From: Catalinimonas alkaloidigena
Lineage (GTDB): Bacteria; Bacteroidota; Bacteroidia; Cytophagales; Flexibacteraceae
Direction: 5' to 3'
Assembly: GCF_900100765.1 (NCBI RefSeq)
Contig: NZ_FNFO01000003.1
Location: 469,348 to 533,347 of the forward strand
DNA: 64,000 nucleotides
In this document: piece by piece, positions 1 to 64,000 of the stretch
Position numbering within the stretch: position 1 is the first letter of the stretch
Layout: each line of letters starts with the position of its first letter
Program-made: the position numbers and the translations under genes
Notes under the pieces: model-generated
Told to the model about the DNA's origin: nothing
Seen by the model: the letters and a program-made list of their open reading frames with translations, nothing else
The model's database searches: none

Positions 1-1995
1 CGTGGCCGACGCGCCCGTCCCGATTTTGCGCGGAAGGGCGTGGAGGCGGGTGATCACCGGGGCGTAGCTGATGTAGGGCACCACCCGAATGGTGTCCTGT
101 GCCGTGGCGGTGCCGCCTTGCCCGTCCGAAACGGTGCAGGTCAGGGTAAACGTCCCGGACGTATCGGGTGCGATCCACGCCACGGCGGCACCGCTTCCCT
201 GAAACGTGCCGCCTGTGGCCGACCATGTGTAGGTCAACGAATCGCCGTCCTGGTCTTCGGCGGTGCAGTAAAACAGCGCACTGTCTCCCTGCGCTACCAC
301 CGAGTCGGCACTGGCCAGCGCTTTGATGCGGGGTGGCACGTTTGCAACCGATTCGCCATTCTGGTAGTCGATCACGATGCCGTTGACAAGCCGCCGGTGG
401 CCCACGACGGTTTCGGTTCCGGTGCCCGGCACCACCACCAGCACCACGGCGGCATTGGCCGGAAGCGGGAGCGCCGTCATGCCCGAGGCGTTCTCGACCA
501 CAAACTGGTTGCTCACTGCGTCGTAGAGACGGTATTGACCTGCGCCTACGTCGATCGATACCGTCTGCGCCGTTGTGTAGGGGTTGTAATACAGGTACGT
601 CGGGTAGGCGTCTTTCTGGAAATAGTCGGTTCTGCGCGCATCCAGCCGCAGAATCATGGGCACCTCCGTGGTGTCGACAATACCGCCCAGAATGCCCACG
701 TGCGACGAACCGTAGAGTGTCAGGTTGGTCGCGCCCCAGCCGCCGTCCATCGCATCGCCGGTGGCGTAGGGCGATTGTCCGTTTTTCTGGCGGCGGATGG
801 CCTCGTAGCCGATGTAGCCCTTCGGGTCGTACTGCTGCGCCCAGTCTTCATTGTCCTGCTGTTCGGCGGGCAGGTACGGCGCATAAAACAGGCGGGAGGC
901 GTTCGCCAGGTTCAACATCCACTTCCCGATGGCCCGCGCAAAGCGGTCGTCGTAGCGCACCAGCGGCACCAGCGCCCCGGCCTGTTCGTAGCCGTTCATG
1001 GCGAAGGCGTAGTCGTTGCTGCTGACCTCCCCGATCAGCCCCGACACCTCGTAGCCGCCCCACGTGCCGGTAATCGCTCCCCAGCTCCGCAACGGCCCAA
1101 CGTTGAAACACCAGTTCATCAGTTTCTCCACGTCGTACGCCGTTCCGAGCTCGGCGTTCATGCGCGCGGCGGCGTAAACCCCATAGGGCAGTTGCAGTTC
1201 GTACGAAGGGTTGTTCGTGAGTCCTGACAGAAACTCCAGGCACCACTCCGCCCCTTTGCGGTAGCGCTCTTCACCCGTTTCCACGTAGGCGTTGTACAAA
1301 AGCCAGCCCAGCGCGCCCGCCGCTTCCGGCTCGATCACTCCGGAGGTCAATGGCGTCATGGAAGCCAGTCGCCAGGCCCGGTAGTTCATGTTCGGCTGTT
1401 GCCAGGGCGCTTCCTGCCCGCCCATGGTTTCGACGGCTTCGAGCCAACGATCTGCCACGGTGGTGAGTTGGGTCGCAAACGCCGGCGTGTTGGGATAGAG
1501 GTCGTAGAGTTGGTAGAAAAACACGTTCGGCATCACGTCGTACCACCAGTCGTTGCCGCTACTCGTCACTTTACCGTTCAGGTACACGTTTTCGCCCGGG
1601 CGGCGGTTGAACCACTCGCGCGCCTGCACCACCCAGTTTTCTCCGTACTGGTTGCTTTTGTCGAGGCCCACCAGCGTCGCGCCGATCAGGGCGGGCAGCG
1701 CATTGATGCCTTCGTGGTTGTCGGGGTAAGGCGTTCCGACCACCGTGTGCAGTCCGAACGAAGGCTGGTCGGGATAGTTGACCGGCGTCTCGTCCCGTTC
1801 GATCAGCGGCAGGTACGCACCCGTCCGCGAGAAATCAAACACCAGGGAGTCGTAGCCACGCGCCACACGAGCCCAGTCGCGCATCAGGTAGGGCGTCGGT
1901 TGGTCGGGCATTTGGTCGATGCGCGGAATGGCGATCTGCTGTCCCCAGACGGGCAGTGCGATCAGTAGAAGCAGAAGGGTGGTACGTAAGGGCAA
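1..1995 (-). CDS. Secreted glycoside-hydrolase-like protein with internal PKD/Ig-like domain. It is 5'-partial in this window, the last gene of the SusC/SusD locus, and probably starts at TTG.
   Basis: Manual reverse-complement translation gives an uninterrupted frame from 1995 to position 1 (over 660 codons, no stop). The TTG at 1995-1993 yields MPLRTTLLLLLIALPVWGQQ, a signal peptide. The body is W/Y-rich and glycosidase-like (NDWWYDVMPNVFFYQLYDLYPNTPAF). A PKD-like segment reads ALFYCTAEDQDGDSLTYTWSATGGTF. It is absent from the ORF track because it has no in-window stop. The plus-strand ORFs 40-1227, 1399-1968 and 1919-2914 are antisense artefacts. Confidence 0.6.
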   Translation of the reverse strand, partial: MPLRTTLLLLLIALPVWGQQIAIPRIDQMPDQPTPYLMRDWARVARGYDSLVFDFSRTGAYLPLIERDETPVNYPDQPSFGLHTVVGTPYPDNHEGINALPALIGATLVGLDKSNQYGENWVVQAREWFNRRPGENVYLNGKVTSSGNDWWYDVMPNVFFYQLYDLYPNTPAFATQLTTVADRWLEAVETMGGQEAPWQQPNMNYRAWRLASMTPLTSGVIEPEAAGALGWLLYNAYVETGEERYRKGAEWCLEFLSGLTNNPSYELQLPYGVYAAARMNAELGTAYDVEKLMNWCFNVGPLRSWGAITGTWGGYEVSGLIGEVSSNDYAFAMNGYEQAGALVPLVRYDDRFARAIGKWMLNLANASRLFYAPYLPAEQQDNEDWAQQYDPKGYIGYEAIRRQKNGQSPYATGDAMDGGWGATNLTLYGSSHVGILGGIVDTTEVPMILRLDARRTDYFQKDAYPTYLYYNPYTTAQTVSIDVGAGQYRLYDAVSNQFVVENASGMTALPLPANAAVVLVVVPGTGTETVVGHRRLVNGIVIDYQNGESVANVPPRIKALASADSVVAQGDSALFYCTAEDQDGDSLTYTWSATGGTFQGSGAAVAWIAPDTSGTFTLTCTVSDGQGGTATAQDTIRVVPYISYAPVITRLHALPRKIGTGASAT

Positions 1996-2023
1996 CCGTG
2001 TGTGCGTTAGGATTGAGAAAAAG

Positions 2024-3505
2024 TTAATCGCCGTAGCCGGGGTTCTGGGTGAGCTGCGCGTTCAGGTCCTGTTCGGTCTGCGGAATGGGAAACAGCTCGT
2101 GTTTGTTCTCCTGAAATCCGGCTTCGCCCGCCGCGTGCATCACCTCGGCAGCCACGCCCCAGCGGGTCAGGTCGAAGTAGCGGTGCATCTCAAACCCCAG
2201 TTCTACCCGCCGCTCGTGGCGGATCGCCTGAACCATGTCGGCCTGCGAAAGCCCCTGCACCGGAGGCAGGGCCGACGGATCGCTCGCCTGTGCGCGGGCG
2301 CGGGCCCGGACTCGCTCCAGTGGCACTTCGGCGGCGGCGGCGTTTCCCAGCTCGGCCTGGGCTTCGGCCTCCCACAGCAGCACGTCGGCAAAGCGGATGG
2401 CGCGGTAATTCAGGTCGCCATCGGCAATGGGACGGTCGGCGTTGCGGCTCTGCGGTTCAAGGTATTTTTTGGCGGTGTAGCCCGTAACCGAGTACAGCTT
2501 ATTGCTCGGGTAGGGTTCGCCGAAAAAGTCGTTCCCGGCACGCCCCACCGTAAAGTCCAGGCGCGGATCGCCCGCTTCGAAGACATCGACAAAGTTTTGC
2601 GTGGGCAGGTTGAAGCCGTAGCCCCCGCCGTAAAAACGCGGGGCCAGAAACTGGTTCAGGTAGTTGCCCTGCGGCGGCACCGCTTTGCTGACGTGCTGAA
2701 TTTCCCACACCGACTCCCGGTTGTTTTCTGTGGCAACCCGGAAGTTGTCCTGGTAGTCGGGCATCAGGTCGTACACACCCAGCGCTTTGATCTGCTCAAC
2801 GGTGGTCAGCACTTCCTGCCATTTTCGCTGAAACAGGTACGCTTTCGCCAAGAGTGCCAGCGCGGCCCCTTGTGTCGCGCGTCCCACGTCGGCCCCGCTG
2901 TACGCCACCGGTAATACCTGCGCCGCCGCGGTGGCATCCTGTTCAATCAATGCCCACGTTGCTGCCTGCGTCGCACGCGGAATGCGCAGTTGGCCGGGGT
3001 CCAGCACCGTGGTGTACAGCGGCAACGGCCCGAACAGCTTGGTCAGCTCGAAGTAATAATACGCCCGCAGGAAATGTGCCTCGCCCAAAAGGCGCGCTTT
3101 CAGCCCTTCGTCCATCGCGATGGACGGCACCTTGTCGAGCACCAGGTTGCAGTTGTTAATGCCGTCAAAGTAGAGCGACCACTGGATCACGAGGTTTTCG
3201 TTGTCGGGAAAGATGCTGAAGTTGTCCAGCAGCAGGATGTCGGCCTGCGTCGCATCCCCGCCTTTGATGGCATCGTCCGACACCACATCGCCGAACACCC
3301 ACATGCGGTTGTTGTTCTGTTGCGTGAAGTTGAGGCGCGAATACGCGGCGTTGACCGCCAGCATCGCGTCCGATTCCGACTGGTAAAACAGGTTTTCGTC
3401 CGACTGACCGATGCGGTCGCGGTCCAGAAAATTTTCGCCACAGGCCGACAGCAGAACGAGCGTGAGGCAGCAGGCAAGCGAGGGGAGCGTCTTCATCGGC
3501 ATCAC
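2024..3505 (-). CDS. susD: SusD/RagB-family nutrient-binding outer-membrane lipoprotein
   Basis: 493 aa. Lipoprotein signal (LLSAC). SusD-like N-terminal region (AMLAVNAAYSRL). It abuts SusC with a 2-bp gap. Confidence 0.9.
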   Translation of the reverse strand: MMPMKTLPSLACCLTLVLLSACGENFLDRDRIGQSDENLFYQSESDAMLAVNAAYSRLNFTQQNNNRMWVFGDVVSDDAIKGGDATQADILLLDNFSIFPDNENLVIQWSLYFDGINNCNLVLDKVPSIAMDEGLKARLLGEAHFLRAYYYFELTKLFGPLPLYTTVLDPGQLRIPRATQAATWALIEQDATAAAQVLPVAYSGADVGRATQGAALALLAKAYLFQRKWQEVLTTVEQIKALGVYDLMPDYQDNFRVATENNRESVWEIQHVSKAVPPQGNYLNQFLAPRFYGGGYGFNLPTQNFVDVFEAGDPRLDFTVGRAGNDFFGEPYPSNKLYSVTGYTAKKYLEPQSRNADRPIADGDLNYRAIRFADVLLWEAEAQAELGNAAAAEVPLERVRARARAQASDPSALPPVQGLSQADMVQAIRHERRVELGFEMHRYFDLTRWGVAAEVMHAAGEAGFQENKHELFPIPQTEQDLNAQLTQNPGYGD

Positions 3506-3507
3506 GG

Positions 3508-6500
3508 TTAGAAAGAGAGGTTAAGGCCCAGGGTGTAGATGCGAGGTTGCGGATAGGTACCCCAGTCGATGCCCACCGCCAGATCGTTCTGTCCCCGGTC
3601 GTTGTCGTTGGTGCCCATCTCGGGGTCCAGCCCCGGATAGTTCGTGAGCGTGAACGCGTTCTGCACACTGAAGTAGACACGGGTTTGCGAAAGGTGCGCC
3701 GCTTCGAGCCAGGAGGCCGGCAACGTGTAGCCCAGCGTCACGTTTTTCAGGCGCAGGTACGAGCCGTCTTCCAGAAACCGCGTCGAGTTGCGGGTGTTGT
3801 TGTTTTCATCCACCAGCACAACGCGCGGCATCGAGTTGCTGGTGCCGGGGCCGGTCCACCGTTCCAGAATTTCGGCCGACGAGTTGAAGGGGCGGGAGGC
3901 GTCTTCGCTGATCCGCCCGGCGTAGTTGTAGAGATCATTGCCCTGCACGCCCTGCACAAACGCCCGCAAATCGAACCCCCGGAAGCCCGCCGTGGCGGTG
4001 AGTCCGTAACTAAAGTCCGGAAACGGGCTGCCGATGTGCATCCGGTCGGCTCCGTCGATCACACCGTCGTCGTTGAGATCGCGGAAGCGGATGTCGCCAG
4101 GTGCCGTCCCGGCCGCCTGAAAGGCATGCGCATCGATTTCGCTCTGGTCCTGAAAGAGGCCATCGGCGACGTACAGGTAAAACGAGCCGATCGGGTAACC
4201 CGGCTCGGTGCGGGTCAGCGGAGGCGTCTGGCTGTTGCTCAGCCCGCCGGAAATCGGCTCGCCGCTACCCAGCGAAAGCACTTCGTTATGAATCGTTGTG
4301 AAGTTGGCGTCGACACTCCATGTAAACGGCCCGTCGTTGCTCTGGTACCCCAGCGACAGTTCCAATCCCCGGTTCTCCACGTCGCCGGCGTTGACGTAAG
4401 GAGCGCTTGCTTTCCCGGCCGCCAGCGGCAACGGCACCGGCACCAGCATGTCGGACGTGCGGCGGATGAAGTAGTCGGCGGTAAACGAAAGGCGATCTTT
4501 CCACAGGCTTACGTCCAGCCCTACGTTCGTAGTAGCGGAGGTTTCCCACTTCCGGTTGGCGTCGCCACGCGCCACCACCGCATAGCTCCGCACGGCCTGT
4601 TGCGGATTGCCGAAGGTGTAACCCACCGTCTCGTCGACGAGCGACGACGGATAGTAGTCGGGAATCTGGTCGTTGCCCAGTTGCCCCCACCCGGCCCGCA
4701 ACTTCAGGTTCGAAAGCCAGGCGACGTCGCTCAGGAAGGCCTCGTTCGACAGGCGCCATCCCACCGAGACCGACGGAAAAATGCCGTAGCGTTGGTTACG
4801 CCCGAACCGCGAAGAGCCGTCGCGACGGAGGTTGGCGGTCAGCAGATAGCGATTGCCGTATTCGTACGTGGCCCGCGCAAACAAGGAAAACAGCGCCCAG
4901 TCGTAGGCCGTCTCCGAGTTCTGAATCTGGCTCAGCCCCCGCGAGAGGTAGCGGAAGTTGGGACGCTGGTCAGGAAAGTTGCTGCGCGAAGCGTTGGTAA
5001 AATGGCTCTGGTTTTGGATGGCTTCCGTTCCGATCACCGCCGTGGCGTAGTGCCGCTCGCCAAAGTAACGGCTGTACGACAGCGTGTTGGTCCAGTTCAT
5101 CGTCGCTGTGCGCAGGTCGGTCAGGCTAAGGGAATTGGGATTATTGATGCGCCCGAAATTGCCCCACTGCTCGTTGAAGCGTTTGTCTTCACCCGTCAGA
5201 AAATCGATGCCCCCGTCCGAACGGAACTTCAGGTCTTTTATGATTTCCCACTCGGCATAGAGGTTGCCGAACAGGCGGTAGCGCCGCTCTTTGTTGTCCG
5301 TTTTCTCGGACAGCCCCACCGGATTGTAACCATCGCCGAAAAACGACTGGTCGGCGGGAAGATCGCTGTATTCTCCGTTTGCGTTCCGGAGCGGAATGGC
5401 CGGCGCCCGCAACAGCGCGTACCGGATAATGCCCCCGCCGTTGCCCCCCCCCCCATCGCCCGAACTGCCCACGACGTCTTTCTTCGAGTAGGTCAGCGTC
5501 AGGTTGGTACCTACTTTCACCTGTTTGCTGAGGTCCGCGTTGACGTTGGAGCGGAACGAATACCGCTCGAACCCGGAATTCGGGATGATGCCCTCCTGAT
5601 TAAAGTAATTTCCGGCGAGGTAGAAACGGATGCGCTCGCTGCCGCCGCTGGCCGACAGGTTGTAACTCTGGATGGGCGCAACGCGAAACAGCGCATCGAG
5701 CCAGTCGGTGTTGGGTAAGGAATCGGCGTTGCCGGTAAACGGACTGATGGCCAGGGGCCCCTGCCCGTTTGCGGCCCGCTGGGCGTTGGTGTTGGCGATG
5801 GCCTCGTTCCGGATTTCGACGTACTGGGGCGTATTGAGGAGTTTGGGAAGGCGATACGCCTCCTGCCAACCGTAGTAGCTGTCGAGGTTGAACGTGGTTT
5901 TGCCACTCTTGCCCGATTTGGTAGTGATGATCACGACGCCGTTGGCAGCTCGGGCACCGTAGATCGACGCCGCGGCGGCATCTTTCAATACCGAAATCGA
6001 CTCGATGTCGCGCTGGTTGAACGTGTTGATCGGTCCCTTGGTGGGTACCCCGTCGATGATGTAGAGCGGGCTGTTATCGTTGATGCTGCCCACGCCCCGG
6101 ATGCGCACCCGAATGTCGTCGCCGGGCGCGCCGGTTCCCTGCGTAACTTGCACCCCCGCGGCCTGTCCCTGCAAGGCCTGGTCGATGCTGATGTTGGGCA
6201 ACTGGTTCAGCTTCTGCGGATCGATCGACGCCACCGCGCCCGTCACATTTTGCTTTTCCTGCGTGCCGTAGCCCACTACCACCACTTCCGAAAGGGCCTG
6301 CACGTTGTCGGCCAGTTGTATGTTCAGGGTCGTCTGGTTCCCCACGAGAATTTCCTGCGTGATGTACCCGATGGACGAAAACACCAGCACGGCGCTCTCG
6401 TCGGGTACGGCTAGGGTATAATTTCCGTCTACATCCGTCACTGTCCCGCTGGCCGTACCTTTCAGCAGCACATTCACGCCGGGAATGCCTTGGCCCTGCG

Positions 6501-6984
6501 CGTCGGTTACCTGTCCGGTCACCCGGATTTCCACCGATAACGGCAAGGCGAGGGTCGCGAACCGGGACGATTCGGTCAGGGGCGAAGCACGCGTCAGCTG
6601 CGTGGTGGGCGGGCCCATGCCGGCGGTTCGGGACGGCACCGGCTCGACCGTGCGCGAACGGGTCGGCAGAATGGCGTAGTCGCCCGACCGCAGGCGCTTG
6701 TGCCGCAGGTTGTGGGGTTTCAACAGGGCCTTCAGGCTTTTTTCCAGGTTGCCCTGATCGCTGAATTCCCGGTCGGCAAATTTTCCTTCCAGGTAGCGGG
6801 TCTCAAAGATGAACCGCACCTGATACCGCGCCTTCAGCTCGTCGAGTACGGCCGTCAGCGCACGTTCCGACGTCTGGGATGGCGTGGCCGACGGAGCCTG
6901 CCGGGACGACGCCAGGGGCTGCGCCCAGCCCGCGCTGGAAAGGCAGCTCAGGAGAAACCCTACAACATAAAAAAGTGAGCGCAT
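3508..6984 (-). CDS. susC: SusC/RagA-family TonB-dependent outer-membrane receptor with an N-terminal STN (anti-sigma signalling) extension
   Basis: 1158 aa. Signal peptide, then an STN-like roughly 100-aa extension, then a carboxypeptidase-regulatory-like domain (VTGQVTDAQGQGIPGVNVLLKG...DGNYTL), plug and barrel. The C-terminal TonB-dependent-receptor terminal residue is F. Confidence 0.9.
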   Translation of the reverse strand: MRSLFYVVGFLLSCLSSAGWAQPLASSRQAPSATPSQTSERALTAVLDELKARYQVRFIFETRYLEGKFADREFSDQGNLEKSLKALLKPHNLRHKRLRSGDYAILPTRSRTVEPVPSRTAGMGPPTTQLTRASPLTESSRFATLALPLSVEIRVTGQVTDAQGQGIPGVNVLLKGTASGTVTDVDGNYTLAVPDESAVLVFSSIGYITQEILVGNQTTLNIQLADNVQALSEVVVVGYGTQEKQNVTGAVASIDPQKLNQLPNISIDQALQGQAAGVQVTQGTGAPGDDIRVRIRGVGSINDNSPLYIIDGVPTKGPINTFNQRDIESISVLKDAAAASIYGARAANGVVIITTKSGKSGKTTFNLDSYYGWQEAYRLPKLLNTPQYVEIRNEAIANTNAQRAANGQGPLAISPFTGNADSLPNTDWLDALFRVAPIQSYNLSASGGSERIRFYLAGNYFNQEGIIPNSGFERYSFRSNVNADLSKQVKVGTNLTLTYSKKDVVGSSGDGGGGNGGGIIRYALLRAPAIPLRNANGEYSDLPADQSFFGDGYNPVGLSEKTDNKERRYRLFGNLYAEWEIIKDLKFRSDGGIDFLTGEDKRFNEQWGNFGRINNPNSLSLTDLRTATMNWTNTLSYSRYFGERHYATAVIGTEAIQNQSHFTNASRSNFPDQRPNFRYLSRGLSQIQNSETAYDWALFSLFARATYEYGNRYLLTANLRRDGSSRFGRNQRYGIFPSVSVGWRLSNEAFLSDVAWLSNLKLRAGWGQLGNDQIPDYYPSSLVDETVGYTFGNPQQAVRSYAVVARGDANRKWETSATTNVGLDVSLWKDRLSFTADYFIRRTSDMLVPVPLPLAAGKASAPYVNAGDVENRGLELSLGYQSNDGPFTWSVDANFTTIHNEVLSLGSGEPISGGLSNSQTPPLTRTEPGYPIGSFYLYVADGLFQDQSEIDAHAFQAAGTAPGDIRFRDLNDDGVIDGADRMHIGSPFPDFSYGLTATAGFRGFDLRAFVQGVQGNDLYNYAGRISEDASRPFNSSAEILERWTGPGTSNSMPRVVLVDENNNTRNSTRFLEDGSYLRLKNVTLGYTLPASWLEAAHLSQTRVYFSVQNAFTLTNYPGLDPEMGTNDNDRGQNDLAVGIDWGTYPQPRIYTLGLNLSF

Positions 6985-7014
6985 GGTGGTGGATACGCGT
7001 TTCAGGGTGATGAC

Positions 7015-8004
7015 TTATTGAATAAGAAGGCGGTTTTGCTCCCGCTGAATCTCCAGGTCGAGTACTTCTTCCAGGCTTTCGAGGAACACGTCCAGCGAGG
7101 GAGCCTGAATTTCGCCGGTCAGTCGCCGCTCTTCCGTGACCGGATCGGCAAAGGCGACGTCTACTCCCCACTGGTCTTTCAGATGCAAGGCAATCTCGGA
7201 CAGGGGCGTATCGTCGAATACGAACAATTGGTGCTTCCAGGCGGCCTGCGCCGCTACGTCGACGGGCTGTTTTTCCAGCCGTTGGGTCGCGTCCGAAAAC
7301 TGCCCCAGGTCGCCGGGCACCAGCATAATCGGGTCGGCAGCCGCCGCGGGCGTCACTTCGGGATTCAGTTGCAACTGGACGCTTCCCTGCTGCAAGGCGA
7401 CCTGCGTTTTCCCACGTCGGTGCCGCACGTTGAACGACGTGCCCAGCACACGGATATCGAGTTCGGGGGTGTGTACGCGAAAGGGCTGATGATTGGCTGT
7501 ATGCACCACGTCGAAAAACGCCTCGCCTTCCAACCACACGTCGCGGTCTTCCGTGGCGTCCCAGCTTGCCGGATACCGTAACTGCGAATGGGCGTTCAAC
7601 ACGACCCGCGACCCGTCGGGCAGCTCAAGCGTACGCGTCTCGCCAAAGGCGGTTTCGACACGTTCCCACTGGTTCGACAACACCCACACGGTGGCGGCGC
7701 TGCTCAGAATCAGGAAGCTGATCACGGCGGCCATTCGGTAAAGCGTGCGCTGCCGTCGCCGGGAATCTAATTGCGCCTGTACGTCCTGCCAGGCGTCCTG
7801 CACGTCCGGCTCGGAGACAACAGGATTCTGAAAACGCAACCGGCGCACCAGCTGCACGGCCTGCGCAACGGTCGGACGTTTGTCGGGATGTGCCGCCAGC
7901 CAGTCTTGCCAGAACCGTTCGGTTTCCGGTTCCGGGTGCTGTACCCAGGCAGTAAATGCCTCGTCGGCGGCAAAATCTTCTGCTTCGTAGTGATCGTACT
8001 TCAT
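7015..8004 (-). CDS. FecR-family anti-sigma factor / transmembrane sensor
   Basis: 329 aa with a FecR-type N-terminus (FTAWVQHPEPETERFWQDWLAAHPD), a single TM segment and a periplasmic FecR domain. It sits directly upstream of the STN-SusC. Confidence 0.85.
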   Translation of the reverse strand: MKYDHYEAEDFAADEAFTAWVQHPEPETERFWQDWLAAHPDKRPTVAQAVQLVRRLRFQNPVVSEPDVQDAWQDVQAQLDSRRRQRTLYRMAAVISFLILSSAATVWVLSNQWERVETAFGETRTLELPDGSRVVLNAHSQLRYPASWDATEDRDVWLEGEAFFDVVHTANHQPFRVHTPELDIRVLGTSFNVRHRRGKTQVALQQGSVQLQLNPEVTPAAAADPIMLVPGDLGQFSDATQRLEKQPVDVAAQAAWKHQLFVFDDTPLSEIALHLKDQWGVDVAFADPVTEERRLTGEIQAPSLDVFLESLEEVLDLEIQREQNRLLIQ

Positions 8005-8073
8005 CGGCCTGCGGTGCTTTCATGAGCCACTCACTCCTATTATGCAGGCCGTACGGTTTTGTACCTACGTCGT

Positions 8074-8119
8074 CCGAAAAAAATGGAACGATCAGGCGGA
8101 CGGGAAAAGGGTCCGTTCC
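8074..8119 (-). terminator. Putative intrinsic terminator overlapping the gmhA stop codon
   Basis: On the minus strand: GGAACGGACCC..CGTCCG..CGTTCC hairpin followed by A(U)7. It separates gmhA from the FecR promoter region. Confidence 0.4.
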
Positions 8120-8679
8120 AGCAGAAGAATCAGAATATGAATGATTTTGATGTGGACTTCCTGAATGCGGTCGGCGTACCCGAAATGCGGTACCCGAATT
8201 TCGACGTCGGCCTGGCCGGCCAGCTTGCCCCCGTCTTTGCCCGTCAGCAACACCACCTTCATTCTCTGCGCCCGTGCCGCTTCCACGGCTAGCATCACGT
8301 TGCGTGAGTTGCCGCTGGTGCTCAGCCCGAACAGCACATCGCCGGGGCGGCCCATGCCTTCCACAAACCGGGAGAACACGCGCTCGAATCCGTAATCGTT
8401 GCTGACGCACGAGAGGTGACTGACATCAGAAATGGCAATGGCGGGCAGCGAAGGGCGTTCGTCGCGATACCGGCCGGTAAGTTCCTCGGCAAAATGCATG
8501 GCGTCGCAGTGCGATCCCCCGTTGCCACACGAAATGATTTTGCCGCCCGCCCGAATGGCTTCTGCCATCAGGGCCGCGGCCTGTTCAATGTTCTGTACTT
8601 GTGTGGGATCGTTCAGAAAGGCGTCGAGCACACGCGCCGCCTCTTGCAACTCGTCCCGAATGGTTTGTAAATGCATCAT
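8092..8679 (-). CDS. gmhA: D-sedoheptulose-7-phosphate isomerase (phosphoheptose isomerase, SIS domain)
   Basis: 195 aa with a GmhA-like N-terminus and SIS motifs ([22 protein letters not shown] ... [19 protein letters not shown] ... [10 protein letters not shown]). Confidence 0.85.
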
Positions 8680-8724
8680 GCCGACTTTGCAACAAAGATG
8701 CGGGGATGCTCACAGAACCGCAAC

Positions 8725-9165
8725 CTAGCGATCCGGGTCGTCGAGGTCTTCGTACGGATGGGGCGGAAGCTGCTCGGGCGGTTGCGTAGACTTCGGAGGG
8801 GTGTTGGTGGCGGGAGGCGGGGGCGTTGCGGCTTTGTCGCGGCCAAATCCCGGAATGATGGTACGGCTCTTTTTCTGCTCCGGCCGCTGCGAAGTTGCCA
8901 GGTCGTCGTAATAACGGGCTTTTACTTCGTTTACTTCCCGCTGCAGACGGGCCACCTGCCGTTGCAGTTGCGAAACGTGCGCGTTTTCGACCAGCACCTC
9001 GACGATGAACAGCAGCAATCCCCCCATCAGCCAGCCGGACCAGAACCCCACGTCGTTGACAATGTTGAGCGACCCCAGGATGCTGTCGCTGTACAAAATC
9101 AGCAGAATGCTCAGCACCAGATAAAGCGCGAAAACGAGGTACAGAAAATTTTTAAACGATTTCAT
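8725..9165 (-). CDS. LapA-like (DUF1049) inner-membrane protein with coiled coil and Pro-rich tail
   Basis: 146 aa. Two TM helices, then a coiled coil (LQRQVARLQREVNEVKARY), then a P/T-rich C-terminus. Confidence 0.45.
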   Translation of the reverse strand: MKSFKNFLYLVFALYLVLSILLILYSDSILGSLNIVNDVGFWSGWLMGGLLLFIVEVLVENAHVSQLQRQVARLQREVNEVKARYYDDLATSQRPEQKKSRTIIPGFGRDKAATPPPPATNTPPKSTQPPEQLPPHPYEDLDDPDR

Positions 9166-9189
9166 GCGAAATCTTCTTAACGACTTTAG

Positions 9190-10068
9190 TTATTCAGGTG
9201 TAGGCAGCTCCTCCAGGTATTGATTGAGTGCTTCGACCGAAGCCTCGGACGCGAACCCCTGGTTGACCACCTGGTAGTGCTGCGGGTCACACGTGTAATG
9301 ATACGCAAATTTGGCAAATGACAATCGCGTCTCTTCTTCCGCAAACAGGGGGAGCAGATCCCAGACGTCGGTAGCCCGCACGGCCGCCTTCCGCACCGCC
9401 AGAATGGCGATATCCAGTTTACGTTCGTCGGCATCGGCTTGTTCAATTTCGTCGCGCAGCGACGCCAGGGCCTGGTCGGTCAGCGTCTTTTCACACAGCG
9501 GCACCTCGTCGTCGACCGGAACGTCCATCGAATCGTCCGGCAGTTCCTCGGGCGGCAGAGCGGCTTCGGGCGAGGTGTCGTCCGGCAGCGGCTCGTCGGG
9601 CCACTGCTCTGCCGGAGGGGCCGGTGTGGCAGGCGGCGCGGTGGGCGGTGCACTGGCGACGGGTGCCGAGCCTCCGCACCGCTGGTCGGGTGGCAAGGCA
9701 AAACTGCCCACTTCCACAATGCGGTAGTTGCGCCAGCCGGCGTGTTCAATCTCGAAAATGGTTTCCTGGCCATCGCTCAACAAAATCCGGCTCGACTGCC
9801 GGTTCACCACCCCGCGTGCGGCAATTTCGAGCGTCACGAAATGCGGCCCCGGTTCGATGCCCATTGTCTTCACAAAAACATCCGGGCGCGGATTCATCAG
9901 CTTGCGGTCGATAAAAACGCGAATGCGCTGGCGGTTGCTGGTGCGAAACGTAAGCGCCGCACAGGGGCGGGCGGGTGCGACTTGCGCCGGGGCGGGGTCC
10001 TGCGGTTGCGCCCCGGCGACCGGGCTGAGGCTACACAGGAACATCAGGAGAAAGAAGAGGTTTTTCAT
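9190..10068 (-). CDS. Secreted hypothetical protein with a Pro/acidic linker and DUF4476-like C-terminal domain
   Basis: 292 aa. Signal peptide, a low-complexity PAPPA/PEELPDD linker, and a conserved C-terminal helical domain. Confidence 0.45.
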   Translation of the reverse strand: MKNLFFLLMFLCSLSPVAGAQPQDPAPAQVAPARPCAALTFRTSNRQRIRVFIDRKLMNPRPDVFVKTMGIEPGPHFVTLEIAARGVVNRQSSRILLSDGQETIFEIEHAGWRNYRIVEVGSFALPPDQRCGGSAPVASAPPTAPPATPAPPAEQWPDEPLPDDTSPEAALPPEELPDDSMDVPVDDEVPLCEKTLTDQALASLRDEIEQADADERKLDIAILAVRKAAVRATDVWDLLPLFAEEETRLSFAKFAYHYTCDPQHYQVVNQGFASEASVEALNQYLEELPTPE

Positions 10069-10248
10069 CGTCGTTCAAAGGCTTGATGAAAACAGAGAAC
10101 CAATTTTTGTACCAGTCGCAAACGCTATGTCCCGCTACGCTCCCGTGCCGGAGCCCACGGGGGGTCAAAACATGGCGTCCCTCCCGACCGTTTGTATCCG
10201 CAGGCACCGGATTTTGAATGAAAATCTTCCATCCTTTGTTTTGTAGCC

Positions 10249-10749
10249 ATGCACATGCTTTTGTTTGTTCTGTCCTGGTGGTGGCTGAGTACCACCACGC
10301 CCGTGTCGGCCCACCCTCCGGCCGCGCCTGCGCCCCGGATCATCAAATTTGCGGAATTGGAACGCGTCTTACAGCAGCAGGAAGATACGCTTTACGTCGT
10401 GAACTTCTGGGCAACGTGGTGCGGTCCTTGCATTAAAGAATTACCCGACTTTGAGGCGGCCGCCCGGAAGTATGCCGACCAGAACGTTAAGTTTCTGCTG
10501 GTCAGCCTCGATTTCGCCAACCAATTTGAGAAAAAAGTGATTCCGTTTGTCGAGAAGCGAAAACTTTCTTCTGAAATCGTACTTCTCGACGAACCCGACT
10601 ACAATACCTGGATCGATTCGGTAGAGCCCTCGTGGCAGGGCAGCATTCCGGCCACGTTGATTTTCAATAAAAAAGACGATATTCGGCTGTTCAAAGAGGG
10701 CATGCTGCAACCCGGCGAACTGGAGACCCTGATTGAACAAGCGCTTTAA
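10249..10749 (+). CDS. TlpA-like thioredoxin-family thiol:disulfide oxidoreductase
   Basis: 166 aa with a WCGPC active site (FWATWCGPCIKELP) and a signal/TM N-terminus. Confidence 0.8.
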   Translation: MHMLLFVLSWWWLSTTTPVSAHPPAAPAPRIIKFAELERVLQQQEDTLYVVNFWATWCGPCIKELPDFEAAARKYADQNVKFLLVSLDFANQFEKKVIPFVEKRKLSSEIVLLDEPDYNTWIDSVEPSWQGSIPATLIFNKKDDIRLFKEGMLQPGELETLIEQAL

Positions 10750-10778
10750 TTCCGATCACCTTTAATCTGTTTGCACTC

Positions 10779-11384
10779 ATGAAAAGATTTGCCCTGAGTT
10801 TTCTGCTGGTGATGCTCGTCGCGGTGGCGGCTTTTGCACAAGGCTATGAGGTGGGCGACAAAGCCCGCGATTTTTCGCTCAAGAACGTGGACGGCAAGAT
10901 GGTGTCGATGAAAGGCGATTCGTCAGCCAAAGGTTACATCCTGGCGTTTACGTGCAACTCTTGTCCGTTTGCGCAGGCGTACGAGCAGCGCATCATCGCC
11001 CTGCATCAGAAATACGCTGCCAAAGGCTATCCGGTCATCGCCATCAACCCGAACGATCCGGAAAAACAGCCGAAAGATTCGTTCGAGGCCATGCAGAAAG
11101 TCGCGAAAAGCAAAAGCTATCCGTTTGCATACGTGATGGACAACACGCAGGAAATTGCCCGGGCGTACGGAGCTGTGCGGACACCGCACCTCTTTATCGT
11201 GAAAAAATACGGTAGCGATTACAAAGTGGAGTACATCGGCACGATCGACGACAATGCCAACGATCCGGCGGCGGTCAACAAGAAATACGTGGAAGATGCC
11301 ATGAACAGCATCCTGGCGGGCAACCCCGTGCAGGTGAGCGAAACCAAAGCCATCGGTTGCGGCATCAAGTGGAAAGACGCGTAA
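10779..11384 (+). CDS. Thioredoxin-fold redoxin (AhpC/TSA-like) periplasmic protein
   Basis: 201 aa. Signal peptide and a CxxC motif (FTCNSCPF), typical of redoxins. Confidence 0.75.
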   Translation: MKRFALSFLLVMLVAVAAFAQGYEVGDKARDFSLKNVDGKMVSMKGDSSAKGYILAFTCNSCPFAQAYEQRIIALHQKYAAKGYPVIAINPNDPEKQPKDSFEAMQKVAKSKSYPFAYVMDNTQEIARAYGAVRTPHLFIVKKYGSDYKVEYIGTIDDNANDPAAVNKKYVEDAMNSILAGNPVQVSETKAIGCGIKWKDA

Positions 11385-11406
11385 TCGCCTAACGACATGA
11401 TACCCT

Positions 11407-11440
11407 GAAGCCTTCCTTCGGACCGAGGAAGGCTTTTTTT
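11407..11440. terminator. Bidirectional rho-independent terminator
   Basis: GAAGCCTTCC..GGAAGGCTT hairpin followed by T7, between convergent genes ending at 11384 (+) and 11439 (-). Confidence 0.6.
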
Positions 11441-12473
11441 ATGCGCTTTTCTCCGGCACCAGTTCAAGGGAAACGCTGTCAGGACGCACCGCGAAGCGCG
11501 CGAGTTTGCCACACGGCAACGCCAGGTTACGCCCCACGTGCCCGACCGGAAATCCGAACGCCAGCGGGTAGGTGTATTCGGCCACGGCTTCGGCAATAAT
11601 CTCCTCGTACGACTGCCCAAACGGAACGGCATCCGGTTCGATGTCGGTAAATTGCCCCACTACCAGCCCGGCCAGTTCGGCCAGTTGCCCGGCGCGTTTC
11701 AGTTGCCCGACCAGCCGATCGATACGGTACAGCGATTCCCCGACTTCTTCCAGAAACAGAATCTTGTCGCGCAGCTCCAGTTCCGTCAGAGTCCCCAGGC
11801 TGCAACACACGATGGAAAGCGTCCCGCCGGCCAGCGGCCCTGCCGCCTCGCCCAACCGGTTGAGGGGATGCGGCGGGAGGTGATAGGCAACTGCTTCCCC
11901 AAACAGCACACGCCGCAGACTTTCGAGGGCTTCGGAGGCGCCTTCCTGCCGAAACGAAACGGGCATGGTGGCATGCAGGGCTTGGAAACCCGCCCGATTG
12001 AGCTTGGCCAACAGTACGGTAATGTCACTGAACCCGATGATCCACTTGGGCCGCCGGGCAAAACCGTTCAGGTCCAGAGCGTCGACAATGCGCGTGGTGC
12101 CGTAGCCCCCGCGTGCGCACAGGATCGCCGCTACGTCGGGATCGTCGCAGGCCGTTTGCAGATCGTGAAGGCGTTCGGCGTCGGTGCCCGCGTACTGGTG
12201 GTGCCGCCCCAGCACGTGCTCGCCGTACGAGACGCGCAGCCCCCAGCCTTCTAAAATCGCTGTGGCGTGGTCGACGACCGCCGCTTCGGGCAGCGCCTTG
12301 GCCGGCGAAAGCAGGACGACGCGGTCGCCGGGACGGAGCGGCGCGGGGGCAGACAAAGCAGTAGTTGACAAAACGACGTTCGGGTTAAGGTTAGGAGGTA
12401 AATGTAGAAAAGATCGGGCGCTTGCGCAGGAACGGACCGCGAGGCTAATGCCTAGACACGAAAAACGCACCAC
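11439..12473 (-). CDS. LD-carboxypeptidase (peptidase S66, LdcA-like)
   Basis: 344 aa with an S66-like core (PLRPGDRVVLLSPA...GFSDITVL...). The first roughly 40 residues of the ORF may not be translated, so the start is uncertain. Confidence 0.75.
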   Translation of the reverse strand: MVRFSCLGISLAVRSCASARSFLHLPPNLNPNVVLSTTALSAPAPLRPGDRVVLLSPAKALPEAAVVDHATAILEGWGLRVSYGEHVLGRHHQYAGTDAERLHDLQTACDDPDVAAILCARGGYGTTRIVDALDLNGFARRPKWIIGFSDITVLLAKLNRAGFQALHATMPVSFRQEGASEALESLRRVLFGEAVAYHLPPHPLNRLGEAAGPLAGGTLSIVCCSLGTLTELELRDKILFLEEVGESLYRIDRLVGQLKRAGQLAELAGLVVGQFTDIEPDAVPFGQSYEEIIAEAVAEYTYPLAFGFPVGHVGRNLALPCGKLARFAVRPDSVSLELVPEKSA

Positions 12474-12521
12474 CCGGACGAGGAGCGGTGCGTTTTACAC
12501 GTTGTAATCTCGCTGATTATC

Positions 12522-12737
12522 TTACACTTTCTCCACTTCCTGTTCCAGTTTCAGCACGTGGTCGCCGTCTTCCTGCGCGATAAAAAGCGCTTTGTTGCCG
12601 GACTCGCCTTTGCGGGTAATTTCCTTCCCTTTGATGGTTTTGGTGACTTCCTCGGCATAGGTTTCCACGACTTTGCCCTCGGCGTAGCTACTGCCCCACT
12701 TCCATTTCACATGGGAGCCCTTCTGAATCGTTGCCAT
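12522..12737 (-). CDS. DUF2945 (HVA Tudor-like) small protein
   Basis: 71 aa (MATIQKGSHVKWKWGSSYAEGKVVETY...) with the typical KGxxVxW..G motif. Confidence 0.6.
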   Translation of the reverse strand: MATIQKGSHVKWKWGSSYAEGKVVETYAEEVTKTIKGKEITRKGESGNKALFIAQEDGDHVLKLEQEVEKV

Positions 12738-12949
12738 AGTCGATTTATCAATTCGGTTAAAAAATGTTTCTACTTCATCGGCATTTCTACGTAGAAGAAA
12801 AAAGGCCGGATTTATTACCTTAACTAACCGCAGAACGGCGGGTTGGTTTTAAAAAAGTTGAAAGAGTTGACCTTTCTTGTGTACGTTCTGCCGAAGTCAC
12901 TTCGTTTTTTAACGGACTTCCCATCCACTTCTTTAATTATTGCATCACC

Positions 12950-15460
12950 TTGAAGCTTCGGTCCGCTTACAGACTGTTGGGATACGCGTCAGGCACACTG
13001 GTAGGACTGGTGGTGCTGCTCAGCGTGTTGCTCTGGGTGTTTCAGGACCGGATCATCGCCCGTTTCGTGACCGAAGCAAACCGCTACCTCACGTCCGAGG
13101 TGCATGTGGAGAAAATCGACATTTCGATCTGGAGCAAGTTTCCTCGCATCGCCCTCGATTTTGAGAACGTACTGATCAAAGGCAGCCTGCCCGACGCGCC
13201 CGAACCGCTGGCCAACGTGCGTCATCTGTACTTTACGTTCAGTCCGTTCAGCCTCCTGCGCGGGCACTACGAAGTGGAGCAAGTCTGGCTGGAAGGCGGG
13301 CAGGTCAGCGTCCGCGTCGACCGACAAGGGCAACCGAATTACAACATTTTCAAAACCGATACGACGGCGACCCCGGCCGCCGAACCGGTTCGCTTCAACA
13401 TCAAGCGCATCCAACTAAAAACGGTGCTGGTCGAGTACCTGCTGGAAGGCTCGCAACAGCACCACCGGCTGCTGGCCGAAGAGACCACCGCCCGGTTGAA
13501 TCTCCACGGCAATCAGCTGACGGTCGGCGTCGACGGCGGGCTGCTGGTGCATCAGATCGGAGTGGGCAAGGATATCTATTTCCGGGACAAACCCATGCAG
13601 GTGCAGTCAGAAATTCAGATGGACCTGGACAGTGGCCTTTACCGGGTGATGCCCTCGCGACTCCTGATCGACGGCGCCTCTTTTACGGTGGCCGGGCTGA
13701 TCGAAACCCACGGTGGTGTCTCGCTCGATCTGCACACGGAAGGAGAACGCGCCACGCTGCAAACCCTGACGTCGCTACTGCCGACTTCGATGACGGAGAA
13801 GTTGCGCGTCTACCGCAGTGAAGGCGAAGTGTATTTCGACGGGCGGGTGAAAGGCCACGTCACCGACACGCAAGCGCCGCTGCTCGATTTCCGTTTCGGC
13901 TGTCGCAACGCCTCGTTTTACCACCCGGACCTGAAGCAGCGCGCCACGGGCGTCTATCTGACCGGTTCGTTCACCAACGGAGCGCGGCAGCACCTGGCCA
14001 CCAGCGAATTGCGGCTGTCGGACGTGAAGGGTAATCTGGACGGCAAGCCGTTCACGGCCGATTTTCTGCTGCGCAACTTTGAAGATCCCTACGTCGAAAT
14101 GCGTCTGGACGCAACCCTCGACCTTGCCGCCCTTACGGCCTTCTATCCCGTCGACGAAATCAGGCAGGCCGGCGGCACCCTGGATGCAAACGTGGACTTC
14201 GCCGGGCGGCTGCGCGACCTGAAATCGGGCAAGCGCTCCAAACTGCGGGCCGAGGGTGAGTTGCAGTTCGATCAGGTGCACTTCCGCATGCGCGACAAGC
14301 CGTTGCAGTTTCAGGGCTGGAGCGGTCTGCTGGTAGTGAGCGGTCACGATCTGGCGGTGCAGGAATGCGTCGGGCGCATTGGCCGCAGTGATTTTGCGCT
14401 GGATGGCATTTTCAAAAATGCACTCGCGTTTCTGCTCTACAACGACGTTTCGCTGCACGCCGACGCAAGTTTTCGGTCTACGCTGCTCGATCTGGACGAG
14501 CTGCTGTCGGCTTCCGGACAGGCGGCCGCCGATCCGAAAAGCGGAGCAGAAGAAGAGTACCGCTTCAAAGTGGAGCCGCGCTTCTCGTGTGCGCTCGATT
14601 GCCACATCGAGCGGCTGGTGTTCCGCCGGTTCGACGCGCGGCGCATCGACGGCGACTTGCAGCTGCGCGATCAGGTAGGGCGCATCAACCGCGTGGCAAT
14701 GCAAATTGCCGGTGGGCAGATCAGCAGTTCGGTGGTGATGGACGCCCGCCAGCCGGAGGCCATTGAGGTGCAGGCACGGGGGCGCTTCGAACAGCTTCAC
14801 GCCGACAGTCTGTTCTACGTTTTCGAGAATTTCGGGCAGGACTTTTTGCAGGATCATCACCTGAAAGGAAGAATCACGTCGACCGTCAACGCGTTTCTGG
14901 TCCTGAACAGCCGGTTAGACATCGATACCGAGCGACTGGTGGCCGACGCCGACGTCACAATCCAGGACGGTGAGTTAATCAACTTCAAGCCCATGCAGTC
15001 GCTTTCGGCATTTCTGGACGATCGCCAGTTGGCCCACCTCCGGTTTTCGAAGCTGGAGAACCACCTGCGCATCGACCATAAAACGGTGTACATTCCTGAA
15101 ATGATGATCCGCAACAATGCCATGAGTCTCTCGATTGAAGGCACCCATACGTTCGATCAGGTGATGGATTACCGCATTGGCATTCCGCTGCACGACCTGA
15201 AACGCCCCGACCGCGACGCGATTTACGGCATGGTAGAAGACGACGGACTCCACTCGAATCTTTTCCTGACGCTCAAAGGCACGTCCGATAACTTCAAAGT
15301 AGGGTACGACACCCGGAAGGTGAAGCAGAAGATCAAAGAAGGCCTGAAGCAAGAAGCGAAAGAGTTCCGTGACCTGTTTGGTGGCAAACAGCAGGCCCGG
15401 CAGGCCGAACCCAAAGACACGACGAAAGCCGCAGACGAAGGCGAATTCTTCGATTTTTAG
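12950..15460 (+). CDS. AsmA-family outer-membrane biogenesis protein
   Basis: 836 aa with an N-terminal TM anchor and a long beta-rich repetitive AsmA-like body. The long minus-strand ORF 13775-14860 is antisense. Confidence 0.75.
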   Translation: MKLRSAYRLLGYASGTLVGLVVLLSVLLWVFQDRIIARFVTEANRYLTSEVHVEKIDISIWSKFPRIALDFENVLIKGSLPDAPEPLANVRHLYFTFSPFSLLRGHYEVEQVWLEGGQVSVRVDRQGQPNYNIFKTDTTATPAAEPVRFNIKRIQLKTVLVEYLLEGSQQHHRLLAEETTARLNLHGNQLTVGVDGGLLVHQIGVGKDIYFRDKPMQVQSEIQMDLDSGLYRVMPSRLLIDGASFTVAGLIETHGGVSLDLHTEGERATLQTLTSLLPTSMTEKLRVYRSEGEVYFDGRVKGHVTDTQAPLLDFRFGCRNASFYHPDLKQRATGVYLTGSFTNGARQHLATSELRLSDVKGNLDGKPFTADFLLRNFEDPYVEMRLDATLDLAALTAFYPVDEIRQAGGTLDANVDFAGRLRDLKSGKRSKLRAEGELQFDQVHFRMRDKPLQFQGWSGLLVVSGHDLAVQECVGRIGRSDFALDGIFKNALAFLLYNDVSLHADASFRSTLLDLDELLSASGQAAADPKSGAEEEYRFKVEPRFSCALDCHIERLVFRRFDARRIDGDLQLRDQVGRINRVAMQIAGGQISSSVVMDARQPEAIEVQARGRFEQLHADSLFYVFENFGQDFLQDHHLKGRITSTVNAFLVLNSRLDIDTERLVADADVTIQDGELINFKPMQSLSAFLDDRQLAHLRFSKLENHLRIDHKTVYIPEMMIRNNAMSLSIEGTHTFDQVMDYRIGIPLHDLKRPDRDAIYGMVEDDGLHSNLFLTLKGTSDNFKVGYDTRKVKQKIKEGLKQEAKEFRDLFGGKQQARQAEPKDTTKAADEGEFFDF

Positions 15461-15517
15461 CGAGTGGGCTGAACATCGTCCCCGGAGTGCGGGTTATACA
15501 GGTGAACTTTTTCGCCT

Positions 15518-16567
15518 GTGCAAACGCTCCAACCCCGTTACATTCTGTACACCCCCGACGCCCTCAACCACCGCGGCCAAGCCGTGCTGGAGCGTTACTC
15601 CGACGCCGAGCGCATCGTCATCAAGCAACACAACCGCCTGCCCGACCTGGGCCTGAAACACTTCCGTGCCAAGTCCGATCTGCTGGTGCTGGGCCGGCTC
15701 AAAACCCTCGTCAATAAAGATAACGGCCGCAGTGCCGATTACATCGCGCCGAGCTTAGCAAACGGCTGCTTTGGTGGCTGCACGTACTGCTACGTGGACC
15801 GGAACAAGCCCCTCAACCCGATTACGCTTTTCACCAACACCGAAGAGATTCTGGCCGAGGTCGACCGCCACGCCCTACACCTGCCCTGGCCGCGCGTCCC
15901 GGCGCAAACCGACCCGACGTTTTACGTGTACGACATCGGGTGTAACTCCGACGTCTCGGTCGATGCCCAACTGAGCGACGCCATACGCACCGCCGTCGCG
16001 TTTTTTCGCGCGCACCCGCGGGCCAAAGGCTCGTTTGCGACCAAGTTTGTGAACCGTGACTTGCTCACCTACGATCCGCAGCGCAAAACCCGCATCCGCT
16101 TTACGCTCCTGCCGCCGCACGTCAGCAAACTGGTCGATGTCCGTACCGATCCCGTCGCCGAACGGCTGGCCGCACTCAACGATTTTTACGACGCCGGTTA
16201 CGAAGTCCACGTCAATTTTTCGCCGGTGATTGTTTACGGGAATGCGGACGATCGCCAGGCGTGGCGACACGATTACCGCGCGTTGTTCCGGCAACTAGAC
16301 GCAAGCGTTCGGCCGGAGGTAAAAGCGCAGATGAAGTGCGAAGTCATTTTCCTGACGCACAACGTCGCGCAGCACGCCCTCAATCAGGAAATACATCCGC
16401 AGGGCGAGGCCTTGCTGTGGCGACCGGAGCTTCAGGAGACCAAAACCAGCCAGTACGGTGGAGAGAACCTCCGCTATCGCCACGACCTGAAACGGCAGAT
16501 GATCACGATTTTCCGGGAGCTATTGCAAGACGAGATTCCGTGGTGCGAAGTGCGTTACATTTTTTAA
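15518..16567 (+). CDS. Spore-photoproduct-lyase-family radical SAM protein (SplB-like DNA repair enzyme)
   Basis: 349 aa with a radical-SAM cysteine cluster (CFGGCTYCY) and SPL-family length and layout. Confidence 0.7.
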   Translation: MQTLQPRYILYTPDALNHRGQAVLERYSDAERIVIKQHNRLPDLGLKHFRAKSDLLVLGRLKTLVNKDNGRSADYIAPSLANGCFGGCTYCYVDRNKPLNPITLFTNTEEILAEVDRHALHLPWPRVPAQTDPTFYVYDIGCNSDVSVDAQLSDAIRTAVAFFRAHPRAKGSFATKFVNRDLLTYDPQRKTRIRFTLLPPHVSKLVDVRTDPVAERLAALNDFYDAGYEVHVNFSPVIVYGNADDRQAWRHDYRALFRQLDASVRPEVKAQMKCEVIFLTHNVAQHALNQEIHPQGEALLWRPELQETKTSQYGGENLRYRHDLKRQMITIFRELLQDEIPWCEVRYIF

Positions 16568-16857
16568 GCTTTTCCGAAAGATCGGTAACACCTTCGGTTC
16601 GGGAGAAGTGAGGGCCAAAACCGCTCACGCGCCGTACGTAATCTGTTTCTGTTGGGCGGCTCCTGTGAGGTCTGAACGGCTTTATCCAGCAGGTTCTTCC
16701 TTTGCGGCACGTGGGAAAACCTATGGTCGGCGTCTTTTCTACTCATAGCATCTTCCAAAGAAGGAGTGATAAAATAATTCGTTTTAGTAACTCCTATAAA
16801 CCGTATCCGTTTTTATAACTACAACCAACAGTAGTACCAACTAAGCACTTTTTAATC

Positions 16858-17931
16858 ATGGAAGATAAAAGAAAAAATTATCCCGGATATACACATGGAG
16901 AAGACGAGCTGCGCGCCACAAATGAAGCCCGCACCAACAGCCCTGAGAGCTACGAGGACGGCGGCATGAACGCGCAGGATCTCCAATCAAGCACTTCGGA
17001 TGGGCTAACGGCCAATCAGCCGATGGCCGAAACAGGGCAGTGGAAAACCGCTCCCGATGATTTGAATCCCGCACGACGCGATCAATCAGAAAGCGAATGG
17101 AATGAGCGTACGGACGATTACGCCAGCCGCGAGGACGCGAGCCTGGGTAACCAGCCGGCGCACGGATGGGACGAAACGCGTAACGACGTTAATCCCACAT
17201 CGACCAATCGTCTGGACGACCGGCCGGGCCACGTGGTGGGCGAAGGGTACAATCCAACGATGTCCAATGCCGCCCAGCAAAGCCACTACGCGGAAGTAGC
17301 GCGCGAAGCCAGCCGCGAAGCGTACGAAGCCAAAGATCCGGAGAACACAAATCCGGTGGGCCTTCATACGTCGGCTCATACCGAATTTATTGCGGGGAAT
17401 AACCCGGAGCCGGAGGTATTCTCGGCCATTTTTTACAATGCCGACCGCGCGGAAGATGCATACCGCCAACTGAAAAATCACGGTTACCGTGAGGATGAAA
17501 TCACGGTGGTTATGTCGAAAGACACCCGTGAGCGCCATTACAACGACGACCGTTACCACGATCCGGAAACTGATTTGGGCAATCGTTCGCTCGAAGGTGC
17601 CGGAGCGGGTTCGGCTATTGGGGGTACAATTGGGGCCATCGTCGGTGCCATTGCTGCCGTCGGGACCTCGGTAATTCTGCCGGGTGTCGGTCTGGTGATT
17701 GCCGGACCAATTGCGGCGGGTCTGGCCGGTGCGGGTGCCGGTGGACTGGCGGGTGGCATCATCGGTGCGCTGGCAGGTGCCGGAGTACCAGAAGAAAAAG
17801 CCCAGGTTTACGAGACGGGTATTAAGGAAGAAGGCGGTATTCTGATCAGCTTCAAACCGCACGGTCGCTCCGACGCCGAGCGATTCGAACGTGAGTTCCG
17901 GCAAATTGGGGGTGAGCACATCCACTATTAA
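16858..17931 (+). CDS. General-stress-protein-17M (YflT)-like protein with a long acidic disordered N-terminal region and a C-terminal glycine-zipper membrane segment
   Basis: 357 aa. The N-terminal roughly 190 aa is D/E/N/S/T-rich. A YflT-like core follows (VFSAIFYNADRAEDAYRQLKNHGYREDEITVVMS). Then a GxxxG zipper (GAGAGSAIGGTIGAIVGAIAAVG...AGLAGAGAGGLAGGIIGALAGAG). Confidence 0.5.
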   Translation: MEDKRKNYPGYTHGEDELRATNEARTNSPESYEDGGMNAQDLQSSTSDGLTANQPMAETGQWKTAPDDLNPARRDQSESEWNERTDDYASREDASLGNQPAHGWDETRNDVNPTSTNRLDDRPGHVVGEGYNPTMSNAAQQSHYAEVAREASREAYEAKDPENTNPVGLHTSAHTEFIAGNNPEPEVFSAIFYNADRAEDAYRQLKNHGYREDEITVVMSKDTRERHYNDDRYHDPETDLGNRSLEGAGAGSAIGGTIGAIVGAIAAVGTSVILPGVGLVIAGPIAAGLAGAGAGGLAGGIIGALAGAGVPEEKAQVYETGIKEEGGILISFKPHGRSDAERFEREFRQIGGEHIHY

Positions 17932-17954
17932 TCGACATTCTTTGTTTTATGGAA

Positions 17955-17982
17955 AGGTCGGGTTTGTAACCCGGCCTTTTTT
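17955..17982 (+). terminator. Rho-independent terminator
   Basis: GGTCGGGTT-tgta-AACCCGGCC followed by T7, 25 bp after the stop at 17931. Confidence 0.6.
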
Positions 17983-18230
17983 TATGCCCTTCGCAGAAGG
18001 GGAGTAAAGTAAAAGCGCCGTAGGAACGTCTTCTGGTAAAGAGGGAAAGACTACCGAGGGTAGATCAAAACCCCATTCATCAAACAAGAGCAACACAACT
18101 ATTACAAAAGATAGCAATGCTATTATATCCTCTGCCATTCACATAGCTTTCAAACCGGTCTTCCTGTTCTGATACCGCTATTGAAGTATCGCCTACATTC
18201 TGCTGGAATCTTCGTTAACTTGAGTGAAAT

Positions 18231-18238
18231 TAATTTTG
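18231..18238 (+). promoter_or_regulatory. Bacteroidetes-type -7 promoter element (TAATTTTG) upstream of the 18260 operon
   Basis: TAnnTTTG consensus located 22 bp upstream of the ATG at 18260. Confidence 0.3.
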
Positions 18239-18259
18239 ACATCGTTTTCTGCACGCGCT

Positions 18260-19957
18260 ATGAACGCTCGACTTTTCCATCTTCCGATTCCTCGTTCGCT
18301 GGGCCTGTTGCTGCTGTGCTGCCTGGGTCTGAATCCGGCGGGGTGGGCGCAGCAGGTAGAAACCCTGACGGCGAAACCGCTTTCGCAGGCGATCAAGACG
18401 CCCCTGCGGCCCGTGCCGGAATACCGGTCGGTGCAGTTACCTGTGGTCACCCGGGGCGGCGATCTGGTACCTATTCTGGCCGAAACCGAAGGGCTTTTTG
18501 CACGCCAGAACGCTCAGGTAACGTTGGTGCGCGAAGACGATTTTCGCAAGCAGGTAGAAGCCAGCCTGTCGGGCCGAACGCCGTACGTGCGCGGTACGTT
18601 AGGGATGATCACGGCCGCCGCGGAGGCTTTTCAGGCCCAAGGTGGCGATCTGGTGGTGATTTATCAGCTCACGTGGTCTGCCGGCGGCGATGCCCTGGTG
18701 GTACGGGCCGATTATGACCTGAAAGAGATTAAGACGCTGGCTGCACCGCTGTACGGCCCCGCAATGGACTATTTGCCGCACCTGTGGCAAGACAAGGCGC
18801 TGAAAAGCACCAAGATCCGCTGGGTGGCTGAACCTACGCTGCCCGGTTATGCAACGCCGGGAAAAGTGGTAGACCCAGCTTCGGTATTTCAGGCCGATCC
18901 GACACTCGACGCGGCGCTGTGCCTGTTGCCCGATGCCCTGATGCTGACCTCGAACGGTACAATCGGAACCGGAGCCGAGGGGTCGGTCAAAGGTGCGACG
19001 TTGCTGCAATCGACCCAAGCCGACGCCAAAGTGATTGCGGACGTGTATGCGGTACGGAAAGATTATCTGGAACAACATCCGCAGGAGGTGGCCCGACTGG
19101 TGCAGGCGCTGATGGAAGCCGAAACGCGTTTGGAAGCGTTGGCAAAAACCCCGACCGATCCGGCCTACCGCCGTTTGCTGACCACCACCGCACAGCACTT
19201 GTTCGGCACAGCGCACGCAACGGCCGAGACCGAAGAGTTGTGGAACGGCTACCAGTTTGTCGGTCGTGAAGAGAACCAAACGTTCTTTACAGGGCAGGAT
19301 AGCCTGATAAGTCCGTTTCAACAGCACGTCGTTGCGCTACAGCCGGGCTTGCAGGGATTGGGCGTGGTGGCCAAACCGGTGACGTTGCAGGCTGCTCCCT
19401 GGGAATATACCCGAGACGGCGTTCGGTACGCGGTTCCGGTGGTGGCAACACCAGCGGCCGATACGGTAGCGCGTCAGGACAGCGCCGTTGCTCCGGCAAC
19501 CGCAACGGTCCAGGCGCCCACCCCGAACACGGCAGCGGCTCCGCCCGGCGAGCTGGAAATTTATTTCGCGCCGAACGAACGCACCTCCGACAAAACCTAC
19601 ACGGACGATTTCCGGCAGGTACTGGCCATGACCCGTGCGTTTCGGAACCCGGTCGTCAAGATCGAGGGCCACGCAGATCCGCAAGGCATCCTGAAGGCCA
19701 AAGCCGAAGGCGCTTCGGAGCAGCAGTTGAACACGCTGAAGCAGCGGGCCAAGAACCTTTCGTACGTTCGGGCAGAGCAGATCCGTGCACAATTGCTGGA
19801 CTATGCGCAGACGCAAAATCTGCCCCTCGATCAGGAGCGGGTGGTGGCCATCGGCGAAGGCGTACAGCACCCGAAATACGAGTCGCCGAAAAACGAAGCG
19901 CAGTGGCAAGCCAACCGGCGGGTGGTGTTTCGGGTAGAAGAAGCCGCTGTACAGTAA
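18260..19957 (+). CDS. Periplasmic solute-binding-like domain fused to a C-terminal OmpA-like peptidoglycan-binding domain
   Basis: Real start is probably the ATG at 18260 (MNARLFHLPIPRSLGLLLLCCLGLNPAGWAQQ signal), not 18224. The C-terminal roughly 130 aa are OmpA-C-like (VVKIEGHADPQG...LSYVRAEQIRAQL...NRRVVFRVEE). Confidence 0.6.
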   Translation: MNARLFHLPIPRSLGLLLLCCLGLNPAGWAQQVETLTAKPLSQAIKTPLRPVPEYRSVQLPVVTRGGDLVPILAETEGLFARQNAQVTLVREDDFRKQVEASLSGRTPYVRGTLGMITAAAEAFQAQGGDLVVIYQLTWSAGGDALVVRADYDLKEIKTLAAPLYGPAMDYLPHLWQDKALKSTKIRWVAEPTLPGYATPGKVVDPASVFQADPTLDAALCLLPDALMLTSNGTIGTGAEGSVKGATLLQSTQADAKVIADVYAVRKDYLEQHPQEVARLVQALMEAETRLEALAKTPTDPAYRRLLTTTAQHLFGTAHATAETEELWNGYQFVGREENQTFFTGQDSLISPFQQHVVALQPGLQGLGVVAKPVTLQAAPWEYTRDGVRYAVPVVATPAADTVARQDSAVAPATATVQAPTPNTAAAPPGELEIYFAPNERTSDKTYTDDFRQVLAMTRAFRNPVVKIEGHADPQGILKAKAEGASEQQLNTLKQRAKNLSYVRAEQIRAQLLDYAQTQNLPLDQERVVAIGEGVQHPKYESPKNEAQWQANRRVVFRVEEAAVQ

Positions 19958-19983
19958 CGTGAACCACAAAGCAACGAACGACC

Positions 19984-20775
19984 ATGCGTGTCATTTTCAA
20001 AATATTTTTCGTCCTGTTGGCCATCCGGCTTTTTACCTGCGAAGGCAAGGTGAAGCGCGACGTCGCCGAATTCGGGCGCGATTTTGTCCCCAAGCCCAAG
20101 GTTGAGGAAGTGAGCGGGGAAGATCTCTCCGAAGAAACACCCCCTCCGACCGACGCTTCGCCGCTGCTTGCCGCCAACTACTACTTCATCTTCGACGGAA
20201 GTGAGAACATGGAAGAACGGTGTGCCGGACAGGAGAAACTCCGCAGTGCCCAGCGGGCCGCGCAGGAACTTATTGAGCAGGTGCCGGACGATGCCAACAT
20301 GGGCCTTTTGGTATTTGACGACCATCGCGACCGAGGAGAAGCGTTTACCGAGCCGGTTGCTTTGGGTCCCGACAACCGGAAAAAGATGAACCGCGCCCTT
20401 CGCCGCATCGACGCGGACGGCAACTCGTCGCTACGCGAAGCCATCTACCAGGGCGTCAACCAACTGGAAGAGCAGTCGAAAAAGCAACAGGGCTACGGCG
20501 AGTATCACCTCGTCATCATCACCGACGGGCAGGACATTGGCTTGGAAGACGCCGCCCGCTACGCCGTAGAGAAAGGCATTGCCATCCATACGGTGGGGCT
20601 GTGCATCGACCGGGAGCATCCGTTACGAACGTACGCGCTCTCGTTCCAAAATGCCAACGAACGCACCGATTTCACCCTTACGCCGGAAGCGGAGCGGGTA
20701 GAGCCTGAAACGTTCGAACCAATTGATACCAAAACGCTGGTGGCGGAAACTCAAACGCCGGCCACCGCCGAATAA
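19984..20775 (+). CDS. von Willebrand factor type A (vWA) domain protein, probable lipoprotein
   Basis: 263 aa. The lipobox-like segment is LFTC. vWA/MIDAS elements are FIFDGSENM, LLVFDD, NSSLREAIYQG and LVIITDGQD. Confidence 0.8.
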   Translation: MRVIFKIFFVLLAIRLFTCEGKVKRDVAEFGRDFVPKPKVEEVSGEDLSEETPPPTDASPLLAANYYFIFDGSENMEERCAGQEKLRSAQRAAQELIEQVPDDANMGLLVFDDHRDRGEAFTEPVALGPDNRKKMNRALRRIDADGNSSLREAIYQGVNQLEEQSKKQQGYGEYHLVIITDGQDIGLEDAARYAVEKGIAIHTVGLCIDREHPLRTYALSFQNANERTDFTLTPEAERVEPETFEPIDTKTLVAETQTPATAE

Positions 20776-20794
20776 CACTAGTTTGCAGCAGATC

Positions 20795-22042
20795 ATGAAA
20801 AAGTGGTTAGGTCCTTTTGCGGTATTTATGCTCATCACGTCAGGCATGGGTGCCTGGTGGTACGGACGACGCATTCTGTTCGAGCAAGAGCAGATCGCCA
20901 CGTCGGACGCCGTCGGCCACATCGAGCACCTGCGCATCGCGGGCGACCATCAGCCGGGGTATTGGTTTCTCCACTCCCCCCAGATGAAAGCCCGGCAGGC
21001 GCGCAGCGGACAGGCCATCGACTTCACGACGAGCCACGGCGACTATGCCGCACAATTGCAAAGTCTGGTCGACGGAACACAGGATGCGCTGGTCATGCCG
21101 GTGGAATCGTATCTGAAGTACGGTAGCGGGTTCGACTACCCGGGCGTGATTGTCGCCAGTCTATACGGCCCGCGCACGGCCCAGCCGGACGCCCACCCGA
21201 CGGCCCAGCAGCAAACCAGCGACGCGCATGTAGAGGTAATTCAAACCAGCACGAATGCCATCGAAGTACCTACGCTGACGGTATTGGTCGTAAACCGGGA
21301 AACCGTTTCGCAGAAACCCGGGCAGGTTAAACTGCTTCTGAAAAATTATTTCCAGACCCTGGACTACTATACCGGCCATCGCGACGAGTTCGTGCAGGCC
21401 CTGGTGCAGGAAACGGAAATGACTCCGCAGGAAGTAGAAAAATTTCTGGCCCGGACCGACTGGTACGACCTGCGCGAAAATAGCTACGAGTTGTTCGGCG
21501 TGAGCCGCAACCCGGCGGAAGGGCAGCCTAATAAACTGGTCAGTACCCTGGTGCAACGTAATTCGAGCGTCGATCCGTACCGGCTGATCAACAGCAACTT
21601 CTTACGGGAACTGCTGAACAGCGAGGCCACCACCTTCACGGCCCTGACCGAAGAAGCGTGGGCGCAGCTGACCACCACGACGGTTCTCGACGCGGCTCCG
21701 GTGATTTTCCAGCGCAGCACAGACGAGCTAGACTACGAAGACGAAGTATTGATCGATCAGGTTGCCGAGCGCGTGAAACAGGAGTACCCGGGTTACCGGC
21801 TGATCGTACGCGGCCATACGGGACTAGGCGACGAAGCGGCCAACCTGATTTTGTCACAACGCCGTGCCGAGAAAGTGCGGGCGCAGTTGATCAGCCGTGG
21901 GCGGCTGGACGCCAATCAGTTGCACGCGGAAGGCGTAGGGGCCACACAACCGCCCACGCGCCAGGCCGACGAATCGGAGCGGGCGTACCGCCTGCGGATG
22001 CCGCGCGTAGAATTTATTCTGGCACAGGCCAATCCTCTCTAA
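20795..22042 (+). CDS. Membrane-anchored protein with periplasmic domain and C-terminal OmpA-like domain (architectural paralogue of the 18260-19957 protein)
   Basis: Real start is probably the ATG at 20795 (MKKWLGPFAVFMLITSGMGAWWYG, a TM helix), because the listed ORF overlaps the upstream vWA gene. The C-terminus is OmpA-C-like (YRLIVRGHTGLGDEAANLILSQRRAEKVRAQL...RVEFIL). Confidence 0.6.
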   Translation: MKKWLGPFAVFMLITSGMGAWWYGRRILFEQEQIATSDAVGHIEHLRIAGDHQPGYWFLHSPQMKARQARSGQAIDFTTSHGDYAAQLQSLVDGTQDALVMPVESYLKYGSGFDYPGVIVASLYGPRTAQPDAHPTAQQQTSDAHVEVIQTSTNAIEVPTLTVLVVNRETVSQKPGQVKLLLKNYFQTLDYYTGHRDEFVQALVQETEMTPQEVEKFLARTDWYDLRENSYELFGVSRNPAEGQPNKLVSTLVQRNSSVDPYRLINSNFLRELLNSEATTFTALTEEAWAQLTTTTVLDAAPVIFQRSTDELDYEDEVLIDQVAERVKQEYPGYRLIVRGHTGLGDEAANLILSQRRAEKVRAQLISRGRLDANQLHAEGVGATQPPTRQADESERAYRLRMPRVEFILAQANPL

Positions 22043-22045
22043 ACC

Positions 22046-22897
22046 ATGTCAAAACGAACTTCACTTTATAAACCAAAATCCGTTGACGAGGTCTTCAAAC
22101 CCGTCACGTACGCCGACCTCAGTCCGGGAGCGTTGCGCCGGGCCCGACGCCAGCATGCGTTTGGCCACTGGACATTCCGCTACTCCCTGGTGGCGGTAGC
22201 CTCCTCTTTAGTGGCGATGGGCTTGTTCGGCATGTCGGAAATCCTGTTCTTTCTGGCGGCTTCCTCCTCTACGCTGAGTGCAGCGTCGGTTTCGTGGAAT
22301 TACCTGGCGAATCCCGATGAGGTGGAAAGCCGCTACGTGGAGCGTATTCAGCGCCAGTTGGCACAACAGACGCAGGAACGTCGAACCCAATTGCGTGCTT
22401 ACCTGACCGAGTACAACGGACAGCGTGGCCTGGTGCAAATGGAGTCGTTACAAAAGCAGTTCGATGCACTGGTGGAAATGCTTCAGACCAAGTTCGAAAC
22501 CACGGAGCTGACGTACCAACGCTACTACGGCATTGCCCAGGAGGTTTTTCTGGCCTCGATCGATAACCTCTCGGAAGTAGCGCTTTCGTTGCAAAGCATT
22601 GACGGCATCGACGTATTTGAGATTCAGCGTCGCCTCAAAGCGCCCATCCTGATGCCGGGCGAGCGGGAGGCGCTGCAAAAGCGGCTGGCCCTATACGAAG
22701 CCGAAAAGCGGGACATCGAACAACGCTACCTGGAAAACGAACGGGCGCAAACGCAGATCGCCGAGACGACGGTCGCCATCTCGAACATCGACGTCAGCAA
22801 TAAAGAGGCACGCCTCACGATGGAAGAAGCCATGCGCGAGCTGGTCGAACTGACCAAGCGCGCTCACGAATACTCTACGCCCAAGGTCAGTGCTTAA
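22046..22897 (+). CDS. XpaC-like membrane/coiled-coil protein (TelA partner)
   Basis: 283 aa. Two N-terminal TM helices followed by a long coiled coil. It lies immediately upstream of TelA with a 4-bp gap from the preceding gene, the arrangement I recall for xpaC with a TelA-family gene (yaaN) in Bacillus. Confidence 0.4.
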   Translation: MSKRTSLYKPKSVDEVFKPVTYADLSPGALRRARRQHAFGHWTFRYSLVAVASSLVAMGLFGMSEILFFLAASSSTLSAASVSWNYLANPDEVESRYVERIQRQLAQQTQERRTQLRAYLTEYNGQRGLVQMESLQKQFDALVEMLQTKFETTELTYQRYYGIAQEVFLASIDNLSEVALSLQSIDGIDVFEIQRRLKAPILMPGEREALQKRLALYEAEKRDIEQRYLENERAQTQIAETTVAISNIDVSNKEARLTMEEAMRELVELTKRAHEYSTPKVSA

Positions 22898-22957
22898 CCG
22901 CCCGATCCCTGGCTACATTTCACAATTACTCACGACAAACCCTTATTTCTGAATACT

Positions 22958-24148
22958 ATGGCAACGCAACCCAATAAACCCGTCAAACCTGTGGAACCCG
23001 AATTTGAGGAACTGAATTTCGAGCCGGAGCGTCCCATTGACCCGGAGCTGGATAAAAAGGCAGATGAGTTTCTGACGCAGCTGCTGAGCGACGAAACGGC
23101 CAGCAACACCAAGCGCCGGGCTGTCGACGAGATGGGGACGCGCACGCAACAGGAAATTACGAACCTCAGCAAAATGCTGGAAGGGCCGATCAAAACCCTG
23201 GCCGAAACCGGCGACAACGGGGGACCGGTGGCCAAGTCGCTCATCGACCTGAAAGAACAGGTAGAAGACCTCGATCCGGCCAAGTTCGATTTTTCCAGTC
23301 CGTCGGGGTTTATGGCGAGTTTCGGCAAAATGCTACCGGGCAAAAAGAATCGCATGGGACGCTACTTTGCCAAGTATCAGTCGGCCGAGGCGGTCATCGA
23401 TCAAATCATTAAATCGCTGGAACTGGGCCGCGACCAACTGCGCCGCGACAACATCACCCTTTCGCACGACCGCGACCGGATGGTAACGGCGATGGATCGG
23501 CTGGAACGCACGATTCAGCTCGGTCAACTGCTCGACGACAAACTCCAGTATAAACTGGACCGCGACCTGGCCTCGGATGCCGATCAGCATCGCTTTGTGC
23601 AGGAAGAACTCCTATTCCCCCTGCGTCAGCGCATCATCGACCTGCAGCAAACGCTGAACATCAACCAACAGGGCATCCTGACCATCGAAGTCATCATCCG
23701 CAACAACCGCGAACTGATGCGCGGCGTAGGCCGGGCGCTGAACGTCACGGTGACAGCCCTGCAAACCGCGATTGCGACCGCGTTGGCACTGAACAATCAG
23801 GAAATTGTGATGAAAAAGATCAACGCCTTGAACGACACTACGTCGAAGTTGATCGCCCACAACGCCGAACGTCTGAAAACCCAGGGTGCTGCTATTCACA
23901 AGCAGGCCTCCGAATCGATGCTGAGCATGGAGCAATTGGAAAAAGCGTTTCAGGACATCCGGACCGCGCTGGAAGACATCTCCAAGTTCCGGCAGGAGGC
24001 GCTGCCCAAAATGGCGACGCAGATCAGCCGCATGGACGAACTCAACAAAGAAGCCGCCGACACGCTGCGCCGAATGGCCCGCGGCAACCAGGCCCAGACC
24101 GAGATGATCATCGACCTCGACGCCGATCAGTACGAAGTAGGGAAGTAG
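22958..24148 (+). CDS. telA: TelA/KlaA-family toxic anion resistance protein
   Basis: 396 aa, all helical, with the length and pattern of the TelA family. Confidence 0.75.
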   Translation: MATQPNKPVKPVEPEFEELNFEPERPIDPELDKKADEFLTQLLSDETASNTKRRAVDEMGTRTQQEITNLSKMLEGPIKTLAETGDNGGPVAKSLIDLKEQVEDLDPAKFDFSSPSGFMASFGKMLPGKKNRMGRYFAKYQSAEAVIDQIIKSLELGRDQLRRDNITLSHDRDRMVTAMDRLERTIQLGQLLDDKLQYKLDRDLASDADQHRFVQEELLFPLRQRIIDLQQTLNINQQGILTIEVIIRNNRELMRGVGRALNVTVTALQTAIATALALNNQEIVMKKINALNDTTSKLIAHNAERLKTQGAAIHKQASESMLSMEQLEKAFQDIRTALEDISKFRQEALPKMATQISRMDELNKEAADTLRRMARGNQAQTEMIIDLDADQYEVGK

Positions 24149-24170
24149 ATACGTCAAGTACATCTAAAAG

Positions 24171-24210
24171 AGGCCTATCCGGTAAGAACTGGATGGGCCT
24201 TTGTCGTTTG
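24171..24210. terminator. Putative bidirectional terminator between convergent operons
   Basis: AGGCCTATCC..GGATGGGCCT, a 10-bp stem with one G.U pair and a 10-nt loop, followed by TTTGTCGTTTG. Confidence 0.5.
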
Positions 24211-24225
24211 ATGCCAAACGAAGGA

Positions 24226-24870
24226 TTACGCCATATTTTCGCGAATCTCCTCCTCGGTCACCAGAGCGCGCCAAGCAGGATCGGATGGAAAGCCGCCCTC
24301 TGCACAATTATGGATGTCAATCGTTTCATCCTCCCCAGAAGGTTCAAATAAGTCTAACTGCTTTTCACGCACATACGCTTCGCGGGTAGCATACTCCTGG
24401 GCAAGCTGTTCATTCCATACGTCCGAACCACAGCTCAGGCATTTATGGCTCGTTACGGCGAGTAGCCCACACACGTCACAGCCCGCTAACGAAGCAAAGA
24501 ACTGCTTCACCCCTCCGTAATCGTAACCTGGATACCCGACTGGTACTTGCTGCACCAACGCATACCAGCCGCTATACTCATTCGGGATTTCCAGGTACAC
24601 GCTACCGTTTCTGATCAGCACCAATTTTTCCGGAGAAAAATGGATGTCCTCAAGCCTTCTCCACACCACATCATGCTCCACCGAACCGTCGTCCAGTTTT
24701 TCAACTCGAAAGCCATGAGCTGTGATGCTGATCTCACGCATCTCGCGAAGTCTCTCCCGAAACATCTGACTGATCTGTTTTTTGCTTGGAAGCAGGAGCC
24801 AGCGCCAAAAGCGTTTCATCATATGCGTGTTCCGGTTTAAGCGAAAAGAGTGGTAAAAATACAGGGACAC
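24226..24870 (-). CDS. Hypothetical protein with C4 zinc ribbon (CDVCG...CLSCG). Lower GC than its surroundings.
   Basis: 214 aa. The start is probably the internal MMKRFWRW near 24822. A 4-bp gap to the upstream gene suggests co-transcription with the giant ATPase. Confidence 0.45.
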   Translation of the reverse strand: MSLYFYHSFRLNRNTHMMKRFWRWLLLPSKKQISQMFRERLREMREISITAHGFRVEKLDDGSVEHDVVWRRLEDIHFSPEKLVLIRNGSVYLEIPNEYSGWYALVQQVPVGYPGYDYGGVKQFFASLAGCDVCGLLAVTSHKCLSCGSDVWNEQLAQEYATREAYVREKQLDLFEPSGEDETIDIHNCAEGGFPSDPAWRALVTEEEIRENMA

Positions 24871-24873
24871 ACG

Positions 24874-25434
24874 TTATCCCAGGTCTATGACTTGCTTGCT
24901 GGCCATGTAGTGAAATTCTCGCTCAAGCTCGTACTTCATCTTTTTCACACTCCGCCGCATCATCAGGTAAGGCATGCCGAACATCAACGACGCGTGAAAG
25001 AGAATGAAGGGTAGAAACACGAATGATCCCGGTCCATTTCCGTCATCCATAAATAGCATGGAGAAAATGAATACGGAATACATAATGAAGCCAATCACAT
25101 AGAAGGGAATCATCATTCTCTTGAATCCATCCACTTCGGTCTCAATCACTACGTACTCTCCGCTTTGTCGGAACGTGCCTTTTGCCAGGGCACTCATCCC
25201 TACCTCGAAAAGCCTTTTACGCCTTTTTATCTTAAATTCCGACCTGCCTACGTGTCCTTTGTACTCGTTTTTACTGGAGGACAAAACATCGAAGGCCCCG
25301 GAAAAGGCACTGGTATTGCCTTCGTCCACATGCTTCCTTAACCTGGCGACAAACTCCTTTTGAGAGATGGCGACTTTTGTCGAGAAAGAATCGACTAAGC
25401 CTAGCTTTTTCAAAAAGGGTGATATTGAATCCAT
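24874..25434 (-). CDS. Hypothetical small membrane protein (two C-terminal TM helices). Lower GC than its surroundings.
   Basis: Real start is the ATG at 25434 (MDSISPFLKKLGL...), 186 aa. The upstream part of the listed ORF is Arg/Pro-rich read-through. Hydrophobic helices are MMIPFYVIGFIMYSVFIFSMLF and SFVFLPFILFHASLMFGMPYLMM. Confidence 0.5.
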   Translation of the reverse strand: MDSISPFLKKLGLVDSFSTKVAISQKEFVARLRKHVDEGNTSAFSGAFDVLSSSKNEYKGHVGRSEFKIKRRKRLFEVGMSALAKGTFRQSGEYVVIETEVDGFKRMMIPFYVIGFIMYSVFIFSMLFMDDGNGPGSFVFLPFILFHASLMFGMPYLMMRRSVKKMKYELEREFHYMASKQVIDLG

Positions 25435-25517
25435 AACTGCTTTGTCCTGGAAGAAAGCCGTACCACTTCTACCTGAGCGCGAGAATAGAAGTGGTACAGC
25501 TAAATTTTTACCGGTTA

Positions 25518-28500
25518 CTAGTTGCCGTTGCGGCCGAGGGCTTCTCCGATGCGCTGGATGCCTTCGGCGAGGACTTCCATCTGGGCGACAACCTGGCTGA
25601 CGCCATTTCCCCCAAGGCCTTTCAGGCGGTTGTTCTTCACAAACTGGGTTTTGATGGCTTCCCAGCGTGCGTTCTCCTCGGAGGTGATCCAGCCGAGCAT
25701 TTCCTTCCACTTGAGCAGGTTCGCTTCGGCACCCTGCGTCAGGGTTTGCGCTTCCTGTTCATAGTGCGAACGCAGCAGGGTCTTCAGTTCGTCGTCGTTC
25801 ATCACGGGCACCACCTTTTCGGCCAATTTGTTCATGTCGCGGTACGAGCCCTGAAGCTTGAACGGCGGTTCGGTGCGGTACTCGTCGGCCTGCGCAGCGG
25901 AGTGGATGTATTCCTGGTTCACGCGCAGAAGCACGTCGCGCACCTGCACGAGTTTGCGCAGCACGTTGACGTATTCGTTGATTTCCTCGGGCGTATGATT
26001 CGCCTCGAACTCCAGTCCTTCTTTGCTGCCCGTTGCGGCAATGCGCAGGAGTGGGAACAGGTCGGCGGTACTTTTGGCGGCCAGCTTCTGAAGCGTCGGG
26101 TTGGCCATCAGGCTGTTTTCCAGGTAGCTCAACTCAAATGCCTCGTCCGAATCCCCGATGATGTCGCCCAGGTTGTAGATGTCGGCCCGGTTGGCCAGCA
26201 TGTCGGGAATCTGAAACTGGTCGCCGCTTTCCGTGTACGGGTTTCCGGCCATCACCACGGCCACCTTCCGCCCCCGCAGGTCGTAGGTCCGGCTGCGGCC
26301 CCTGTACACACCCTCGATTTTCCGTTGCGCGTCGCACAGGGAGATGAATTTTTGCAGGAACTCCGGATTCAGGTGCTGGATGTCGTCCAGGTAGAGCATC
26401 AGGTTATCGCCCATTTCGAGCGCGAGGTTTAGCTTCTCCAATTCCTCCCGTGCCGATGCATTGGGAGCGGTTCCCGGATCGAGCGAGACGACCTGATGCC
26501 CAATGGCCGGTCCGTTGATCTTCATGAACACCAGCCCTAACCGGCTGGCGATGTATTCCATCAGCGTGGTTTTCCCGTAGCCGGGAGGCGAAATCAATAG
26601 CAGCATGCCCTGGCGGTCGGTCCGTTTCTGGTCGCCGGCCGCGCCCAACTGCTTCGCGAAGTTGGTGCCGATCAGGGGCAGGTAGACTTTGTCGATCAGG
26701 CGGTTGCGGACAAACGAGGTCAGCACGCGGGGCCGGAAGGAATCAAGCCGCAGTTCGTGTCGGAAGTCTTCTGTCAGTTGCTTTTTCAGTGCCACGAACG
26801 CTTGGTACTGCGGCACGGTTTCCCGTTCGAAGGTGCGGAGCCGCTGCGAAAAATCGTGATACTGTAACGTATACGCGCCATTGTCGAGGACAGCGTGCGT
26901 GCCTTGCAATCCTGACAGCGCCGTTTCGAGCGAGGCTTCGATGACTTTCGCTTCGCCCGCCGGGTTGGCGAATAACTGCACGGCAACTTCGTCTACATAC
27001 CCCCGCTGCTCCCCTTTCCCGGTGTGGTCCAGAAAGGCCCGTAACCATTTCCGGATCAGTTTGAAGCGGGCGGCGGGTGACGCGGCCAGCGCCTCGACCG
27101 AAGTCTGATACGCGGCTTCGGCCTTCACCTGTTTCAGGTAAGCTGCGAAATCACGACGCAATTGGGCGGCCGCGCCTTCGGTCACGAAGGATTCGTCACG
27201 GGCAATTTCGTGCAACAGATACGCGCCGGCCTCTTCGGCCCAAGTCTCCGCAAACAACTGGTGCTGCTGCGCAAAGGCACGTAATTCGGTCTGCAATTCT
27301 TCAATCATCCCGTCGAACTCGTGCGTATCGGGAAAGACCTGTAGAATTACGCCGATGCCTTTCAGGCGGTGGTGCCAGACGGATTTTTCCTTTTCGGCCA
27401 TGAAGCCCTGCCAGTACAAGGCAGCCATGGCACGGGCGGACGAAGGGTAGCGCAACAAGTCGATGTGCTGGTCCAGTTGCCGCAGCGCCTGCAACAGCAG
27501 GAGCGCGTCCTGATCGTGCACGCCTTTGACGTAGCCTTCCTGCGGGTGGTTGGCGACGTACTGTTGCACCGCTTCTGCCAGCGTGTCGTCCGACAGCTGG
27601 GTCTGCTGAAACAGTTGCCAGGCCAGGTACTCGGCACGGTACACCCGCGCATTTTCCGACACCAGGGTCTGGTCCCACGCCTCGCGGGTTGCCAGAAAGG
27701 CCGGATCGGTGATGGGCTGGAAGAAGTTGGTGCCGGTCAGGTGAAACTGTAGCGTCCCGTCGCGCGGCACGAGCGTCAGGTCCAGCGGCTGCGTATTGAC
27801 GGAGAAGTGATGCTCGCCGAAGCGAATTGTATCTGCGCCGCCGACAAATAATTCCTGCCGGTCTTTCAACTGACGGGCGGCATCTTCGCGCACCGTTTTC
27901 AGGCGACTCAACACGTCATCGGCCTTGACCGAATCGCCCAGTTCCTGCAACTGCTGCGCAAACTGCCGCACCTTATCGACCATCAGGTCGGCGGCAAAAT
28001 AGCCGTTGATCTCCGCGATGGAGGCGAAGCTCGACACCCGGTTCTGAATGCCTTTCAGCACCCGCTCGGCCGATTGCCGCAGGGCCTCGGCCCGACGGTT
28101 GCGGGTTTCGATTAGCGCGACCTTCTTCGACTCGAACGTGTTGTAGAGTTCTTCGCGCTTCTCGGTAATCTTCTCAATAAAATCCTCGAATTCCACGAAG
28201 CGGCCTTCCAGTTCCTCCAGTTGAATCAGGAGTTTGGTGAGGTATTCGTCGCACCGCTCGGGCGTCTGGCTGGCGTCGAGGTAATTTGTGACGCTCTGGT
28301 CGATCAGCTTCAGTTGCGCCGCAAATTCGGCCCGTCCTTCCTGCCCACGCAGCTCTTTCCGCTTCCGCTTCAGCGCGGCCCGCAACTGATTCAAGTGGGC
28401 GTATAAGGTCGAAATGCGGTCGATGATCTGCGTGGTTTGTGTCGCGTCCTCGATTTTCAGGTTACTCACCACTTCGATCAGCAGATCCAGTTCATGAGCG

Positions 28501-30443
28501 GCAGTATCGACCTCCTGTTCCGTCTCTCTCACCTCTACCACTTTCCCGACGGCATCCGCCTTCTGCTGCAATTCTTCCAGCCGCTGCTGGTACGGGGCCA
28601 GTGAGTTTTCCTGCAACAGGAACTGCACCGCGTCGTGCGCCAGCTTGTCCTGCTGCTCGGCGGTTTTTCCTTCTTTCGTGGCGATGGCTTCCCCATCGGC
28701 GTACCGCAGTTCTTTCAGCGCAATCAGCTCACCCCGCACGGTGCGCAGCTCGGCCAGCCACTCCACGTACTGGCGAATGGAGTCCGCCTTTTTCCGGCGC
28801 ACCTTTCCGAACAGTTCTTCCGCTTTCTGGAAGACCCGGTGGGTTTCTTCGGCCGTGCTCTGGCGCAGCCGGGTTACTTTCTCGAACTCTTCGATGGCGG
28901 CTGCCGCCGACTGCTTGATCGCCTGGAGCGGTTCGTTCAACTGGTACGCCTCTTCCCGGCTCAGCCAATGGTAACTGTCCAGGAGGGTCGAGGCTTGCTT
29001 CGCCAGGTCGATGTACAGGTCGGCGTAGCGGTCATCGCGGTTCACCAGCGTGATTAGCTCGCGGCTTTCGGCCATGGCCCGCACCACGTCTTTGTTGCCA
29101 ATCTTGAACAGGTAGTGATCGCTCGTGGTCGACAGCGGCACGTCGGGTCCGACAAACGGCGTTTGCCAGATTTGCACGGCGTGGTGCCGCTTCGGAGCGT
29201 TATCGCCCGCCGTGTCGCGAAAGAGCAACAATTCACCACTTTCGAACAGCGAATAGCCGTGGCAACTCACCGGAATGTCGGCGCGCTGCTCAATCAGGTT
29301 GTAAAAGAGGAGCGTGTAATGGTTGGAATACGGGCTGTAGAATACGTAGAGGAAATCTTCCCCGTTCGGCGAGGCCAGGCGTTTCTCGAACCGCATGTGC
29401 GTGTCGTCGGTATCGAACAGCTTGTATTCGCCGTTTTGCAGGTAGAATCCGTTGGGAAACAGGATTCCCTGGTCGTCGGGCAGAAGGACACAGGCATCGG
29501 CCAGGGCGTCGATCCGTACCGCCTCGCGCAACTTCTCATTGTAGACGATGTAGCGGAAAGCCTTCTCCTGAAAAGGCTTGATTTTCAGGATGATTAAATT
29601 CCCGACCGGAGCGTAGTGAATTTCGGCATCGTCGAGGGTCTGATCGACTTGGTCGACCGGTTCGGCGTAGATCCCCTCGCCCGTATCGGTGTTGTCTTCT
29701 ACCTTGATCGTCAGGTCACCACCAACCGCCTCGACAAACACCCGATCTTCGATGGAAATGTGCGGGTGCATCCCCTTCCGGTGCATGTCGCGCGTGGCCC
29801 GTATCCACCGAAATTCGTGTTGGTTCGGGTAGACAAACTCGTGATCACTCCGGTTGTCCAGGTACTTGACTCCCTTTCCGTCCGGCTGGATGGCCCACTT
29901 GAACGTCTTGATGTCTTCCGGTTTCGGGCTGGTCTGGAACACCATGAACAGTTGCGGTCCGATCACCCCAAACTTCACGAAACGTGTGTCGCGGTAGTAC
30001 TTGTAAAGATTTTTGAAATCCTCCAGAAACCGCGCGTCCTGCACCATCGCCAGCGATTCTGCATGGAACTGGTGATCCTGGTAGCGATAGATGCTGAACA
30101 CATCCTGTAGGTGCGTCTCGGTTTTGAGGCCCAGGTGGACGTTGTAGCCGAACAGGAAACTGTCGCCGATCGGGACCATGTCCTGCGCTACGCAGTTGTG
30201 CTCGGTCGTGACGCGCTCGGTCGCCACCAGTTTGGTCTCCAGGCTCCCGAACACGTCTCTGCGCGCGCCGTTCAGCTGATCAAGGCGCGTCCGCAGGTCG
30301 TCAGCGTGTTGCTTCAAGCGATTGCGCAGGATCTCGTACGTGCCCTGTTCCAGTTGGGTCGGGGCTTCTTCGGTAGTATGTGAAATGGTCTCAGCCATGA
30401 CGTGGTTTCGTTGTGTAGTGGACATCCCCCGGCCTGCGGCCAC
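25518..30443 (-). CDS. Giant (about 1640 aa) multidomain protein: beta-rich N-terminal region, roughly 400-aa coiled coil, AAA+ ATPase domain near the C-terminus
   Basis: Walker A is LLLISPPGYGKTTLMEYIASRLG (about 26.56-26.61 kb), Walker B is LMLYLDDIQHL, and sensor 1 is VAVVMAGNP. A long heptad-like helical region separates the N-terminal region from the ATPase. The first 15 codons lie inside a palindrome, so the true start may be the Met at 30398 (MAETISHTTEE). Confidence 0.75.
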   Translation of the reverse strand: MAAGRGMSTTQRNHVMAETISHTTEEAPTQLEQGTYEILRNRLKQHADDLRTRLDQLNGARRDVFGSLETKLVATERVTTEHNCVAQDMVPIGDSFLFGYNVHLGLKTETHLQDVFSIYRYQDHQFHAESLAMVQDARFLEDFKNLYKYYRDTRFVKFGVIGPQLFMVFQTSPKPEDIKTFKWAIQPDGKGVKYLDNRSDHEFVYPNQHEFRWIRATRDMHRKGMHPHISIEDRVFVEAVGGDLTIKVEDNTDTGEGIYAEPVDQVDQTLDDAEIHYAPVGNLIILKIKPFQEKAFRYIVYNEKLREAVRIDALADACVLLPDDQGILFPNGFYLQNGEYKLFDTDDTHMRFEKRLASPNGEDFLYVFYSPYSNHYTLLFYNLIEQRADIPVSCHGYSLFESGELLLFRDTAGDNAPKRHHAVQIWQTPFVGPDVPLSTTSDHYLFKIGNKDVVRAMAESRELITLVNRDDRYADLYIDLAKQASTLLDSYHWLSREEAYQLNEPLQAIKQSAAAAIEEFEKVTRLRQSTAEETHRVFQKAEELFGKVRRKKADSIRQYVEWLAELRTVRGELIALKELRYADGEAIATKEGKTAEQQDKLAHDAVQFLLQENSLAPYQQRLEELQQKADAVGKVVEVRETEQEVDTAAHELDLLIEVVSNLKIEDATQTTQIIDRISTLYAHLNQLRAALKRKRKELRGQEGRAEFAAQLKLIDQSVTNYLDASQTPERCDEYLTKLLIQLEELEGRFVEFEDFIEKITEKREELYNTFESKKVALIETRNRRAEALRQSAERVLKGIQNRVSSFASIAEINGYFAADLMVDKVRQFAQQLQELGDSVKADDVLSRLKTVREDAARQLKDRQELFVGGADTIRFGEHHFSVNTQPLDLTLVPRDGTLQFHLTGTNFFQPITDPAFLATREAWDQTLVSENARVYRAEYLAWQLFQQTQLSDDTLAEAVQQYVANHPQEGYVKGVHDQDALLLLQALRQLDQHIDLLRYPSSARAMAALYWQGFMAEKEKSVWHHRLKGIGVILQVFPDTHEFDGMIEELQTELRAFAQQHQLFAETWAEEAGAYLLHEIARDESFVTEGAAAQLRRDFAAYLKQVKAEAAYQTSVEALAASPAARFKLIRKWLRAFLDHTGKGEQRGYVDEVAVQLFANPAGEAKVIEASLETALSGLQGTHAVLDNGAYTLQYHDFSQRLRTFERETVPQYQAFVALKKQLTEDFRHELRLDSFRPRVLTSFVRNRLIDKVYLPLIGTNFAKQLGAAGDQKRTDRQGMLLLISPPGYGKTTLMEYIASRLGLVFMKINGPAIGHQVVSLDPGTAPNASAREELEKLNLALEMGDNLMLYLDDIQHLNPEFLQKFISLCDAQRKIEGVYRGRSRTYDLRGRKVAVVMAGNPYTESGDQFQIPDMLANRADIYNLGDIIGDSDEAFELSYLENSLMANPTLQKLAAKSTADLFPLLRIAATGSKEGLEFEANHTPEEINEYVNVLRKLVQVRDVLLRVNQEYIHSAAQADEYRTEPPFKLQGSYRDMNKLAEKVVPVMNDDELKTLLRSHYEQEAQTLTQGAEANLLKWKEMLGWITSEENARWEAIKTQFVKNNRLKGLGGNGVSQVVAQMEVLAEGIQRIGEALGRNGN

Positions 30444-30480
30444 CCCCTTAGAAGGAGGTGGCCGCAGGCCGGGGGATGTC
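30421..30480. repeat. Perfect 24-bp inverted repeat (GACATCCCCCGGCCTGCGGCCACC / GGTGGCCGCAGGCCGGGGGATGTC) with a 12-nt spacer
   Basis: Read directly from the sequence. It generates mirror-image ORF starts (MAAGRGM...) on both strands. It lies 6 bp after the DUF559 stop and overlaps the nominal ATPase start. Confidence 0.85.
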
Positions 30481-30485
30481 CCAGA

Positions 30486-30854
30486 CTACGGTTGATTTCT
30501 CTCTATCCAATCAAGAATGGTGTCAATCACCAGTTTCATATCTCGCTTGGGCTCCCGATCGTCGAAACGTAAGAAGCGCACTCCTAGCCGCTCCAGTTGC
30601 TGCTGACGCTTGGCATCTACTCGCTCTCGTCCCTGATGACTACTTCCGCCAATTTCCAGAGCCAGTTGCAATTCGTGACAATAGAAGTCAACGATAAAAT
30701 GGTCGATAGGCACCTGTCGGTGAAATTCCCAGCCCAACTGCTTTCCTTTGATCTGCTGCCAGAGCAATACTTCTGAAAGCGTGCTGTGTTTCCGCAGAAA
30801 ACGCGCGAGTCGCTTTAAGTAGGGACGGTACGGAATGATCGAATTTCGAACCAT
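30486..30854 (-). CDS. DUF559 endonuclease-domain protein (Vsr-like fold)
   Basis: 122 aa with the hallmark DUF559 motifs (SEVLLWQQIKGKQLGWEFHRQ ... DFYCHELQLALEIGGSSH). Confidence 0.75.
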   Translation of the reverse strand: MVRNSIIPYRPYLKRLARFLRKHSTLSEVLLWQQIKGKQLGWEFHRQVPIDHFIVDFYCHELQLALEIGGSSHQGRERVDAKRQQQLERLGVRFLRFDDREPKRDMKLVIDTILDWIERNQP

Positions 30855-30911
30855 ACAAAAAACCGGCAGGCAGATGACCTACCTGCCGGTGAAGTTTACG
30901 AAGTCAGAATT

Positions 30912-33089
30912 CTAAAGCATCTTGTCCAGGCTCCGGGCCGGCGTATCGGAGAGGCCGTTCGATTTGGCGAGGGAGAGCAACTGTTGCAGCTGACTCCGGG
31001 TGCCGTCGTGGTCGGTCATGCCGATCATCTTGGTCAGTAGGGCTGCGACCGTCAGGTTTTTGATGTCGGCCGACGTGATGCCCATCCGTTTAACGAGGTC
31101 GCGGACATTGTCGACGATGTTATGCCCTTCGTGCCCGTTGCCGTTCAGAAGTGAGTTCTTCACCCCGTTCAGCACCTGGCTGTTGCCCAGCGCCGCGTCG
31201 ATCGATTTACCCGTCGCGATGGCGCTGGTAATCTTGTCGAAGAAGGCACCGTCGCCCCCCACGATGTCGATGTTGGCCGACTTCAGCGCTTCGGCTAGGA
31301 CTTTTGCCTGCGATTCGGCGAGGTTACGCTGCACGTCGATGTGGGCTAGTTGTACCTCTTTGTCCTTCGCCAGTTGCAGCTTGAACTCCTCATGCTCGCG
31401 CCCCACCCCGTCGAGGGCTTTCATGGCTTCGGCTTTGTCGCGGACGCCTTTGGCTTCGGCGGCGAATTTCTCGGCCATCACGCGGGCGGCGGCCAGGCCC
31501 TGCTTCTCTTCGGCCTGCGCTTTGGCTTCGATGACTTCGGCATCAGCCTTCCCTTTCTGCAGAGTGACTTCGGCAGCCACTTTCCCTATTTCCTGATCGG
31601 CTTTTGCCTGAGCACGGGCTTTGGCTTCGATGCCTTTGGCTTCGGCCAGGGCCGTGGCTTCCACGATACCGGCTTCGGCTTCCCCTTGCTTTTCGCGGGC
31701 GGCGGCCTTGGCTTCCATCACCTGGGCTTCGGCCAATCCGACGGCGGCGGCTTTGGAGGCTTCGGCATCGGCCAGGACTTTGATCGCTTCGGCTTTCTTC
31801 CCGGCGGTGGCCTGGTCGGCTTCCGCTTCGATGATCAGCTGCTGCGATTTGAACTCGGCCGCCTGCCGCTCGGCCTCTGCCGATTTGATGTGTTCTACCA
31901 ACGCCTCTTCGGCTCGCATTTCGGCTTCTTTGATGGCGACAGCTTTTTTCCGTTCGGCTTCGGCGAAGGCGCGGGTGTCTTTGATGCGCTCTTCTTCCAG
32001 CACCACCGACTTCTGCACTTCGACGCGCTCGCGAATGGTTTCCTGGATGTTTTTCTGTTCTTCTTCTACCGCTTTCTGCTTCGCGATGGCGGCCAGCGTT
32101 ACGATGCGCTCGCGTTCGGTGCGCTCCAGTTCCTGATCTTTCAGGACGCGCTCCTGCTCGACAGCCTCGGTGCGCTCTTTGTTTTTGCGAGCGACGACTA
32201 CTTGCCGTTCGCGGTTTTCTTCCGCCACCTGGATTTCCTCGTCCGACTGGATGCGGGCGCGCTCTGCTTTCAGGCGCTCTTCCTGCTGTACGCGAGCGGC
32301 TTCGGCCTCTTCGCGCGAACGAATGGTCGCCACTTCCCGCTTCTGTTTTTCTTCTTTCTCGATCTGCTGACGCTCCAGTTCCAGAATCGCTTCTTTCGCC
32401 TCTACGTCCTGCTGTTTGATCGTTTTCTGCTTATCGCGTTCGATCTTGTTGGCCAGCACCTTCTGCACGGCAGTCAGTTCAGTGATCTTTTTGATCCCTT
32501 CTGCATCCAGAATGTTGTGCTCGTTCATGAACTCCAACGGCGTCTGCTCCAGGTAATCGATAGCACAGTCGTCCAGCACGTACCCGTTCAGATCGGTTCC
32601 GATGTGTTGAATGATTCGCTCCCTGAACCCTTCGCGTTCGTTGTAGAGGTCGACAAAATCAAAGTGTTTCCCAACCGTTTTCAGCGCTTCGGAAAACTTG
32701 GCATCGAAGAGATTTTCCAGCGCTTCCGGATCGGAACCGCGTTCGCAACCGATGGATTGGGCTACGTGGAGGACATCTTCTTTGGTCGGATTTACTCGTA
32801 CGAAGAAGGTTACCTGGATGTCGGCCCGCATGTTGTCTTTACAGATCAGGCCATCTTTTCCCTGACGAGAAATCATCACCGTTTTCAGGGAGATGTCCAT
32901 CGTTTCCAGACGGTGCAATACAGGAACTACCAACATCCCTCCAAAAGAGACGTTTGTGCCCCCAACACCCGTGCGTACCAATGCGCGGCCTTGCTCGGCC
33001 TTTTGGTACATTTTGGCGAGGGTAATCAGGATCATCAATAAGACGAATACACTGATACCCACTACCATGATCGTTACGTTTTCTAACAT
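30912..33089 (-). CDS. Flotillin-family SPFH protein (YqiK/FloT-like, long Bacteroidetes form)
   Basis: 725 aa. N-terminal TM, SPFH/band-7 domain, then a very long E/A/K-rich coiled coil. The antisense ORFs 31350-33041 and 31621-32136 are low-complexity artefacts. Confidence 0.85.
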   Translation of the reverse strand: MLENVTIMVVGISVFVLLMILITLAKMYQKAEQGRALVRTGVGGTNVSFGGMLVVPVLHRLETMDISLKTVMISRQGKDGLICKDNMRADIQVTFFVRVNPTKEDVLHVAQSIGCERGSDPEALENLFDAKFSEALKTVGKHFDFVDLYNEREGFRERIIQHIGTDLNGYVLDDCAIDYLEQTPLEFMNEHNILDAEGIKKITELTAVQKVLANKIERDKQKTIKQQDVEAKEAILELERQQIEKEEKQKREVATIRSREEAEAARVQQEERLKAERARIQSDEEIQVAEENRERQVVVARKNKERTEAVEQERVLKDQELERTERERIVTLAAIAKQKAVEEEQKNIQETIRERVEVQKSVVLEEERIKDTRAFAEAERKKAVAIKEAEMRAEEALVEHIKSAEAERQAAEFKSQQLIIEAEADQATAGKKAEAIKVLADAEASKAAAVGLAEAQVMEAKAAAREKQGEAEAGIVEATALAEAKGIEAKARAQAKADQEIGKVAAEVTLQKGKADAEVIEAKAQAEEKQGLAAARVMAEKFAAEAKGVRDKAEAMKALDGVGREHEEFKLQLAKDKEVQLAHIDVQRNLAESQAKVLAEALKSANIDIVGGDGAFFDKITSAIATGKSIDAALGNSQVLNGVKNSLLNGNGHEGHNIVDNVRDLVKRMGITSADIKNLTVAALLTKMIGMTDHDGTRSQLQQLLSLAKSNGLSDTPARSLDKML

Positions 33090-33094
33090 GAGCT

Positions 33095-33730
33095 TCAGAG
33101 TTTATAAGGATCAATGAGATAATACTTTTTATCGGGCTGATACTCAATGACCAGCGCCGTTTCTCCCTTAGGCACTACTTTACCTTCGGGCGTACGAACA
33201 AAGAGTTTGATAGGAGAGCTTTTTCCTTCTACCACGGCTTGGCCACCGTGCTGATGATCGATGGTTCCCAACGTGCGGCAGATTTTCCCGATGACGGTGG
33301 TATCTTCTTCCTCGTCCATGTGCTCGAACACCTTGACAAAAGGCCAGGTAAGAAACTTGGCAATGAACAGGCTAGCGATCAGCACAGGCAGCAGAAAGAT
33401 CAGCGAAACGGCAAACGACGTGTTGCTTACGTAATGGTTCGCCAGAACCGAACCAGCCCATAAGGGAAGCGCCAGGAAGGTGAGAAACACCATCAACGGC
33501 ACTTTCCCCAGGTTGAAGAAGGCCAGAACATGGTTCAGCCACATCAGCGAACTGCCGCCGTCTACATCTACATCGGCGTCGGCATCCACGTCCACATCGA
33601 CGTCAATGTCGATCGAATCCAGGTCCACCATTCCAATCAGCGTGACCAGCCAGTATCCTATGACAAACAGGAGCAGAAAGGTCGGGATGATGTTGACCGA
33701 CGAAAAGGAGGCGTCAACTAATTCTTTCAT
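33095..33730 (-). CDS. NfeD/YqiJ-like inner-membrane protein (flotillin partner) with an acidic D-x repeat linker
   Basis: Real start is the ATG at 33730 (MKELVDASFSS...). Multi-TM N-terminal half, a DSIDIDVDVDVDADADVDVD linker, and an OB-fold-like C-terminus (GGQAVVEGKSSPIKLFVRTPEG). It abuts the flotillin gene with a 5-bp gap. Confidence 0.65.
   Translation of the reverse strand: MKELVDASFSSVNIIPTFLLLFVIGYWLVTLIGMVDLDSIDIDVDVDVDADADVDVDGGSSLMWLNHVLAFFNLGKVPLMVFLTFLALPLWAGSVLANHYVSNTSFAVSLIFLLPVLIASLFIAKFLTWPFVKVFEHMDEEEDTTVIGKICRTLGTIDHQHGGQAVVEGKSSPIKLFVRTPEGKVVPKGETALVIEYQPDKKYYLIDPYKL
33561..33628. repeat. Short tandem GTCGAC/ATC-type hexamer-like repeats encoding (D-V/I/A)n
   Basis: A direct-repeat tract inside the NfeD-like CDS. 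Confidence 0.55.
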
Positions 33731-33859
33731 GGCGATCGATCCGTGTAGGTGTGAGATAATGATCGGCCGCTGCGATGGTACCACACAACGGCCGTCGAAA
33801 ATAGCGCAGAAGGCGGCACGAAGCCCAGTGCCTGGCACCTGAACTCCGTACCTTTTTCT

Positions 33860-34588
33860 TTATTCTTTCGCGTCAGCAGCATTGGACGGCCCCAGGCCCA
33901 TCTTTGCTTTCAGTGCAGCCAAGTCGGCCGAGGCTTGCACGTCGGTGGCGTCAAGCGCCCGGTCGATCTCTTCGTCGAGGCTGCGGCTTTCGTTGGCAAT
34001 CTGCCCGTACGATTCGGCCAGCGCCTCCGATTGCGCCACTTTCTCTTTCATCCGCTCCAGCATGGAAGCGGTGTCGGACGAGTCGATCTGGGCCAGTTGC
34101 TTGTTCAGTCGCTGCGAAGCGGCGCTCACGTTGACGCGGGCTTTCAAACTTTTTAGTTCGTTTTCCCACTTGCTGATGTCGGCCTTCAGGCGTTTGATGT
34201 TGCCTTCCATCTGCTCGACGTGGCGGTCGAACTGCTCTTTTTCAGTCGTGGTACGTTTTACGTGCGCTTCGTTCTGAGCTTTTTTGGCCAGCGCTTCGGT
34301 GGCAAGGCGGTCGGCTTCTGCCGAATCCATGTGGCCCTGTTGTGCACGTTGCAGCAACTGCATGGCTTTCTGCTCGTACTCTTCGGCCTTGGTCTGATAG
34401 TCTTTCATATCATTCTGCGCCCGAATGGCCATGGCTTTGATTTCGGCTAGCCCGTGCAGGCTTTTGTCCAACTCGGCCTTCATATCACGGATGCCTTGCT
34501 CGGTCATCTTGATAGGATTTTCCAGCCGGTCGATGGCCGCATTGGTTTCGGCTTCTCCTATTTTGAAGAGGCGCTTGAAGATGCTCAT
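33860..34588 (-). CDS. pspA: PspA/IM30-family protein (phage-shock protein A)
   Basis: Real start is the ATG at 34588. The N-terminus MSIFKRLFKIGEAETNAAIDRLENP matches the PspA consensus (MGIFSRF..IVNANINALLDKAEDP). About 242 aa, all coiled coil. Confidence 0.8.
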   Translation of the reverse strand: MSIFKRLFKIGEAETNAAIDRLENPIKMTEQGIRDMKAELDKSLHGLAEIKAMAIRAQNDMKDYQTKAEEYEQKAMQLLQRAQQGHMDSAEADRLATEALAKKAQNEAHVKRTTTEKEQFDRHVEQMEGNIKRLKADISKWENELKSLKARVNVSAASQRLNKQLAQIDSSDTASMLERMKEKVAQSEALAESYGQIANESRSLDEEIDRALDATDVQASADLAALKAKMGLGPSNAADAKE

Positions 34589-34777
34589 GGTCGTAGAGTT
34601 ATGAGGTGGAAAGATGGATTTTGTGCGTTTGATGAATTGAATATACAATCAGATCTTCCACAATTTCCAGCGTGTAAGAAATAAGCGGCGTTAGACTTAG
34701 ATGAAAGGAAGCCGGCATGGACAAGCGGCGAACCTAAACTATTAAACACAATAGCATTACTATCAATCAGGCAGCAT

Positions 34778-34806
34778 AAAAAAGGCAGCCTGCCGACTGC
34801 CTCTCT
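34778..34806 (-). terminator. Weak intrinsic terminator after the DUF4136 gene
   Basis: On the minus strand: GGCAG-ucggcagg-CUGCC followed by U6. Confidence 0.3.
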
Positions 34807-34831
34807 CTAACTCTATGCTTGCTGAGATTCC

Positions 34832-35392
34832 TTAGTTGTAAGCAACTCGTTGGGGCTGGCCTACTTTCTCGTACTTTTTGAAAATGTCGGTCACCGCCTC
34901 GTTGATGGTTCCTTCGGGGTCTTGCTGCAACGTGGCCGCATCGGTAGCGGCCCACCCCTGCCAGACCAGTTGTTTGTCTGTGGCATTGATCAGATCAACG
35001 ATGATCATGGCTTCGTCGTAATCCTGCGCGTACGCATTTTGGTACGTAGGCCAGTACCAATAGCCGTAGTTGTTCATGTAGCGCGTGTCGGTCTTCTGGT
35101 TGACCGCGATCTGGTAATTCACCAGCAAGTCCGGGTCAGACGACACCATCTCGTATCCCAGGTTGTTCATCTCCCGCTCAATGGCCTGCCGAATCCGCTT
35201 CAAATTCAGCGAATTGTCGATGGTCGGATTGTCCGACGTCTGCTTCATGCCGGCCGAGTCGACCCAGGCGTACGTGCTGAACGAGTCGAACTGTGCCTCC
35301 TTGTCGTAGTCGGAATGAACCGTCAGTTGAGGACTGCAACTAAACAGAAGGAGTAGGGCAAACGCCCCGATATAATAGGTATAGCGTTTCAT
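34832..35392 (-). CDS. DUF4136-family lipoprotein
   Basis: 186 aa with a lipobox (LLFSCSP) and DUF4136-like composition (YAWVDS...). Confidence 0.55.
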   Translation of the reverse strand: MKRYTYYIGAFALLLLFSCSPQLTVHSDYDKEAQFDSFSTYAWVDSAGMKQTSDNPTIDNSLNLKRIRQAIEREMNNLGYEMVSSDPDLLVNYQIAVNQKTDTRYMNNYGYWYWPTYQNAYAQDYDEAMIIVDLINATDKQLVWQGWAATDAATLQQDPEGTINEAVTDIFKKYEKVGQPQRVAYN

Positions 35393-35488
35393 GGTTATGA
35401 GGATCTGTAAAAAATGACACCCGTGTGGTGTACTGCCTTATCCTAAAAACGCATGAGCGCCAGGGGAAGGTTACGAAAAACCTGATTG

Positions 35489-36142
35489 TCAGTTGCTTCC
35501 GATGCTGCTGACCACCGTACGTTTTTCAAACTCGATGGACCAGATGCCTGCCAGATCGCCCTGCGATGCTTGAAAAGCCACCGAGTCGGCTTGAGGAAAG
35601 CGTTTGCGTAAGGCCTGCGTTGTCGGCTCGCTTCGCTCCTGCCCGTGGCATTTCAAACAAAACGCTTCATCGAACATCAGAGGTTTGGTGTAGAGCAATG
35701 CCTGGTCGTTTCGGGTTTTCTGGATGTTCTCATCCAGCTTCACCCCCTCGGCCGCGCCATACACGTAGGCTTCGAGCAGTTCAAGCGCCTGAGGCGTCAC
35801 GAGCGAATCGGGGCGTGGTGCCAGCGGATGGGGCGAAAGTCGTATGATCCGGGCTTCGGCCTGTTGGTAGACCGGCAAGTCGTCAATGCGGCAATACGCC
35901 AGCGCTTCCTCGGGCGGCAGACTATCCAAAGCGTGTTTCAACCGCTGCCGCCATTGGGCTTCCAGTTGGGCTTGTGTCTGCTTGCCTAATTGGCGTGCCT
36001 TCTCGGTAATTTGCCCCGGAGTGGCGCGTATAATCTCACGCGCGTTCATTTCTTCTTTTACCTGCGAGGTATCGAGTCGGTCACCGTGGCACCCCATCAT
36101 CAGGAGAAGGCACAGCCCGTAAACCAGAGTCGATTGCTTCAT
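35489..36142 (-). CDS. DUF3365-domain lipoprotein carrying a CXXCH c-type-haem motif
   Basis: Real start is the ATG at 36142 (MKQSTLVYGLCLLLMMGCHGD lipobox). The haem motif is FCLKCHG, which is CXXCH. Confidence 0.55.
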   Translation of the reverse strand: MKQSTLVYGLCLLLMMGCHGDRLDTSQVKEEMNAREIIRATPGQITEKARQLGKQTQAQLEAQWRQRLKHALDSLPPEEALAYCRIDDLPVYQQAEARIIRLSPHPLAPRPDSLVTPQALELLEAYVYGAAEGVKLDENIQKTRNDQALLYTKPLMFDEAFCLKCHGQERSEPTTQALRKRFPQADSVAFQASQGDLAGIWSIEFEKRTVVSSIGSN

Positions 36143-36203
36143 GCCTGCAAAAATAAAACCCCGTGAGGACATCACGGGGTTTTCAAAGGATTTGCGCTGC
36201 TTC

Positions 36204-38132
36204 CTATGCGTTTGTATGCACCGTTGCAATGCGGTTGATGATGAAATGGTACCGCACGCCTTGATCTTCGCTGGTGTGGATGCTCCCGGCGATGACCAGA
36301 AACTCTTCGCTCTTGCCGTTGCTCTTGTTGAGTGAGACTACACCTTGCCAGTAGTGACCGGCTTCCAGTTTTCGTTTGAGATCCGCCAACTGATCGCCAT
36401 CGGTCATCAGATCATGTAACGAAAAGCTCATTACCTTATCGGTGGCATGCCCGAGGAATTCTTTAGCCCGGCCATTAGTCAACTGAATGCGGAACCTGGT
36501 ATCTGTTTCGAGCAACAGGCTCGTTGAGTTGATCAGTTCTTCTTTGTCGTGGGCAGCACGTTGGGCACGTTGCATCTCCTCTTGGGTGGCTTGCAACTCT
36601 TCCATGTTTTGCCGCATTTCTTCTTCCTGCGCACGCATCTGCTCAGTGAGCATCTGCGACTCTTCCAGCAGATGTGACGTACGTTGGTTGATGCGCACGG
36701 ACGAAATGGTCGACGCGATGCTTGTCCCGATTTTTTCGACAAACTCGACTTCGTGCGGAGCGAAGATCTGGAAAGAAGCCATCTCGATGACGCCAAACAC
36801 TTCTTCGTTCACACGCAACGGCACAATCAGAATACAGGTAGGATTGGCATCACCCAGGCCGGAACGAATCGTTACGTAGTTATCGGGAACGTCCGTGATG
36901 TAAATCGTACTGTTTTCCTGCCAGGCTTGGCCTGCCAGCCCTTCGCCAATGTCGATACGTTGATTCAGGTGCTTTTTCCGATCCCAGGCATAACACCCTT
37001 GCAACTCCAGGTACGGATCGTCCGGGTTGTCTTCGTTCAGAATGAAAATGCGTCCTTGGTTGGCCTTGGTGTATTTAACCAAGTTACCGATGATGTGGTC
37101 GGCCAGTTCGGCCAGGTTGTTGGTATTCTGGCGCAAGATTTCACCAAAGCGGGCCAAACCTTCCGTTGTCCAGTTACGGCGAGCTTCGTCTTCGGCGACC
37201 TGCTGCAGGTTACGGCGCATTTCCAAGAGGGCAGATCCCAATACGTCGTTTTCGCTCAAGGGCGTAAACTCGGCTTTCAGATTGCCTTGCCCAATGTTTT
37301 CTGCAAACTGTGCCGTTTGACGCAAGCCAACGGACAGTTTGTTAACGGCCTCGGCCATGTCGCCCATCTCGTCGTTGCTGAAACGCTTGGTGCTTTCTTC
37401 GGGTAGCTCCCCGCGTCCCATCTGTTGTACGATGCTGCTGATGTAGGAAATAGGACGCGTAATAGAACGGCTGGTAATGTAGGCGATCAGCATGCCGACC
37501 ACTGTAATCCCGATACCCAGCGAAAGGACGATGGTCATGAGCAGGCTCGACGAGTCGATAATTTCCTGCTTGGTGCTGGCCAGTTCCGTCTTTTTTTGTT
37601 GTTGCAGCTTGTCGATGCGTTGCAACAGCGAGGCCGTCGAGGGTAAGACTACTTCTTCGATCACGCTCTCCCCTTCTACCATTTTCTTTACCGGATCTTC
37701 GTAATCTTCGAAGGTCACCAGCGTAGACATGATCCGTTTTTCGGTTGCCAGCAACGCATCGAATTCCTGCAAGATGGTGTCCATCTGAGCGATCTCCGTC
37801 GAATCTTCCCACTGTTGGCTCAGTTCTTTGACGCGCGCCTGCAACGTGGGGTATTCGACGTTATGCAACGTCCGCAAATCTTGCTTGTCTTCTTCGTTGG
37901 TTTGCAGATACACCCAGTTGGTAATCAGCATTTTTGATCGGATGGCCGTGTTTTCCAACTGGTCAATGGCTTCCATCGAAGGTTCGACTACGTCGGAACT
38001 CCGACTTAGCCCTTCTTCACTTTGATTGAGGGTGATAATACTCAGGACGGCATTTAATGCGAAGAAGGAAATCAGTACGGAAAATCCGAGAAAAATCTTC
38101 TTCCCTAGCCCGAATCGTGTTTTTTTCATCAT
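36204..38132 (-). CDS. Membrane signalling protein: periplasmic helical sensor, TM, HAMP, GAF, coiled coil, C-terminal PAS. No kinase or other output domain.
   Basis: 642 aa. N-terminal TM (IFLGFSVLISFFALNAVLSII), a second TM (LMTIVLSLGIGITVVGMLIAYI) followed by a HAMP-like segment, a GAF-like region (GRIFILNED...CILIVPLRVNEEVFGVIEMAS), and a PAS-like tail. Confidence 0.65.
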   Translation of the reverse strand: MMKKTRFGLGKKIFLGFSVLISFFALNAVLSIITLNQSEEGLSRSSDVVEPSMEAIDQLENTAIRSKMLITNWVYLQTNEEDKQDLRTLHNVEYPTLQARVKELSQQWEDSTEIAQMDTILQEFDALLATEKRIMSTLVTFEDYEDPVKKMVEGESVIEEVVLPSTASLLQRIDKLQQQKKTELASTKQEIIDSSSLLMTIVLSLGIGITVVGMLIAYITSRSITRPISYISSIVQQMGRGELPEESTKRFSNDEMGDMAEAVNKLSVGLRQTAQFAENIGQGNLKAEFTPLSENDVLGSALLEMRRNLQQVAEDEARRNWTTEGLARFGEILRQNTNNLAELADHIIGNLVKYTKANQGRIFILNEDNPDDPYLELQGCYAWDRKKHLNQRIDIGEGLAGQAWQENSTIYITDVPDNYVTIRSGLGDANPTCILIVPLRVNEEVFGVIEMASFQIFAPHEVEFVEKIGTSIASTISSVRINQRTSHLLEESQMLTEQMRAQEEEMRQNMEELQATQEEMQRAQRAAHDKEELINSTSLLLETDTRFRIQLTNGRAKEFLGHATDKVMSFSLHDLMTDGDQLADLKRKLEAGHYWQGVVSLNKSNGKSEEFLVIAGSIHTSEDQGVRYHFIINRIATVHTNA

Positions 38133-38410
38133 AAAAAAGGATCAGAACCGCTACGCTCGGTGATATGTGTATATGGTGATTTCGAGGGGCTAAAATAGAT
38201 ATATGAGATGGGCAGGACTCGCTAAAACACTTTATATCAATACTGAAGAAAGTTTTGACCCGAAATGATATGAATCATTGCACATATAGCGCGTGTCCAG
38301 GCCCTCTGCCTAACGGTTGCCCCTCGGTTTAGTAGCATAAAGTAGGAATTCCCGGGTTGCGGTCCGAAAACCGCCCCCGGGGGGAATGGAAAAGCCACGT
38401 AACTATTGCT

Positions 38411-38418
38411 TAAATTTG
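38411..38418 (+). promoter_or_regulatory. Bacteroidetes -7 promoter element (TAAATTTG) for prfA
   Basis: TAnnTTTG located 19 nt upstream of the ATG at 38437. Confidence 0.35.
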
Positions 38419-38436
38419 CCCCCTATTTAGACAATT

Positions 38437-39507
38437 ATGATTGACAAGTTAGAGGCTATACGTCAGCGTTTTGAAGAAGTGGGGCACCTGATTGTTCAGC
38501 CCGATGTGGTGAGTGACATGAAACGGTACTCAAAATTGAGCAAAGAGTATAAGGACTTAGAGAAGATTGTCGAAAAGTACCGCCCTTACCGCCTGACGTT
38601 AGATAATATCGAAAATGCGAAGCAATTGCTGACTACCGAAAAGGACCCCGAGTTCCGGGAGATGGCCAAGGAGGAGTTGGAGACGTTGCAGGAAACCCGC
38701 GAGGCGCAGGAGGAGGAGCTGAAAACCATGCTCATTCCGAAAGACCCGAACGACAGCCGCAACGTCATCATGGAGATCCGTGGTGGAGCCGGGGGAGATG
38801 AAGCCGCCATTTTTGCCGGCGACTTGTTCCGGATGTACCAGCGCTTTGCTGAAGAGCGCAACTGGCGCATGGAGATTCTGGATTACACCGAAGGGACGTC
38901 GGGAGGCTATAAAGAAATCATTGCCAACGTTTCGGGCGACGATGTCTACGGCATGTTGAAATGGGAGTCGGGCGTTCACCGGGTGCAGCGGGTTCCCGCT
39001 ACCGAAACGCAGGGACGCGTCCACACTTCGGCGGCCAGCGTGGCGGTATTACCCGAAGTTGAAGAGGTGGACGTGGAGCTCAACATGAACGACATCCGTA
39101 AAGACACGTTCTGCTCGTCCGGTCCTGGTGGGCAGTCGGTCAATACTACCTATTCGGCCATTCGCCTGACCCACATCCCCACGGGAATCGTGGTGCAGTG
39201 CCAGGACGAAAAGTCGCAGATCAAAAATTTCGAGAAAGCCCTGAAGGTCCTCCGCTCGCGGTTGTACGATATCGAATTGGCAAAGCAGAACGAAGAATTG
39301 GGTGCGCAACGCAAAGCCATGGTGGGCAGCGGCGACCGCTCCGACAAGATCAGAACCTACAACTACCCCCAAAGCCGTGTGACGGATCACCGCATTGGCC
39401 ACACGGTCTATAACCTCCCGGCCGTCATGGATGGTGACATTGGCGACTTTATCGAGCAATTGCGCCTGGCCGACAACGCAGAGAAGCTAAAAGAAGGGCA
39501 AGCGTGA
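38437..39507 (+). CDS. prfA: Peptide chain release factor 1
   Basis: 356 aa with the PAT tripeptide ([15 protein letters not shown]), GGQ (SGPGGQSVN), and the RF1 C-terminal region. Confidence 0.9.
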
Positions 39508-39551
39508 CGCTGCTGCATACCAACCGGGCCTTTGGAGCGTTTCTTCTTCGC

Positions 39552-41015
39552 ATGAAGACCACTTTCTCTTGCCTGGCGGTACTGTTGTTTTTAGTCTGGG
39601 CTTGTGAGCCGATCGATGAGGTCATTACCACCGACCCCTCCGATCAGCTTTCTTTTTCTGCCGATACGCTTCGGTTTGATACGGTATTTACCGACATCAA
39701 AACGGCAACGCGCCGGCTACGGATTTACAATCCACATCGGAAGGCCATCAAAATCGATGCGGTGTCGCTGGCCAATCCCGAAGGGCCCTTCACCCTTGTG
39801 GTCAACGGCCGGTCCGGTCCGGTAGTCGATAACATCGTTGTGCGCGGGGGCGACAGTCTACTGGTCTTGATCGAAGCAACCATCGACGCTCAAGATCAGG
39901 ACAATCCGTTTGTGATTGAAGACAAGCTCGTGGTCCAGAGCAACGGCAACCAGCAGCAGGTGATGCTCGAAGCCTGGGGGCAGGACGCCTATTACCTTCG
40001 GAACGTAGCGCTTGCCTGTTCGGGAGAAGCCATTACCTGGACCAAAGACCGCCCCTATGTGCTTTTCGAAGGAGTATTGGTCCCCCCGGGATGTACGCTC
40101 AACGTCGAGGCTGGCACCCGCCTCTATATGCACAGCACCGCCGTTTTGGTGGTACAGGGCACGTTGCACATCAACGGTACGCCCTCTGAGGTGGTTCGGA
40201 TTACCAGCACGCGCGATTTTACCGGCGCCGAAAGTAAGGACCCTTACTTGAACCAGCCAAACCAGTGGGGCGGAATCATTTTTGTGAACGGGAGTACTGA
40301 CAATCGGATCGATTTTACTGACATTAAAAACGGGGAACGTTTTCAGGTAGGATTACCCGACGTAGAAGGACCCGTCGACTTGCAGATCTCCAACTCGCTC
40401 ATCGCCAACATGGCCAGCAATACGTTCTGGTGCTACAAGCCCACTTCGCTGGTGGCGTATAACAACCTTTTTATCAACGGTGGCGAGCGGCTCTTGGCGG
40501 CATTGGGAGGTACCTATTATTTCGCGCACAACACGTTCGCCTACAATACCAACCTGCGGACGATCCGCCGGACCGCAGCGGTGGTAATTTCCGATTTGTA
40601 CAGTTATTATAATGAGGAGGGGCAAGAGATCGAGGCGCAAGTTCCCTATTCTTTCTTCTTTGTCAACAACATTGTGTCCGGGCGCAATGAAGAAGAATTC
40701 CAGATGGGTCTGTCAACTCCCGAAAGCCAGGCAGAAATCCATAATAATGTTATTTCGCTGCGCGATGCCTCTAAGTTGCCCCTCGAAGACTTCGCTTCGG
40801 CAAACCGGCTGATTTCCTGGGAACTTGATTTTGCTAACCCGATCGAGTACGACTTCCGACTCGATACACTCGACACAGATTCTCCGGCCCGGCAGTACGG
40901 CGCTGACCTCACGACCTTTTCGCTGCCGGGCGTACGCACGTCCGATTTGCGGCGCGATTTTTTAAACGGTCCCCGCAGCCTGACCACACCCAACGTCGGC
41001 GCCATCGAAGAATAA
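39552..41015 (+). CDS. Hypothetical lipoprotein, possibly beta-helix fold
   Basis: Real start is probably the ATG at 39552 (MKTTFSCLAVLLFLVWACEP). About 487 aa, with repetitive N/G/T-rich beta segments. Confidence 0.45.
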   Translation: MKTTFSCLAVLLFLVWACEPIDEVITTDPSDQLSFSADTLRFDTVFTDIKTATRRLRIYNPHRKAIKIDAVSLANPEGPFTLVVNGRSGPVVDNIVVRGGDSLLVLIEATIDAQDQDNPFVIEDKLVVQSNGNQQQVMLEAWGQDAYYLRNVALACSGEAITWTKDRPYVLFEGVLVPPGCTLNVEAGTRLYMHSTAVLVVQGTLHINGTPSEVVRITSTRDFTGAESKDPYLNQPNQWGGIIFVNGSTDNRIDFTDIKNGERFQVGLPDVEGPVDLQISNSLIANMASNTFWCYKPTSLVAYNNLFINGGERLLAALGGTYYFAHNTFAYNTNLRTIRRTAAVVISDLYSYYNEEGQEIEAQVPYSFFFVNNIVSGRNEEEFQMGLSTPESQAEIHNNVISLRDASKLPLEDFASANRLISWELDFANPIEYDFRLDTLDTDSPARQYGADLTTFSLPGVRTSDLRRDFLNGPRSLTTPNVGAIEE

Positions 41016-41074
41016 AGACGCCCGGCAGCTTGGCTGCCAGGCGATCATGAAACAAATGGAAACAGATGGTTTTG

Positions 41075-41647
41075 TTAGATCAAGCCTGCTTTGGCTTCAA
41101 TGTTCAACCGCACGGTGACCCCCAGGGTGACGGGCGTCTGGTTGACAGTACCGGTTATGTAAAAACGAAGAGTCTTTTTGGTCATCAGTGAGGCAGCCAG
41201 TAGGTCTGTGTTTTCTGACGGAAACGCGACAAACGCTTGCTGCGCATACAGATCGGCAACGTTCAGATTTCTGAAGTGCGCTAATACAACCGGGGTATCA
41301 TTCTCGTTTTCCGTATAGCTCAAGGTGCCGGTCTCCAGCAACAGATCCTGTTTGTTGTCAGGGCTGGTGACCAGCGAATCGACTTTGTAAGCCAAAGCAA
41401 TGATCGATATAGTTTGCAGACGGTTGGCATACTTGTCCAGCTCCTCGTCGTCGAGGGGATCGTAGACCACCTTCTCAGAGATACTTTTGGCGCTTCCCAT
41501 AGAGGAAAGCAGGAAACTCACGTCCAGATTACGAGTGAAGGTCACCGTCGTAACGCGTTTTACATTCTCGCAGCTTGCTAACAGGAATACTACGCTTAGC
41601 AAGCCTATTACTTTGGCACCCCAGGCACTCGCTTTGATCCTACTCAT
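41075..41647 (-). CDS. Hypothetical lipoprotein
   Basis: 190 aa with a lipobox (LLASCEN). A 252-bp AT-rich region lies upstream. Confidence 0.45.
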   Translation of the reverse strand: MSRIKASAWGAKVIGLLSVVFLLASCENVKRVTTVTFTRNLDVSFLLSSMGSAKSISEKVVYDPLDDEELDKYANRLQTISIIALAYKVDSLVTSPDNKQDLLLETGTLSYTENENDTPVVLAHFRNLNVADLYAQQAFVAFPSENTDLLAASLMTKKTLRFYITGTVNQTPVTLGVTVRLNIEAKAGLI

Positions 41648-41899
41648 ATATAATTAAACTATATCAAGTTGACAGAGCAAAGATCAGCGAAGCGTGATAC
41701 AAAAAAAATTCTATATTTTACCAGAAATAACCTATTGCACTTAGGCCAGAGTCTATGCTGCCTTCAACCGTTAATTACTTCCAAACCAGCGAGATAAATG
41801 AATTCTACGCCAGCACCGAGGGAATGGCACTAGTCGCAAAGCAATAAAAAAATTTGGCGACCAAGCTGGATTATACAAATATCTTACAAGGAATAAGCC

Positions 41900-43219
41900 C
41901 TACCGCCGCCGGCGCGGCCGCTTGCCTGACTTTTTGGTTGGGCTCTTTTTGGTGGGCGAAGGGCGACGCTTCTTTTCGTGAAAGGCACCTTGATAAGTAG
42001 GATCTTCTCGCTTGCGCTGCTGATCGATCGCGCGCGCCATCTCCTGCTGTTCCTCAAACGAGGTGGCCACCACGGGAACCGCTTCCGGTAACGCATGGCG
42101 GGGAATGGCGCCGTGAATGATTTTCTCGATCCGCTCGATGTGGTAGGCCTCGGCGGGGTTCATCAGCGTTACCGATACACCTTCGTGTTCGGCACGTCCG
42201 GTGCGCCCCACACGGTGCACGTAGTCTTCGTACACAATAGGCACATCAAAGTTGATCACGTGGGTTACGTCCTGTACATCGATGCCCCTGGAAGCGACGT
42301 CGGTTGCTACCAGTACGTGTAGCTCTCCCGCTCGGAAAGCATTCATGGCATTGAGGCGGGCGTTCTGATCTTTGTTGGCGTGGATAACCCGAACCCGCTC
42401 TCCCCATTCGCGGACCAGCCTGTTGTAAATGTAGTTGGCCGTCGTACGGGTTTTGGTAAAAATAAACGCGCGGGCTACCTCGTCCTGCCGCAACAGGTGC
42501 GTCACGAAATTGAGCTTGGTGGCCTGATTGGGCACCTCGTACAACCGCTGCTCTACCGTTTCGGTTACGGTTGCTTGGGGTGCCACTTCTACACGCTCCG
42601 GAAATTCCAGGAACTCCTCCGAGAGGCGCAGCACCTTGTCGGGCATGGTGGCCGAAAACAGCAGATTCTGCCGCTTGCGGGGGATGATCTCTAACAGTTG
42701 GCGGATCTGGGGCATAAAGCCCATGTCCATCATCTTGTCGGCTTCGTCTAGCACGAGCACCTTCAGTTCTTTCAGGATCAGCGTGCCTTTCCGGTAATGG
42801 TCCATCAGGCGGCCGGGCGTCGCAATCACCAGATCGAGCCCCGCTTCGATGGCATCGGTCTGCATTTTGAAGCCCGTTCCCCCGTAGAGTGCGGCGTGCC
42901 GCAGGTCAAGGTGGCGGTTCAGTTGCGCGACGTGCTCGTTCAACTGAATGGCCAGCTCGCGGGTCGGGGCCAGAATCAACCCACGCGGATGCTCCCCCTG
43001 GGCGTACTTCAATTTCATAAGTAGCGGCAACACGAAGGCCGCCGTTTTGCCGGTACCCGTGGGCGCGATGCCCAGCACGTCGTGTCCCGCCATGATGAGC
43101 GGAATGGTACGTTGCTGCACAGCTGTGGGACTATCAAAGCCGGCGTCGGCAATGGCGTCCAACAACTGGCGGTTGAGCTTCAGGTCAGCAAAAGAAGGAG
43201 GATCGGTTGTGCTACTCAT
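41900..43219 (-). CDS. DEAD-box ATP-dependent RNA helicase (RhlE-like) with basic C-terminal tail
   Basis: 439 aa. Q motif and Walker A (APTGTGKTAAF), DEAD (VLDEAD), SAT, HRVGRTGR, and a K/R-rich C-terminus. Confidence 0.9.
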   Translation of the reverse strand: MSSTTDPPSFADLKLNRQLLDAIADAGFDSPTAVQQRTIPLIMAGHDVLGIAPTGTGKTAAFVLPLLMKLKYAQGEHPRGLILAPTRELAIQLNEHVAQLNRHLDLRHAALYGGTGFKMQTDAIEAGLDLVIATPGRLMDHYRKGTLILKELKVLVLDEADKMMDMGFMPQIRQLLEIIPRKRQNLLFSATMPDKVLRLSEEFLEFPERVEVAPQATVTETVEQRLYEVPNQATKLNFVTHLLRQDEVARAFIFTKTRTTANYIYNRLVREWGERVRVIHANKDQNARLNAMNAFRAGELHVLVATDVASRGIDVQDVTHVINFDVPIVYEDYVHRVGRTGRAEHEGVSVTLMNPAEAYHIERIEKIIHGAIPRHALPEAVPVVATSFEEQQEMARAIDQQRKREDPTYQGAFHEKKRRPSPTKKSPTKKSGKRPRRRR

Positions 43220-43270
43220 GCCGCAAAGTTCGGCATTAATCCGCAGAGCAGCTCCGAAAGAAAAATGCGG

Positions 43271-44260
43271 TTAGGAGGTTTTGCCGGTAGACTGTCCACT
43301 ATCGCCCGCAATGTTGCTGCGCATGTCGGTATCCGCCTGAATGTTCTGCAGTCGATAGTAGTCCATCACCCCCAGGTTGCCGCTTTGGAAGGCCGACGCA
43401 ATGGCTTTCGGCACTTCGGCCTCGGCTTCGATTACGCGCGCGCGTGCTTCCTGGGCTTTGGCCCGCATCTCCTGCTCTACCGCTACGGCCATGGCGCGCC
43501 GCTCTTCGGCTTTGGCTTCTGCCACTTTGAGGTCGGCATTGGCCTGGTCGATCTGCAACTTTGCCCCGATGTTGGTCCCGACGTCGACGTCGGCAATGTC
43601 GATGGAAAGGATTTCAAAGGCCGTTCCGGCATCCAGACCACGCTGTAACACGAGCTTGGAGATTTTGTCGGGATTTTCCAGCACATCCTTGTGAGAAGCC
43701 GCCGACCCAATGGAGGTCACAATTCCCTCGCCGACCCGCGCCAGGATGGTGTCTTCGCCTGCGCCGCCAACCAGCTGTTGAATGTTGGCCCGCACCGTAA
43801 CGCGCGCTTTGGCAATCAGCTGAATGCCGTCGGCCGCTACGGCGGCTACGTTGGGCGTGTTGATCACTTTAGGATTAACGGAAATCTGCACCGCTTCAAA
43901 TACGTCGCGCCCCGCCAGGTCGATGGCCGTGGCCTGCTTGAACGTGAGGTTGATGTTGGCTTTGTCGGCCGAAATGAGCGCTTTAATGACCGACGGCACG
44001 TTGCCTCCGGCCAGATAGTGGGTTTCGATCTCGCTGCTCGAGACCTGGAGCCCCGCTTTGGTGGCGGTAATCAGCGATTCGACCACGATCCGCGGGGGCA
44101 CCTTCCGAATCCGCATGAAGACCAGTTCAAAAAGATTGATCCTGACTCCGGAAAATACCGCCGTAATCCAGAGGTTCAGCGGCACGAAGTACAGAAAGAG
44201 GTAGATCAGCACAATGCCGACCACGATCAGTATGACGACAGACAGAAATCCTTCACCCAT
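43271..44260 (-). CDS. floA: Flotillin-like protein FloA (UPF0365/YqfA family)
   Basis: 329 aa, collinear with high identity to Bacillus FloA as I recall it (HYLAGGNV...[22 protein letters not shown]...[15 protein letters not shown]...[12 protein letters not shown]). Confidence 0.9.
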
Positions 44261-44269
44261 GGTAGGTTT

Positions 44270-44734
44270 TTATGTAGGTTTTATAGTTTCGACCGTTACT
44301 CTATTGTTATCGATCCGTAAGATGCGCACTTTTGAGCTTTCGGGCACAAAGCCGTCCTGCGAAAACACCTCGAATGTGCCCGCCGGAAACTCGGCTTTCC
44401 CGTAAGGACGCAGGGCCGAAAGCGTCTCGCCCACTTCGCCGGGCTTCAGCAGGCGTTCACTTTGGTCGTTGGTGCGACCCAAGAGGCGGTCCTGCAAAGC
44501 AAAGCGTTGCCACGACTCTGAACGAAATCCATAATAAAAGGCCACTCCAGCGACCAGCGCGGCGCCTAACAACACCCCCGTGCCCCACAACGGACCGTGG
44601 GCACGGTAGGTCAGGTAGATTCCGATCGCCGCGCAGAGCCCTCCGGCAATGCCGACAATGGTGGTGCCCGGCACAAAGAGCACCTCAATCAAAATTAGTA
44701 CAATGCCGATGCCTAACAACGTGGCGATTAACAT
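44270..44734 (-). CDS. NfeD-like membrane protein (short form) partnered with FloA
   Basis: 154 aa with two N-terminal TM helices and a C-terminal OB-fold-like segment (GEVGETLSALRPYGKAEF). A 9-bp gap separates it from floA. Confidence 0.7.
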   Translation of the reverse strand: MLIATLLGIGIVLILIEVLFVPGTTIVGIAGGLCAAIGIYLTYRAHGPLWGTGVLLGAALVAGVAFYYGFRSESWQRFALQDRLLGRTNDQSERLLKPGEVGETLSALRPYGKAEFPAGTFEVFSQDGFVPESSKVRILRIDNNRVTVETIKPT

Positions 44735-44886
44735 ACGACGCGAATTGACGAGAAAAGATAAGCAAAATAATCAATTGCGCGGGGTTTAAGGGCACGAGGC
44801 GCGGCAGGTGTACAGAGGCAATGAGAGTTATTCTTGCTTCACAAATATCATTTTTTACCTTTGTATAGTTAAATTTTCCCCCTTTT

Positions 44887-46416
44887 ATGGAAAATCTGAG
44901 AAGTCTGATTGAATTAGTTACGAAGAAACGTATCAAAAAAATCGAGCTGTTTGACGAAGGCAGCCGTAATAAAAACAGTAACTACTTCCAGCTTTTCGAT
45001 GGTATTCATTCCGGTCGATTTAAGACCGACGAAGAAGCAGCCGCCGAAATTTACCAGTGCGACCCGGCCGAAAAGAAGTACCTCATTCTGAAAACCCGGC
45101 TAAAACAAAAGCTGCTCAACACGCTCTTTTTTCTGGATTTTCACGATCCTGACGTAGCGGAATACAAGGCGGTTGCCTACGAGTGTAACAAGACGCTTTT
45201 CAACGCCCGTGTCTTACTTTTGCACAATTCTGCCCGTTTGGCCATCCCTGCCGTAGAAAAAGCGCTCAAACAAGCCGAATCCTACTACCTGACTGAGATT
45301 GCATTAGAGTGCGCACGCATCCTGCGCCAGCACGCCAGCAAAGAGGGGCCCTACAAAGAATTTCTGCGGTACTGCGAACAAGCCGACTATGCCGAGAACC
45401 GCCTGCGAATCGAAAACCTGTCGGAGCGGTATTGGGAAGAGGCCACCGCGCTGCTGCGCAAGTCGAAGACCAGCCGCGACAAGGTGCGGGAAGTGGCCAA
45501 GAAGGGCTACGAAGACCTGGAACAGTCGCTCAATCTGTTTGCCAGTCCCTGGCTCATGATGAACTACTACCGGCTGAAGTCCCTCTACTTTCAGTTGGTC
45601 GACGATTACAAAGAGGCCCTCGTCGTTACGGAAGAGACGGAGCATTTTGCCGTACTCCACCCGCATCACTTCACGCGGGCCGATCTGGCGCGCATTGTGT
45701 TACGCCGCATGAACTACCTGCTCCACCTACGCGATCTGGAGACGGGCGCGGCGACGGTCGAAGCGGGCGAAAAGTACTTTATCGAAGGGAACGATCAGTG
45801 GGTGACGTTGCACGAGTATTACTTCCTGCTGGCCATGCACGCGGAAGATTACCTACGAGCGGCCAACATCTTTCAGAAAGTAGTGCTGCACTCCAGCTTC
45901 CGGCAAATCAGCGGGAACCGGAAAGAACGCTGGCTGATTTTCCAGGCGTACCTGCATTACCTGTACAAAACGGCTAACCTGAAAGAAATCCGTCCCCTGA
46001 TCCAAAATTCGAAAACGGGGTTCCGGTTCAACGAGTTTATGGCCGAGTTGCCCGAGTTTTCGAAGAAAAAGCGCGGGCTGAACGTAGCACGCCTCACGGT
46101 ACAGACGCTCTATCATCTCGAAAAGATGAACGTGGAGTACCTCAACCGCTGCACCGACGAACTGGCGCGGTACACACGACGCTATCCCAAAAAGGACCTT
46201 CACTTCCGCAGCGAGTGCCTCATCAGCCTGATGACCAACATGCGTCAGGAAGAATTCCGCTACTACCAGACACGTCGGAGTTCCGAGCGCATCTACGAAG
46301 AAATGCGGCAAACGTCGATGCAGTACCTGGGGGGCAACTGGGGCCTGGAAGTGATGCCGTACGAGGCCCTCTGGGGCATGATGCTCGACCGCCTCAAAGA
46401 CCACCGCTACGGGTGA
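44887..46416 (+). CDS. Hypothetical all-helical (TPR-like) cytoplasmic protein
   Basis: 509 aa. No recognisable catalytic motif. It is divergent from the FloA operon. Confidence 0.4.
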   Translation: MENLRSLIELVTKKRIKKIELFDEGSRNKNSNYFQLFDGIHSGRFKTDEEAAAEIYQCDPAEKKYLILKTRLKQKLLNTLFFLDFHDPDVAEYKAVAYECNKTLFNARVLLLHNSARLAIPAVEKALKQAESYYLTEIALECARILRQHASKEGPYKEFLRYCEQADYAENRLRIENLSERYWEEATALLRKSKTSRDKVREVAKKGYEDLEQSLNLFASPWLMMNYYRLKSLYFQLVDDYKEALVVTEETEHFAVLHPHHFTRADLARIVLRRMNYLLHLRDLETGAATVEAGEKYFIEGNDQWVTLHEYYFLLAMHAEDYLRAANIFQKVVLHSSFRQISGNRKERWLIFQAYLHYLYKTANLKEIRPLIQNSKTGFRFNEFMAELPEFSKKKRGLNVARLTVQTLYHLEKMNVEYLNRCTDELARYTRRYPKKDLHFRSECLISLMTNMRQEEFRYYQTRRSSERIYEEMRQTSMQYLGGNWGLEVMPYEALWGMMLDRLKDHRYG

Positions 46417-46423
46417 TGCGCGA

Positions 46424-47398
46424 CTACAATCGTAGAGAAAAGCCTACAACCACCGACTCCCGAAACTGAATGGCCGGTCCGGGCGGCCGGTCGTCGCCTC
46501 GCGGAACGTTCAGGTCATCGTCGTAAATCAAAAGGGTCGTCACTTTGGACGAAACATAGCGGTTGACACGCAACTCCAGCTGCGACTCCCAGTTGATGTC
46601 CACGTTGCCGAACGTATCGAACGCCGAGAAAAACGTAGCCCGGGTGTTGAACGAGATGTTTTCCAGGATTTTACGTTGAAAGGAGCCATCGACCTGGACC
46701 CCAATTTCTCGCCTTACTTTCTCGCCCGGCACGACCTGATAGCGCGCCGCCAGCGAATCGTCCCGCACGATGGTGAGTTTTCCCGAAATGGGCGACAAGC
46801 GCATCGAATAAAAGTTATTCTGTTGCGCTTCAAAACCCAGAGATAACAACAAAAAGCCGGGAGAAAGAAAGTCAGAGACCAACACTTCGGTATCCCGGTT
46901 GGGGTAACGGTATCCCGGGCTGAACTGCGTCCGGAAATCGAGCCCTGCCGAAATGTGCCAGGGACCTTTTAACTCATATCCGTATTTGGAAACAAACTGA
47001 AGGTTATCGTCAGTTTTGCGGATGCCTGTCGCCTGTTCTTGCCGGGTAATGCCGTATACTAGATCCAGGCGGTTTTCCCAAAGCGCCACCCCATTATCCA
47101 TCACGCCAAACAGGCGCATCTGGCCTCGGAGCGAGATAGCGTCTTGCCCACCACCGGCCCAGTTCGACAAGCTGATCTGCTGAAAGTCTACGTCAAACGC
47201 GGAACCGTATTGCCAGAGGTGAAACGTATCCGGGGGGGTAACCAGGTAAGGCGCCAACCCTGCCAGATCGTACTCCTGCGCATCGACGGGGGGCAGAAAA
47301 TAGGGCAGCAGCGTATCGGGTTGCGTGGGTTGCGCACGCAGGGCGCCAGCAAGCAGGAGGAAACTCAGGAGAAAAAAAAGAGGGTGCTTGCTAGCCAT
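46424..47398 (-). CDS. DUF3078-family outer-membrane beta-barrel protein
   Basis: 324 aa with a signal peptide (LLLAGALRAQ), alternating beta-strand pattern and an aromatic C-terminus. Confidence 0.5.
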   Translation of the reverse strand: MASKHPLFFLLSFLLLAGALRAQPTQPDTLLPYFLPPVDAQEYDLAGLAPYLVTPPDTFHLWQYGSAFDVDFQQISLSNWAGGGQDAISLRGQMRLFGVMDNGVALWENRLDLVYGITRQEQATGIRKTDDNLQFVSKYGYELKGPWHISAGLDFRTQFSPGYRYPNRDTEVLVSDFLSPGFLLLSLGFEAQQNNFYSMRLSPISGKLTIVRDDSLAARYQVVPGEKVRREIGVQVDGSFQRKILENISFNTRATFFSAFDTFGNVDINWESQLELRVNRYVSSKVTTLLIYDDDLNVPRGDDRPPGPAIQFRESVVVGFSLRL

Positions 47399-47586
47399 GT
47401 AGAACGCCAGGTACTTGTAGGGAACAAAGGATACGTTGTAAAGTAAACGATCTTTCGAGATTAAAACAGACGATTACCCACACAATTTTGTTGATGGAAT
47501 TATGTTTTTTTAAGGTAACTATATGACAGTCTGGTTACTTTTGATAATAACACGGTATATAAACATGTTACACTTGTGTTAGGCTA

Positions 47587-48081
47587 ATGCAACCTTCGTT
47601 TTTTCTGTCGCTGCTCACAGCACTCTTTCCGGCAATCGGAATGCTGACAGGCGCCGGTTTCTTACTCTACGCGCTAACGCGAAACCATCTCACGGCGCTA
47701 CGCATCACTCATTTTATTTTCGTGGGCAATGCGGTCCTATCAACACTCATCTACGGGCTTTTCTGCACCGTAACGAATCAACAATTCGCTGAGGCAGAGT
47801 CGCTTCCGCAAGTTTTTCATCTCATTTTGCTCGGATTGACACTCGTGTTAGGTACGTTGGCACTCATCAGCCTTTTGTTTTTCCTGTATTCGGAAATGTA
47901 TCCGCAGTTTTTTCTGCGTTTTTCTCTGATCGCCACTGTCGTAGGCACCTTGCTTATCTGTGCGCAGGCCGTTACTGTACTGTCCAACGCACAGGCGTCA
48001 ACGCAGCGCGACCATCAGTTTATCGAGACCGACTCGTACGTAGGCAAAGCCGCCGACATCCCCCAGCCCGCGAACCATTAG
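47587..48081 (+). CDS. Hypothetical integral membrane protein (4-5 TM)
   Basis: 164 aa, hydrophobic throughout. Confidence 0.4.
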   Translation: MQPSFFLSLLTALFPAIGMLTGAGFLLYALTRNHLTALRITHFIFVGNAVLSTLIYGLFCTVTNQQFAEAESLPQVFHLILLGLTLVLGTLALISLLFFLYSEMYPQFFLRFSLIATVVGTLLICAQAVTVLSNAQASTQRDHQFIETDSYVGKAADIPQPANH

Positions 48082-48410
48082 CCCTTTCGTAACTTCTCAT
48101 TCTGCTGGTGCCGTTGTGCATCACGCAGCGTCTTTTTCTCCAGATTTTTCTGCAACGCGGCCGTCAGGTCCACCCCCGTCTGGTTAGCCAAGCAGATCAC
48201 CACGAACAATACGTCGGCCAGTTCGTCGGCCAGTTCTTTTCCGCGGTCCGATTCCTTGAACGACTGCTCTCCGTATTGGCGGGAGATGATCCGTGCCACC
48301 TCGCCCACTTCCTCGGTCAGAATCGCCATGTTGGTCAGCTCGTTGAAATAGCGTACCCCTGTGGACTGAATCCACGCATCGACGGTCTGCTGTGCTTCTT
48401 CTATAGTCAT
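48078..48410 (-). CDS. MazG-like nucleotide pyrophosphohydrolase (small NTP-PPase)
   Basis: Real start is the ATG at 48410 (MTIEEAQQ...). MazG-type EExGE-like (LTEEVGEVARI) and ELADVL motifs. About 110 aa. Confidence 0.7.
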   Translation of the reverse strand: MTIEEAQQTVDAWIQSTGVRYFNELTNMAILTEEVGEVARIISRQYGEQSFKESDRGKELADELADVLFVVICLANQTGVDLTAALQKNLEKKTLRDAQRHQQNEKLRKG

Positions 48411-48469
48411 TGTGCAAATTGGCAGCAAGCGCGTATTTCTGCAACTCAACTTGCACCAACCCACTGTCT

Positions 48470-49399
48470 TCAACCGGTCTTTGCATCCAGGTCGCGTACA
48501 CTGACCGGAATGGGCTGCCCCTCCTGGTAGATCTTCAACTCAACAATGTCGGCCGGCAGGTTGAACTTGTTGCGAATCAACGCATTTAAAATCTCCCGCA
48601 TCACTTCGCTTTTCAGCACGGTGCCGGAGTTCAGAATATCGTAGGTATTGATCCAAAAATGCACCCGCAGGTTGATGGTGCTGGTGCTGAATTCATCGAT
48701 CGTCACAAACGGCATCAGGCCGTCGGATTTCACGATCGTGTCGATGCCGCGAAGCGTTTCCATGATGATGCGGGTGGCTTCCATCACGTCGCTGCCGTAA
48801 TCCAGTCCGATCACAAAATCGTGGCGCATCAGACCGTCGCGCGTGTAATTGACCAGCGGATTTTTAATCAATAGGGAATTGGGGATGAAAATATCGCGCC
48901 CGTCGAACGTACGAATGTGGGTATTGCGCAGGTTTAGCGAGTTCACTTTCCCCATAAATCCTTCGATTTCGATGATATCGCCTACGCCAAACGGCCGCCC
49001 AAACGCCAGAAAAAAGCCGGACAGAAAGTTTTCGCCGATGTCCTGAAACGCAAACCCCAGCACGACGGCCGTGACGCCCGCCCCGGCCAGCAAACCGCCA
49101 GCGGCTCCACTCAAACCCAGTTGGTTCAGGAAAATGATGCCGCCGAAAATGAGCATCAGAATCAGCGCCAGCCGCCCGATAAAATTGGCCAACAGCGGAT
49201 CGTCTGCTTTGGCGGCCACCCGCTTCCGGAAGACGAATCGCAACAACAGGCCGAGGCCCAGAAACAGTAACAGGAAAAAGGTGCCCACCATAAACGAGGG
49301 CAATCCTTGGATGATGTGATCGAAGAACTCTTGAAAGACTTCGTAGATACGTTCGCGCACGAGAAAGATGTTTCTCTTTCTAAACGTCGCAATCCCCAT
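48470..49399 (-). CDS. Mechanosensitive ion channel, MscS family
   Basis: 309 aa with three TM helices, a pore helix (GAAGGLLAGAGVTAVVLGFAFQDIGENFLSG) and an MscS beta domain. Confidence 0.85.
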   Translation of the reverse strand: MGIATFRKRNIFLVRERIYEVFQEFFDHIIQGLPSFMVGTFFLLLFLGLGLLLRFVFRKRVAAKADDPLLANFIGRLALILMLIFGGIIFLNQLGLSGAAGGLLAGAGVTAVVLGFAFQDIGENFLSGFFLAFGRPFGVGDIIEIEGFMGKVNSLNLRNTHIRTFDGRDIFIPNSLLIKNPLVNYTRDGLMRHDFVIGLDYGSDVMEATRIIMETLRGIDTIVKSDGLMPFVTIDEFSTSTINLRVHFWINTYDILNSGTVLKSEVMREILNALIRNKFNLPADIVELKIYQEGQPIPVSVRDLDAKTG

Positions 49400-50734
49400 T
49401 CAGGATTCGCTCAGGAAATCGCGGTACCATTGCCCCGAGGCTTTTATGATGCGCCGCTGCGTCTGAAAGTCGACATGGACCAGCCCGAAGCGCGGCCGAT
49501 AGCCCTCTGCCCACTCGAAATTGTCGGTAAACGTCCAGATAAAATATCCATCGACGGGTGCCCCGTCCCGCTGCGCGCGTTGTACCTGCTCCAGACAGGC
49601 CCGGATGTACGCAAGGCGCTGGGGGTCGTGCACCGTACCGTCGATGACCTGATCCGCGAACGCCGCACCGTTTTCTGTGACGATCAGCCGCGGAATGTTG
49701 TCGTAGGCGGCATACTGCATCAGCATGTGGTAAAGCGACTCGGGATACACTTCCCAGTTCATCAGCGTCAGGGGCACGTCCCGCTTGGGAGCGGGTACCA
49801 GCCGCGCCTGTAGATAGGGCGTAAACCACGAATGCCGGATCACCTCACGCGTATAGTTCTGGACACCGATAAAGTCAAAAGGAAACGCCAGTTTGCCTTC
49901 GTCTTCCGGCCGCATCCAGCGCTCCAGCCGCTTCAGCACCGGCAACTCCTGTACAGGGTAGCCGCGCCCCAGGGCGGGTTCCAGAAAGAGCCGATTTAGA
50001 AGCGCATCCACACGCTGGGCCGCCGCCCCATCGCGCGCGTTCGCTCGCCAGGGCGTCACGTACGAACACGAAAACGTGGTGCCCAGCTGGGCATCCGGAC
50101 AATGCGCACGCACAACCCGCCCCCCTTCCGCCTGGCAGAGCGTGGCATGATGGACCGCCGGTAAGAAGTTGTTCAGGCCCCGGCGCCCCGGCGCATGAAT
50201 GCCCAGAAAATAGCCCGCGCCCGTAAAGACCATCGGTTCGTTCAGCACCATCCAGTGACGCACGCGGTCGCCGTAGCGTTGTACGCAAAGGGTGGCGTAC
50301 TCGACGAACCAGTCGACGATGGCTCGGTTTGTCCAACCGCCGCGGTCTTCCAGCGCCTGCGGCAGGTCCCAGTGGTAGAGCGTTACCCAGGGCGTAATGC
50401 CTTGTTCCAGACACTGGTCGATCAGTCGGTCGTAAAAGTCAAGGCCTTGTGGGTTAACAGCGCCGGTGCCCTGGGGCAGAATGCGCGACCACGCCAGCGA
50501 AAAGCGGAAGTTAGGGATGCGGAGCGACCGCAGTAGTTGCACATCGTCAGCGTAGCGGTCGTAAAACTCGCAGGCGGCGTTGGCGTTTTCGTTGCGCTGG
50601 ATGCGCCCACGCGTGTTGGCAAACCGATCCCAGATGGATGCCCCCTTGCCGTGACGGTCGCAGGCACCTTCGGTCTGGTATGCCGCCGACGAAACTCCCC
50701 ACGCGAACGCTGCGCCAAACTCGTGTCGGGTCAT
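49400..50734 (-). CDS. GH1 beta-glucosidase
   Basis: 444 aa with GH1 signatures (FAWGVSSAAYQTEG, NEP acid/base, VTENGAAF nucleophile). Confidence 0.9.
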   Translation of the reverse strand: MTRHEFGAAFAWGVSSAAYQTEGACDRHGKGASIWDRFANTRGRIQRNENANAACEFYDRYADDVQLLRSLRIPNFRFSLAWSRILPQGTGAVNPQGLDFYDRLIDQCLEQGITPWVTLYHWDLPQALEDRGGWTNRAIVDWFVEYATLCVQRYGDRVRHWMVLNEPMVFTGAGYFLGIHAPGRRGLNNFLPAVHHATLCQAEGGRVVRAHCPDAQLGTTFSCSYVTPWRANARDGAAAQRVDALLNRLFLEPALGRGYPVQELPVLKRLERWMRPEDEGKLAFPFDFIGVQNYTREVIRHSWFTPYLQARLVPAPKRDVPLTLMNWEVYPESLYHMLMQYAAYDNIPRLIVTENGAAFADQVIDGTVHDPQRLAYIRACLEQVQRAQRDGAPVDGYFIWTFTDNFEWAEGYRPRFGLVHVDFQTQRRIIKASGQWYRDFLSES

Positions 50735-50771
50735 GCGTGCTGTGGGTTCAGGTCGACCTGGGGTCCAATGG

Positions 50772-51794
50772 TTAAAAAGAAGCCGCCAACAGCGACGAAG
50801 CCTGCGGCGCGGTGTGCGTATCGAGGATGCGCTCTAAAATGCATTGGGTCAGGTCAGGAAAATGGACAGGAATGGGCTGCCCGTGCTGCAGCCACGTTTC
50901 AAGGATCGGGAAGTGTTTCTTCTTCAGGCTCTTGATCACCGGCACACCCATGGCACTCAGCGCGGCGGCGTTGCACTGCTGCTCATACTGCGTTTTCATG
51001 GGGATGACCAACAACTTTTTGCCCAGAAACAGCGCTTCGGCGGGGGTTTCGAACCCGGCGCCGCACAGCACCCCACTGCTGGTAGCCATGCTGTGCAAAA
51101 AGGCTTCGTTGTCGACCGGGCGGATCGTAACGTTCTGCCGGGTAAACGGATGGCGATTGTGTTTCGAGAAGACCTCCCACCGGACGTCGGGGAATCGGCT
51201 CAGCTTCTTGACCAGTTTCTCGTCGTCGTACGAAGGCAGGTAAACCGTATAATGGCCCAGGTCGGTAGGCGTCAGCCGACGCACCTGCGCGCGAATCACC
51301 GGTGTATAAATGTTCTCGGCAAAAGAAGCAAAATGAAACCCGTAGTGTGCCGTTGCGGGTGCATACTGTTTTAAAATAAACTCCCCGAAGCGATCGCGCT
51401 CAATGGGCTTGGGCGCGGTCGGGGCCAGCACGGCATACTGATGGCTCAGCGCGACGCAAGGCGTACGCTGCCAGCGACAGGCCCAGGCCGAAACAGGTTC
51501 GAAGTCGTTGATGACCAGATCGTAATTGTGCACAGGCAGGTCCCGCACTTCGCGGTAAAAGCGCCCGGTATTCGCCTGGCGGTAGGTCTGCCACAGGTCC
51601 ACGCCGCCACTCTTACCAAACACGAAGCCCATGCCCCCGCACTGGTAGCGGATCGGATAAGGTAACTTCACATCGGCCTGCGTGCCGCTGACCAGAATGT
51701 CAACGTCGGCGCGTTGCTGCAAAACGGGAATTATATCACGCGCGCGGCTCAGGTGGCCGTTGCCCGTGCCTTGGATGGCATACAGTACTTTCAT
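50772..51794 (-). CDS. GT-B fold glycosyltransferase (GT1/GT28-like, MJ1255-type)
   Basis: 340 aa with a glycine-rich N-terminus (MKVLYAIQGTGNGHLSRARDI) and a C-terminal nucleotide-sugar-binding half. It overlaps the upstream gene by 4 bp. Confidence 0.6.
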   Translation of the reverse strand: MKVLYAIQGTGNGHLSRARDIIPVLQQRADVDILVSGTQADVKLPYPIRYQCGGMGFVFGKSGGVDLWQTYRQANTGRFYREVRDLPVHNYDLVINDFEPVSAWACRWQRTPCVALSHQYAVLAPTAPKPIERDRFGEFILKQYAPATAHYGFHFASFAENIYTPVIRAQVRRLTPTDLGHYTVYLPSYDDEKLVKKLSRFPDVRWEVFSKHNRHPFTRQNVTIRPVDNEAFLHSMATSSGVLCGAGFETPAEALFLGKKLLVIPMKTQYEQQCNAAALSAMGVPVIKSLKKKHFPILETWLQHGQPIPVHFPDLTQCILERILDTHTAPQASSLLAASF

Positions 51795-52630
51795 CCTCTC
51801 ACCTCCTGCATTAACTGACGGAACAGCTCCTGATTGTCGAAGGTCGACAGATCCGGCTCCTCGTGCTCGTCGTCGGCTTCTTCGGCATCTTCGTGGCGGT
51901 AAATGCTCCAGTCTCCTTTGTGGTACTCCAGCGCCGTCATGTTCTCGACCCAGTCGCCGGAATTCAGATAACAGACCTTGCCGTGTTCGTTCGCCATTTC
52001 TTTGATCAGGGGCTGATGAATGTGGCCACAGATCACGTAAGCGTATCCTTTTGAAATGGCCAGATCGGCAGCCGTTTGCTCAAATTCCGATTTCTTCTTC
52101 AGCGCCGACGACACCCGGTCTTTAATGGCCTTGGAAAGGGAAATTTTGCCCCGGCCCATCAACTCCGAGCAAAAGTTGACGCACCGGTTCAGCACGATCA
52201 GCATGCCGTAGCCCACCGCGCCCAGTTGCGCCAGCCACTTGGAGTGTTGCATCGTGACGTCGAACACGTCGCCGTGAAAAAACCAGGCTTTCTGCCCTTT
52301 CAACTCCAGCACCACTTTGTTGACGATCTCGCATGTCCCGAACTTCAGGCCGACAAATTTGCGCATCATCTCGTCGTGGTTCCCTGTCACGTAATACACC
52401 CGCGTACCGTCGGCCATCAGGCCAAACAAGCGCTTGACGACCTGCATGTGGGCTTTCGGCCAGTAATTTTTACTGAAGCGCCAGATGTCGATCAGGTCGC
52501 CGTTGATGACGAGAATTTTGGGTCGGATGCTTTTCAGGTAACGATGCAATTGCCGGGCTTTGCTGCCGTAGGTGCCCAGGTGGACATCAGAGATGACCAC
52601 TACCTCTACTTTTCGCTTTTTGTCCTTCAT
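51791..52630 (-). CDS. Calcineurin-like metallophosphoesterase, LpxH-like (UDP-2,3-diacylglucosamine diphosphatase-like)
   Basis: 279 aa with the motifs ISDVHLG, INGDLIDIW, GNHDE and GHIHQP. Confidence 0.6.
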   Translation of the reverse strand: MKDKKRKVEVVVISDVHLGTYGSKARQLHRYLKSIRPKILVINGDLIDIWRFSKNYWPKAHMQVVKRLFGLMADGTRVYYVTGNHDEMMRKFVGLKFGTCEIVNKVVLELKGQKAWFFHGDVFDVTMQHSKWLAQLGAVGYGMLIVLNRCVNFCSELMGRGKISLSKAIKDRVSSALKKKSEFEQTAADLAISKGYAYVICGHIHQPLIKEMANEHGKVCYLNSGDWVENMTALEYHKGDWSIYRHEDAEEADDEHEEPDLSTFDNQELFRQLMQEVRG

Positions 52631-52854
52631 GCAGGGCGCGTTCAGTGCGACAAAGGCGAATAGAGGTTAAAGAGCAGGCGAAAGAAAAAATCGCGGAAAC
52701 GAGGACGTAGGATACGCATGACGAGTTGCGTTTGGTCTTGGTACGAAAATAGAGCTTGTACGTCACCCCAGCATTGCCTGTCTATTACGCTTCTTTTATT
52801 CTTTAAACCAAGATGTTACGTCAATATGAAGCCCATGCTCATCGACTAAAAAAA

Positions 52855-53052
52855 TCATTGTGTCCCGCGTAGCAACCGAATGCCGCTCGAAAAGAAGATG
52901 AGTCCAATGAAAAAAGGAATGAGGCCGCCCCAGCCGGTGATGCCCGTGCCGAACAGGTTGCCCCCGCCGCGCAGCATGACCAGCCCCGCGAAAATCATGG
53001 CGGCACCGCCCACTGTCATAAGAATTACGCCGATTATTTGCTTTGCATCCAT
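52855..53052 (-). CDS. Small (about 65 aa) glycine-rich membrane protein
   Basis: Real start is probably the ATG at 53052 (MDAKQIIGVILMTVGGAAMIFAGLVML...). Two TM helices. Confidence 0.35.
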   Translation of the reverse strand: MDAKQIIGVILMTVGGAAMIFAGLVMLRGGGNLFGTGITGWGGLIPFFIGLIFFSSGIRLLRGTQ

Positions 53053-53122
53053 AGGTAAATTTTCCAATCTCTTCCTCTTACGCAAACCAACCGGAAGGGG
53101 TACGGCGCGGTGACTCACCGGT

Positions 53123-55408
53123 CTACTCGGTGGCGGTGGTCGCTGCCGGAATTTCGTAAAGGAGGCCTCGTTTCTGCCAGCGACGCAGGTCCCGCTTCGC
53201 TGCACTTAGGGTTGCGCCCGCTTCCACCAGAAGGCGGCTCCCGTCCTCTACCTGCAACGCCCCGGGGCCGATCTCTAGCGTCGCGCCCGATTGCAGCACC
53301 AAGGTGCTCCCGCCGCGCAGCGTTAGCGTCGCTGCGTCGGGCACCGTCCAGTGTGCGCCCGCTTCCAGCACGACCTGCGTTCCGTCGGTAAGGACAATGG
53401 TCGAGCCGGTTTCCTGGGTTAAGAAAGCGCCCGACATTAACGTAAAGCGCGTGGTGTCGCTGAACCAGGCCACCGAATCGTCTAATACCGTACGGGCTAC
53501 CATGTAGGTAGGGCTCTGCCCCCGGGCCAGGGTGATCGTCCGCCCGGACGCCAGCTCCAGTGAAGGTTGAGTAGCCTCGAAATCGTGGGGATACAATACG
53601 ATGTCGCCGGCCCAACGCTGATCCTGTTCCACGCGGTACTGATCCCAGCGGATGCTGATTTTCATGGCTCCCTTGCCGTCCACGTTTTCTTCCAAAATGC
53701 GCACCTCCAGACCGTTCAGGTGGATCTGTCGGTTTTCGTACGAAGCCAACGGCCCCCGGTTCAGTGCCAGTTTGGAACCCGAGCGGTGCGTGTAAACCGG
53801 TACCGGTGCCGGGTTGGTGCCTAACGCGAGTCGGCTGTTTCCGGCGAGGCGAAACGCATCGTGCGCATCGCCCATGGAATAGAGCGCGTGGACCACCGAA
53901 TCGCCATAGACTTTGGAAGAACCCGTAAACATCTTATCGCCTTTGTCTAACAGACGATCGTGATTCGAATCGGTGGCAGAGTAGAGGTCGGAGTGACCGG
54001 TAAAGGGATTCGGAAGCTTTTGTGCGGCGTCGGTCGGCAACGTCCAGTTCCCGGCCCAAACGCAAGCCTCCCAGCTGCGCAGGGCCTTGTCGTACCGATA
54101 GGTATAATCCCAATTGCCCTCGGCCGTTACGGGAAACATGTAGCTCCCCAGCGCGTTAGGTTTGGCGGCGTCGCGGCTACTGCCGATCGGAAACACGTCG
54201 GCCGATGCGCCTTCTTTGAGGTCTTTGCCCACCTGAATCTGCGCATACAGTCCGGGGCTCCAGGTTTGGCGGCAGTCCAGGTTGTGCCAGATGTTGACGT
54301 CGTGCGGCGAGATGAGCTGATGATTTTCCAGCCAGAGGTACTGGTTTTTCACGTCGCCGACCTGTTGCCAGTCGAGGTGCGGCAACTGAATGTGGACCGC
54401 ATCGCCGGTCGTCACAAAATCGCGCAACAGAAACGTATCGGTACGTAGTTCTTTGGGCAGTTTCAGGTCGGTCGGCACTTCGCGCGTGCCGGTTGCCTCC
54501 AAAGCGCCAATCAGGTACTGGCGCGTCAATTGCCCCTGGGCATCGCGACCGCGCCAGCCCAGCCGATGGCGTTCCCAGCCGTTGATCAGCAGCGACGACG
54601 CCCCCGACTGCGCGCTGGTCCCGTACACGTGCGCCGGAATCATAAACGTGTGCAGACCGGCCCCGCCGACCGTATGGAAGTTATTACCCCCGAACAGCGC
54701 GTGCAACTGCTCGGCAATGAACAAATCCCACGCCGCCTGCCCGCTACGACACGCCCCGAACGAACTGGCCACGCGCAGCTTTTTGCCGTGCAACTGCTGC
54801 CCCGCCAGCAAGACCTGCATACCCAACCCACCCCCACAGTCGATCACGCCTTTGTTCAGGTTCCTCCAGAAAATCACCACGCCGTCGAGGATGCCATCCG
54901 GCCCGCGCGACTTCGGCACTCCGGGCGGCTCGCTGCCCCACAGGTCGAAATCCTCCAGCGTCAGCGCCGCATCAGAAGACGAACGCTGGCTGTGCAATCG
55001 AATCTCCGGCCAGGTATTGAGTTCGCGGATTACGTCCACCTCGCTGGTGCGGTGGCAAGGAACCGTTACGACACGGTCGATATAGTCACCCAGCAGCACA
55101 TACTCGCCGCGCGACATGGTGTGGTAATAGTTGGTGATGTACTGATGGGGAGCTTCTCCCGGCCGGAGCGTAGCGTCGAAATAGCGCGCAGCATCGGGCG
55201 GCAGTTGTCCGGGCCGCCAGGCGTCGTTATCGGGCAAACAGGCGCTACTTTGGCCACAGGCACCGCAATCCACTTCGGCAAAAATGACAAGCAGCCGCGT
55301 GGTGTCGCGGGCGGGCAGCAGGTAACCGTGCTCGCTATTGACAAGAGACTGCGCAATGCCAGCGTAGCTCCAAAGGACGCCCAAAAGGAAAAACAACTTT
55401 TTTTTCAT
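53123..55408 (-). CDS. Large secreted hypothetical protein with a repetitive beta-rich C-terminus
   Basis: Real start is probably the ATG at 55408 (MKKKLFFLLGVLWSYAGIAQS signal). About 760 aa. The C-terminal repeats are TLTLRGGSTLVLQSGATLEIG. Confidence 0.45.
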   Translation of the reverse strand: MKKKLFFLLGVLWSYAGIAQSLVNSEHGYLLPARDTTRLLVIFAEVDCGACGQSSACLPDNDAWRPGQLPPDAARYFDATLRPGEAPHQYITNYYHTMSRGEYVLLGDYIDRVVTVPCHRTSEVDVIRELNTWPEIRLHSQRSSSDAALTLEDFDLWGSEPPGVPKSRGPDGILDGVVIFWRNLNKGVIDCGGGLGMQVLLAGQQLHGKKLRVASSFGACRSGQAAWDLFIAEQLHALFGGNNFHTVGGAGLHTFMIPAHVYGTSAQSGASSLLINGWERHRLGWRGRDAQGQLTRQYLIGALEATGTREVPTDLKLPKELRTDTFLLRDFVTTGDAVHIQLPHLDWQQVGDVKNQYLWLENHQLISPHDVNIWHNLDCRQTWSPGLYAQIQVGKDLKEGASADVFPIGSSRDAAKPNALGSYMFPVTAEGNWDYTYRYDKALRSWEACVWAGNWTLPTDAAQKLPNPFTGHSDLYSATDSNHDRLLDKGDKMFTGSSKVYGDSVVHALYSMGDAHDAFRLAGNSRLALGTNPAPVPVYTHRSGSKLALNRGPLASYENRQIHLNGLEVRILEENVDGKGAMKISIRWDQYRVEQDQRWAGDIVLYPHDFEATQPSLELASGRTITLARGQSPTYMVARTVLDDSVAWFSDTTRFTLMSGAFLTQETGSTIVLTDGTQVVLEAGAHWTVPDAATLTLRGGSTLVLQSGATLEIGPGALQVEDGSRLLVEAGATLSAAKRDLRRWQKRGLLYEIPAATTATE

Positions 55409-55549
55409 ATGCTGCGATTCTCGCCGACCGCCTCTGGCGTATAGCCGAAGAACCACTCCCGTGGAGAGGCTGCCGTAGTAAAGGTGACTGATCTTCATCA
55501 ACAAACGCGCCAGCAATGGGTTCCGCGATAGCGGCTTCCTTCGACCAGC

Positions 55550-57613
55550 ATGCGCCGCGCCCTCCTACCCGATCCAGAAAGAAATCCGATGAAAATAACG
55601 GCATTCCTGTACCTTGACGCCCGCAAAAACAGTATAAGGAGTTACTCTGCAACTCCATTACAGAAAGCGGTGCTTCGTGGCTCGTATGTTGAACTGTCAG
55701 ACCTACTCAACCCGTACCCTAACCTTACCGCTACGGTCGGCCGTAGCACACCCTTTTATTACCACCACGTCCCTTTCCCCCTCACCTGTATGCAATCTGA
55801 TGCCCTCTACCACCTAACTCCTGAACGGAAAAGAAATACCCTCCTGATCGAAGCTGCCTGGGAGGTTTGTAACCAAGTTGGCGGCATCTACACCGTGATT
55901 CGCACCAAGGTCCCCGCGGCCGTTGGCTTTTGGGGCGACAATTATTGCCTGATTGGCCCCTGGTTCGCCAACATGGCCCAAGGCGAGTTCGATCCGATCG
56001 AACCGGGGAACGATGCCGTCGGGCGGGCCGTGCGGGCATTGCTGGACAAAGGCGTGGAAGTTCACTACGGACGCTGGCTGGTGTCGGGGCGTCCCCGCGT
56101 CATTCTGTTGAATCCGCTGAGTGATCTGCCCCAGACCAACGCCAACAAGCATTACTACTGGGAAGCGCACGGCATTGCTTCGCCAACGGGCGATGACCTG
56201 TACGACAAAGTGCTGGCTTTCAGCCACCTGGTCACGCTGTTTTACGAGCAACTGACCGCCGCACGCCAGGAGAGTCTGAGCATCATTGCGCACTTCCACG
56301 AGTGGATGGCCGGGTTGCCCATCGCCGACATCCGGCGAAACCAGTGGCCCATCCGCACGGTGTTTACCACCCACGCCACGCTGCTGGGGCGCTACATCGC
56401 GATGAACGACGAGCAGTTTTACGAAAAGCTGGATCAATACGACTGGTTGCACGAAGCGCAACACTACGGCATCGAGCACATGGTGCGGATCGAGCGCGCC
56501 GCCACAGCCCACTGTGACGTGATGACGACCGTCAGCCAGGTAACCGGCAGCGAGTGCGAATTTCTGCTGGGTCGGAAACCGGATCTGCTTTTGCCCAACG
56601 GCCTGAACATCGAACGCTTCGTGGCCCTGCACGAATTTCAGAACCTGCACCAACAGTACAAAAACAAAATCCATCAGTTTGTGATGGGCCATTTTTTCCA
56701 GAGTTATTCGTTCGACCTGGACAATACGCTGTACTTCTTCACGTCGGGCCGTTACGAATACCGCAATAAAGGATTTGACCTGACGCTGGAAGCGCTGGCC
56801 CGCCTCAACTGGCGCATGCAACAGGCCGGGATGAGTACCACGGTCGTGATGTTTTTCGTAACCCGCCGCCCCTACCGGTCCATCAACCCCGAGGTGCTGG
56901 AGTCGCGAGGGGTGATGGAAGAGCTGCGGGAGACGTGCAACGCCATCGAGAAACAGATTGGCGAACGCCTGTTTCAGGTAGCGGCTTCGCAGCACGAGCA
57001 CCGCCTGCCGGACCTGAATCAGTTCGTGGACGATTACTGGCGCCTGCGTTTTCGGCGGACGCTGCAATCGTGGCGCAGCACCCACCTGCCTTCCATCATT
57101 ACACACAACCTGATCGACGATCAGGACGACGAGATTCTCAACTTCATGCGGCGCGCCAACCTGCTGAACCACGCCCACGACCGCGTCAAAATGGTGTATC
57201 ATCCCGATTTCATCTCGCCGATGAACCCGCTGTTCGGGATGGAATACGGCCAGTTTGTGCGCGGCTGTCACCTGGGCATCTTCCCGAGCTATTACGAGCC
57301 TTGGGGATACACCCCGCTCGAGTGCGGTGCCAGTGGCGTGCCATCCGTCACCAGCGACCTGTCGGGTTTCGGCGATTACGTGATGAACGCGTTCGACAAC
57401 CACAAAGACTGCGGCATGTACGTCGTGAATCGCCGTCGTAAAACGTTCTACCAGGCCGCCGACCAGTTGGCCGATATTCTGTTCCAGTTTGTGCAGTTTT
57501 CGCGGCGCGACCGCATCAACCAACGCAACAAAGTGGAAAGCCTGTCGGCGACCTTCGACTGGAAGTACCTGGGTAAGTTCTACCTGGAAGCCTACGATCG
57601 CGCGTTGGCATAG
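55550..57613 (+). CDS. Glycogen synthase, GT3 (eukaryotic/Bacteroidetes type)
   Basis: GT3 N-terminal hallmark EAAWEVCNQVGGIYTV, with length and motifs consistent with GT3. The functional start is probably the ATG at 55790 (MQSDALYHL...), not 55550. Confidence 0.75.
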   Translation: MRRALLPDPERNPMKITAFLYLDARKNSIRSYSATPLQKAVLRGSYVELSDLLNPYPNLTATVGRSTPFYYHHVPFPLTCMQSDALYHLTPERKRNTLLIEAAWEVCNQVGGIYTVIRTKVPAAVGFWGDNYCLIGPWFANMAQGEFDPIEPGNDAVGRAVRALLDKGVEVHYGRWLVSGRPRVILLNPLSDLPQTNANKHYYWEAHGIASPTGDDLYDKVLAFSHLVTLFYEQLTAARQESLSIIAHFHEWMAGLPIADIRRNQWPIRTVFTTHATLLGRYIAMNDEQFYEKLDQYDWLHEAQHYGIEHMVRIERAATAHCDVMTTVSQVTGSECEFLLGRKPDLLLPNGLNIERFVALHEFQNLHQQYKNKIHQFVMGHFFQSYSFDLDNTLYFFTSGRYEYRNKGFDLTLEALARLNWRMQQAGMSTTVVMFFVTRRPYRSINPEVLESRGVMEELRETCNAIEKQIGERLFQVAASQHEHRLPDLNQFVDDYWRLRFRRTLQSWRSTHLPSIITHNLIDDQDDEILNFMRRANLLNHAHDRVKMVYHPDFISPMNPLFGMEYGQFVRGCHLGIFPSYYEPWGYTPLECGASGVPSVTSDLSGFGDYVMNAFDNHKDCGMYVVNRRRKTFYQAADQLADILFQFVQFSRRDRINQRNKVESLSATFDWKYLGKFYLEAYDRALA

Positions 57614-57660
57614 TGCCGGAATTTTAGTTATTTCAGGGCCTACACCTTTCCCTCCACACC

Positions 57661-58371
57661 ATGAAAATCTTTCGCTGGGGTTGGAGCTGTCTTCTTGCGC
57701 TCTTTACCCTCCTTTCTGCATCGGCCCAGGAGTGCATCGGCTACTTCCCGGTCAAAAACGTGGGCGACACGTTCGAAATGAAAAGCTACACGAGCAACGG
57801 CAAGGCTTCGGGTCGGGTCGTGTACAAGGTAACGGCCATCGACCAAACCGGCGACCGGACCGAGGCTCAGATCCACAGTTCGGTCTACGATAAAAAAGAC
57901 AAGCTCACGGCCGAAAGCGATTTTACGTTTTTCTGCGAAGACGGCATGGCCCACGTCGACATGCAGATGTTTGTTCCACAGGATCAGTCCAAAAATTTTC
58001 AGAATATGGACGTCGAACTAACCGGCGATCACCTCACGCTCCCCTACGAGCTGAGCGCGGGCCAAACGCTTCCCGAAAGCCAGATGAGCCTTACGGCGCA
58101 CGATAAAGCCAGCGGCATGAAAATGTCGGAGATGCAGATGGCCATCAAAAACCGGAAGGTCGAGGGCAAAGAAGCCGTTACCACCGAATCGGGCACGTTC
58201 GACGCGTGGAAGCTGACGCAGGACCTGGAGAGCCGGGTCGGCGCAATGGGCATCACCGTGCCGATGAACCTCAGCAGCGTCGACTATTTTGTGCCGGGCG
58301 TCGGCATGGTGCGGTCGGAATCATACCGGAAGGGCAAATTAGTGGGCTACAGTGAACTGGTGGTCGAGTAG
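57661..58371 (+). CDS. Secreted hypothetical protein
   Basis: 236 aa with a signal peptide (LLSASAQE). Confidence 0.45.
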   Translation: MKIFRWGWSCLLALFTLLSASAQECIGYFPVKNVGDTFEMKSYTSNGKASGRVVYKVTAIDQTGDRTEAQIHSSVYDKKDKLTAESDFTFFCEDGMAHVDMQMFVPQDQSKNFQNMDVELTGDHLTLPYELSAGQTLPESQMSLTAHDKASGMKMSEMQMAIKNRKVEGKEAVTTESGTFDAWKLTQDLESRVGAMGITVPMNLSSVDYFVPGVGMVRSESYRKGKLVGYSELVVE

Positions 58372-58399
58372 ATCGGTTAGCTGCTAATTAAATATTACT

Positions 58400-58609
58400 A
58401 TGGCAGACGGACGCTACCGCAAAGACATTAAACCCGGCCAGTTGGTCGACATCGTACTGAAAAAAGACCAGCGGACGGGCGACCTGACGCAGGGGATTGT
58501 GAAAAACATCCTGACACGCTCAGCGTTTCACCCCCACGGCATCAAGGTTCGCCTCGACGACGGTCAGGTTGGGCGGGTGCAGGAGATTTTACCCGACGAG
58601 GACTTTTAA
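58400..58609 (+). CDS. YwbE-family (DUF2196) small protein
   Basis: 69 aa. VDIVLKKDQRTGDLTQGIVKNILTRSAFHPHGIKVRLDDGQVGRVQEI closely matches Bacillus YwbE as I recall it. Confidence 0.65.
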   Translation: MADGRYRKDIKPGQLVDIVLKKDQRTGDLTQGIVKNILTRSAFHPHGIKVRLDDGQVGRVQEILPDEDF

Positions 58610-58630
58610 CGCGCTCGACGCCGCCCCGGC

Positions 58631-59380
58631 TCAGCTCCCTTTCATGCGCACAAACATGGGCGTTGGCCCGCTACCGTTCCCTTCCTGCCTGAGCTGGAAA
58701 ACTTCGCTGTGCGCGCGGATCAGTTGCGAGAGTTGCCGGTAGCCGAACGTACGCGGGTCGAAACCGGGGTCAATCTGCCGCAAATGGGTACCCATGGTGC
58801 CGAGGTGCGCCCAGTCGTCTTCGCCGGCGGCGAGTTCGTACGCTTCTTTGAGCATGGCTACCGGATCGGGCTGTTTCTTTTTCCGTTGCGTTTTGTTGAC
58901 CTTTTTCTTTTTCTCCGAGGTCTCTTCTTCCAACAGGTTTTCGGTGTAGATGAAGATGTTGCAGGCATTCACAAAGGGGCGGGGCGTTTTCTCGTCGCCG
59001 ATGCCCATCACAAAGATGCCCGACTCCCGGATACGGGTTGCCAGGCGTGTGTAGTCGCTGTCGCTGGAAACGATGCAAAACCCGGAGGCCAGTCCGCTGT
59101 GCAAAATATCCATCGCGTCGATGATCATCGCGCTGTCGGTCGCGTTTTTCCCCACAGTGTAGCGGAACTGCTGCACCGGCTGTACGGCGTGGTTGTTCAG
59201 GGCACCTTTCCAGCCATTCATGTTCGGGGTGGTCCAGTCGCCGTAAATGCGTCGGATCGTTGTGCTGCCGTAGCGCCCGGCCTCGTTCAAAAACTTTTGG
59301 ATCAGGGTGGGGCGGGCATTATCGCCATCGATGAGCAGCGCCATGCGGCGCTCGGCGTGTACGTCTGTTTGTTTATCCAT
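58631..59380 (-). CDS. NYN-domain (LabA-like) nuclease with C-terminal OST-HTH/LOTUS-like domain
   Basis: 249 aa with NYN motifs (ALLIDGDN, VSSDSDY) and a lysine-rich linker. Confidence 0.7.
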   Translation of the reverse strand: MDKQTDVHAERRMALLIDGDNARPTLIQKFLNEAGRYGSTTIRRIYGDWTTPNMNGWKGALNNHAVQPVQQFRYTVGKNATDSAMIIDAMDILHSGLASGFCIVSSDSDYTRLATRIRESGIFVMGIGDEKTPRPFVNACNIFIYTENLLEEETSEKKKKVNKTQRKKKQPDPVAMLKEAYELAAGEDDWAHLGTMGTHLRQIDPGFDPRTFGYRQLSQLIRAHSEVFQLRQEGNGSGPTPMFVRMKGS

Positions 59381-59405
59381 TACAGGTGTATACGGGCCTT
59401 CTGCG

Positions 59406-61382
59406 TTAAGGGCTAGGATCTTCTATGTCTTCGACCAGGCGCACCGAGTAAATTGTGCTCCCCACGGCCAGTTGCTGAACTACCTCCAGGCCTTCTACCA
59501 CTTCAGCAAACAGTGTGTAGCGCCCGTCGAGGTGCGGGGTAGGCGAGTGGGTGATGAACCACTGACACCCTTCGGTATCTTTTCCGGCCGACGCCATGCC
59601 CACGCTGCCGGTCCGGTAGGGGCGGGGCGAAAATTCGGAGCGCAGGGTGTAGTCGGTGCTCCCCCAGCCGTTGCCGGTCGGTGAACCGCCCTGCACCACA
59701 AAATTAGGCACTACCCGATGGAATGCCAGGCTATCGAAAAATGTAGCACGTGCCAAGGCCACAAAGCTTGCGACCGTACCGGGGGCTTCTTCCGGCAGCA
59801 GCAGCAGCTCGACTGTGCCCTCGCTGGTTTCAATGCGCACCCGCGGCTCGTTAGGTAAGGTAGCCAGCAGATCCCAGTCGATCGGATGGTTCCAGGCCGG
59901 GCTGCGCACCGGTGGGGCGGGGCGCTCCTTCAGAAATGCCAGCGTCGCGTGCAAATCCAGATACGTTTCGTAGTCGCGCGGCAACTGCAGCCGACGCAGT
60001 GCAGCAAAAATCAGAGAAGTATCGGCCCGAAACGTCGACAGGGTTTTCAACGTCGGGTCAGGATTGCGCATGGCAATGGCCGCTTCGCTGATCAAGGGCA
60101 CATCGCCCGCACTGAGGCCACGCCGGATGCTCGCCGCCCAGGTTTCGTGCTGTGAGGCTGGAAAATCGGGGTGCTGCCGCATCCGTACCAACCCCGCCAG
60201 CCCTACCGACGTCACGATAGGCGACGCTGCTGTAAAAACAAAGTAACGCAGGGTATCGAACGCAGCGGGGTCTTCGGCCAAGGCATCAAGCCATTGGGCT
60301 TTGGCGTAAGGACTTTCGGCAGCGTGATAACGTTCCAGCACGTACCGGCGCAGGGCACGTTTGTCCGGGCTTACCCGCAACGCCGCGGCGTAGATCAGGG
60401 CCTGTGGTCGCCAGGCAGCGGAGGGCTGCGCCTGGGCCACACGGACCAACCACGAGACGTCCTGCGGCCGTACCAGCGTGTGGAGTCGTTCGGCCACCGC
60501 CACCGCCAGGTTGCCGCCCGCCTGCAAAGCGTCTTTCAACGGGTCGATCAGGCTGGGGAAAGTGGACGCATCGAGCGCTCGTACTGCGTTGATCTTTACC
60601 CGCTCGTCGGGCTCTTCGGTCAAAATCTCCCGCAATACTTGCTTCTTGGACGCGACACTCACGTGCTGCCATGCCCCGGCGGCCGCCATGCGTACTTCCA
60701 CGGCGGTATCCTGGCGCGCCACTTGCCGCAGGACGTCCACATACGCGTTGAGGGACGGTACCTGCCCCCGCATCAGCGTATGCGCGGCGGCCAGCCGAAC
60801 CGCGGCAGACGAGTCCTGCAACCAGGCGATCACCCGCGGAAGAAGAGAATCGGGTACGGGCTGGCGCAAGGCGGAACGGTACAGTCCCCAGGCCAATCCG
60901 GCGCGCGCCACGGCATCGTCTGTCTCATACGCCTGGAAAAAGCCGAGCGAGGCAGCATCGATTACCTTCCCGTAGGCCTCCAGCAACGCCGCCTGGACCC
61001 GGGCATCGGGCTCCGTTTCGACCGCTTTTCGGAGTGTCTGCGCCGCCGGAACGCCGCCCGTCTGGCCGAGGGCAAAGGCCGCCGCACGCCGTACTTTGGT
61101 CGCGCTATCGTGCAACAGGTACACCAACGAAGGGGTTAAGGTGCTGTCCTGTAGGGAGCCCGCCGCCAGAGCGGCATAGTACCGGTACGAAGCCTGAGGG
61201 TGACTGAGGTAGCCATGAATGGAGTCTCGGTTCCGTTCATCCTGCGCCTGATGAATGCGCTGCCAGCCTTCTTCGAACGGCTGTGCCTGGGCGCTTTGCT
61301 GATCGGTTACTTCTGAGGCAGGCTGGCAGGCGACAGCGCAATACGCCAGAAGGCAGAAAAGCCAAAGCGAAGAGAAATGCAT
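59406..61382 (-). CDS. HEAT-repeat protein fused to a C-terminal cyclophilin-type peptidyl-prolyl isomerase
   Basis: 658 aa with a signal peptide, about 450 aa of HEAT-like Ala/Leu-rich repeats, and a cyclophilin domain (FHRVVPNFVVQGG...GSVGMASAGKDTEGCQWFIT). Confidence 0.8.
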   Translation of the reverse strand: MHFSSLWLFCLLAYCAVACQPASEVTDQQSAQAQPFEEGWQRIHQAQDERNRDSIHGYLSHPQASYRYYAALAAGSLQDSTLTPSLVYLLHDSATKVRRAAAFALGQTGGVPAAQTLRKAVETEPDARVQAALLEAYGKVIDAASLGFFQAYETDDAVARAGLAWGLYRSALRQPVPDSLLPRVIAWLQDSSAAVRLAAAHTLMRGQVPSLNAYVDVLRQVARQDTAVEVRMAAAGAWQHVSVASKKQVLREILTEEPDERVKINAVRALDASTFPSLIDPLKDALQAGGNLAVAVAERLHTLVRPQDVSWLVRVAQAQPSAAWRPQALIYAAALRVSPDKRALRRYVLERYHAAESPYAKAQWLDALAEDPAAFDTLRYFVFTAASPIVTSVGLAGLVRMRQHPDFPASQHETWAASIRRGLSAGDVPLISEAAIAMRNPDPTLKTLSTFRADTSLIFAALRRLQLPRDYETYLDLHATLAFLKERPAPPVRSPAWNHPIDWDLLATLPNEPRVRIETSEGTVELLLLPEEAPGTVASFVALARATFFDSLAFHRVVPNFVVQGGSPTGNGWGSTDYTLRSEFSPRPYRTGSVGMASAGKDTEGCQWFITHSPTPHLDGRYTLFAEVVEGLEVVQQLAVGSTIYSVRLVEDIEDPSP

Positions 61383-61468
61383 AAAAGATAGATCGTTAAT
61401 TATTACAGGGCTTATTTTATCGAACAGAAGCGCAGATTCAGCGACATCTCCCGCGTTACCTTTGATTC

Positions 61469-63088
61469 ATGTCTGTATCTGGCCAGAAGCCGATCAACAA
61501 AACGTCACACGCCTTACGATGGGGCGGCATGGGAGTCGGCTTTGGGCTGCTGTTCCCAGCCCTGGCTACGTATCTTGTTAACTGGCATTTCGATAAACTG
61601 CACCGCATTGGAGAGTACCTTTATGCCCATTGGCAAACCGTAGGTACCAGCTGGCAGTTTGTGGGTTACGTGCAGCAAAATATCCCTTTTCTTTGGATCA
61701 TCGACACTACTCCGCTGATTCTGGGCATTTTAGCCTACTTAATCGGACGAAAACAAGACCAGCTTGAACGCCTCAATGCCCGGCAGGAAGTGCTCATTCA
61801 ACAACGCACAGACGAGTTACACCAGCAGAACGCACGGCTGCGACGCGAAATTACCGTACGGCGCCGCACAGAAGCGGCCCTACGGCAAGCCACCCAACAG
61901 GCTCAGCACCTGGCCCACAGCAAAGATCAGTTTCTGTCGGCGATGAGCCACGAAATTCGTACGCCCCTGCACGGCATTATCGGCATGGCCGACCTGCTTC
62001 AGCACGAGACGTTATCAGCCCAACAGCACACGTACCTGGAGGCTCTGCGCTTTTCGGCCTCGCACCTCCATCAGTTGGTAAACGACCTGCTGGATTACCA
62101 GAAATTAGAAGAAGATCGCCTCTCGATCGAATCGGTGGCGTTTGACCTGTTTGAGTTGGTGGCGCAGTTGCAAACGGCCACTGCCGTGCTGGCACAACAG
62201 AAAAAATTGGTGTTGCGCGTTAACCTGGCGCCTAAAGTGCCTCAGTGGGTAGTGGGCGACCCCTTGCGGCTCCAGCAGGTGCTCCACAATTTGCTAAGCA
62301 ACGCCTTGAAATTCACCGAGTCTGGTGAGATTCTGCTCGCTATTCGGCTGGCAGCGGACGCACGACCCGATTCGGTAGGACTTCTTTTTGAGGTGAAGGA
62401 TACCGGCATTGGCATTGCGCCCCAGAAGTTAGCCATGATTTTCGACCGGTTTACCCAGGCCGATGCCGATACTACGCGCCGCTTCGGCGGCACGGGCCTG
62501 GGCCTGGCCATCACCCGAAAACTGCTTGCCCTGCAAGGTAGCCGGATACAAGTCGACAGCGAAGTGGGCCGGGGATCGCGCTTTTACTTTGTGCAGCACT
62601 TTGCACCGGCCAACCACGGCACAGTACCCGGCAAACAGCCGATGCTTCAGACGGAGCACCCAACGTGGCCCGGCATGCGGGTGCTGGTGGCCGAAGACGA
62701 TCGTATCAACCAGCTTGTTATTCAGAAACTGCTGACCAGTTGCCAGATTGAGGTTACGCTCGTCGACAACGGTGCGCAAGCCGTCGAAACGGTTGCCTCG
62801 CAAGAAACGTTCGACCTGGTGCTGATGGACCTCCACATGCACGAGATGGACGGACTAGAGGCCACCCGGCAAATCAGACGCCTACAAGCGCACCTCGACC
62901 AGCCGCTCCCGATTGTAGCCCTGACGGCCGCCGTTACCGAAGAAGCCCGAACGCAAGCAGAACAGGCCGGCATGAACGGCATGTTGGCCAAGCCCATGCA
63001 CAAACCGCTTGTCTATAAGGTCCTGGAAACGTATGCGCCCGCGCCGGAAGAGGTTACACCTCCGCCAGGTATTCGTGTACGAACTTAA
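61469..63088 (+). CDS. Hybrid sensor histidine kinase / response regulator
   Basis: 539 aa. TM segments, HisKA (FLSAMSHEIRTPLHGIIGMADLL), HATPase_c (GTGLGLAI), and a C-terminal REC (VLVAEDDRINQ...LVLMDLHMHEMDG). Confidence 0.85.
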   Translation: MSVSGQKPINKTSHALRWGGMGVGFGLLFPALATYLVNWHFDKLHRIGEYLYAHWQTVGTSWQFVGYVQQNIPFLWIIDTTPLILGILAYLIGRKQDQLERLNARQEVLIQQRTDELHQQNARLRREITVRRRTEAALRQATQQAQHLAHSKDQFLSAMSHEIRTPLHGIIGMADLLQHETLSAQQHTYLEALRFSASHLHQLVNDLLDYQKLEEDRLSIESVAFDLFELVAQLQTATAVLAQQKKLVLRVNLAPKVPQWVVGDPLRLQQVLHNLLSNALKFTESGEILLAIRLAADARPDSVGLLFEVKDTGIGIAPQKLAMIFDRFTQADADTTRRFGGTGLGLAITRKLLALQGSRIQVDSEVGRGSRFYFVQHFAPANHGTVPGKQPMLQTEHPTWPGMRVLVAEDDRINQLVIQKLLTSCQIEVTLVDNGAQAVETVASQETFDLVLMDLHMHEMDGLEATRQIRRLQAHLDQPLPIVALTAAVTEEARTQAEQAGMNGMLAKPMHKPLVYKVLETYAPAPEEVTPPPGIRVRT

Positions 63089-64000
63089 TGGCCATGGCGC
63101 CCTCGCCTACAGCCGACGCAATCCGGTTCATGGCACCCGCCCGCACATCGCCCGCCGCAAAAATGCCTGGGCTACAGGTCTCCAGCAGAAAAGGTTCGCG
63201 GTCTTTTTTCCATGAGGTCCGGAAATCCTTGTGTTTCTGCAACTCACGCCCCGTCACGATAAACCCCCGGTCGTCGCGCAGGATGTAGGTCTGCACCCAG
63301 TCGGTAAAAGGCCGCGCCCCGATGAAGATGAACAGCGAGCCTGCCTCCACCGCGTTGCGTTCCTGCGTCTGTACGTTCTCTAACACCAGCCGCTCCAGGT
63401 GCTCTTGGCCGCACGCTTCCACCACTTCGGTTTCGGGCAGGAGGTGAATGTTGGGCGTGCCGTTGATCTGATCGATCAGGTAATGTGACATGCTGGAGGT
63501 AAGCGACTCTTTTCGGATGAGGATGTAGACGTTCTTCGCAAAGTTGGAGAGGTACATGGCTGCCTGTCCGGCCGAGTTGCCCCCACCCACCACGTACACG
63601 TCCTGGTCGCGACAGGCATTGGCTTCGGTCGTGGCAGCGCCGTAATAGACGCCCGCGCCGGTAAACTTGTCGATGCCCTTGGCTTCCAGCTTACGGTAAT
63701 CGACGCCGGTCGTCACGACGATGCTTTTCGCTTTGATTTCGCTGTCGTCACTGAGCTTTAGCATCTTGTAACTGTCGCGCACTTCAATGTTGACCACTTC
63801 CTGGGGCGACAGCATCTCGATGCCGAAACGCTGCGCCTGTGTGACGGCCCGCCGCGTCAGCTCAGCCCCGCTCAGGCCTGTCGGAAAGCCCAGGTAATTT
63901 TCGATGCGCGACGAGGTTCCGGCCTGTCCGCCCGGCGCGCGCTTTTCGATCACCAGCGTGCTCAGTCCCTCCGAACCGCCGTATACCGCTGCGGCCAGCC
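63054..64000 (-). CDS. Thioredoxin-reductase-like FAD/NAD(P)-dependent pyridine nucleotide-disulfide oxidoreductase. The N-terminus lies beyond the window end.
   Basis: TrxB-like motifs (IENYLGFPTG, VVGGGNSAGQAAMYL, FAAGDV). The reading frame stays open past 64000. Its 3' end overlaps the kinase gene by 35 bp. Confidence 0.7.
   Translation of the reverse strand, partial: LAAAVYGGSEGLSTLVIEKRAPGGQAGTSSRIENYLGFPTGLSGAELTRRAVTQAQRFGIEMLSPQEVVNIEVRDSYKMLKLSDDSEIKAKSIVVTTGVDYRKLEAKGIDKFTGAGVYYGAATTEANACRDQDVYVVGGGNSAGQAAMYLSNFAKNVYILIRKESLTSSMSHYLIDQINGTPNIHLLPETEVVEACGQEHLERLVLENVQTQERNAVEAGSLFIFIGARPFTDWVQTYILRDDRGFIVTGRELQKHKDFRTSWKKDREPFLLETCSPGIFAAGDVRAGAMNRIASAVGEGAMAIKFVHEYLAEV

Follow-up and report, generated by a model that had tools for sequence, protein, structure and literature searches.

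Gene content of the locus

In the window, by which we mean the whole stretch of 64,000 nucleotides of Catalinimonas alkaloidigena DNA that was analysed, genes A, B and C are all present as open reading frames on the forward strand and are followed by gene D and by a gene for a TelA family protein (Table 1). The gaps at the A-B-C-D-TelA junctions are 26, 19, 3 and 60 nt, and the set therefore reads as a single five-gene operon. Many phyla have a conserved cluster of eight or nine genes, of which this operon is a reduced version. Upstream of gene A lies the box TAATTTTG, which we take to be a match to the TAnnTTTG consensus, and a sigma-70 promoter scan gave no match. A further membrane-stress operon neighbours the A-B-C-D-TelA operon, and the window also encodes a PspA.

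Table 1. Positions of the genes and features of the operon within the window
Feature	Position	Strand	Basis
Possible Bacteroidota-type -7 promoter box TAATTTTG, ~20 nt upstream of the gene A ATG	18233..18240	+	Read from the sequence
Gene A, secreted protein, 565 aa	18260..19957	+	Sequence, Pfam/NCBIfam HMMs, family alignment, AlphaFold model, Foldseek
Gene B, vWA lipoprotein, 263 aa, lipobox-like ...LFTC at Cys19	19984..20775	+	Pfam VWA 2.9e-13; lipobox Cys in nearly all relatives
MIDAS motif of B, D-G-S-E-N (family D-x-S-G-S)	20194..20208	+	Family alignment
Gene C, 415 aa: membrane anchor at the N-terminus, then a TauA/SsuA-type binding fold that is truncated and a canonical OmpA-like domain (residues 305-397)	20795..22042	+	
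Site of ~100-residue internal deletion in C (window residues ~121-155)	21155..21262	+	Comparison with relatives
Gene D, 283 aa: hydrophobic hairpin (~46-90) between a short N-terminus and a long C-terminal coiled coil	22046..22897	+	
Gene E, 396 aa: member of the TelA family without a predicted membrane segment	22958..24148	+	Pfam TelA 1.2e-74

Domains of the encoded proteins

Protein A begins with a signal peptide (...AGWA/QQ), which is followed by a TauA/SsuA-type fold (residues ~35-390), a disordered linker (393-427) and a divergent OmpA-like domain (~431-561). Its AlphaFold model (pLDDT 84.9) shows a binding fold at the N-terminus and, after the disordered linker, an alpha/beta domain at the C-terminus; in Foldseek the N-terminal fold was nearest to TauA, CmpA, Thi5 and SsuA (E 1.5e-11, TM 0.71 for TauA). 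The same part of the sequence gave only short NMT1_2 and SsuA HMM matches. On the model, A is thus predicted to have a Type II periplasmic binding fold of the NMT1/SsuA/TauA class.

The C-terminal domain of A scored 22.8 bits against Pfam OmpA (PF00691), under the cut-off of 27.2, and a precomputed PF00691 match is present in some of its relatives. The A-family profile matches solved OmpA-like domains (3td3, E 2.7e-4) with the Asp of GH(S/T)D and the Arg of LSxxR aligned, and the domain carries a long helical insertion. In A. baumannii OmpA structures the GHTD Asp and the LSxxRA Arg contact the peptide stem. Both residues are kept in the window (GHADP...LSYVRA); D473 and R504 are invariant in a 24-sequence family alignment and D473 is nearly invariant in an alignment of 120 sequences.

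Protein C has a canonical OmpA-like domain (51.7 bits on PF00691 against the cut-off of 27.2), and, compared with solved OmpA domains, this part of the C family gives an E-value of 4e-15. The family keeps the Arg of LSxxRA and reads GHTG-x-GD, so that a Gly stands where GHTD has the peptidoglycan-binding Asp. A sub-threshold SsuA_fam match (6.5e-11) was found in C of the window. A full-length relative, P0002, was modelled with a pLDDT of 87 and a transmembrane helix at residues 5-36, and its fold resembles TauA (TM 0.82-0.83) and SsuA (TM 0.79-0.80) in Foldseek. About 105 conserved residues are absent from C of the window, where residues ~121-155 replace them. They correspond to residues ~125-230 of P0002, that is, to the strands and helices from E130 to E232, and judged by these secondary-structure elements the missing segment is the predicted second lobe of the binding fold. 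With one lobe gone, C of the window would not be able to close on a ligand.

The earlier note had described A and C as two paralogous proteins in which a solute-binding-like part is joined to an OmpA-like C-terminal module, and had quoted from them the motifs IEGHADP, VRGHTGLGD, NRRV and RVEF. All four motifs are present, and the two-part architecture is supported for both proteins by the OmpA score of C, the match of the A family to 3td3 and the TauA/SsuA folds. The HMM searches that had been proposed for the N-terminal parts gave sub-threshold NMT1_2, SsuA and SsuA_fam matches, and both proteins score far under the cut-offs of all SBP family HMMs. The paralogy itself has to be restated: BLASTP relates A to C only across the OmpA part (E 0.025), whereas the family profiles are collinear over 431 columns (hhalign probability 96%, E 3.4e-9, 13% identity). 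A and C therefore appear as paralogues at the profile level only. A and C would dock on peptidoglycan and bind ligands, and A, B and C may be in contact.

The protein between them was correctly recognized as a vWA lipoprotein. Protein B matches Pfam VWA (PF00092) with 50.8 bits against a cut-off of 23.8, and its N-terminus, MRVIFKIFFVLLAIRLFTC, contains a lipobox-like ...RLFTC as judged by eye. Nearly all relatives have a hydrophobic stretch that leads into a ...(G/S/A)C lipobox Cys, and by this criterion B would be a bacterial lipoprotein. The MIDAS site attributed to it, however, holds for the relatives and not for the window, which reads D71-G-S73-E-N75 where Ser occupies position 75 in 78 of 79 sequences; moreover Thr148 is replaced by Ser, while D181 is retained. 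The DxSxS...T...D metal-site motif is thus complete in relatives and incomplete here, and DGSEN is unique to the window among 85 loci.

The last gene clearly encodes a TelA protein (PF05816, 251.8 bits against a cut-off of 30) which is 68% identical to TelA of locus L001, one of the related loci. TelA has been tied to envelope-stress tolerance in Listeria (PMC12791056). Of the XpaC/TelA pair expected downstream of the trio only TelA was thus recovered. Gene D matched no Pfam family; XpaC (PF10112) was absent from its matches at E-values of 1 or less and from the 25 commonest Pfam families across 20 members of the D family, and no NCBIfam XpaC match was obtained for D of the window and one relative.

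Conservation of the cluster and divergence of the window copy

Relatives of A were found at 347 places in a collection with one genome per species, and synteny was established by phmmer over 84 related loci, which with the window make 85. Genes B and C directly follow A in 70 of the 72 loci with enough sequence, in about ten phyla. Two kinds of downstream genes were found: D and TelA in 30 loci, and in another 30 a D homologue of 310 amino acids (X310) with a coiled-coil protein (Y272). The latter, TelA-less loci usually also carry an AAA+ ATPase placed after the importer genes (22 loci), in the order A-B-C-X310-Y272-sbp-perm-atp-AAA. The earlier note had asked whether the trio is conserved independently of TelA and had named lack of conservation as one part of what would speak against its reading; since the trio is strongly conserved, also in the loci of the TelA-less subtype, the reading holds on this point.

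D and X310 belong to the same family (hhalign 99.9%, E 1e-36), and no Snf7 match was obtained for them. Y272 is unrelated to TelA; one of its 23 members has a PspA_IM30 match at 2e-4, and hhalign to the PspA of the window gave 2%. The ATPase (AAA574) matches CdvC (4.6e-9) and CDC48 and is here called a Vps4/CdvC-like AAA+ ATPase.

A NitT/TauT ABC importer with NMT1, BPD_transp_1 and ABC_tran domains extends the cluster in 44 of 52 loci. Its solute-binding protein (SBP) scores 481.9 bits over its full length on NCBIfam TIGR03427 ("putative urea ABC transporter"; cut-off 333.9), and the NCBI names of its homologues agree with this. Homologues with 62-66% identity adjoin genes for urea/guanidine carboxylase and allophanate hydrolase and two DUF1989 genes. 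The SBP profile matches A with 94% and C with 96.7% probability in hhalign, and the SBP is a third, more distant paralogue of A and C, from which its binding loops differ. The full cluster thus comprises A, B with an intact MIDAS, C, D, then TelA or the coiled-coil protein with the AAA+ ATPase, and the importer. The A-B-C-D-TelA set belongs to a widespread putative envelope gene cluster of bacteria that usually includes a urea/guanidine-type ABC importer.

Against this background the window is the outlier among the 85 loci, a stripped-down and unusually divergent copy. No homologue of the SBP, permease or ATPase was found within the 64-kb window. Of the columns in which at least 90% of the sequences agree, A deviates at 68 of 204, C at 70 of 160 and B at 11 of 37, against family medians of 5, 2 and 0, whereas D (2/25) and TelA (4/76) are within the normal range of their families. 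Divergence in the window has been much faster for A, B and C than for D and TelA: the identity between the window and L001, set against that between L001 and another locus, L014, is 43 against 65% for A, 41 against 59% for B, 41 against 61% for C, 46 against 45% for D and 68 against 62% for TelA. Moreover A lacks the acidic C-terminal tail VEAELxEFxPL which is present in every other locus, so that this loss too is unique among the 85. Neither the importer of the relatives nor the decay of the window copy had been noticed in the earlier note.

These losses (a fold lobe, the MIDAS serine, the conserved tail and the importer at the locus), in the three most deviant members of their families and next to a normally conserved D and TelA, could mean that what is left of A, B and C is decaying and without function and that only D-TelA is still in use. 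We consider this unlikely. Not a single frameshift or internal stop is present in 3.8 kb, the gene spacing is still tight, the OmpA-like part of C is well above threshold and A, which is predicted to fold, still holds many invariant residues of its family. Since the reading frames are intact and A folds confidently in the model, a changed function rather than none may apply. Eight other loci are also without adjacent ABC genes and yet have intact A, B and C; the importer of C. alkaloidigena could therefore lie elsewhere in its genome; the best 120 matches of an SBP search do not include it.

Possible function and related systems

The reading to which we would give an even chance is that the full system is a wall-fixed scaffold for solute capture or sensing, with an importer and a membrane arm, whose solute role was lost or changed in the window. 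A and C would dock on peptidoglycan through their OmpA-like domains, with C additionally tying the inner membrane to the wall, and together with the MIDAS-bearing lipoprotein B they would form a periplasmic scaffold. This scaffold would capture or sense a small solute, probably urea- or guanidine-like, together with the ABC importer, while D with TelA, or with the coiled-coil protein and the AAA+ ATPase in place of TelA, would serve as a membrane-protecting or remodelling arm at the cytoplasmic face of the membrane. In the window the locus no longer has the importer genes, C has lost a lobe, the metal site of B is altered and the conserved tail of A is missing, and the solute-handling role was therefore probably lost or changed. 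What is left may serve the well-conserved D-TelA pair as a wall-anchoring scaffold, or selection on these genes may be relaxed.

A more ambitious version, which we put forward with low confidence, is that the A-B-C-D core and the importer form an undescribed trans-envelope machine, in which the wall-docked Venus-flytrap paralogues A and C and the MIDAS lipoprotein B would read or capture a guanidine- or urea-like chaotropic nitrogen compound and would be coupled through D, with its two transmembrane segments, to the membrane-remodelling arm. TelA would there stand in for an ESCRT-III-like coiled-coil protein and a Vps4-like ATPase, a non-homologous displacement seen in 30 against 30 loci. If true, this would give TelA a concrete role. 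Within this version it might also be speculated that the acidic tail of A is the ligand of the MIDAS site of B, both having been lost in the window.

The membrane anchor and OmpA-like domain of C are compatible with a sensor of envelope geometry or stress instead of a transport aid. C would then reach from the inner membrane to the wall, with A and B on the wall or the outer membrane, and the membrane-to-wall distance or wall damage would be signalled to D and on to TelA (or the coiled-coil/AAA+ pair), which would stabilise the membrane; the binding folds would be regulatory or ligand-gated modules as in NrtC and CmpC, whose SBP-like regulatory domains are among the fold matches (9uak, 8wm7). 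Despite the absence of the importer, the window operon is best conserved in D and TelA; a coiled-coil protein together with a Vps4-like ATPase can take the place of TelA, TelA has envelope-stress phenotypes (PMC12791056), and the adjoining membrane-stress operon would also fit. Nevertheless we regard such a sensor as rather improbable, because a complete importer belongs to the cluster in 44 of 52 loci, because the 62-66% identity of its SBP to those of catabolic urea/guanidine clusters points to real transport, and because no kinase, sigma or anti-sigma output domain is conserved in the cluster.

The wall-fixed scaffold that we prefer has to be set apart from several known systems. With MotB/PomB/ZorB stators and TssL-type OmpA anchors, C shares the topology, a membrane helix at the N-terminus and an OmpA-like domain at the C-terminus; it differs in having a 330-residue binding fold in between and, in the window, an anchor helix without an acidic residue. 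The stator-like anchor suggested by the earlier note was not supported, as no gene for a MotA/ZorA-type channel partner was found among the Pfam-annotated called genes in both kinds of relatives' loci, and PADLOC ZorB matches were weak and confined to the OmpA part (E 2e-3 to 1e-2; 3e-4 for P0002). These matches, and weak matches of the AAA+ protein of the TelA-less subtype to TRIP13 and IetA models, are what could be cited for a role of the cluster in phage defence or conflict, with an anchor like ZorB or MotB. Such a role seems highly improbable, given that the called genes of relatives' loci include no ZorA/MotA-type partner, nuclease or other effector, that PADLOC gave no match for B, D, TelA or the SBP, and that the cluster is chromosomal, syntenic across phyla and linked to a metabolic-type importer. 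The comparison with Bat-type vWA complexes was likewise dropped: neither the window operon nor the relatives' loci have a MoxR, DUF58 or TM-anchored vWA set, and B is a lipoprotein, not of the BatA/B type.

NitT/TauT importers for urea- or guanidine-type solutes (TIGR03427; GimABC of Synechocystis) are related in that the cluster SBP passes TIGR03427 and its fold class is shared by A and C. Canonical members, however, have one free or lipid-anchored SBP and no OmpA-fused paralogues, vWA protein or TelA, and the window has no importer genes. In the XpaC-TelA (YaaN) pairs of Firmicutes, such as Listeria lmo1966-lmo1967, a small membrane protein gene lies directly 5' of the TelA gene, as here, and TelA has been linked to the tolerance of envelope-active agents; the cited text (PMC12791056) describes no A-B-C trio or importer with the pair, and D has no XpaC match.

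A related PspA/Snf7-ABC-PBP-OmpA operon was noted in 2024 by Ravi et al. in mSystems (PMC11237479). These authors reported operons with PspA, a membrane-anchored Snf7 and a double AAA+ together with an ABC ATPase, a permease and a PBPb+OmpA protein (example OGG56892.1), and proposed wall binding and solute trafficking linked to membrane remodelling. In both, a protein that joins a periplasmic binding fold to an OmpA-like peptidoglycan-binding domain is encoded together with the permease and ATPase of an ABC system, with TM-anchored and cytoplasmic coiled-coil proteins and with a classical AAA+ ATPase, and the TelA-less subtype fits the description of the operon. The comparisons given above did not confirm D/X310 as Snf7-like or Y272 as PspA-like. 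A PBP+OmpA protein with ABC permease and ATPase is found in relatives (44/52 loci) and not in the window. The published example has a single binding protein of the PBPb (amino-acid) type, another gene order and no vWA gene or TelA, whereas the present cluster has two NMT1/TauA-type paralogues and a third, free SBP, the vWA lipoprotein is always there, and in half of the loci TelA replaces the coiled-coil protein and the ATPase.

Genes, borders and folds of the operon

The genes A, B, C, D and E, the last of which encodes TelA, are separated by gaps of 26, 19, 3 and 60 nt. Since these gaps are short, the gene 5' of A ends in a hairpin and T-run, and the genes 3' of E lie on the opposite strand, we read A-E as one operon. 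A sigma-70 promoter scan gave no match and terminator matches were at chance level. Moreover, no Rfam riboswitch, guanidine classes included, was found in the window and seven related loci. The upstream neighbour, which contains a Gly-rich hydrophobic segment, is not kept beside A in other loci, and the genes further upstream are apparently unrelated to the A-E operon.

Features of the window discussed in the text
Feature	Position	Strand	Length	Match
AsmA/DUF748-like protein (836 aa) and spore-photoproduct-lyase-like radical SAM protein	12950-16567	+		PF20903, 3.5e-34 (radical SAM protein)
Acidic low-complexity protein, upstream neighbour	16858-17931	+	357 aa	YflT (heat-induced stress protein), weak
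Hairpin and T-run	about 17957-17987
Gene A	18260-19957	+	565 aa
Gene B	19984-20775	+	263 aa	vWA, 2.9e-13
Gene C	20795-22042	+	415 aa
Gene D	22046-22897	+	283 aa	no family match
Gene E	22958-24148	+	396 aa	TelA, 1.2e-74
ORF 3' of TelA	24226-24870	-		no Pfam/NCBIfam family
ORF beside the giant ATPase	24874-25710	-		no Pfam/NCBIfam family
Convergent neighbouring operon of four genes	25518-34648	-
AAA+ ATPase	25518-30443	-	1641 aa	DUF3686/DUF7902, 1.5e-188
N-terminally anchored protein	30912-33089	-	725 aa	no Pfam match
3-TM YqiJ-like protein	33095-33838	-		weak match
PspA/IM30	33860-34648	-		Pfam, 1e-39

Window protein A is 100% identical to a C. alkaloidigena protein which NCBI names 'OmpA family protein', and has below-threshold matches only, to OmpA (22.8 bits) and NMT1_2 (21.8 bits). 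Its AlphaFold model, built from a 120-sequence alignment (mean pLDDT 84.9), presents a two-lobed N-terminal fold that a disordered linker (393-427) joins to an alpha/beta domain at the C-terminus, the best solved matches being TauA (E 1.5e-11, TM 0.71), CmpA/NrtA, Thi5 and SsuA. When the A-family profile is aligned with A. baumannii Omp38, the match falls on the OmpA-like domain, and the Asp of GH(S/T)D and the Arg of LSxxR are retained. Protein C has an OmpA domain (51.7 bits against a threshold of 27.2) and a sub-threshold match to the SsuA family. The model of P0002, a full-length C-family relative (pLDDT 87), has its membrane helix at residues 5-36, followed by a fold resembling TauA and SsuA (TM 0.82 and 0.79, respectively) and then by the OmpA-like domain. 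Protein B begins with a lipobox-like ...LFTC, and the lipobox Cys is found in nearly all B relatives.

The HMM searches, models and fold matches confirm what the earlier note had proposed, namely two binding-like proteins with OmpA-C modules on either side of a vWA lipoprotein. The same note called A and C paralogous, which stands at the profile level (hhalign 96%, E 3.4e-9, collinear over 431 columns with 13% identity) but not by BLASTP (E 0.025, OmpA part only). The naming of TelA downstream was upheld by Pfam; the gene taken for XpaC is D, for which no family match bears out that label.

Conservation of the cluster and its linked importer

At 90% identity the A family falls into over 1,000 clusters; its conservation is strong (mean column identity 62-67%), and a scan of one genome per species gave 347 A-encoding places. 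The carriers include Bacteroidota, Acidobacteriota, Desulfobacterota (cable bacteria included), Poribacteria, cyanobacteria/Melainabacteria, Nitrospinota, KSB1 and others. For synteny, ORFs were called in 84 fetched loci and compared by phmmer with the window proteins and with neighbours from two relatives. The A-B-C trio is conserved, B and C following A on the same strand in 70 of the 72 loci with sufficient sequence, and we have little doubt that the window genes belong to this cluster.

Two types of the cluster were found. Type 1 (30 loci) has the order A-B-C-D-TelA-sbp-perm-atp and type 2 (30 loci) A-B-C-X310-Y272-sbp-perm-atp-AAA, where X310 is a 310-aa protein, Y272 a 272-aa coiled-coil protein, AAA an AAA+ ATPase that matches CdvC/Vps4 and CDC48 models, and sbp, perm and atp the genes of an ABC importer. 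The trio is therefore kept independently of TelA, a check that the earlier note had suggested, and the outcome by which that note would have been refuted was not observed. D and X310 are homologous (hhalign 99.9%, E 1e-36). Y272 was rejected as a diverged TelA (hhalign 0.3%), and the exchange of TelA and Y272 is therefore a displacement and not a divergence.

Some individual loci deserve mention. Locus L074 (9812-21035) is a hybrid, in which A-B-C-D is followed by a TelA-like protein of very high divergence (E 9e-7) and then by a type-2-like AAA+ ATPase. No ABC genes were detected there, and the locus may stand between the two subtypes as an intermediate. Two scaffolds of Acanthopleuribacter pedis (L042 and L069) carry the same nine-gene cluster with identical match coordinates and scores, reflecting a recent duplication or an assembly duplicate. 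In Ca. Electrothrix an Rfam Acido-Lenti-1 sRNA (L068:12615-12660, minus strand; 45.2 bits, gathering threshold 37) lies in antisense orientation inside the 5' portion of the C-family gene; the window and six other loci gave no equivalent.

The importer genes, encoding an NMT1-type binding protein (SBP), a BPD_transp_1 permease and an ABC ATPase, lie at the locus itself in 44 of the 52 cases. The SBP scores 481.9 bits on NCBIfam TIGR03427 ('putative urea ABC transporter substrate-binding protein'), whose curated cut-off is 333.9. Distant homology links the SBP to the binding folds of A (94%) and C (96.7%), which brings the paralogous binding modules of the full system to three, of which two are fused to OmpA. 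SBP homologues of 62-66% identity in Adhaeribacter and Flavobacterium lie beside a urea/guanidine-carboxylase-type biotin carboxylase, allophanate hydrolase and two DUF1989 genes. Moreover, GimA of Synechocystis, likened here by its NitT/TauT transporter family, is an SBP that binds guanidine with a KD of about 97 nM (PMC12704784). These gene neighbours together with GimA suggest that the solute is probably urea- or guanidine-like. In both the Adhaeribacter (L085:12867-13838) and Flavobacterium (L086:12829-13800) genomes a deoxyhypusine-synthase-like gene (PF01916) is placed directly 3' of the homologous importer.

The divergent copy of Catalinimonas alkaloidigena

The operon in the window is a divergent, reduced member of this conserved envelope cluster, and the earlier interpretation was in part right. 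No importer-gene homologue was found in the whole 64 kb window, and no Catalinimonas importer SBP is among the best 120 of more than 7,000 matches; an importer may lie elsewhere in the genome. From the interior of window C about 105 conserved residues are deleted, corresponding to residues about 125-230 of P0002. The secondary-structure elements of the P0002 model identify this stretch as the binding fold's second lobe, and what remains of the fold would be unable to close on a ligand. In window B the MIDAS reads D-G-S-E-N, whereas 78 of 79 sequences have D-x-S-G-S. Window A stops right after the last OmpA strand, lacking the acidic tail (VEAELxEFxPL or a variant) that is present in every other locus.

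Among the columns with conservation of 90% or more within a family, the window differs at 68 of 204 in A, 70 of 160 in C and 11 of 37 in B (family medians 5, 2 and 0, respectively), which makes it the most deviant member of all three families. The deviations of D (2/25) and TelA (4/76) are within the normal range of their families. The identities between the window and the relative's locus L001 are 43 (A), 41 (B), 41 (C), 46 (D) and 68% (TelA), against 65, 59, 61, 45 and 62% between L001 and a second relative's locus, L014, from which it follows that window A, B and C evolved much faster than D and TelA.

The window ORFs are all intact, and plain decay of A-C in C. alkaloidigena seems to us an unlikely account of this pattern. 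Since eight other loci have no adjacent ABC genes and normal A, B and C, the non-adjacency of the importer alone does not account for the divergence. If the cluster is a wall scaffold serving an importer, its solute side would here have been lost or altered, with D-TelA maintained. The Catalinimonas copy amounts to a naturally occurring partial knock-out, with no importer at the locus, degraded A, B and C and an intact D-TelA pair, which suggests that D-TelA can work without the rest of the cluster.

Possible function and comparison with known systems

Although phenotypes under envelope stress are associated with the widespread 'toxic anion resistance' protein TelA, we know of no mechanism for it. 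In the cluster its genetic setting is fixed and consists of two binding proteins anchored to the wall, a vWA lipoprotein, a coiled-coil partner in the membrane and a defined ABC importer; here TelA alternates cleanly with a coiled-coil protein usually joined by a Vps4-like ATPase. This setting and alternation give TelA partners, and an equivalence, that can be put to the test. Recognition of the cluster would also correct the labels of the OmpA-fused binding proteins, which are generic ('OmpA family', 'nitrate ABC transporter substrate-binding') in hundreds of genomes.

We propose that A would be secreted and that the N-terminus of C would hold this protein in the inner membrane, with A and C docking on peptidoglycan via their OmpA-like domains. 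The MIDAS site of B would bind an acidic partner residue, and A, C and lipoprotein B would form a wall-fixed periplasmic assembly that captures or senses the solute of the importer. D, a predicted 2-TM hairpin with a cytoplasmic coiled coil, would tie this assembly to TelA at the inner face of the membrane; in type 2 its homologue would tie it to the coiled-coil protein with the Vps4-like ATPase. We hold this overall reading with moderate confidence, the doubt being mostly about the mechanism and less about membership of the cluster, whose composition, order, folds, topology signals and conservation are shown by the data. That the cluster acts as a wall-to-membrane stress sensor is doubtful. 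A defence system is highly improbable, as PADLOC gave no match beyond weak ZorB matches in the OmpA part. The MotB/ZorB-like stator or Bat-type complex, which the earlier note had brought to mind, was rejected on the annotated loci of relatives and on these PADLOC results.

The theme of the cluster is partly anticipated by Ravi et al. 2024 (PMC11237479), whose subject is PspA and a divergent Snf7 anchored in the membrane, accompanied by a double AAA+ ATPase, and who propose wall binding and solute trafficking linked to membrane remodelling. Type 2 agrees with that operon in theme but has two NMT1-type OmpA-fused paralogues. The cluster described here also differs in its obligatory vWA lipoprotein, free third SBP, gene order and TelA-bearing sister type; neither vWA nor TelA is mentioned there. 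The cluster extends the 2024 observation that bacterial membrane-remodelling proteins can be wired to solute transport and cell wall. Pfam searches with 20 D-family and 21 X310-family members gave no XpaC, Snf7 or PspA match, Y272 reached only 2% against the window PspA and 1.8% against X310 in hhalign, and when the profiles of Y272, TelA and D were searched against the PDB, coiled-coil noise was all that came back. An ESCRT-III fold of D/X310 or Y272 found no confirmation in these sequence searches. The Firmicutes XpaC-TelA pair is analogous in layout only. We found no paper joining TelA, vWA, OmpA and ABC/SBP; the 2012 Ter/TelA paper of Anantharaman, Iyer and Aravind, outside the scope of the search, may mention the TelA type earlier.

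The convergent neighbouring operon corresponds to the PspA / band-7-flotillin / YqiJ / beta-propeller-AAA+ operon of Ravi et al. 2024 (PMC11237479). It lies beside the TelA operon in 0 of 84 other loci and, its adjacency not being conserved, is not counted in the system. Two ORFs separate TelA from the giant ATPase. A Cys-rich CxxC...CxxC stretch is present in the first, and the second has two C-terminal hydrophobic segments. As a long reading frame the second ORF runs into the 3' end of the ATPase gene, and its actual start is therefore probably later.

Follow-up and report, generated by a model that had tools for sequence, protein, structure and literature searches.

A giant AAA+ ATPase of Catalinimonas alkaloidigena encoded in a PspA-flotillin-YqiJ operon, and two atypical small genes beside it

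In silico analysis of a 64,000-nucleotide stretch of the chromosome of Catalinimonas alkaloidigena, a member of the Bacteroidota (NZ_FNFO01000003.1:469348-533347; hereafter the window), indicates that its giant ATPase gene is probably part of a conserved operon encoding PspA, a YqiJ (NfeD)-like protein, a flotillin-like protein and the AAA+ ATPase, and that the two small genes lying side by side past it, TM186 and ZnR198, are non-core additions. The locus is an ordinary member of a known and widespread PspA-flotillin membrane-stress operon type, and the ATPase belongs with the PspA, YqiJ-like and flotillin-like genes upstream of it, not with the small genes downstream. The distinguished features are listed in Table 1.

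Table 1. Features of the ATPase operon and its surroundings (window coordinates)
Feature	Position	Strand	Characteristics
PspA/IM30 (ESCRT-III superfamily) gene	33860..34588	-	first conserved gene of the operon; start 34588 from gene call and tblastn alignment
YqiJ/NfeD-like membrane protein gene	33095..33730	-	weak Pfam YqiJ_N match; homology to L046 protein
Flotillin-like gene	30912..33089	-	N-terminal TM, SPFH/Band 7, long E/A/K-rich coiled coil, C-terminal domain
Intrinsic-terminator-like hairpin past the flotillin-like gene	30862..30890	-	strong; folding and UUUUUU
Small DUF559 gene (Vsr-like endonuclease fold)	30486..30854	-	between the flotillin-like and ATPase genes
Giant AAA+ ATPase gene, annotated as 'DNA repair ATPase'	25518..30443	-	DUF3686 N-terminal domain, DUF7902, coiled coils, C-terminal AAA+ module
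Stem-loop, 17 nt past the ATPase stop codon	25456..25501	-	terminator-like, weak U tract
TM186 gene (186 aa)	24874..25434	-	alpha/beta domain (residues 1-105), C-terminal TM hairpin
ZnR198 gene (198 aa)	24226..24822	-	PH-like domain, four-Cys zinc ribbon, conserved C-terminal tail
Convergent ZnR198/TelA intergenic region	24149..24225	.	two hairpins, terminator-like

Gene content and order of the operon

The PspA protein matches the Pfam model PspA_IM30 (PF04012; E=1e-39; 136.9 bits, cut-off 33.9) and is 58-64% identical to the product of the same-position gene in 9 related loci. For the YqiJ-like protein the YqiJ_N match (E=0.0083, 16.7 bits) lies under the cut-off of 23; the protein shares 31% identity (E=7e-23) with a protein of the related locus L046 that bears a PF21001 YqiJ_N match, and in most related loci its gene precedes the one for the flotillin-like protein. 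A full-length Pfam scan of the 725-aa flotillin-like protein gave no match, including to any flotillin C-terminal model, and residues 1-221 alone matched Band_7 (E=3.7e-12; 47.1 bits, cut-off 23.6). An N-terminal hydrophobic segment and a long E/A/K/R-rich region can be read from its sequence, and it is 42-65% identical to the product of the gene directly upstream of the ATPase gene in 28 related loci.

The YqiJ-flotillin-ATPase order is found in most of 32 loci of Bacteroidota, Verrucomicrobiota and Planctomycetota, with PspA present in 9 of them, and it is also kept by the two closest relatives, L045 and L046 (34 relatives in total), the gene order of the latter being CesT/Tir-PspA-YqiJ_N-Band_7-ATPase. 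Comparative genomics has already described an operon composed of genes for PspA, a Band-7/flotillin protein, YqiJ/YuaF and a novel AAA+ ATPase (Ravi et al., mSystems 2024, PMC11237479). The window shares with it the PspA/IM30 and flotillin-like (TM, SPFH, coiled coil) proteins, a putative YqiJ-like protein and the AAA+ ATPase, in the order seen in the 34 relatives, the ATPase being matched by its Pfam domain content (DUF3686, DUF7902 and C-terminal AAA). The window differs in having (i) a DUF4136 lipoprotein gene before PspA in place of a CesT/Tir gene (tblastn with the CesT_Tir_1 protein of L046 found none in the window), (ii) a flotillin-ATPase junction interrupted by a strong terminator as well as a DUF559 gene, and (iii) two extra small genes past the ATPase gene. 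Since abbreviated operons lacking the CesT/Tir gene have been described (PMC11237479), this gene is not obligatory. Of 27 related loci, just one has the DUF559 gene (Pfam DUF559, E=7e-26) at the flotillin-ATPase junction; the gene is an insertion outside the conserved operon. The hairpin at this junction consists of a 12-13 bp G+C-rich stem followed by UUUUUU (-23.6 kcal/mol, z -4.7).

SPFH/NfeD-type pairs linked to PspA are also represented by pspA-ydjGHI of Bacillus subtilis and yqiJK of E. coli (PMC9239133, PMC7619361). These systems share with the window an SPFH/flotillin protein and a small membrane partner encoded or acting with PspA, but they contain no giant AAA+ ATPase, and the likeness is one of gene content.

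Characteristics of the ATPase

Translation from the GTG start at 30443 gives a protein of 1,641 aa, and from the annotated ATG at 30398 one of 1626 aa. Besides DUF3686 (E=1.5e-188) and DUF7902 (E=5.5e-29), the protein matches the Pfam AAA, AAA_5 and AAA_22 models. Its Walker A (GYGKT), Walker B (YLDDIQ), sensor-1 (AGNP) and arginine (ANRAD) motifs are at least 90% conserved across 47 homologues, which identifies it, at the level of sequence, as an AAA+ protein with an intact motif set and predicted activity. The Walker B motif reads DD, not DE. Around the P-loop only, the motifs resemble those of the Cdc48/VCP/Vps4-type 'classical' AAA+ clade. The family is very large: at E<=1e-50 it counts over 5,336 homologues. 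The literature found on it (DUF3686, PF12458, DUF7902) consists of comparative and review papers, with no experimental studies among them. The product name 'DNA repair ATPase' has no supporting evidence.

Two small genes of separate families

All three ORFs described in the initial annotation exist, and its layout of a giant NTPase, a 2-TM protein and a Zn-ribbon protein is borne out by the TM hairpin of TM186 and the CxxC-x9-CxxC pattern of ZnR198. The genes share one strand, with gaps of 83 nt (ATPase-TM186) and 51 nt (TM186-ZnR198), and the two small ones occupy the convergent gap between the ATPase operon and the TelA operon. The ZnR198 ORF spans 24226-24870, its ATG start at 24822 giving the 198-aa protein.

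TM186 is a real member of an unnamed Bacteroidota family that has no Pfam model. It ends in a hydrophobic helical hairpin, and its N-terminal domain is helix-grip/KA1-like; its closest homologues are 54-58% identical. ZnR198, whose four Cys residues are invariant across its family, is a real member of a second, separate unnamed Bacteroidota family, likewise without a Pfam model, in which some proteins carry N-terminal TM helices. A word-indexed search had returned only ZnR198 itself, suggesting an orphan, a result overturned by an exhaustive HMMER search that yielded 165 cluster representatives, the closest homologue being 40% identical. For neither protein was a Pfam model above threshold or a PADLOC or NCBIfam match found. 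The fold likeness of TM186 to helix-grip (Bet v 1/START/SRPBCC) and KA1 domains, and of ZnR198 to bacterial PH (bPH/YcxB) domains, is generic (3-18% sequence identity in each case). In the libraries searched, no named family equals the combination of a helix-grip-like domain with a C-terminal TM hairpin, or that of a PH-like domain, Zn ribbon and conserved tail.

About 38 genomic contexts of the TM186 family were compared; they are variable and unrelated, with no recurrent low-copy neighbour. The neighbours that did recur (a serine hydrolase/beta-lactamase-like protein, identified by motif, and MacB/FtsX) belong to abundant paralogous families and were judged to do so by chance. The four ZnR198-family contexts examined all differ; the alignment of this family is too diverse for locus scanning. 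Proteins of 183 aa encoded past the ATPase gene in four related loci (L013, L014, L020 and L037) were considered as possible TM186 homologues and rejected, as they have no TM segment and no HMM match. These proteins lie in a block with a 7TM-spermidine-synthase-like gene.

Composition and codon usage of the genes

The window has a GC content of 0.569 (0.48 to 0.64 in 1-kb windows), that is, 57% and not the roughly 60% assumed initially. Against this background the AT-richness noted for the genes at 24226-25434 is confirmed: TM186 has a GC of 0.453 and ZnR198 of 0.513, their GC3 values (0.583 and 0.563, respectively) are the two lowest of 47 ORFs in the window (mean 0.691, sd 0.055), and the 1209-bp two-gene block falls in the lowest 0.6% among equal-sized windows. 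No other ORF in the window deviates as far in synonymous-codon usage (z -8.6 for TM186 and -5.8 for ZnR198). The ATPase gene, on the other hand, is among the most typical (GC3 0.766, codon z +5.6). Its 3' part, which had been described as AT-rich, is not (GC3 0.795, 0.800 and 0.762 in the last three 600-nt slices). Nor is lysine-rich usage distinctive, since TM186 (8.6% K) is exceeded by PspA (9.9%) and the flotillin-like protein (9.0%), the values for the ATPase and ZnR198 being 5.1% and 4.0%. TM186 and ZnR198 are set apart by their codon usage. The composition of the ATPase gene is that of a native gene of this Bacteroidota chromosome.

The codon deviation of the small genes is real but not unique in kind, because other short ORFs of the window also have z values near -5: the DUF559 gene is the third most atypical (z -5.5), and several further short ORFs have z values of -5.0 to -5.4 with a GC3 of 0.60-0.61.

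Relation of the small genes to the ATPase, and their origin

Profile HMMs of both small-gene families found no match within +/-10 kb of 34 related ATPase loci. None of the 34 has the small-gene block at the equivalent position, and this includes the locus of a Catalinimonas sp. MAG (L028), whose sequence downstream of the ATPase gene resembles no part of the window. The typical codon statistics and universal conservation at this locus that would have refuted the initial annotation are not observed for the two small genes. No ZnR198-family gene was found near 36 TM186 loci, and among the loci examined the two families co-occur in this genome only. The stem-loop standing between the ATPase and TM186 genes is a 16-nt inverted repeat (94% complementary, 14-nt loop), which folds as an 18-bp stem of -28.2 kcal/mol (z -3.84; 0/200 shuffles as stable). 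Because this hairpin has only a weak U tract, read-through co-transcription of the ATPase and small genes is possible. The ZnR198/TelA intergenic region folds with an energy of -22.3 kcal/mol (z -3.26), and UCUUUUAG comes after its second stem.

Because their composition differs and they are absent in relatives, TM186 and ZnR198 appear to be lineage-specific and possibly horizontally acquired. The initial suggestion of horizontal acquisition is therefore reasonable for these two genes and does not extend to the native ATPase. Even for the small genes it falls short of proof, since other short ORFs have atypical codons too. It is conceivable, though the less probable account, that TM186 and ZnR198 are old residents whose low GC3 and unusual codons come from their being short, weakly expressed and under relaxed selection and, in TM186, also from a membrane-protein composition rich in Phe, Ile, Met and Lys. 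Such an origin is consistent with the other deviant short ORFs, with the part of the low GC of TM186 that lies in codon positions 1 and 2 (GC1 0.444, GC2 0.332), and with the lack of mobile-element signatures: there is no tRNA in the window, no Rfam match, no recombinase, integrase or transposase among the ORFs, and only chance-level repeats around 23800-25800. The identity of the closest homologues (54-58% and 40%) points the same way, as no recent donor is therefore visible. Against long residence, TM186 remains the single most deviant ORF even when its amino-acid sequence is conditioned on, neither gene is present at this position in the congeneric MAG or any other relative, and the distribution of both families is patchy, with varying genomic surroundings.

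Two further readings tie the small genes functionally to the ATPase. In one, TM186, with or without ZnR198, would be a facultative accessory of the ATPase/PspA-flotillin machine, an adaptor anchored in the membrane and possibly sensing lipids, through which some lineages would recruit or control the ATPase. The ATPase-TM186 adjacency does occur twice in unrelated organisms: on the metagenomic contig L055, a TM186 homologue starts 8 bp past the stop codon of a DUF3686 ATPase gene, and chance is unlikely to produce one more such case in some 37 other contexts (roughly 1e-4 per locus, an estimate). The contig has a GC content of 26%, and its TM186 copy is nearer to non-linked copies than to that of the window. 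The short same-strand gaps, the envelope-related character of the whole neighbourhood, and modelled folds of kinds typical of membrane or lipid modules (helix-grip/KA1-like with a TM hairpin; PH-like) would also suit an accessory. We nevertheless consider this unlikely, given that neither family was found in any of the 33 other ATPase loci for which downstream sequence exists, that the about 36 TM186 contexts besides the window and L055 contain no ATPase, PspA or flotillin genes, that ZnR198 was never found with the ATPase or TM186 elsewhere, that a strong stem-loop separates ATPase from TM186, and that the fold likeness is generic. More doubtful still is the fuller proposal that proteins of the TM186 family serve the DUF3686 ATPase facultatively as a membrane adaptor or lipid sensor, a role so far unrecognised, and that at least two Bacteroidota lineages separately recruited such a gene to the operon's 3' end, with ZnR198 as a third, membrane-proximal component in Catalinimonas. 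The other reading, put forward by the initial annotation, takes the giant NTPase, 2-TM and Zn-ribbon proteins as a horizontally acquired abortive-infection or defence system of a sensor ATPase and a membrane effector. By analogy, the window resembles generic ATPase + TM-effector anti-phage systems in that a large P-loop NTPase gene is followed on the same strand by that of a small 2-TM protein; the layout is compact, the small genes are compositionally atypical, and a DUF559 nuclease-fold gene lies just upstream. However, the PADLOC models gave only noise for the ATPase (LmuB coiled coil, E=3e-5; mad8 P-loop, E=2e-3) and nothing for the small proteins, none of the other loci examined has the trio, 2.9 M viral contigs contain no member of the TM186 family, and integrase, tRNA and flanking repeats are missing. 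The ATPase itself is native in composition and extremely widespread with conserved PspA/flotillin synteny, and the neighbours are envelope-stress genes, not those of a defence island. An ATPase from a known operon and small genes from two separate families do not make a three-gene anti-phage system; this highly improbable reading is already largely refuted by comparative genomics, and the trio should not be carried on as a candidate defence system.

Proposed role and significance

When the membrane is damaged, the ATPase, as a member of the conserved operon, would spend ATP on building up, reshaping or taking apart scaffolds of PspA and/or flotillin at the cytoplasmic membrane's inner face, the N-terminal DUF3686 and coiled-coil part serving as a putative substrate- or scaffold-binding module. 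We infer this role, which Ravi et al. (2024; PMC11237479) have also proposed, from ESCRT-III/PspA polymers, SPFH cages and AAA+ remodellers. TM186 and ZnR198 would be recently acquired or fast-evolving, weakly expressed and probably membrane-associated proteins, and not core partners of the ATPase.

A possible functional analogue is the ESCRT-III/Vps4 pair of archaea and eukaryotes, in which, as in the window, an ESCRT-III-superfamily protein (here PspA) is encoded with an AAA+ ATPase and for which ATP-driven polymer remodelling provides the proposed analogy (PMC11237479). The ATPase of the window is no Vps4 homologue: it lacks an MIT domain, is about 1,640 aa long and has DUF3686/DUF7902 N-terminal regions. 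A Vps4-like ATPase appears to be absent in bacteria (2025 review, PMC7619361).

The window thus offers a clean example of the PspA-flotillin-YqiJ-AAA+ operon, and the analysis delineates two small Bacteroidota families that lack a Pfam model, for which confident structure models were obtained. Small genes of foreign composition appear to have landed repeatedly at the borders of the ATPase gene. If any protein fills the role of Vps4 for the bacterial ESCRT-III protein PspA, an idea already published (PMC11237479), the giant ATPase is one candidate.

Gene organization of the locus

The arrangement of the PspA, YqiJ-like, flotillin-like and giant ATPase genes in the window is precisely that of the operon reported by Ravi et al. 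(2024; PMC11237479), and the locus is a further member of this known, already computationally described operon type. In 32 related loci (ATPase identity 48-63%), taken from genomes that represent species of Bacteroidota, Verrucomicrobiota and Planctomycetota, a homologue of the 725-aa flotillin-like protein is encoded upstream of the ATPase; it is preceded by a YqiJ-like gene and, in 9 of the 32, by a PspA gene before that. The two closest relatives (61 and 59% identity) share this arrangement, one of them with the order CesT_Tir_1-PspA-YqiJ_N-Band_7-702 aa-ATPase. Abbreviated versions of the operon lacking PspA are widely distributed (Ravi et al., 2024; PMC11237479).

A Pfam scan of the whole flotillin-like protein gave no match at E<=0.01. 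Its first 221 residues alone match SPFH/Band_7 (E=3.7e-12); the remainder is a long charged coiled-coil region, which apparently suppresses the full-length match.

Two small genes, encoding a 186-aa membrane protein (TM186) and a 198-aa zinc-ribbon protein (ZnR198), follow the ATPase. Their products are 100% identical to the Catalinimonas alkaloidigena (Bacteroidota) hypothetical proteins SAMN05421823_103413 and SAMN05421823_103412, respectively, and the ATPase matches an entry of this species named "ATPase family associated with various cellular activities". The TelA operon ends convergently with ZnR198, so that two envelope-stress-type gene sets adjoin in convergent orientation; no TelA, VWA or OmpA homologues were found within 10 kb of the ATPase in the 32 related loci.

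Features of the locus and of the compared loci and contigs (L handles; coordinates are those of each sequence)
Feature	Sequence	Coordinates	Strand
DUF4136 lipoprotein gene	window	34832-35392	-
PspA/IM30	window	33860-34588	-
YqiJ-like membrane protein	window	33095-33730	-
Flotillin-like protein, 725 aa	window	30912-33089	-
Strong terminator hairpin	window	30890-30862	-
DUF559 gene	window	30486-30854	-
Giant ATPase	window	25518-30443	-
Stem-loop	window	25456-25501	-
TM186	window	24874-25434	-
ZnR198	window	24226-24822	-
VWA / OmpA-domain / unknown 283-aa / TelA operon	window	19984-24148	+
Other AT-rich stretch	window	37329-38885	
Divergent ORF	window	36204-38132	-
Divergent ORF	window	38437-39507	+
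Flotillin-ATPase junction	window	30444-30911	
Flotillin-ATPase junction	L007	7804-10001	
Flotillin-ATPase junction	L010	9162-10001	
Flotillin-ATPase junction	L016	2543-3132	
Flotillin-ATPase junction	L018	9138-10001	
Flotillin-ATPase junction	L020	9215-10001	
Flotillin-ATPase junction	L031	8667-10001	
Flotillin-ATPase junction	L032	3592-4470	
Flotillin-ATPase junction	L034	8902-10001	
Flotillin-ATPase junction	L037	6259-10001	
Block after ATPase	L013	6277-10497	
Block after ATPase	L014	14890-18980	
Block after ATPase	L020	14816-18796	
Block after ATPase	L037	15110-19236	
ATPase-TM186 adjacency	L055	1-1143	
Region of ZnR198 homologue P0029	L038	148-8588	

Nucleotide composition and codon usage

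The GC content of the window is 0.569 (0.476-0.641 in 1-kb windows), and the mean GC3 of its 47 ORFs is 0.691 (sd 0.055). GC3 is lower in TM186 (GC 0.453, GC3 0.583) and ZnR198 (GC 0.513, GC3 0.563) than in any other ORF, and the 1,209-bp block that they form is among the lowest 0.6% of equal-length windows in GC. The sole other comparably AT-rich stretch (1.2-kb windows with GC <= 0.482) spans the region between two divergent ORFs. A likelihood test of synonymous codon choice, with the protein sequence of each gene held fixed (500 simulations per gene), ranked TM186 (z -8.6), ZnR198 (z -5.8) and the DUF559 gene (z -5.5), in this order, as the most atypical ORFs. Values of about -5 are also reached by other short ORFs of the window. 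The codon deviation of the small genes is genuine, yet not by itself proof of foreign origin.

The initial annotation is confirmed in part. It had extended the AT-richness, in lesser degree, to the 3' part of the ATPase gene, where it is absent, and had pointed to horizontal acquisition; a lineage-specific, compositionally foreign character holds for the small genes only. The ATPase has a GC3 of 0.766 (0.795, 0.800 and 0.762 in its last three 600-nt slices) and a codon z of +5.6. Lysine richness does not mark the block, as PspA (9.9%) and the flotillin-like gene (9.0%) exceed TM186 (8.6%), ZnR198 (4.0%) and the ATPase (5.1%).

Genomic context of TM186 and ZnR198

The three ORFs are real, as are the two hydrophobic helices of TM186 and the CxxC...CxxC motif of ZnR198. 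The proposal of a giant ATPase with two effector partners was not borne out: profile HMMs of the two small families gave no match within +/-10 kb of 34 other ATPase loci, where the genes after the ATPase are variable. The corresponding abortive-infection-like trio lacks the testable hallmarks of a defence system, having neither a defence family match in PADLOC nor conserved co-occurrence in the loci examined. The neighbours of TM186 differ among Lutibacter, Lewinella, a Fulvivirgaceae genome, two Logan contigs and 36 metagenomic loci, the recurrent ones belonging to abundant paralogous families only. All four ZnR198 contexts are different, and no link of ZnR198 to TM186 or the ATPase was found in them. 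Among the loci examined, the two families occur together in this genome only. A stem-loop with an 18-bp stem (-28.2 kcal/mol, z -3.84) lies 17 nt past the ATPase stop codon and terminator-like hairpins are present in the region after ZnR198; the TM186-ZnR198 spacer has no significant RNA structure. Scans of the window for tRNAs, integrases and Rfam elements were negative and flanking repeats were not significant; the TM186 family was not found in viral contigs. On the best-supported reading, the small genes are independent singletons that sit between the converging ends of two operons.

A facultative relationship between TM186 and the ATPase seems unlikely, and we keep it under consideration because of one further adjacency that is improbable by chance. 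On metagenomic contig L055 (ERZ1740052 NODE-10635; 2,009 bp, GC 26%) a TM186 homologue (47% identity) starts 8 bp past the C-terminus of a DUF3686 ATPase (51% identity over 195 aa) and is followed by an unrelated ORF. We estimate the chance of such a second adjacency among ~37 contexts at ~1e-4 per locus and a few times 1e-3 overall. The L055 copy is nearer to copies not linked to an ATPase (63-65% identity) than to that of the window; the linkage either arose twice or is old and mostly lost.

Small selfish or nuclease-type genes have repeatedly landed, in different phyla, at the flotillin-ATPase junction, where the DUF559 gene of the window lies after a strong terminator. The inserts are DUF559 (window, Aureivirga), PIN (in two Verrucomicrobiae), PDDEXK_3 (in an Akkermansiaceae locus), IS200-like Y1 transposase/RAYT-like genes (two Verrucomicrobiota contigs, Wenyingzhuangia), YbjQ+DUF2007 and a 3.7-kb ABC-transporter insert. 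The flotillin-ATPase gap is <=301 bp in 15 of 27 loci.

The two small proteins

TM186 has 26 homologues, which are 40-58% identical and apparently all from Bacteroidota, and 19 positions are invariant; it is therefore a real gene under constraint. In its AF2 model (pLDDT 86.8) residues 1-105 form an alpha/beta domain, after which comes a helical hairpin (108-127, 137-184). ZnR198 appeared to be an orphan in a word-indexed protein search; an exhaustive HMMER search overturned this, retrieving 165 cluster representatives (12 at E<=1e-30). "Orphan" calls resting on word-indexed search alone are thus unsafe at <=40% identity. In the ZnR198 family alignment four Cys are invariant and the C-terminal tail is conserved; some members have N-terminal TM helices, and homologues give sub-threshold matches to bPH_3, FERM_C and YcxB. 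Neither protein has an above-threshold match to Pfam, NCBIfam or PADLOC models. From the TM hairpin and the PH-like fold, both are probably membrane-proximal. Both families are unnamed, and evidence of a joint system is absent from the loci examined.

The gene of the closest ZnR198 homologue (P0029), on contig L038, is the last in a same-strand series of small genes that lack annotation; an HD + PycTM gene (Pycsar-effector-type TM domain) lies ~7 kb upstream on this contig.

The giant ATPase and PspA-associated modules

In Pfam, the ATPase matches DUF3686 (E=1.5e-188, residues 49-492), DUF7902 (614-697) and an AAA module (~1270-1410). Its Walker A (GYGKT), Walker B (YLDDIQ), sensor-1 Asn (AGNP) and Arg in ANRAD are >=90% conserved among 47 homologues; no solved structure is related outside the P-loop region. 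At E<=1e-50 the family numbers >5,336 proteins, most of which carry the annotation "DNA repair ATPase"; a search of the available literature retrieved no experimental study of the ATPase. Band-7 partners of PspA are still listed with undetermined roles in a 2025 review, according to which a Vps4-like ATPase is apparently absent in bacteria (PMC7619361).

At the sequence level, the ATPase is characterized by its domain content, intact ATPase motifs and conserved synteny with PspA, SPFH and YqiJ-like genes. Its inferred targets are assemblies of PspA and/or flotillin at the cytoplasmic membrane, on which it would act under envelope stress; ATP hydrolysis in the C-terminal AAA+ ring would be coupled to binding via the DUF3686/coiled-coil part. 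Such an enzyme would be functionally analogous, not homologous, to Vps4 acting on ESCRT-III.

Four Bacteroidota loci carry a conserved same-strand block after the ATPase, with ORFs of 183, ~255, ~290 and ~515 aa and, in two loci, a further ~100-aa ORF. By sequence resemblance, these may encode a soluble protein, a lipoprotein, a multi-TM protein, a 7TM-spermidine-synthase fusion and an AdoMet-decarboxylase-like product. The block resembles the second PspA-linked module of Ravi et al. (PMC11237479) and, if this reading is true, would join two PspA-associated modules that were described separately in that study.

Follow-up and report, generated by a model that had tools for sequence, protein, structure and literature searches.

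The ATPase locus and its features

The window, a 64-kb (64,000 nt) stretch of Catalinimonas alkaloidigena DNA, contains a large palindrome between a small nuclease gene and the start of a long ATPase gene. The features are listed below with the evidence for each; TM stands for triplex motif.

25518-30398, minus strand: DUF3686/DUF7902/AAA ATPase gene, 1626 aa, start ATG 30398 (gene caller, orthologues)
30420-30481, no strand assigned: whole palindrome, two inverted TM/BoxC-like units with one common central mini-hairpin (sequence and folding; same layout at locus L011)
30422-30458, minus strand: partner unit (sequence; mirror test 7/7; resembles the upstream units of L034 and L046)
30443-30479, plus strand: plus-strand unit (sequence; mirror test 6/7; near-identical to the solo unit of L005)
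30486-30854, minus strand: solitary DUF559 (Vsr-like PD-(D/E)XK) nuclease gene, 122 aa (Pfam, PDB)
30862-30890, minus strand: intrinsic terminator of the 725-aa gene, a 13-bp stem followed by TTTTTT (terminator scan)
30912-33089, minus strand: conserved 725-aa gene (at L006 and L008, two of the three orthologous loci examined, the ATPase gene lies immediately behind a ~700-aa gene)

The first-pass annotation of this DNA had described a perfect 24-bp inverted repeat, and the two 24-nt arms (30421-30444 and 30457-30480) are indeed exact reverse complements. The palindrome is longer than claimed. In full it covers 62 nt, with arms of 30 nt each (30420-30449 and 30452-30481) that are 97% complementary and lie 2 nt apart; the sole flaw is a U.G pair, seen on the minus strand (mRNA sense). 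No other close inverted repeat of the 64 kb comes near it in length, the runner-up being 21 nt long and 81% complementary. The RNA folding check that had been proposed for the repeat gave a minimum free energy of -76 kcal/mol, compared with -34.7 ± 3.6 kcal/mol for 200 shuffled sequences (z -11.6), none of which folds as well.

Within the window the only matches to the 24-mer at up to three mismatches are its own two arms (0 expected), and the doublet is present in one copy. A scan of 185,579 species-representative genomes, which did not return C. alkaloidigena itself, yielded four single-strand matches to an exact 20-mer of the palindrome and none in which this 20-mer forms a hairpin. Three of the matches are from Actinomycetota and look like chance. 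The fourth, L005, is a true solo unit from another Bacteroidota genome. A search of Rfam identified no known RNA family; all matches were below threshold and to long-hairpin miRNA models. Scans of viral contigs gave 49 loci for ACATCCCCC...GGGGGATGT and 51 with the order reversed. These were all generic hairpins with no DUF559 gene nearby, and the outer 9-mers are therefore not enough by themselves to define the repeat family.

The ATPase reading frame is open through the hairpin up to a GTG at 30443 (peptide VAAGRGMSTTQRNHV), and the palindrome could accordingly be read as the beginning of the ATPase coding sequence. Of the 15 codons in this extension, the hairpin takes in only about the first eight (30443-30421); the earlier description had it covering all 15. 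The mirrored ORF starts pointed out earlier are present on both strands, with V/MAAGRGMS beginning the ORFs 25518-30443 (minus) and 30458-30697 (plus). The gene caller places the ATPase start at 30398, and in 13 of 13 orthologues there is no counterpart to the 15 extra residues, the N-termini aligning with Met 30398. Both observations point to Met 30398 as the true start, in agreement with the first-pass annotation, and the palindrome is non-coding. That it is coding sequence, or else a product of chance or of the assembly, we find scarcely credible: no shuffle folds as well and homologous elements are found at L011 and L005, which makes it a biological sequence.

The DUF559 gene is probably inserted

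The DUF559 protein matches Pfam PF04480 with 90.6 bits (cut-off 20.6; E 7e-26). Among known structures it matches 3hrl (E 1.5e-19) and, more distantly, 3r3p, the homing endonuclease I-Bth0305I (E 0.006). All residues of the subfamily-invariant set (E28, D56, E67, D69, H73, D80, R83) are present except D69; of 83 homologues 82 have Asp at this position, where the window protein has Gly. Neither PADLOC nor NCBIfam assigned DUF559 or its neighbours to a defence system.

The GC content is ~0.50 over the DUF559 gene as opposed to 0.59–0.61 in the flanks. A comparison of the locus boundary, also suggested earlier, revealed that the gene is absent from all three orthologous ATPase loci examined (L006, L008, L009); at L006 and L008 the ATPase gene comes immediately after a ~700-aa gene. 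Based on its low GC content and this absence, the DUF559 gene looks like an insertion before the ATPase gene, and DUF559 homologues elsewhere occur in unrelated gene contexts. The gene and its hairpin would then have entered a conserved cluster consisting of PspA, the ~700-aa gene and the DUF3686 ATPase, at a point between the terminator of the ~700-aa gene and the ATPase start. That terminator ends 8 nt short of the DUF559 ATG and fills the spot that a repeat unit occupies at other DUF559 loci. This upstream unit, usual for DUF559 genes, is missing in the window.

The palindrome forms the 3′ flank of the DUF559 gene. Between the DUF559 stop codon (TAG, 30488-30486) and the 24-nt arm are five nucleotides (TCTGG), one fewer than the 6 bp reported before. 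L011, which carries the closest DUF559 homologue (67% identity), has the same TGGGACATCCCCC...GGGGGATGT palindrome 3 nt past the DUF559 stop, with a different inner stem.

The palindrome is neither a canonical terminator nor a classical REP

A stem-loop of extreme stability, flawed only by the one G.U pair on the sense strand and placed between two co-oriented genes 4–5 nt past a stop codon, could be a dedicated terminator or attenuator between DUF559 and the ATPase, one of the options named in the first-pass annotation, or could protect the 3′ end of the DUF559 mRNA. Rho-independent terminators are likewise GC-rich stem-loops located just past stop codons. Moreover, the 21 nt from the hairpin to the ATPase ATG leave no room for a promoter, and ATPase transcripts from upstream must therefore cross the hairpin. 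No Bacteroidota-type promoter motif was found between DUF559 and the ATPase, but this is uninformative because the motif is rare throughout the 57% GC window. Unlike Rho-independent terminators, the palindrome has no U-tract after the stem on either strand (tails: minus strand ACUACACAACG, plus strand CAGACUACGG). It is therefore no canonical terminator; in addition, its stem of 29 bp greatly exceeds the usual length. The terminator scan did not report it, though the real terminator at 30890-30862 was found. No comparable hairpin element is present at the orthologous ATPase loci, and the palindrome belongs to an oriented repeat family that is found on both sides of DUF559 genes, in both orientations and beside any neighbour genes. 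Holder et al. (2015, PMC4666352), citing their reference 41, state that BoxC/PIT elements are without terminator or promoter activity. A terminator, attenuator or mRNA-protecting function is on these grounds improbable.

The suggestion of a REP-like or recombination site at an insertion boundary is supported: the palindrome belongs to a repeat family and marks the 3′ edge of the inserted DUF559 gene. It is a short, GC-rich, extragenic palindrome with the inverted doublet of a REPIN, features that an ordinary REP/REPIN mobilised by a RAYT transposase would share. The two REP superfamilies are defined by GTAG and CGTC tags (PMC3733652), neither of which is present; the ends are ACAT/ATGT. Nor is there a Y1/RAYT gene within 10 kb, the neighbour being DUF559 (PF04480). 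Lacking both tag and RAYT gene, the palindrome is not a classical REP, and the absence of a second copy in the window and of a genomic 20-mer hairpin (see above) also speaks against this reading, which we hold to be very improbable. Two further element types were rejected on sequence grounds alone: the GTTRRRY core of an integron attC site is absent, and no target-site duplication of the kind expected for a solo IS terminal inverted repeat was seen in the sequence.

The palindrome is probably built from two inverted TM units

BoxC/PIT/TM repeats consist of a C-rich arm, a loop, a G-rich arm, a second loop and a second G-rich block mirroring the first, and the same order is found on both strands of the palindrome. 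The plus-strand unit is composed of the C-arm CCCCCTT (30443-49), the loop AG, the G-arm AAGGAGG (30452-58), a 12-nt second loop TGGCCGCAGGCC (30459-70) that is itself a GGCC/GGCC mini-hairpin, and the mirror block GGGGGAT (30471-77) followed by GT. Its tag is turned toward the DUF559 stop, as is usual for a downstream unit pointing at the gene. The L005 solo unit is almost identical to it and has an identical 12-nt loop. The minus-strand unit reads CCTCCTT, CT, AAGGGGG, TGGCCGCAGGCC, GGGGGAT, GT, and its tag faces the ATPase start at a distance of 21 nt.

Both units contain the hairpin typical of BoxC/PIT/TM elements, a pyrimidine arm and a complementary purine arm around a loop of 3–6 nt, and their canonical relatives read CCCCC-TTTGAA-GGGGG. 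The window hairpins, CCTCCTT-CT-AAGGGGG (minus) and CCCCCTT-AG-AAGGAGG (plus), each have one mismatch (T.G or C.A). Such mismatches display no strand bias (5 T.G and 4 C.A), so that action of the element as RNA or as DNA is not separable in this way. The third block mirrors the purine arm with G*G, A*A or T*A pairs, GGGGGAT matching the mirrored AAGGGGG at 7/7 positions in the minus unit and at 6/7 in the plus unit. Among 154 distinct units, 108 have a perfect mirror of the purine arm as their third block; when arms were swapped between units in 500 permutations, the mean was 12.5 and the maximum 21. The mirror fitted better than a direct repeat in 56 units, and the reverse was true for 14 (p 2e-7). 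As no stable triplex was detected in vivo (Holder et al., PMC4666352), the triplex layout may reflect some other constraint.

The window units depart from a textbook TM in having a second loop of 12 nt instead of ~3, C/G blocks of 5–7 nt and a mismatch in the mini-hairpin. Because of these departures a strict TM parser does not call the window unit, and a profile of the canonical unit misses it as well. The second loop of TMECO is 3 nt; long, self-pairing second loops like that of the window are found at L005, L034, L046, L081 and L195. The TMECO consensus, CCCTCNCCC N3-6 GGGNGAGGG N3 GGGNGAGGG, is not matched by the window units, and judged by sequence the window element classifies as TM-class but not as TMECO. 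The flanks of Sinorhizobium DUF559 genes do match this consensus. DUF559-flank units have shorter blocks (5–7 nt) than BoxC and an extra conserved (A)TGT, and they share with BoxC the common use of TTA as second loop. A further difference is that BoxC pairs stand side by side, whereas the window units share one hairpin.

We consider it likely that two TM units of the BoxC/PIT type, paired as a palindrome, make up the hairpin and form the 3′ flank of an inserted solitary DUF559 gene. The two inverted units would overlap at a common C5/G5 mini-hairpin and hence make up a single 62-nt stem-loop. The hairpin would then be repeat-element DNA and not a regulator specific to the operon.

DUF559 genes are typically bracketed by inverted units

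The pairing was surveyed at 82 metagenomic DUF559 loci using a profile search with the canonical unit. Within 200 nt of the DUF559 gene, 100 units point at the gene and 16 away from it; the remaining 350 kb hold 17 units. This corresponds to ~3.5 units per kb beside DUF559 and 0.049 per kb elsewhere, a ~70-fold higher density. By the canonical profile alone, at least one unit is present at 51 of the 82 loci (62%), and 36 (44%) are flanked on both sides. Flanking inverted repeats scored above every shuffle at 46 of 78 loci. Genes of this DUF559 subfamily are typically bracketed by inverted units with the G-rich tag toward the gene, and the repeat type follows the clade of the DUF559 protein. 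In other phyla, units accompany seven of eight DUF559 loci on plasmids or chromids, at a density of 3.2 per kb compared with 0.017–0.02 per kb in control DNA. The pairing is seen in Bacteroidota, Cyanobacteriota, Pseudomonadota (including E. coli ycjD with BoxC) and Deinococcota. The link between DUF559 and TM is purely positional.

In E. coli, TMECO no. 9, a BoxC copy (numbering of Holder et al., PMC4666352), is located 168 nt past ycjD and shares its strand, and a degenerate inverted partner is found at the ycjD 3′ end. In an evenly spaced genome sample, BoxC occupied 10–25 other places (median 16) in 37 genomes with ycjD versus 1–14 (median 2) in 23 genomes without it, a correlation that is confounded by phylogroup, since ycjD is found in A/B1/C and eefRABCD at the site elsewhere.

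The bracketed arrangement could also be produced by a self-mobile DUF559 cassette, for instance a mini-transposon or a homing endonuclease gene that stands alone. The repeats would then be terminal inverted repeats or palindromic target halves, and the hairpin an end-to-end junction or footprint rather than a repeat processed in trans. The position of the DUF559 gene between inverted units is compatible with this, as are inverted repeats that at L013 and L057 continue for over 100 nt past the units, one “empty” facing pair (L057, 4211-4248) and the fact that certain E. coli lineages carry ycjD in place of the eef operon. Furthermore, predicted targets of programmed inversion are enriched for “DUF559 domain-containing protein” (odds ratio 14; PMC9881135), and a table entry in PMC3424549 lists the proven homing endonuclease I-Bth0305I (3r3p) with a Vsr-like fold. 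Gene-less solo units and arrays exist, however, as at L005 and in E. coli, where about 20 BoxC copies accompany one ycjD, and target-site duplications were not observed. A DUF559 protein of identical sequence (P0060) occupies a fixed site in the same context in 24 of 24 contigs and so gives no sign of recent transposition. The cassette overlaps with the palindromic TM pair proposed above, the sole difference being who moves what, and we regard it as possible but rather unlikely.

Comparison with known nuclease and repeat systems

BoxC/PIT/TM repeats were reportedly described by Bachellier and Hofnung in the 1990s and by Hoyne and Maher in 2000. We know of no enzyme that has been assigned to the family since the 1990s. 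The repeats are widespread: TMECO is present in 3610 copies in 262 proteobacterial genomes, and Microcystis has hundreds of G/C-rich triplex motifs (Holder et al., PMC4666352). These repeats are extragenic, occur singly or in inverted (“palindromic”) pairs that tend to decay into plain stem-loops, and have been tied to local genome instability; mobility genes were never found near them, and their origin and associated enzyme are explicitly called unknown (Holder et al., 2015, PMC4666352). The DUF559-flank units share the extragenic location and the single or paired occurrence. A link to a DUF559 gene is not described for BoxC, and we found no paper describing one for BoxC/TM.

In RAYT-REP/REPIN systems a usually single-copy nuclease gene likewise lies between inverted hairpin-plus-tag repeats, inverted doublets give long hairpins, and the repeat type tracks the protein clade. 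The proteins differ, DUF559 having a Vsr-like PD-(D/E)XK fold and RAYT an HUH Y1 fold. So do the tags, a mirror G-block in DUF559 units and GTAG in REPs. In the Bacteroidota loci, unit copies away from DUF559 are also seemingly few (about 0.05 per kb). Ssn proteins are GIY-YIG site-specific ssDNA nucleases whose genes are flanked by their own hairpin repeats, 71% having at least one repeat and 42% being flanked on both sides (Nat Commun 2025, PMC11893778). These frequencies are very similar to the 62% and 44% obtained for DUF559 above. In both cases a small single-domain nuclease gene lies between oriented hairpin repeats (NTS/SRM) and the genomic repeat load tracks the presence of the gene. 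As the window gene is of the PD-(D/E)XK type and the repeat architecture differs, Ssn-SRM can be regarded as an analogue of DUF559-TM in organisation only. I-Bth0305I, an EDxHD, Vsr-like homing endonuclease, is a distant sequence relative of DUF559 and illustrates that the fold can drive selfish gene mobility; unlike DUF559 it is intron-encoded in phage, and it is not known to have palindromic repeat flanks.

If RAYT-REP and Ssn-NTS are taken as a model, the DUF559 nuclease may recognise or cut the unit in a folded and probably single-stranded state, and the gene may spread or be maintained together with the repeats. We tentatively extend this to the small DUF559 proteins as a group, YcjD included, which could be structure- or sequence-specific nucleases acting on the BoxC/PIT/TM repeats that flank their own genes, although on sequence data the odds are somewhat against it. 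Its recurrence in four phyla makes the pairing a pointer to DUF559 as the candidate partner protein of these repeats. The oriented association, the clade-following repeats and the BoxC copy number in E. coli make the question of a BoxC enzyme experimentally approachable. If the proposal is true, DUF559-TM would be the third partnership between a nuclease and its own repeat, after RAYT-REP and Ssn-NTS, and would explain the origin, the spread and the genome-destabilising effect of BoxC/PIT/TM repeats. DUF559 proteins could then also supply new structure-specific DNA nucleases.

The copy in the window is probably a relic, as the upstream unit is missing and Asp69 is replaced by Gly. Its perfect symmetry would most likely have arisen by fold-back template switching at the mini-hairpin or by collapse of an inverted TM pair, the kind of decay into stem-loops that Holder et al. 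report for palindromic TM sites. The palindrome may bind a protein, for which the DUF559 nuclease would be the foremost candidate, rather than a regulator of the ATPase operon. Its present effect is likely incidental, in that transcripts reading from DUF559 into the ATPase 5′ UTR would carry a very stable stem-loop, and at the DNA level the palindrome would be a site prone to non-B structure and recombination.

Structure and position of the hairpin

The inverted repeat at 30421–30480 was confirmed as GACATCCCCCGGCCTGCGGCCACC followed, after 12 nt, by its exact reverse complement. The palindrome reaches 30-nt arms (30420–30449 and 30452–30481), which contain a single mismatch and leave 2 nt at the centre, and the 12-nt spacer, GGCC-TGC-GGCC, is itself a mini-hairpin. 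With up to three mismatches allowed, the two 24-nt arms were the only matches in the 64 kb, and none of the window's remaining close inverted repeats approaches the hairpin. The exceptional stability expected of the stem was borne out by folding of the minus-strand RNA (−76 kcal/mol vs −34.7 ± 3.6 for shuffled sequences, z = −11.6). All relevant genes around the hairpin are on the minus strand, and database proteins identical to those encoded here have Catalinimonas alkaloidigena (Cytophagales) as their source.

Features around the hairpin, in gene order (window coordinates)
33089–30912, minus strand: 725-aa gene, first in order
30890–30862, minus strand: textbook terminator after the 725-aa gene, then TTTTTT
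30854–30486, minus strand: DUF559 gene, 122 aa, its ATG 8 nt past the terminator
30420–30481, no strand assigned: hairpin, between the DUF559 stop and the ATPase ATG
30398 (start ATG), minus strand: DUF3686/DUF7902/AAA ATPase gene, 1626 aa, starting 21 nt past the hairpin

The hairpin adjoins the DUF559 stop as the first-pass annotation described, although the gap to the 24-nt arm is 5 nt and not 6. It also overlaps the extended ATPase ORF, but of the 15-codon extension only some 8 codons are covered. The ATPase start at 30398, proposed in place of the annotated one, is supported by the gene caller and by orthologue N-termini: 13 orthologues start 9–17 residues ahead of a conserved LExGTYEI motif, and the 15 hairpin-encoded residues have a counterpart in none of them. 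On these grounds the hairpin is non-coding. A search for promoter signals at the hairpin locus found none, and the suggestion that the hairpin is a terminator or attenuator was not supported.

DUF559 and the hairpin are an insertion

Both DUF559 and the hairpin were inserted at the ATPase locus. In two related loci, L006 and L008, a ~700-aa gene is directly followed by the ATPase gene without DUF559, the spacers being 202 nt and 487 nt, respectively. A third, L009, carries another gene upstream of the ATPase and likewise has no DUF559. The nearest ATPase orthologues used for this comparison are only 55–61% identical. GC content is ∼0.50 over the DUF559 gene vs 0.59–0.61 on both sides, and elsewhere DUF559 homologues lie between unrelated housekeeping or restriction-modification genes. 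They are often found within or beside restriction-modification or BREX loci: among type I restriction-modification gene fragments (L011, 4145–5865), between hsdR and hsdM (L197, 1–3369) or adjoining pglX (L206, 1011–1118).

In L008, the intergenic region upstream of the ATPase orthologue (5520–5800) contains one unit resembling TM, CCCCTCCTTGC...GCTAAGGAGGGGG-TA-GGGGTGGTT, and also another motif, ATGTCATCCTGAGNNGNGTCGAAGGGA, in three tandem copies. The slot upstream of the ATPase therefore gathers repeats in another lineage too.

Oriented repeat units flank DUF559 genes

The nearest DUF559 homologue (L011, 67% identity) has a perfect palindrome 3 nt past its stop, ACATCCCCC-TTAGT-CCCCCTTCGAAGGGGG-ACTAA-GGGGGATGT. 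Its outer motif and its 13-nt junction, TGGGACATCCCCC, are those of the window's palindrome, but the inner stem differs. In L012, the same locus from another sample, the palindrome is 10 nt shorter and near the contig end (5385–5418 vs 5385–5428 in L011), which could reflect real slippage or assembly collapse.

We fetched 80 metagenomic DUF559 loci, and the counts cover 78–82 loci. In most of them AATTCCCCCTTTGAAGGGGG-(2–5 nt)-GGGGGATGT precedes the ATG by ∼17 nt, and the stop is followed, after ∼16 nt (often 0), by ACATCCCCC-(3–5 nt)-CCCCCTTCAAAGGGGGAATT. The 8-mer GGGGATGT, which has a background rate of 0.052/kb, faces the gene from no more than 150 nt upstream in 43 of 82 loci, and its complement lies no more than 150 nt downstream in 31 of 81. 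When 92 units were combined into a profile, it matched 100 units facing the gene and 16 facing away within 200 nt of DUF559, and only 17 in the remaining 350 kb; units occurred on both sides in 36 loci. Flanking inverted repeats outscored every shuffle in 46 of 78 loci. Other DUF559 protein clades carry the variant tags GGGGTGT and GGGGTGGGT, and tag type tracks protein cluster.

The window's 12-nt spacer recurs exactly in a solo unit of another Bacteroidota genome with no DUF559 nearby (L005), and in variant form in L034, L046, L081 and L195. Larger ACATCCCCC ... GGGGGATGT blocks lie on both sides of DUF559 in L195/L196; in L033, L073 and L090 they are placed next to DUF559 genes or in the gaps between them. 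The hairpin is two inverted DUF559-type units with one mini-hairpin in common. Its membership in this DUF559-tied repeat family, together with the insertion of DUF559, supports the option, raised earlier, of a REP-like element or insertion boundary.

L195 and L196 (∼1910–2200) are one locus in two samples and differ in the count of 57-nt modules (hairpin core plus spacer) 3′ of DUF559; arrays therefore vary within populations.

The units are potential triplex motifs

BoxC, PIT and TM are names for potential intrastrand purine-motif triplexes, built as C-arm, loop, G-arm, loop and second G-arm (Holder et al., 2015, PMC4666352). The DUF559-flanking units follow the same rule. Their tag is the mirror of the hairpin purine arm, A being answered by A or T (AAGGGGG with GGGGGAT; AGAGGGG with GGGGTGT or GGGGAGT; GGAGGGG with GGGGTGG; AAGGGAGA with AGAGGGAT). 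Perfect mirrors were seen in 108 of 154 distinct units, compared with a mean of 12.5 and a maximum of 21 when arms were swapped between units. A mirror fitted better than a direct repeat in 56 units and worse in 14 (p = 2e-7). The window units have triplex mirror scores of 7/7 and 6/7.

As a palindromic pair of the TM class, the hairpin is tied by position to the inserted DUF559 gene, and the element belongs, as a variant, to the already known BoxC/PIT/TM repeats. Inverted ("palindromic") TM pairs decay to plain stem-loops, and transposase or integrase remnants were never found near TMs, whose origin was called unclear (Holder et al., PMC4666352). PIT elements had no promoter or terminator activity in a follow-up study by Maher and co-workers, as summarized in PMC4666352 (its reference 41).

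BoxC copy number and ycjD in E. coli

NCBIfam indicated that the window's DUF559 protein is related to E. coli YcjD. CCCTCGCCCCTCTGGGGAGAGGGTTAGGGTGAGGGG lies 168 nt downstream of ycjD, with a degenerate inverted partner at the ycjD 3′ end; Holder et al. (2015, PMC4666352) list CCCTCGCCCCTCTGGGGAGAGGGTTAGGGTGAGGGG in their Table 1 as copy no. 9. All 5,426 complete E. coli genomes contain it, at ∼19 places each, and 3,378 of them have ycjD. Among 60 genomes sampled at even spacing, those with ycjD (n = 37) had 10–25 further BoxC places (median 16) vs 1–14 (median 2; at most 4 in 14 genomes) in those without (n = 23; Mann-Whitney p = 1e-9, the lineages not being independent). The site between fabI and sapF (fabI-sapF) is taken by ycjD in phylogroups A, B1 and C and by eefRABCD in other groups (PMC12817139).

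At the ycjD start region in L204 (5758–5802), a perfect 17-bp hairpin, TCACCTCATTCTGACAA / TTGTCAGAATGAGGTGA, overlaps the annotated start codon and is not TM-like.

Spread across phyla and precedents

A tblastn search of plasmid records with the window's DUF559 protein found homologues in Cyanobacteriota, Alpha-, Beta- and Gammaproteobacteria and Deinococcota. Seven of the eight loci fetched from this search have TM-pattern units within 400 nt of DUF559, and the eight together hold 29 units in 8.9 kb (3.2/kb vs 0.017–0.02/kb in 930 kb of control DNA). Paired blocks flank DUF559 on both sides in Sinorhizobium and Pseudanabaena, and the Sinorhizobium units fit the E. coli TM consensus (TMECO).

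The association of TM repeats with DUF559 is consistent, oriented and cross-phylum, and appears to be undescribed so far. No link to BoxC or triplex repeats was found in the accessible portions of the DUF559 and ycjD literature, and a literature text search for the hairpin core CCCCTTTGAAGGGG or its complement gave no match. A systematic study of predicted programmed-inversion targets lists "DUF559 domain-containing protein" as enriched among them, with an odds ratio of 14 (PMC9881135); this is in keeping with genes that have inverted repeats on either side. The closest precedents for this organisation are RAYT-REP and Ssn-NTS/SRM; Ssn nuclease genes have a flanking repeat in 71% and repeats on both sides in 42% (PMC11893778). 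We consider the association more interesting than the hairpin element itself, and it is open to direct test.

Possible mechanism and state of the window copy

The DUF559 nuclease may recognise or cut folded TM units, and gene and repeats would either be co-inherited or the nuclease would seed and maintain the repeats. Codon 69 of the window's DUF559 gene (30648–30650) encodes Gly (LEIGG) in the E-I-D-G motif, a position occupied by Asp (IEIDG) in 82 of 83 homologues. The difference is a single A-to-G change and probably impairs the nuclease. The gene also has no upstream unit, the terminator abutting the ATG in its place. Given the missing unit and the Gly for Asp, the window copy looks like a relic.

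The simplest accounts of the hairpin's perfect symmetry would be template switching by fold-back at the mini-hairpin and the collapse of a pair of hairpins such as L073 and L090 contain. Its present-day effect is probably incidental, namely a very stable stem-loop in transcripts entering the ATPase 5′ UTR, and the site may be prone to non-B DNA structure.

Other repeats and neighbouring genes

Just 3′ of the ATPase stop, a 16-bp inverted repeat (25456–25501, 94% complementary, 14-nt loop) is probably the terminator hairpin of that gene. The ATPase, for which PADLOC gives a weak LmuB match only, belongs to a conserved cluster (window 25518–34648; L008 1104–10938) with PspA/IM30, small membrane-associated proteins and a ~700-aa protein, which has no Pfam family. 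A separate family of similar block style, a perfect 18-nt palindrome GGGGGATGTACATCCCCC then CTAnGACCCCCTCCTTGC with no DUF559 nearby, recurs on low-GC viral contigs, several of them from giant-virus MAGs (L144, L145, L148, L154, L161, L164, L168, L182–L184, L191).
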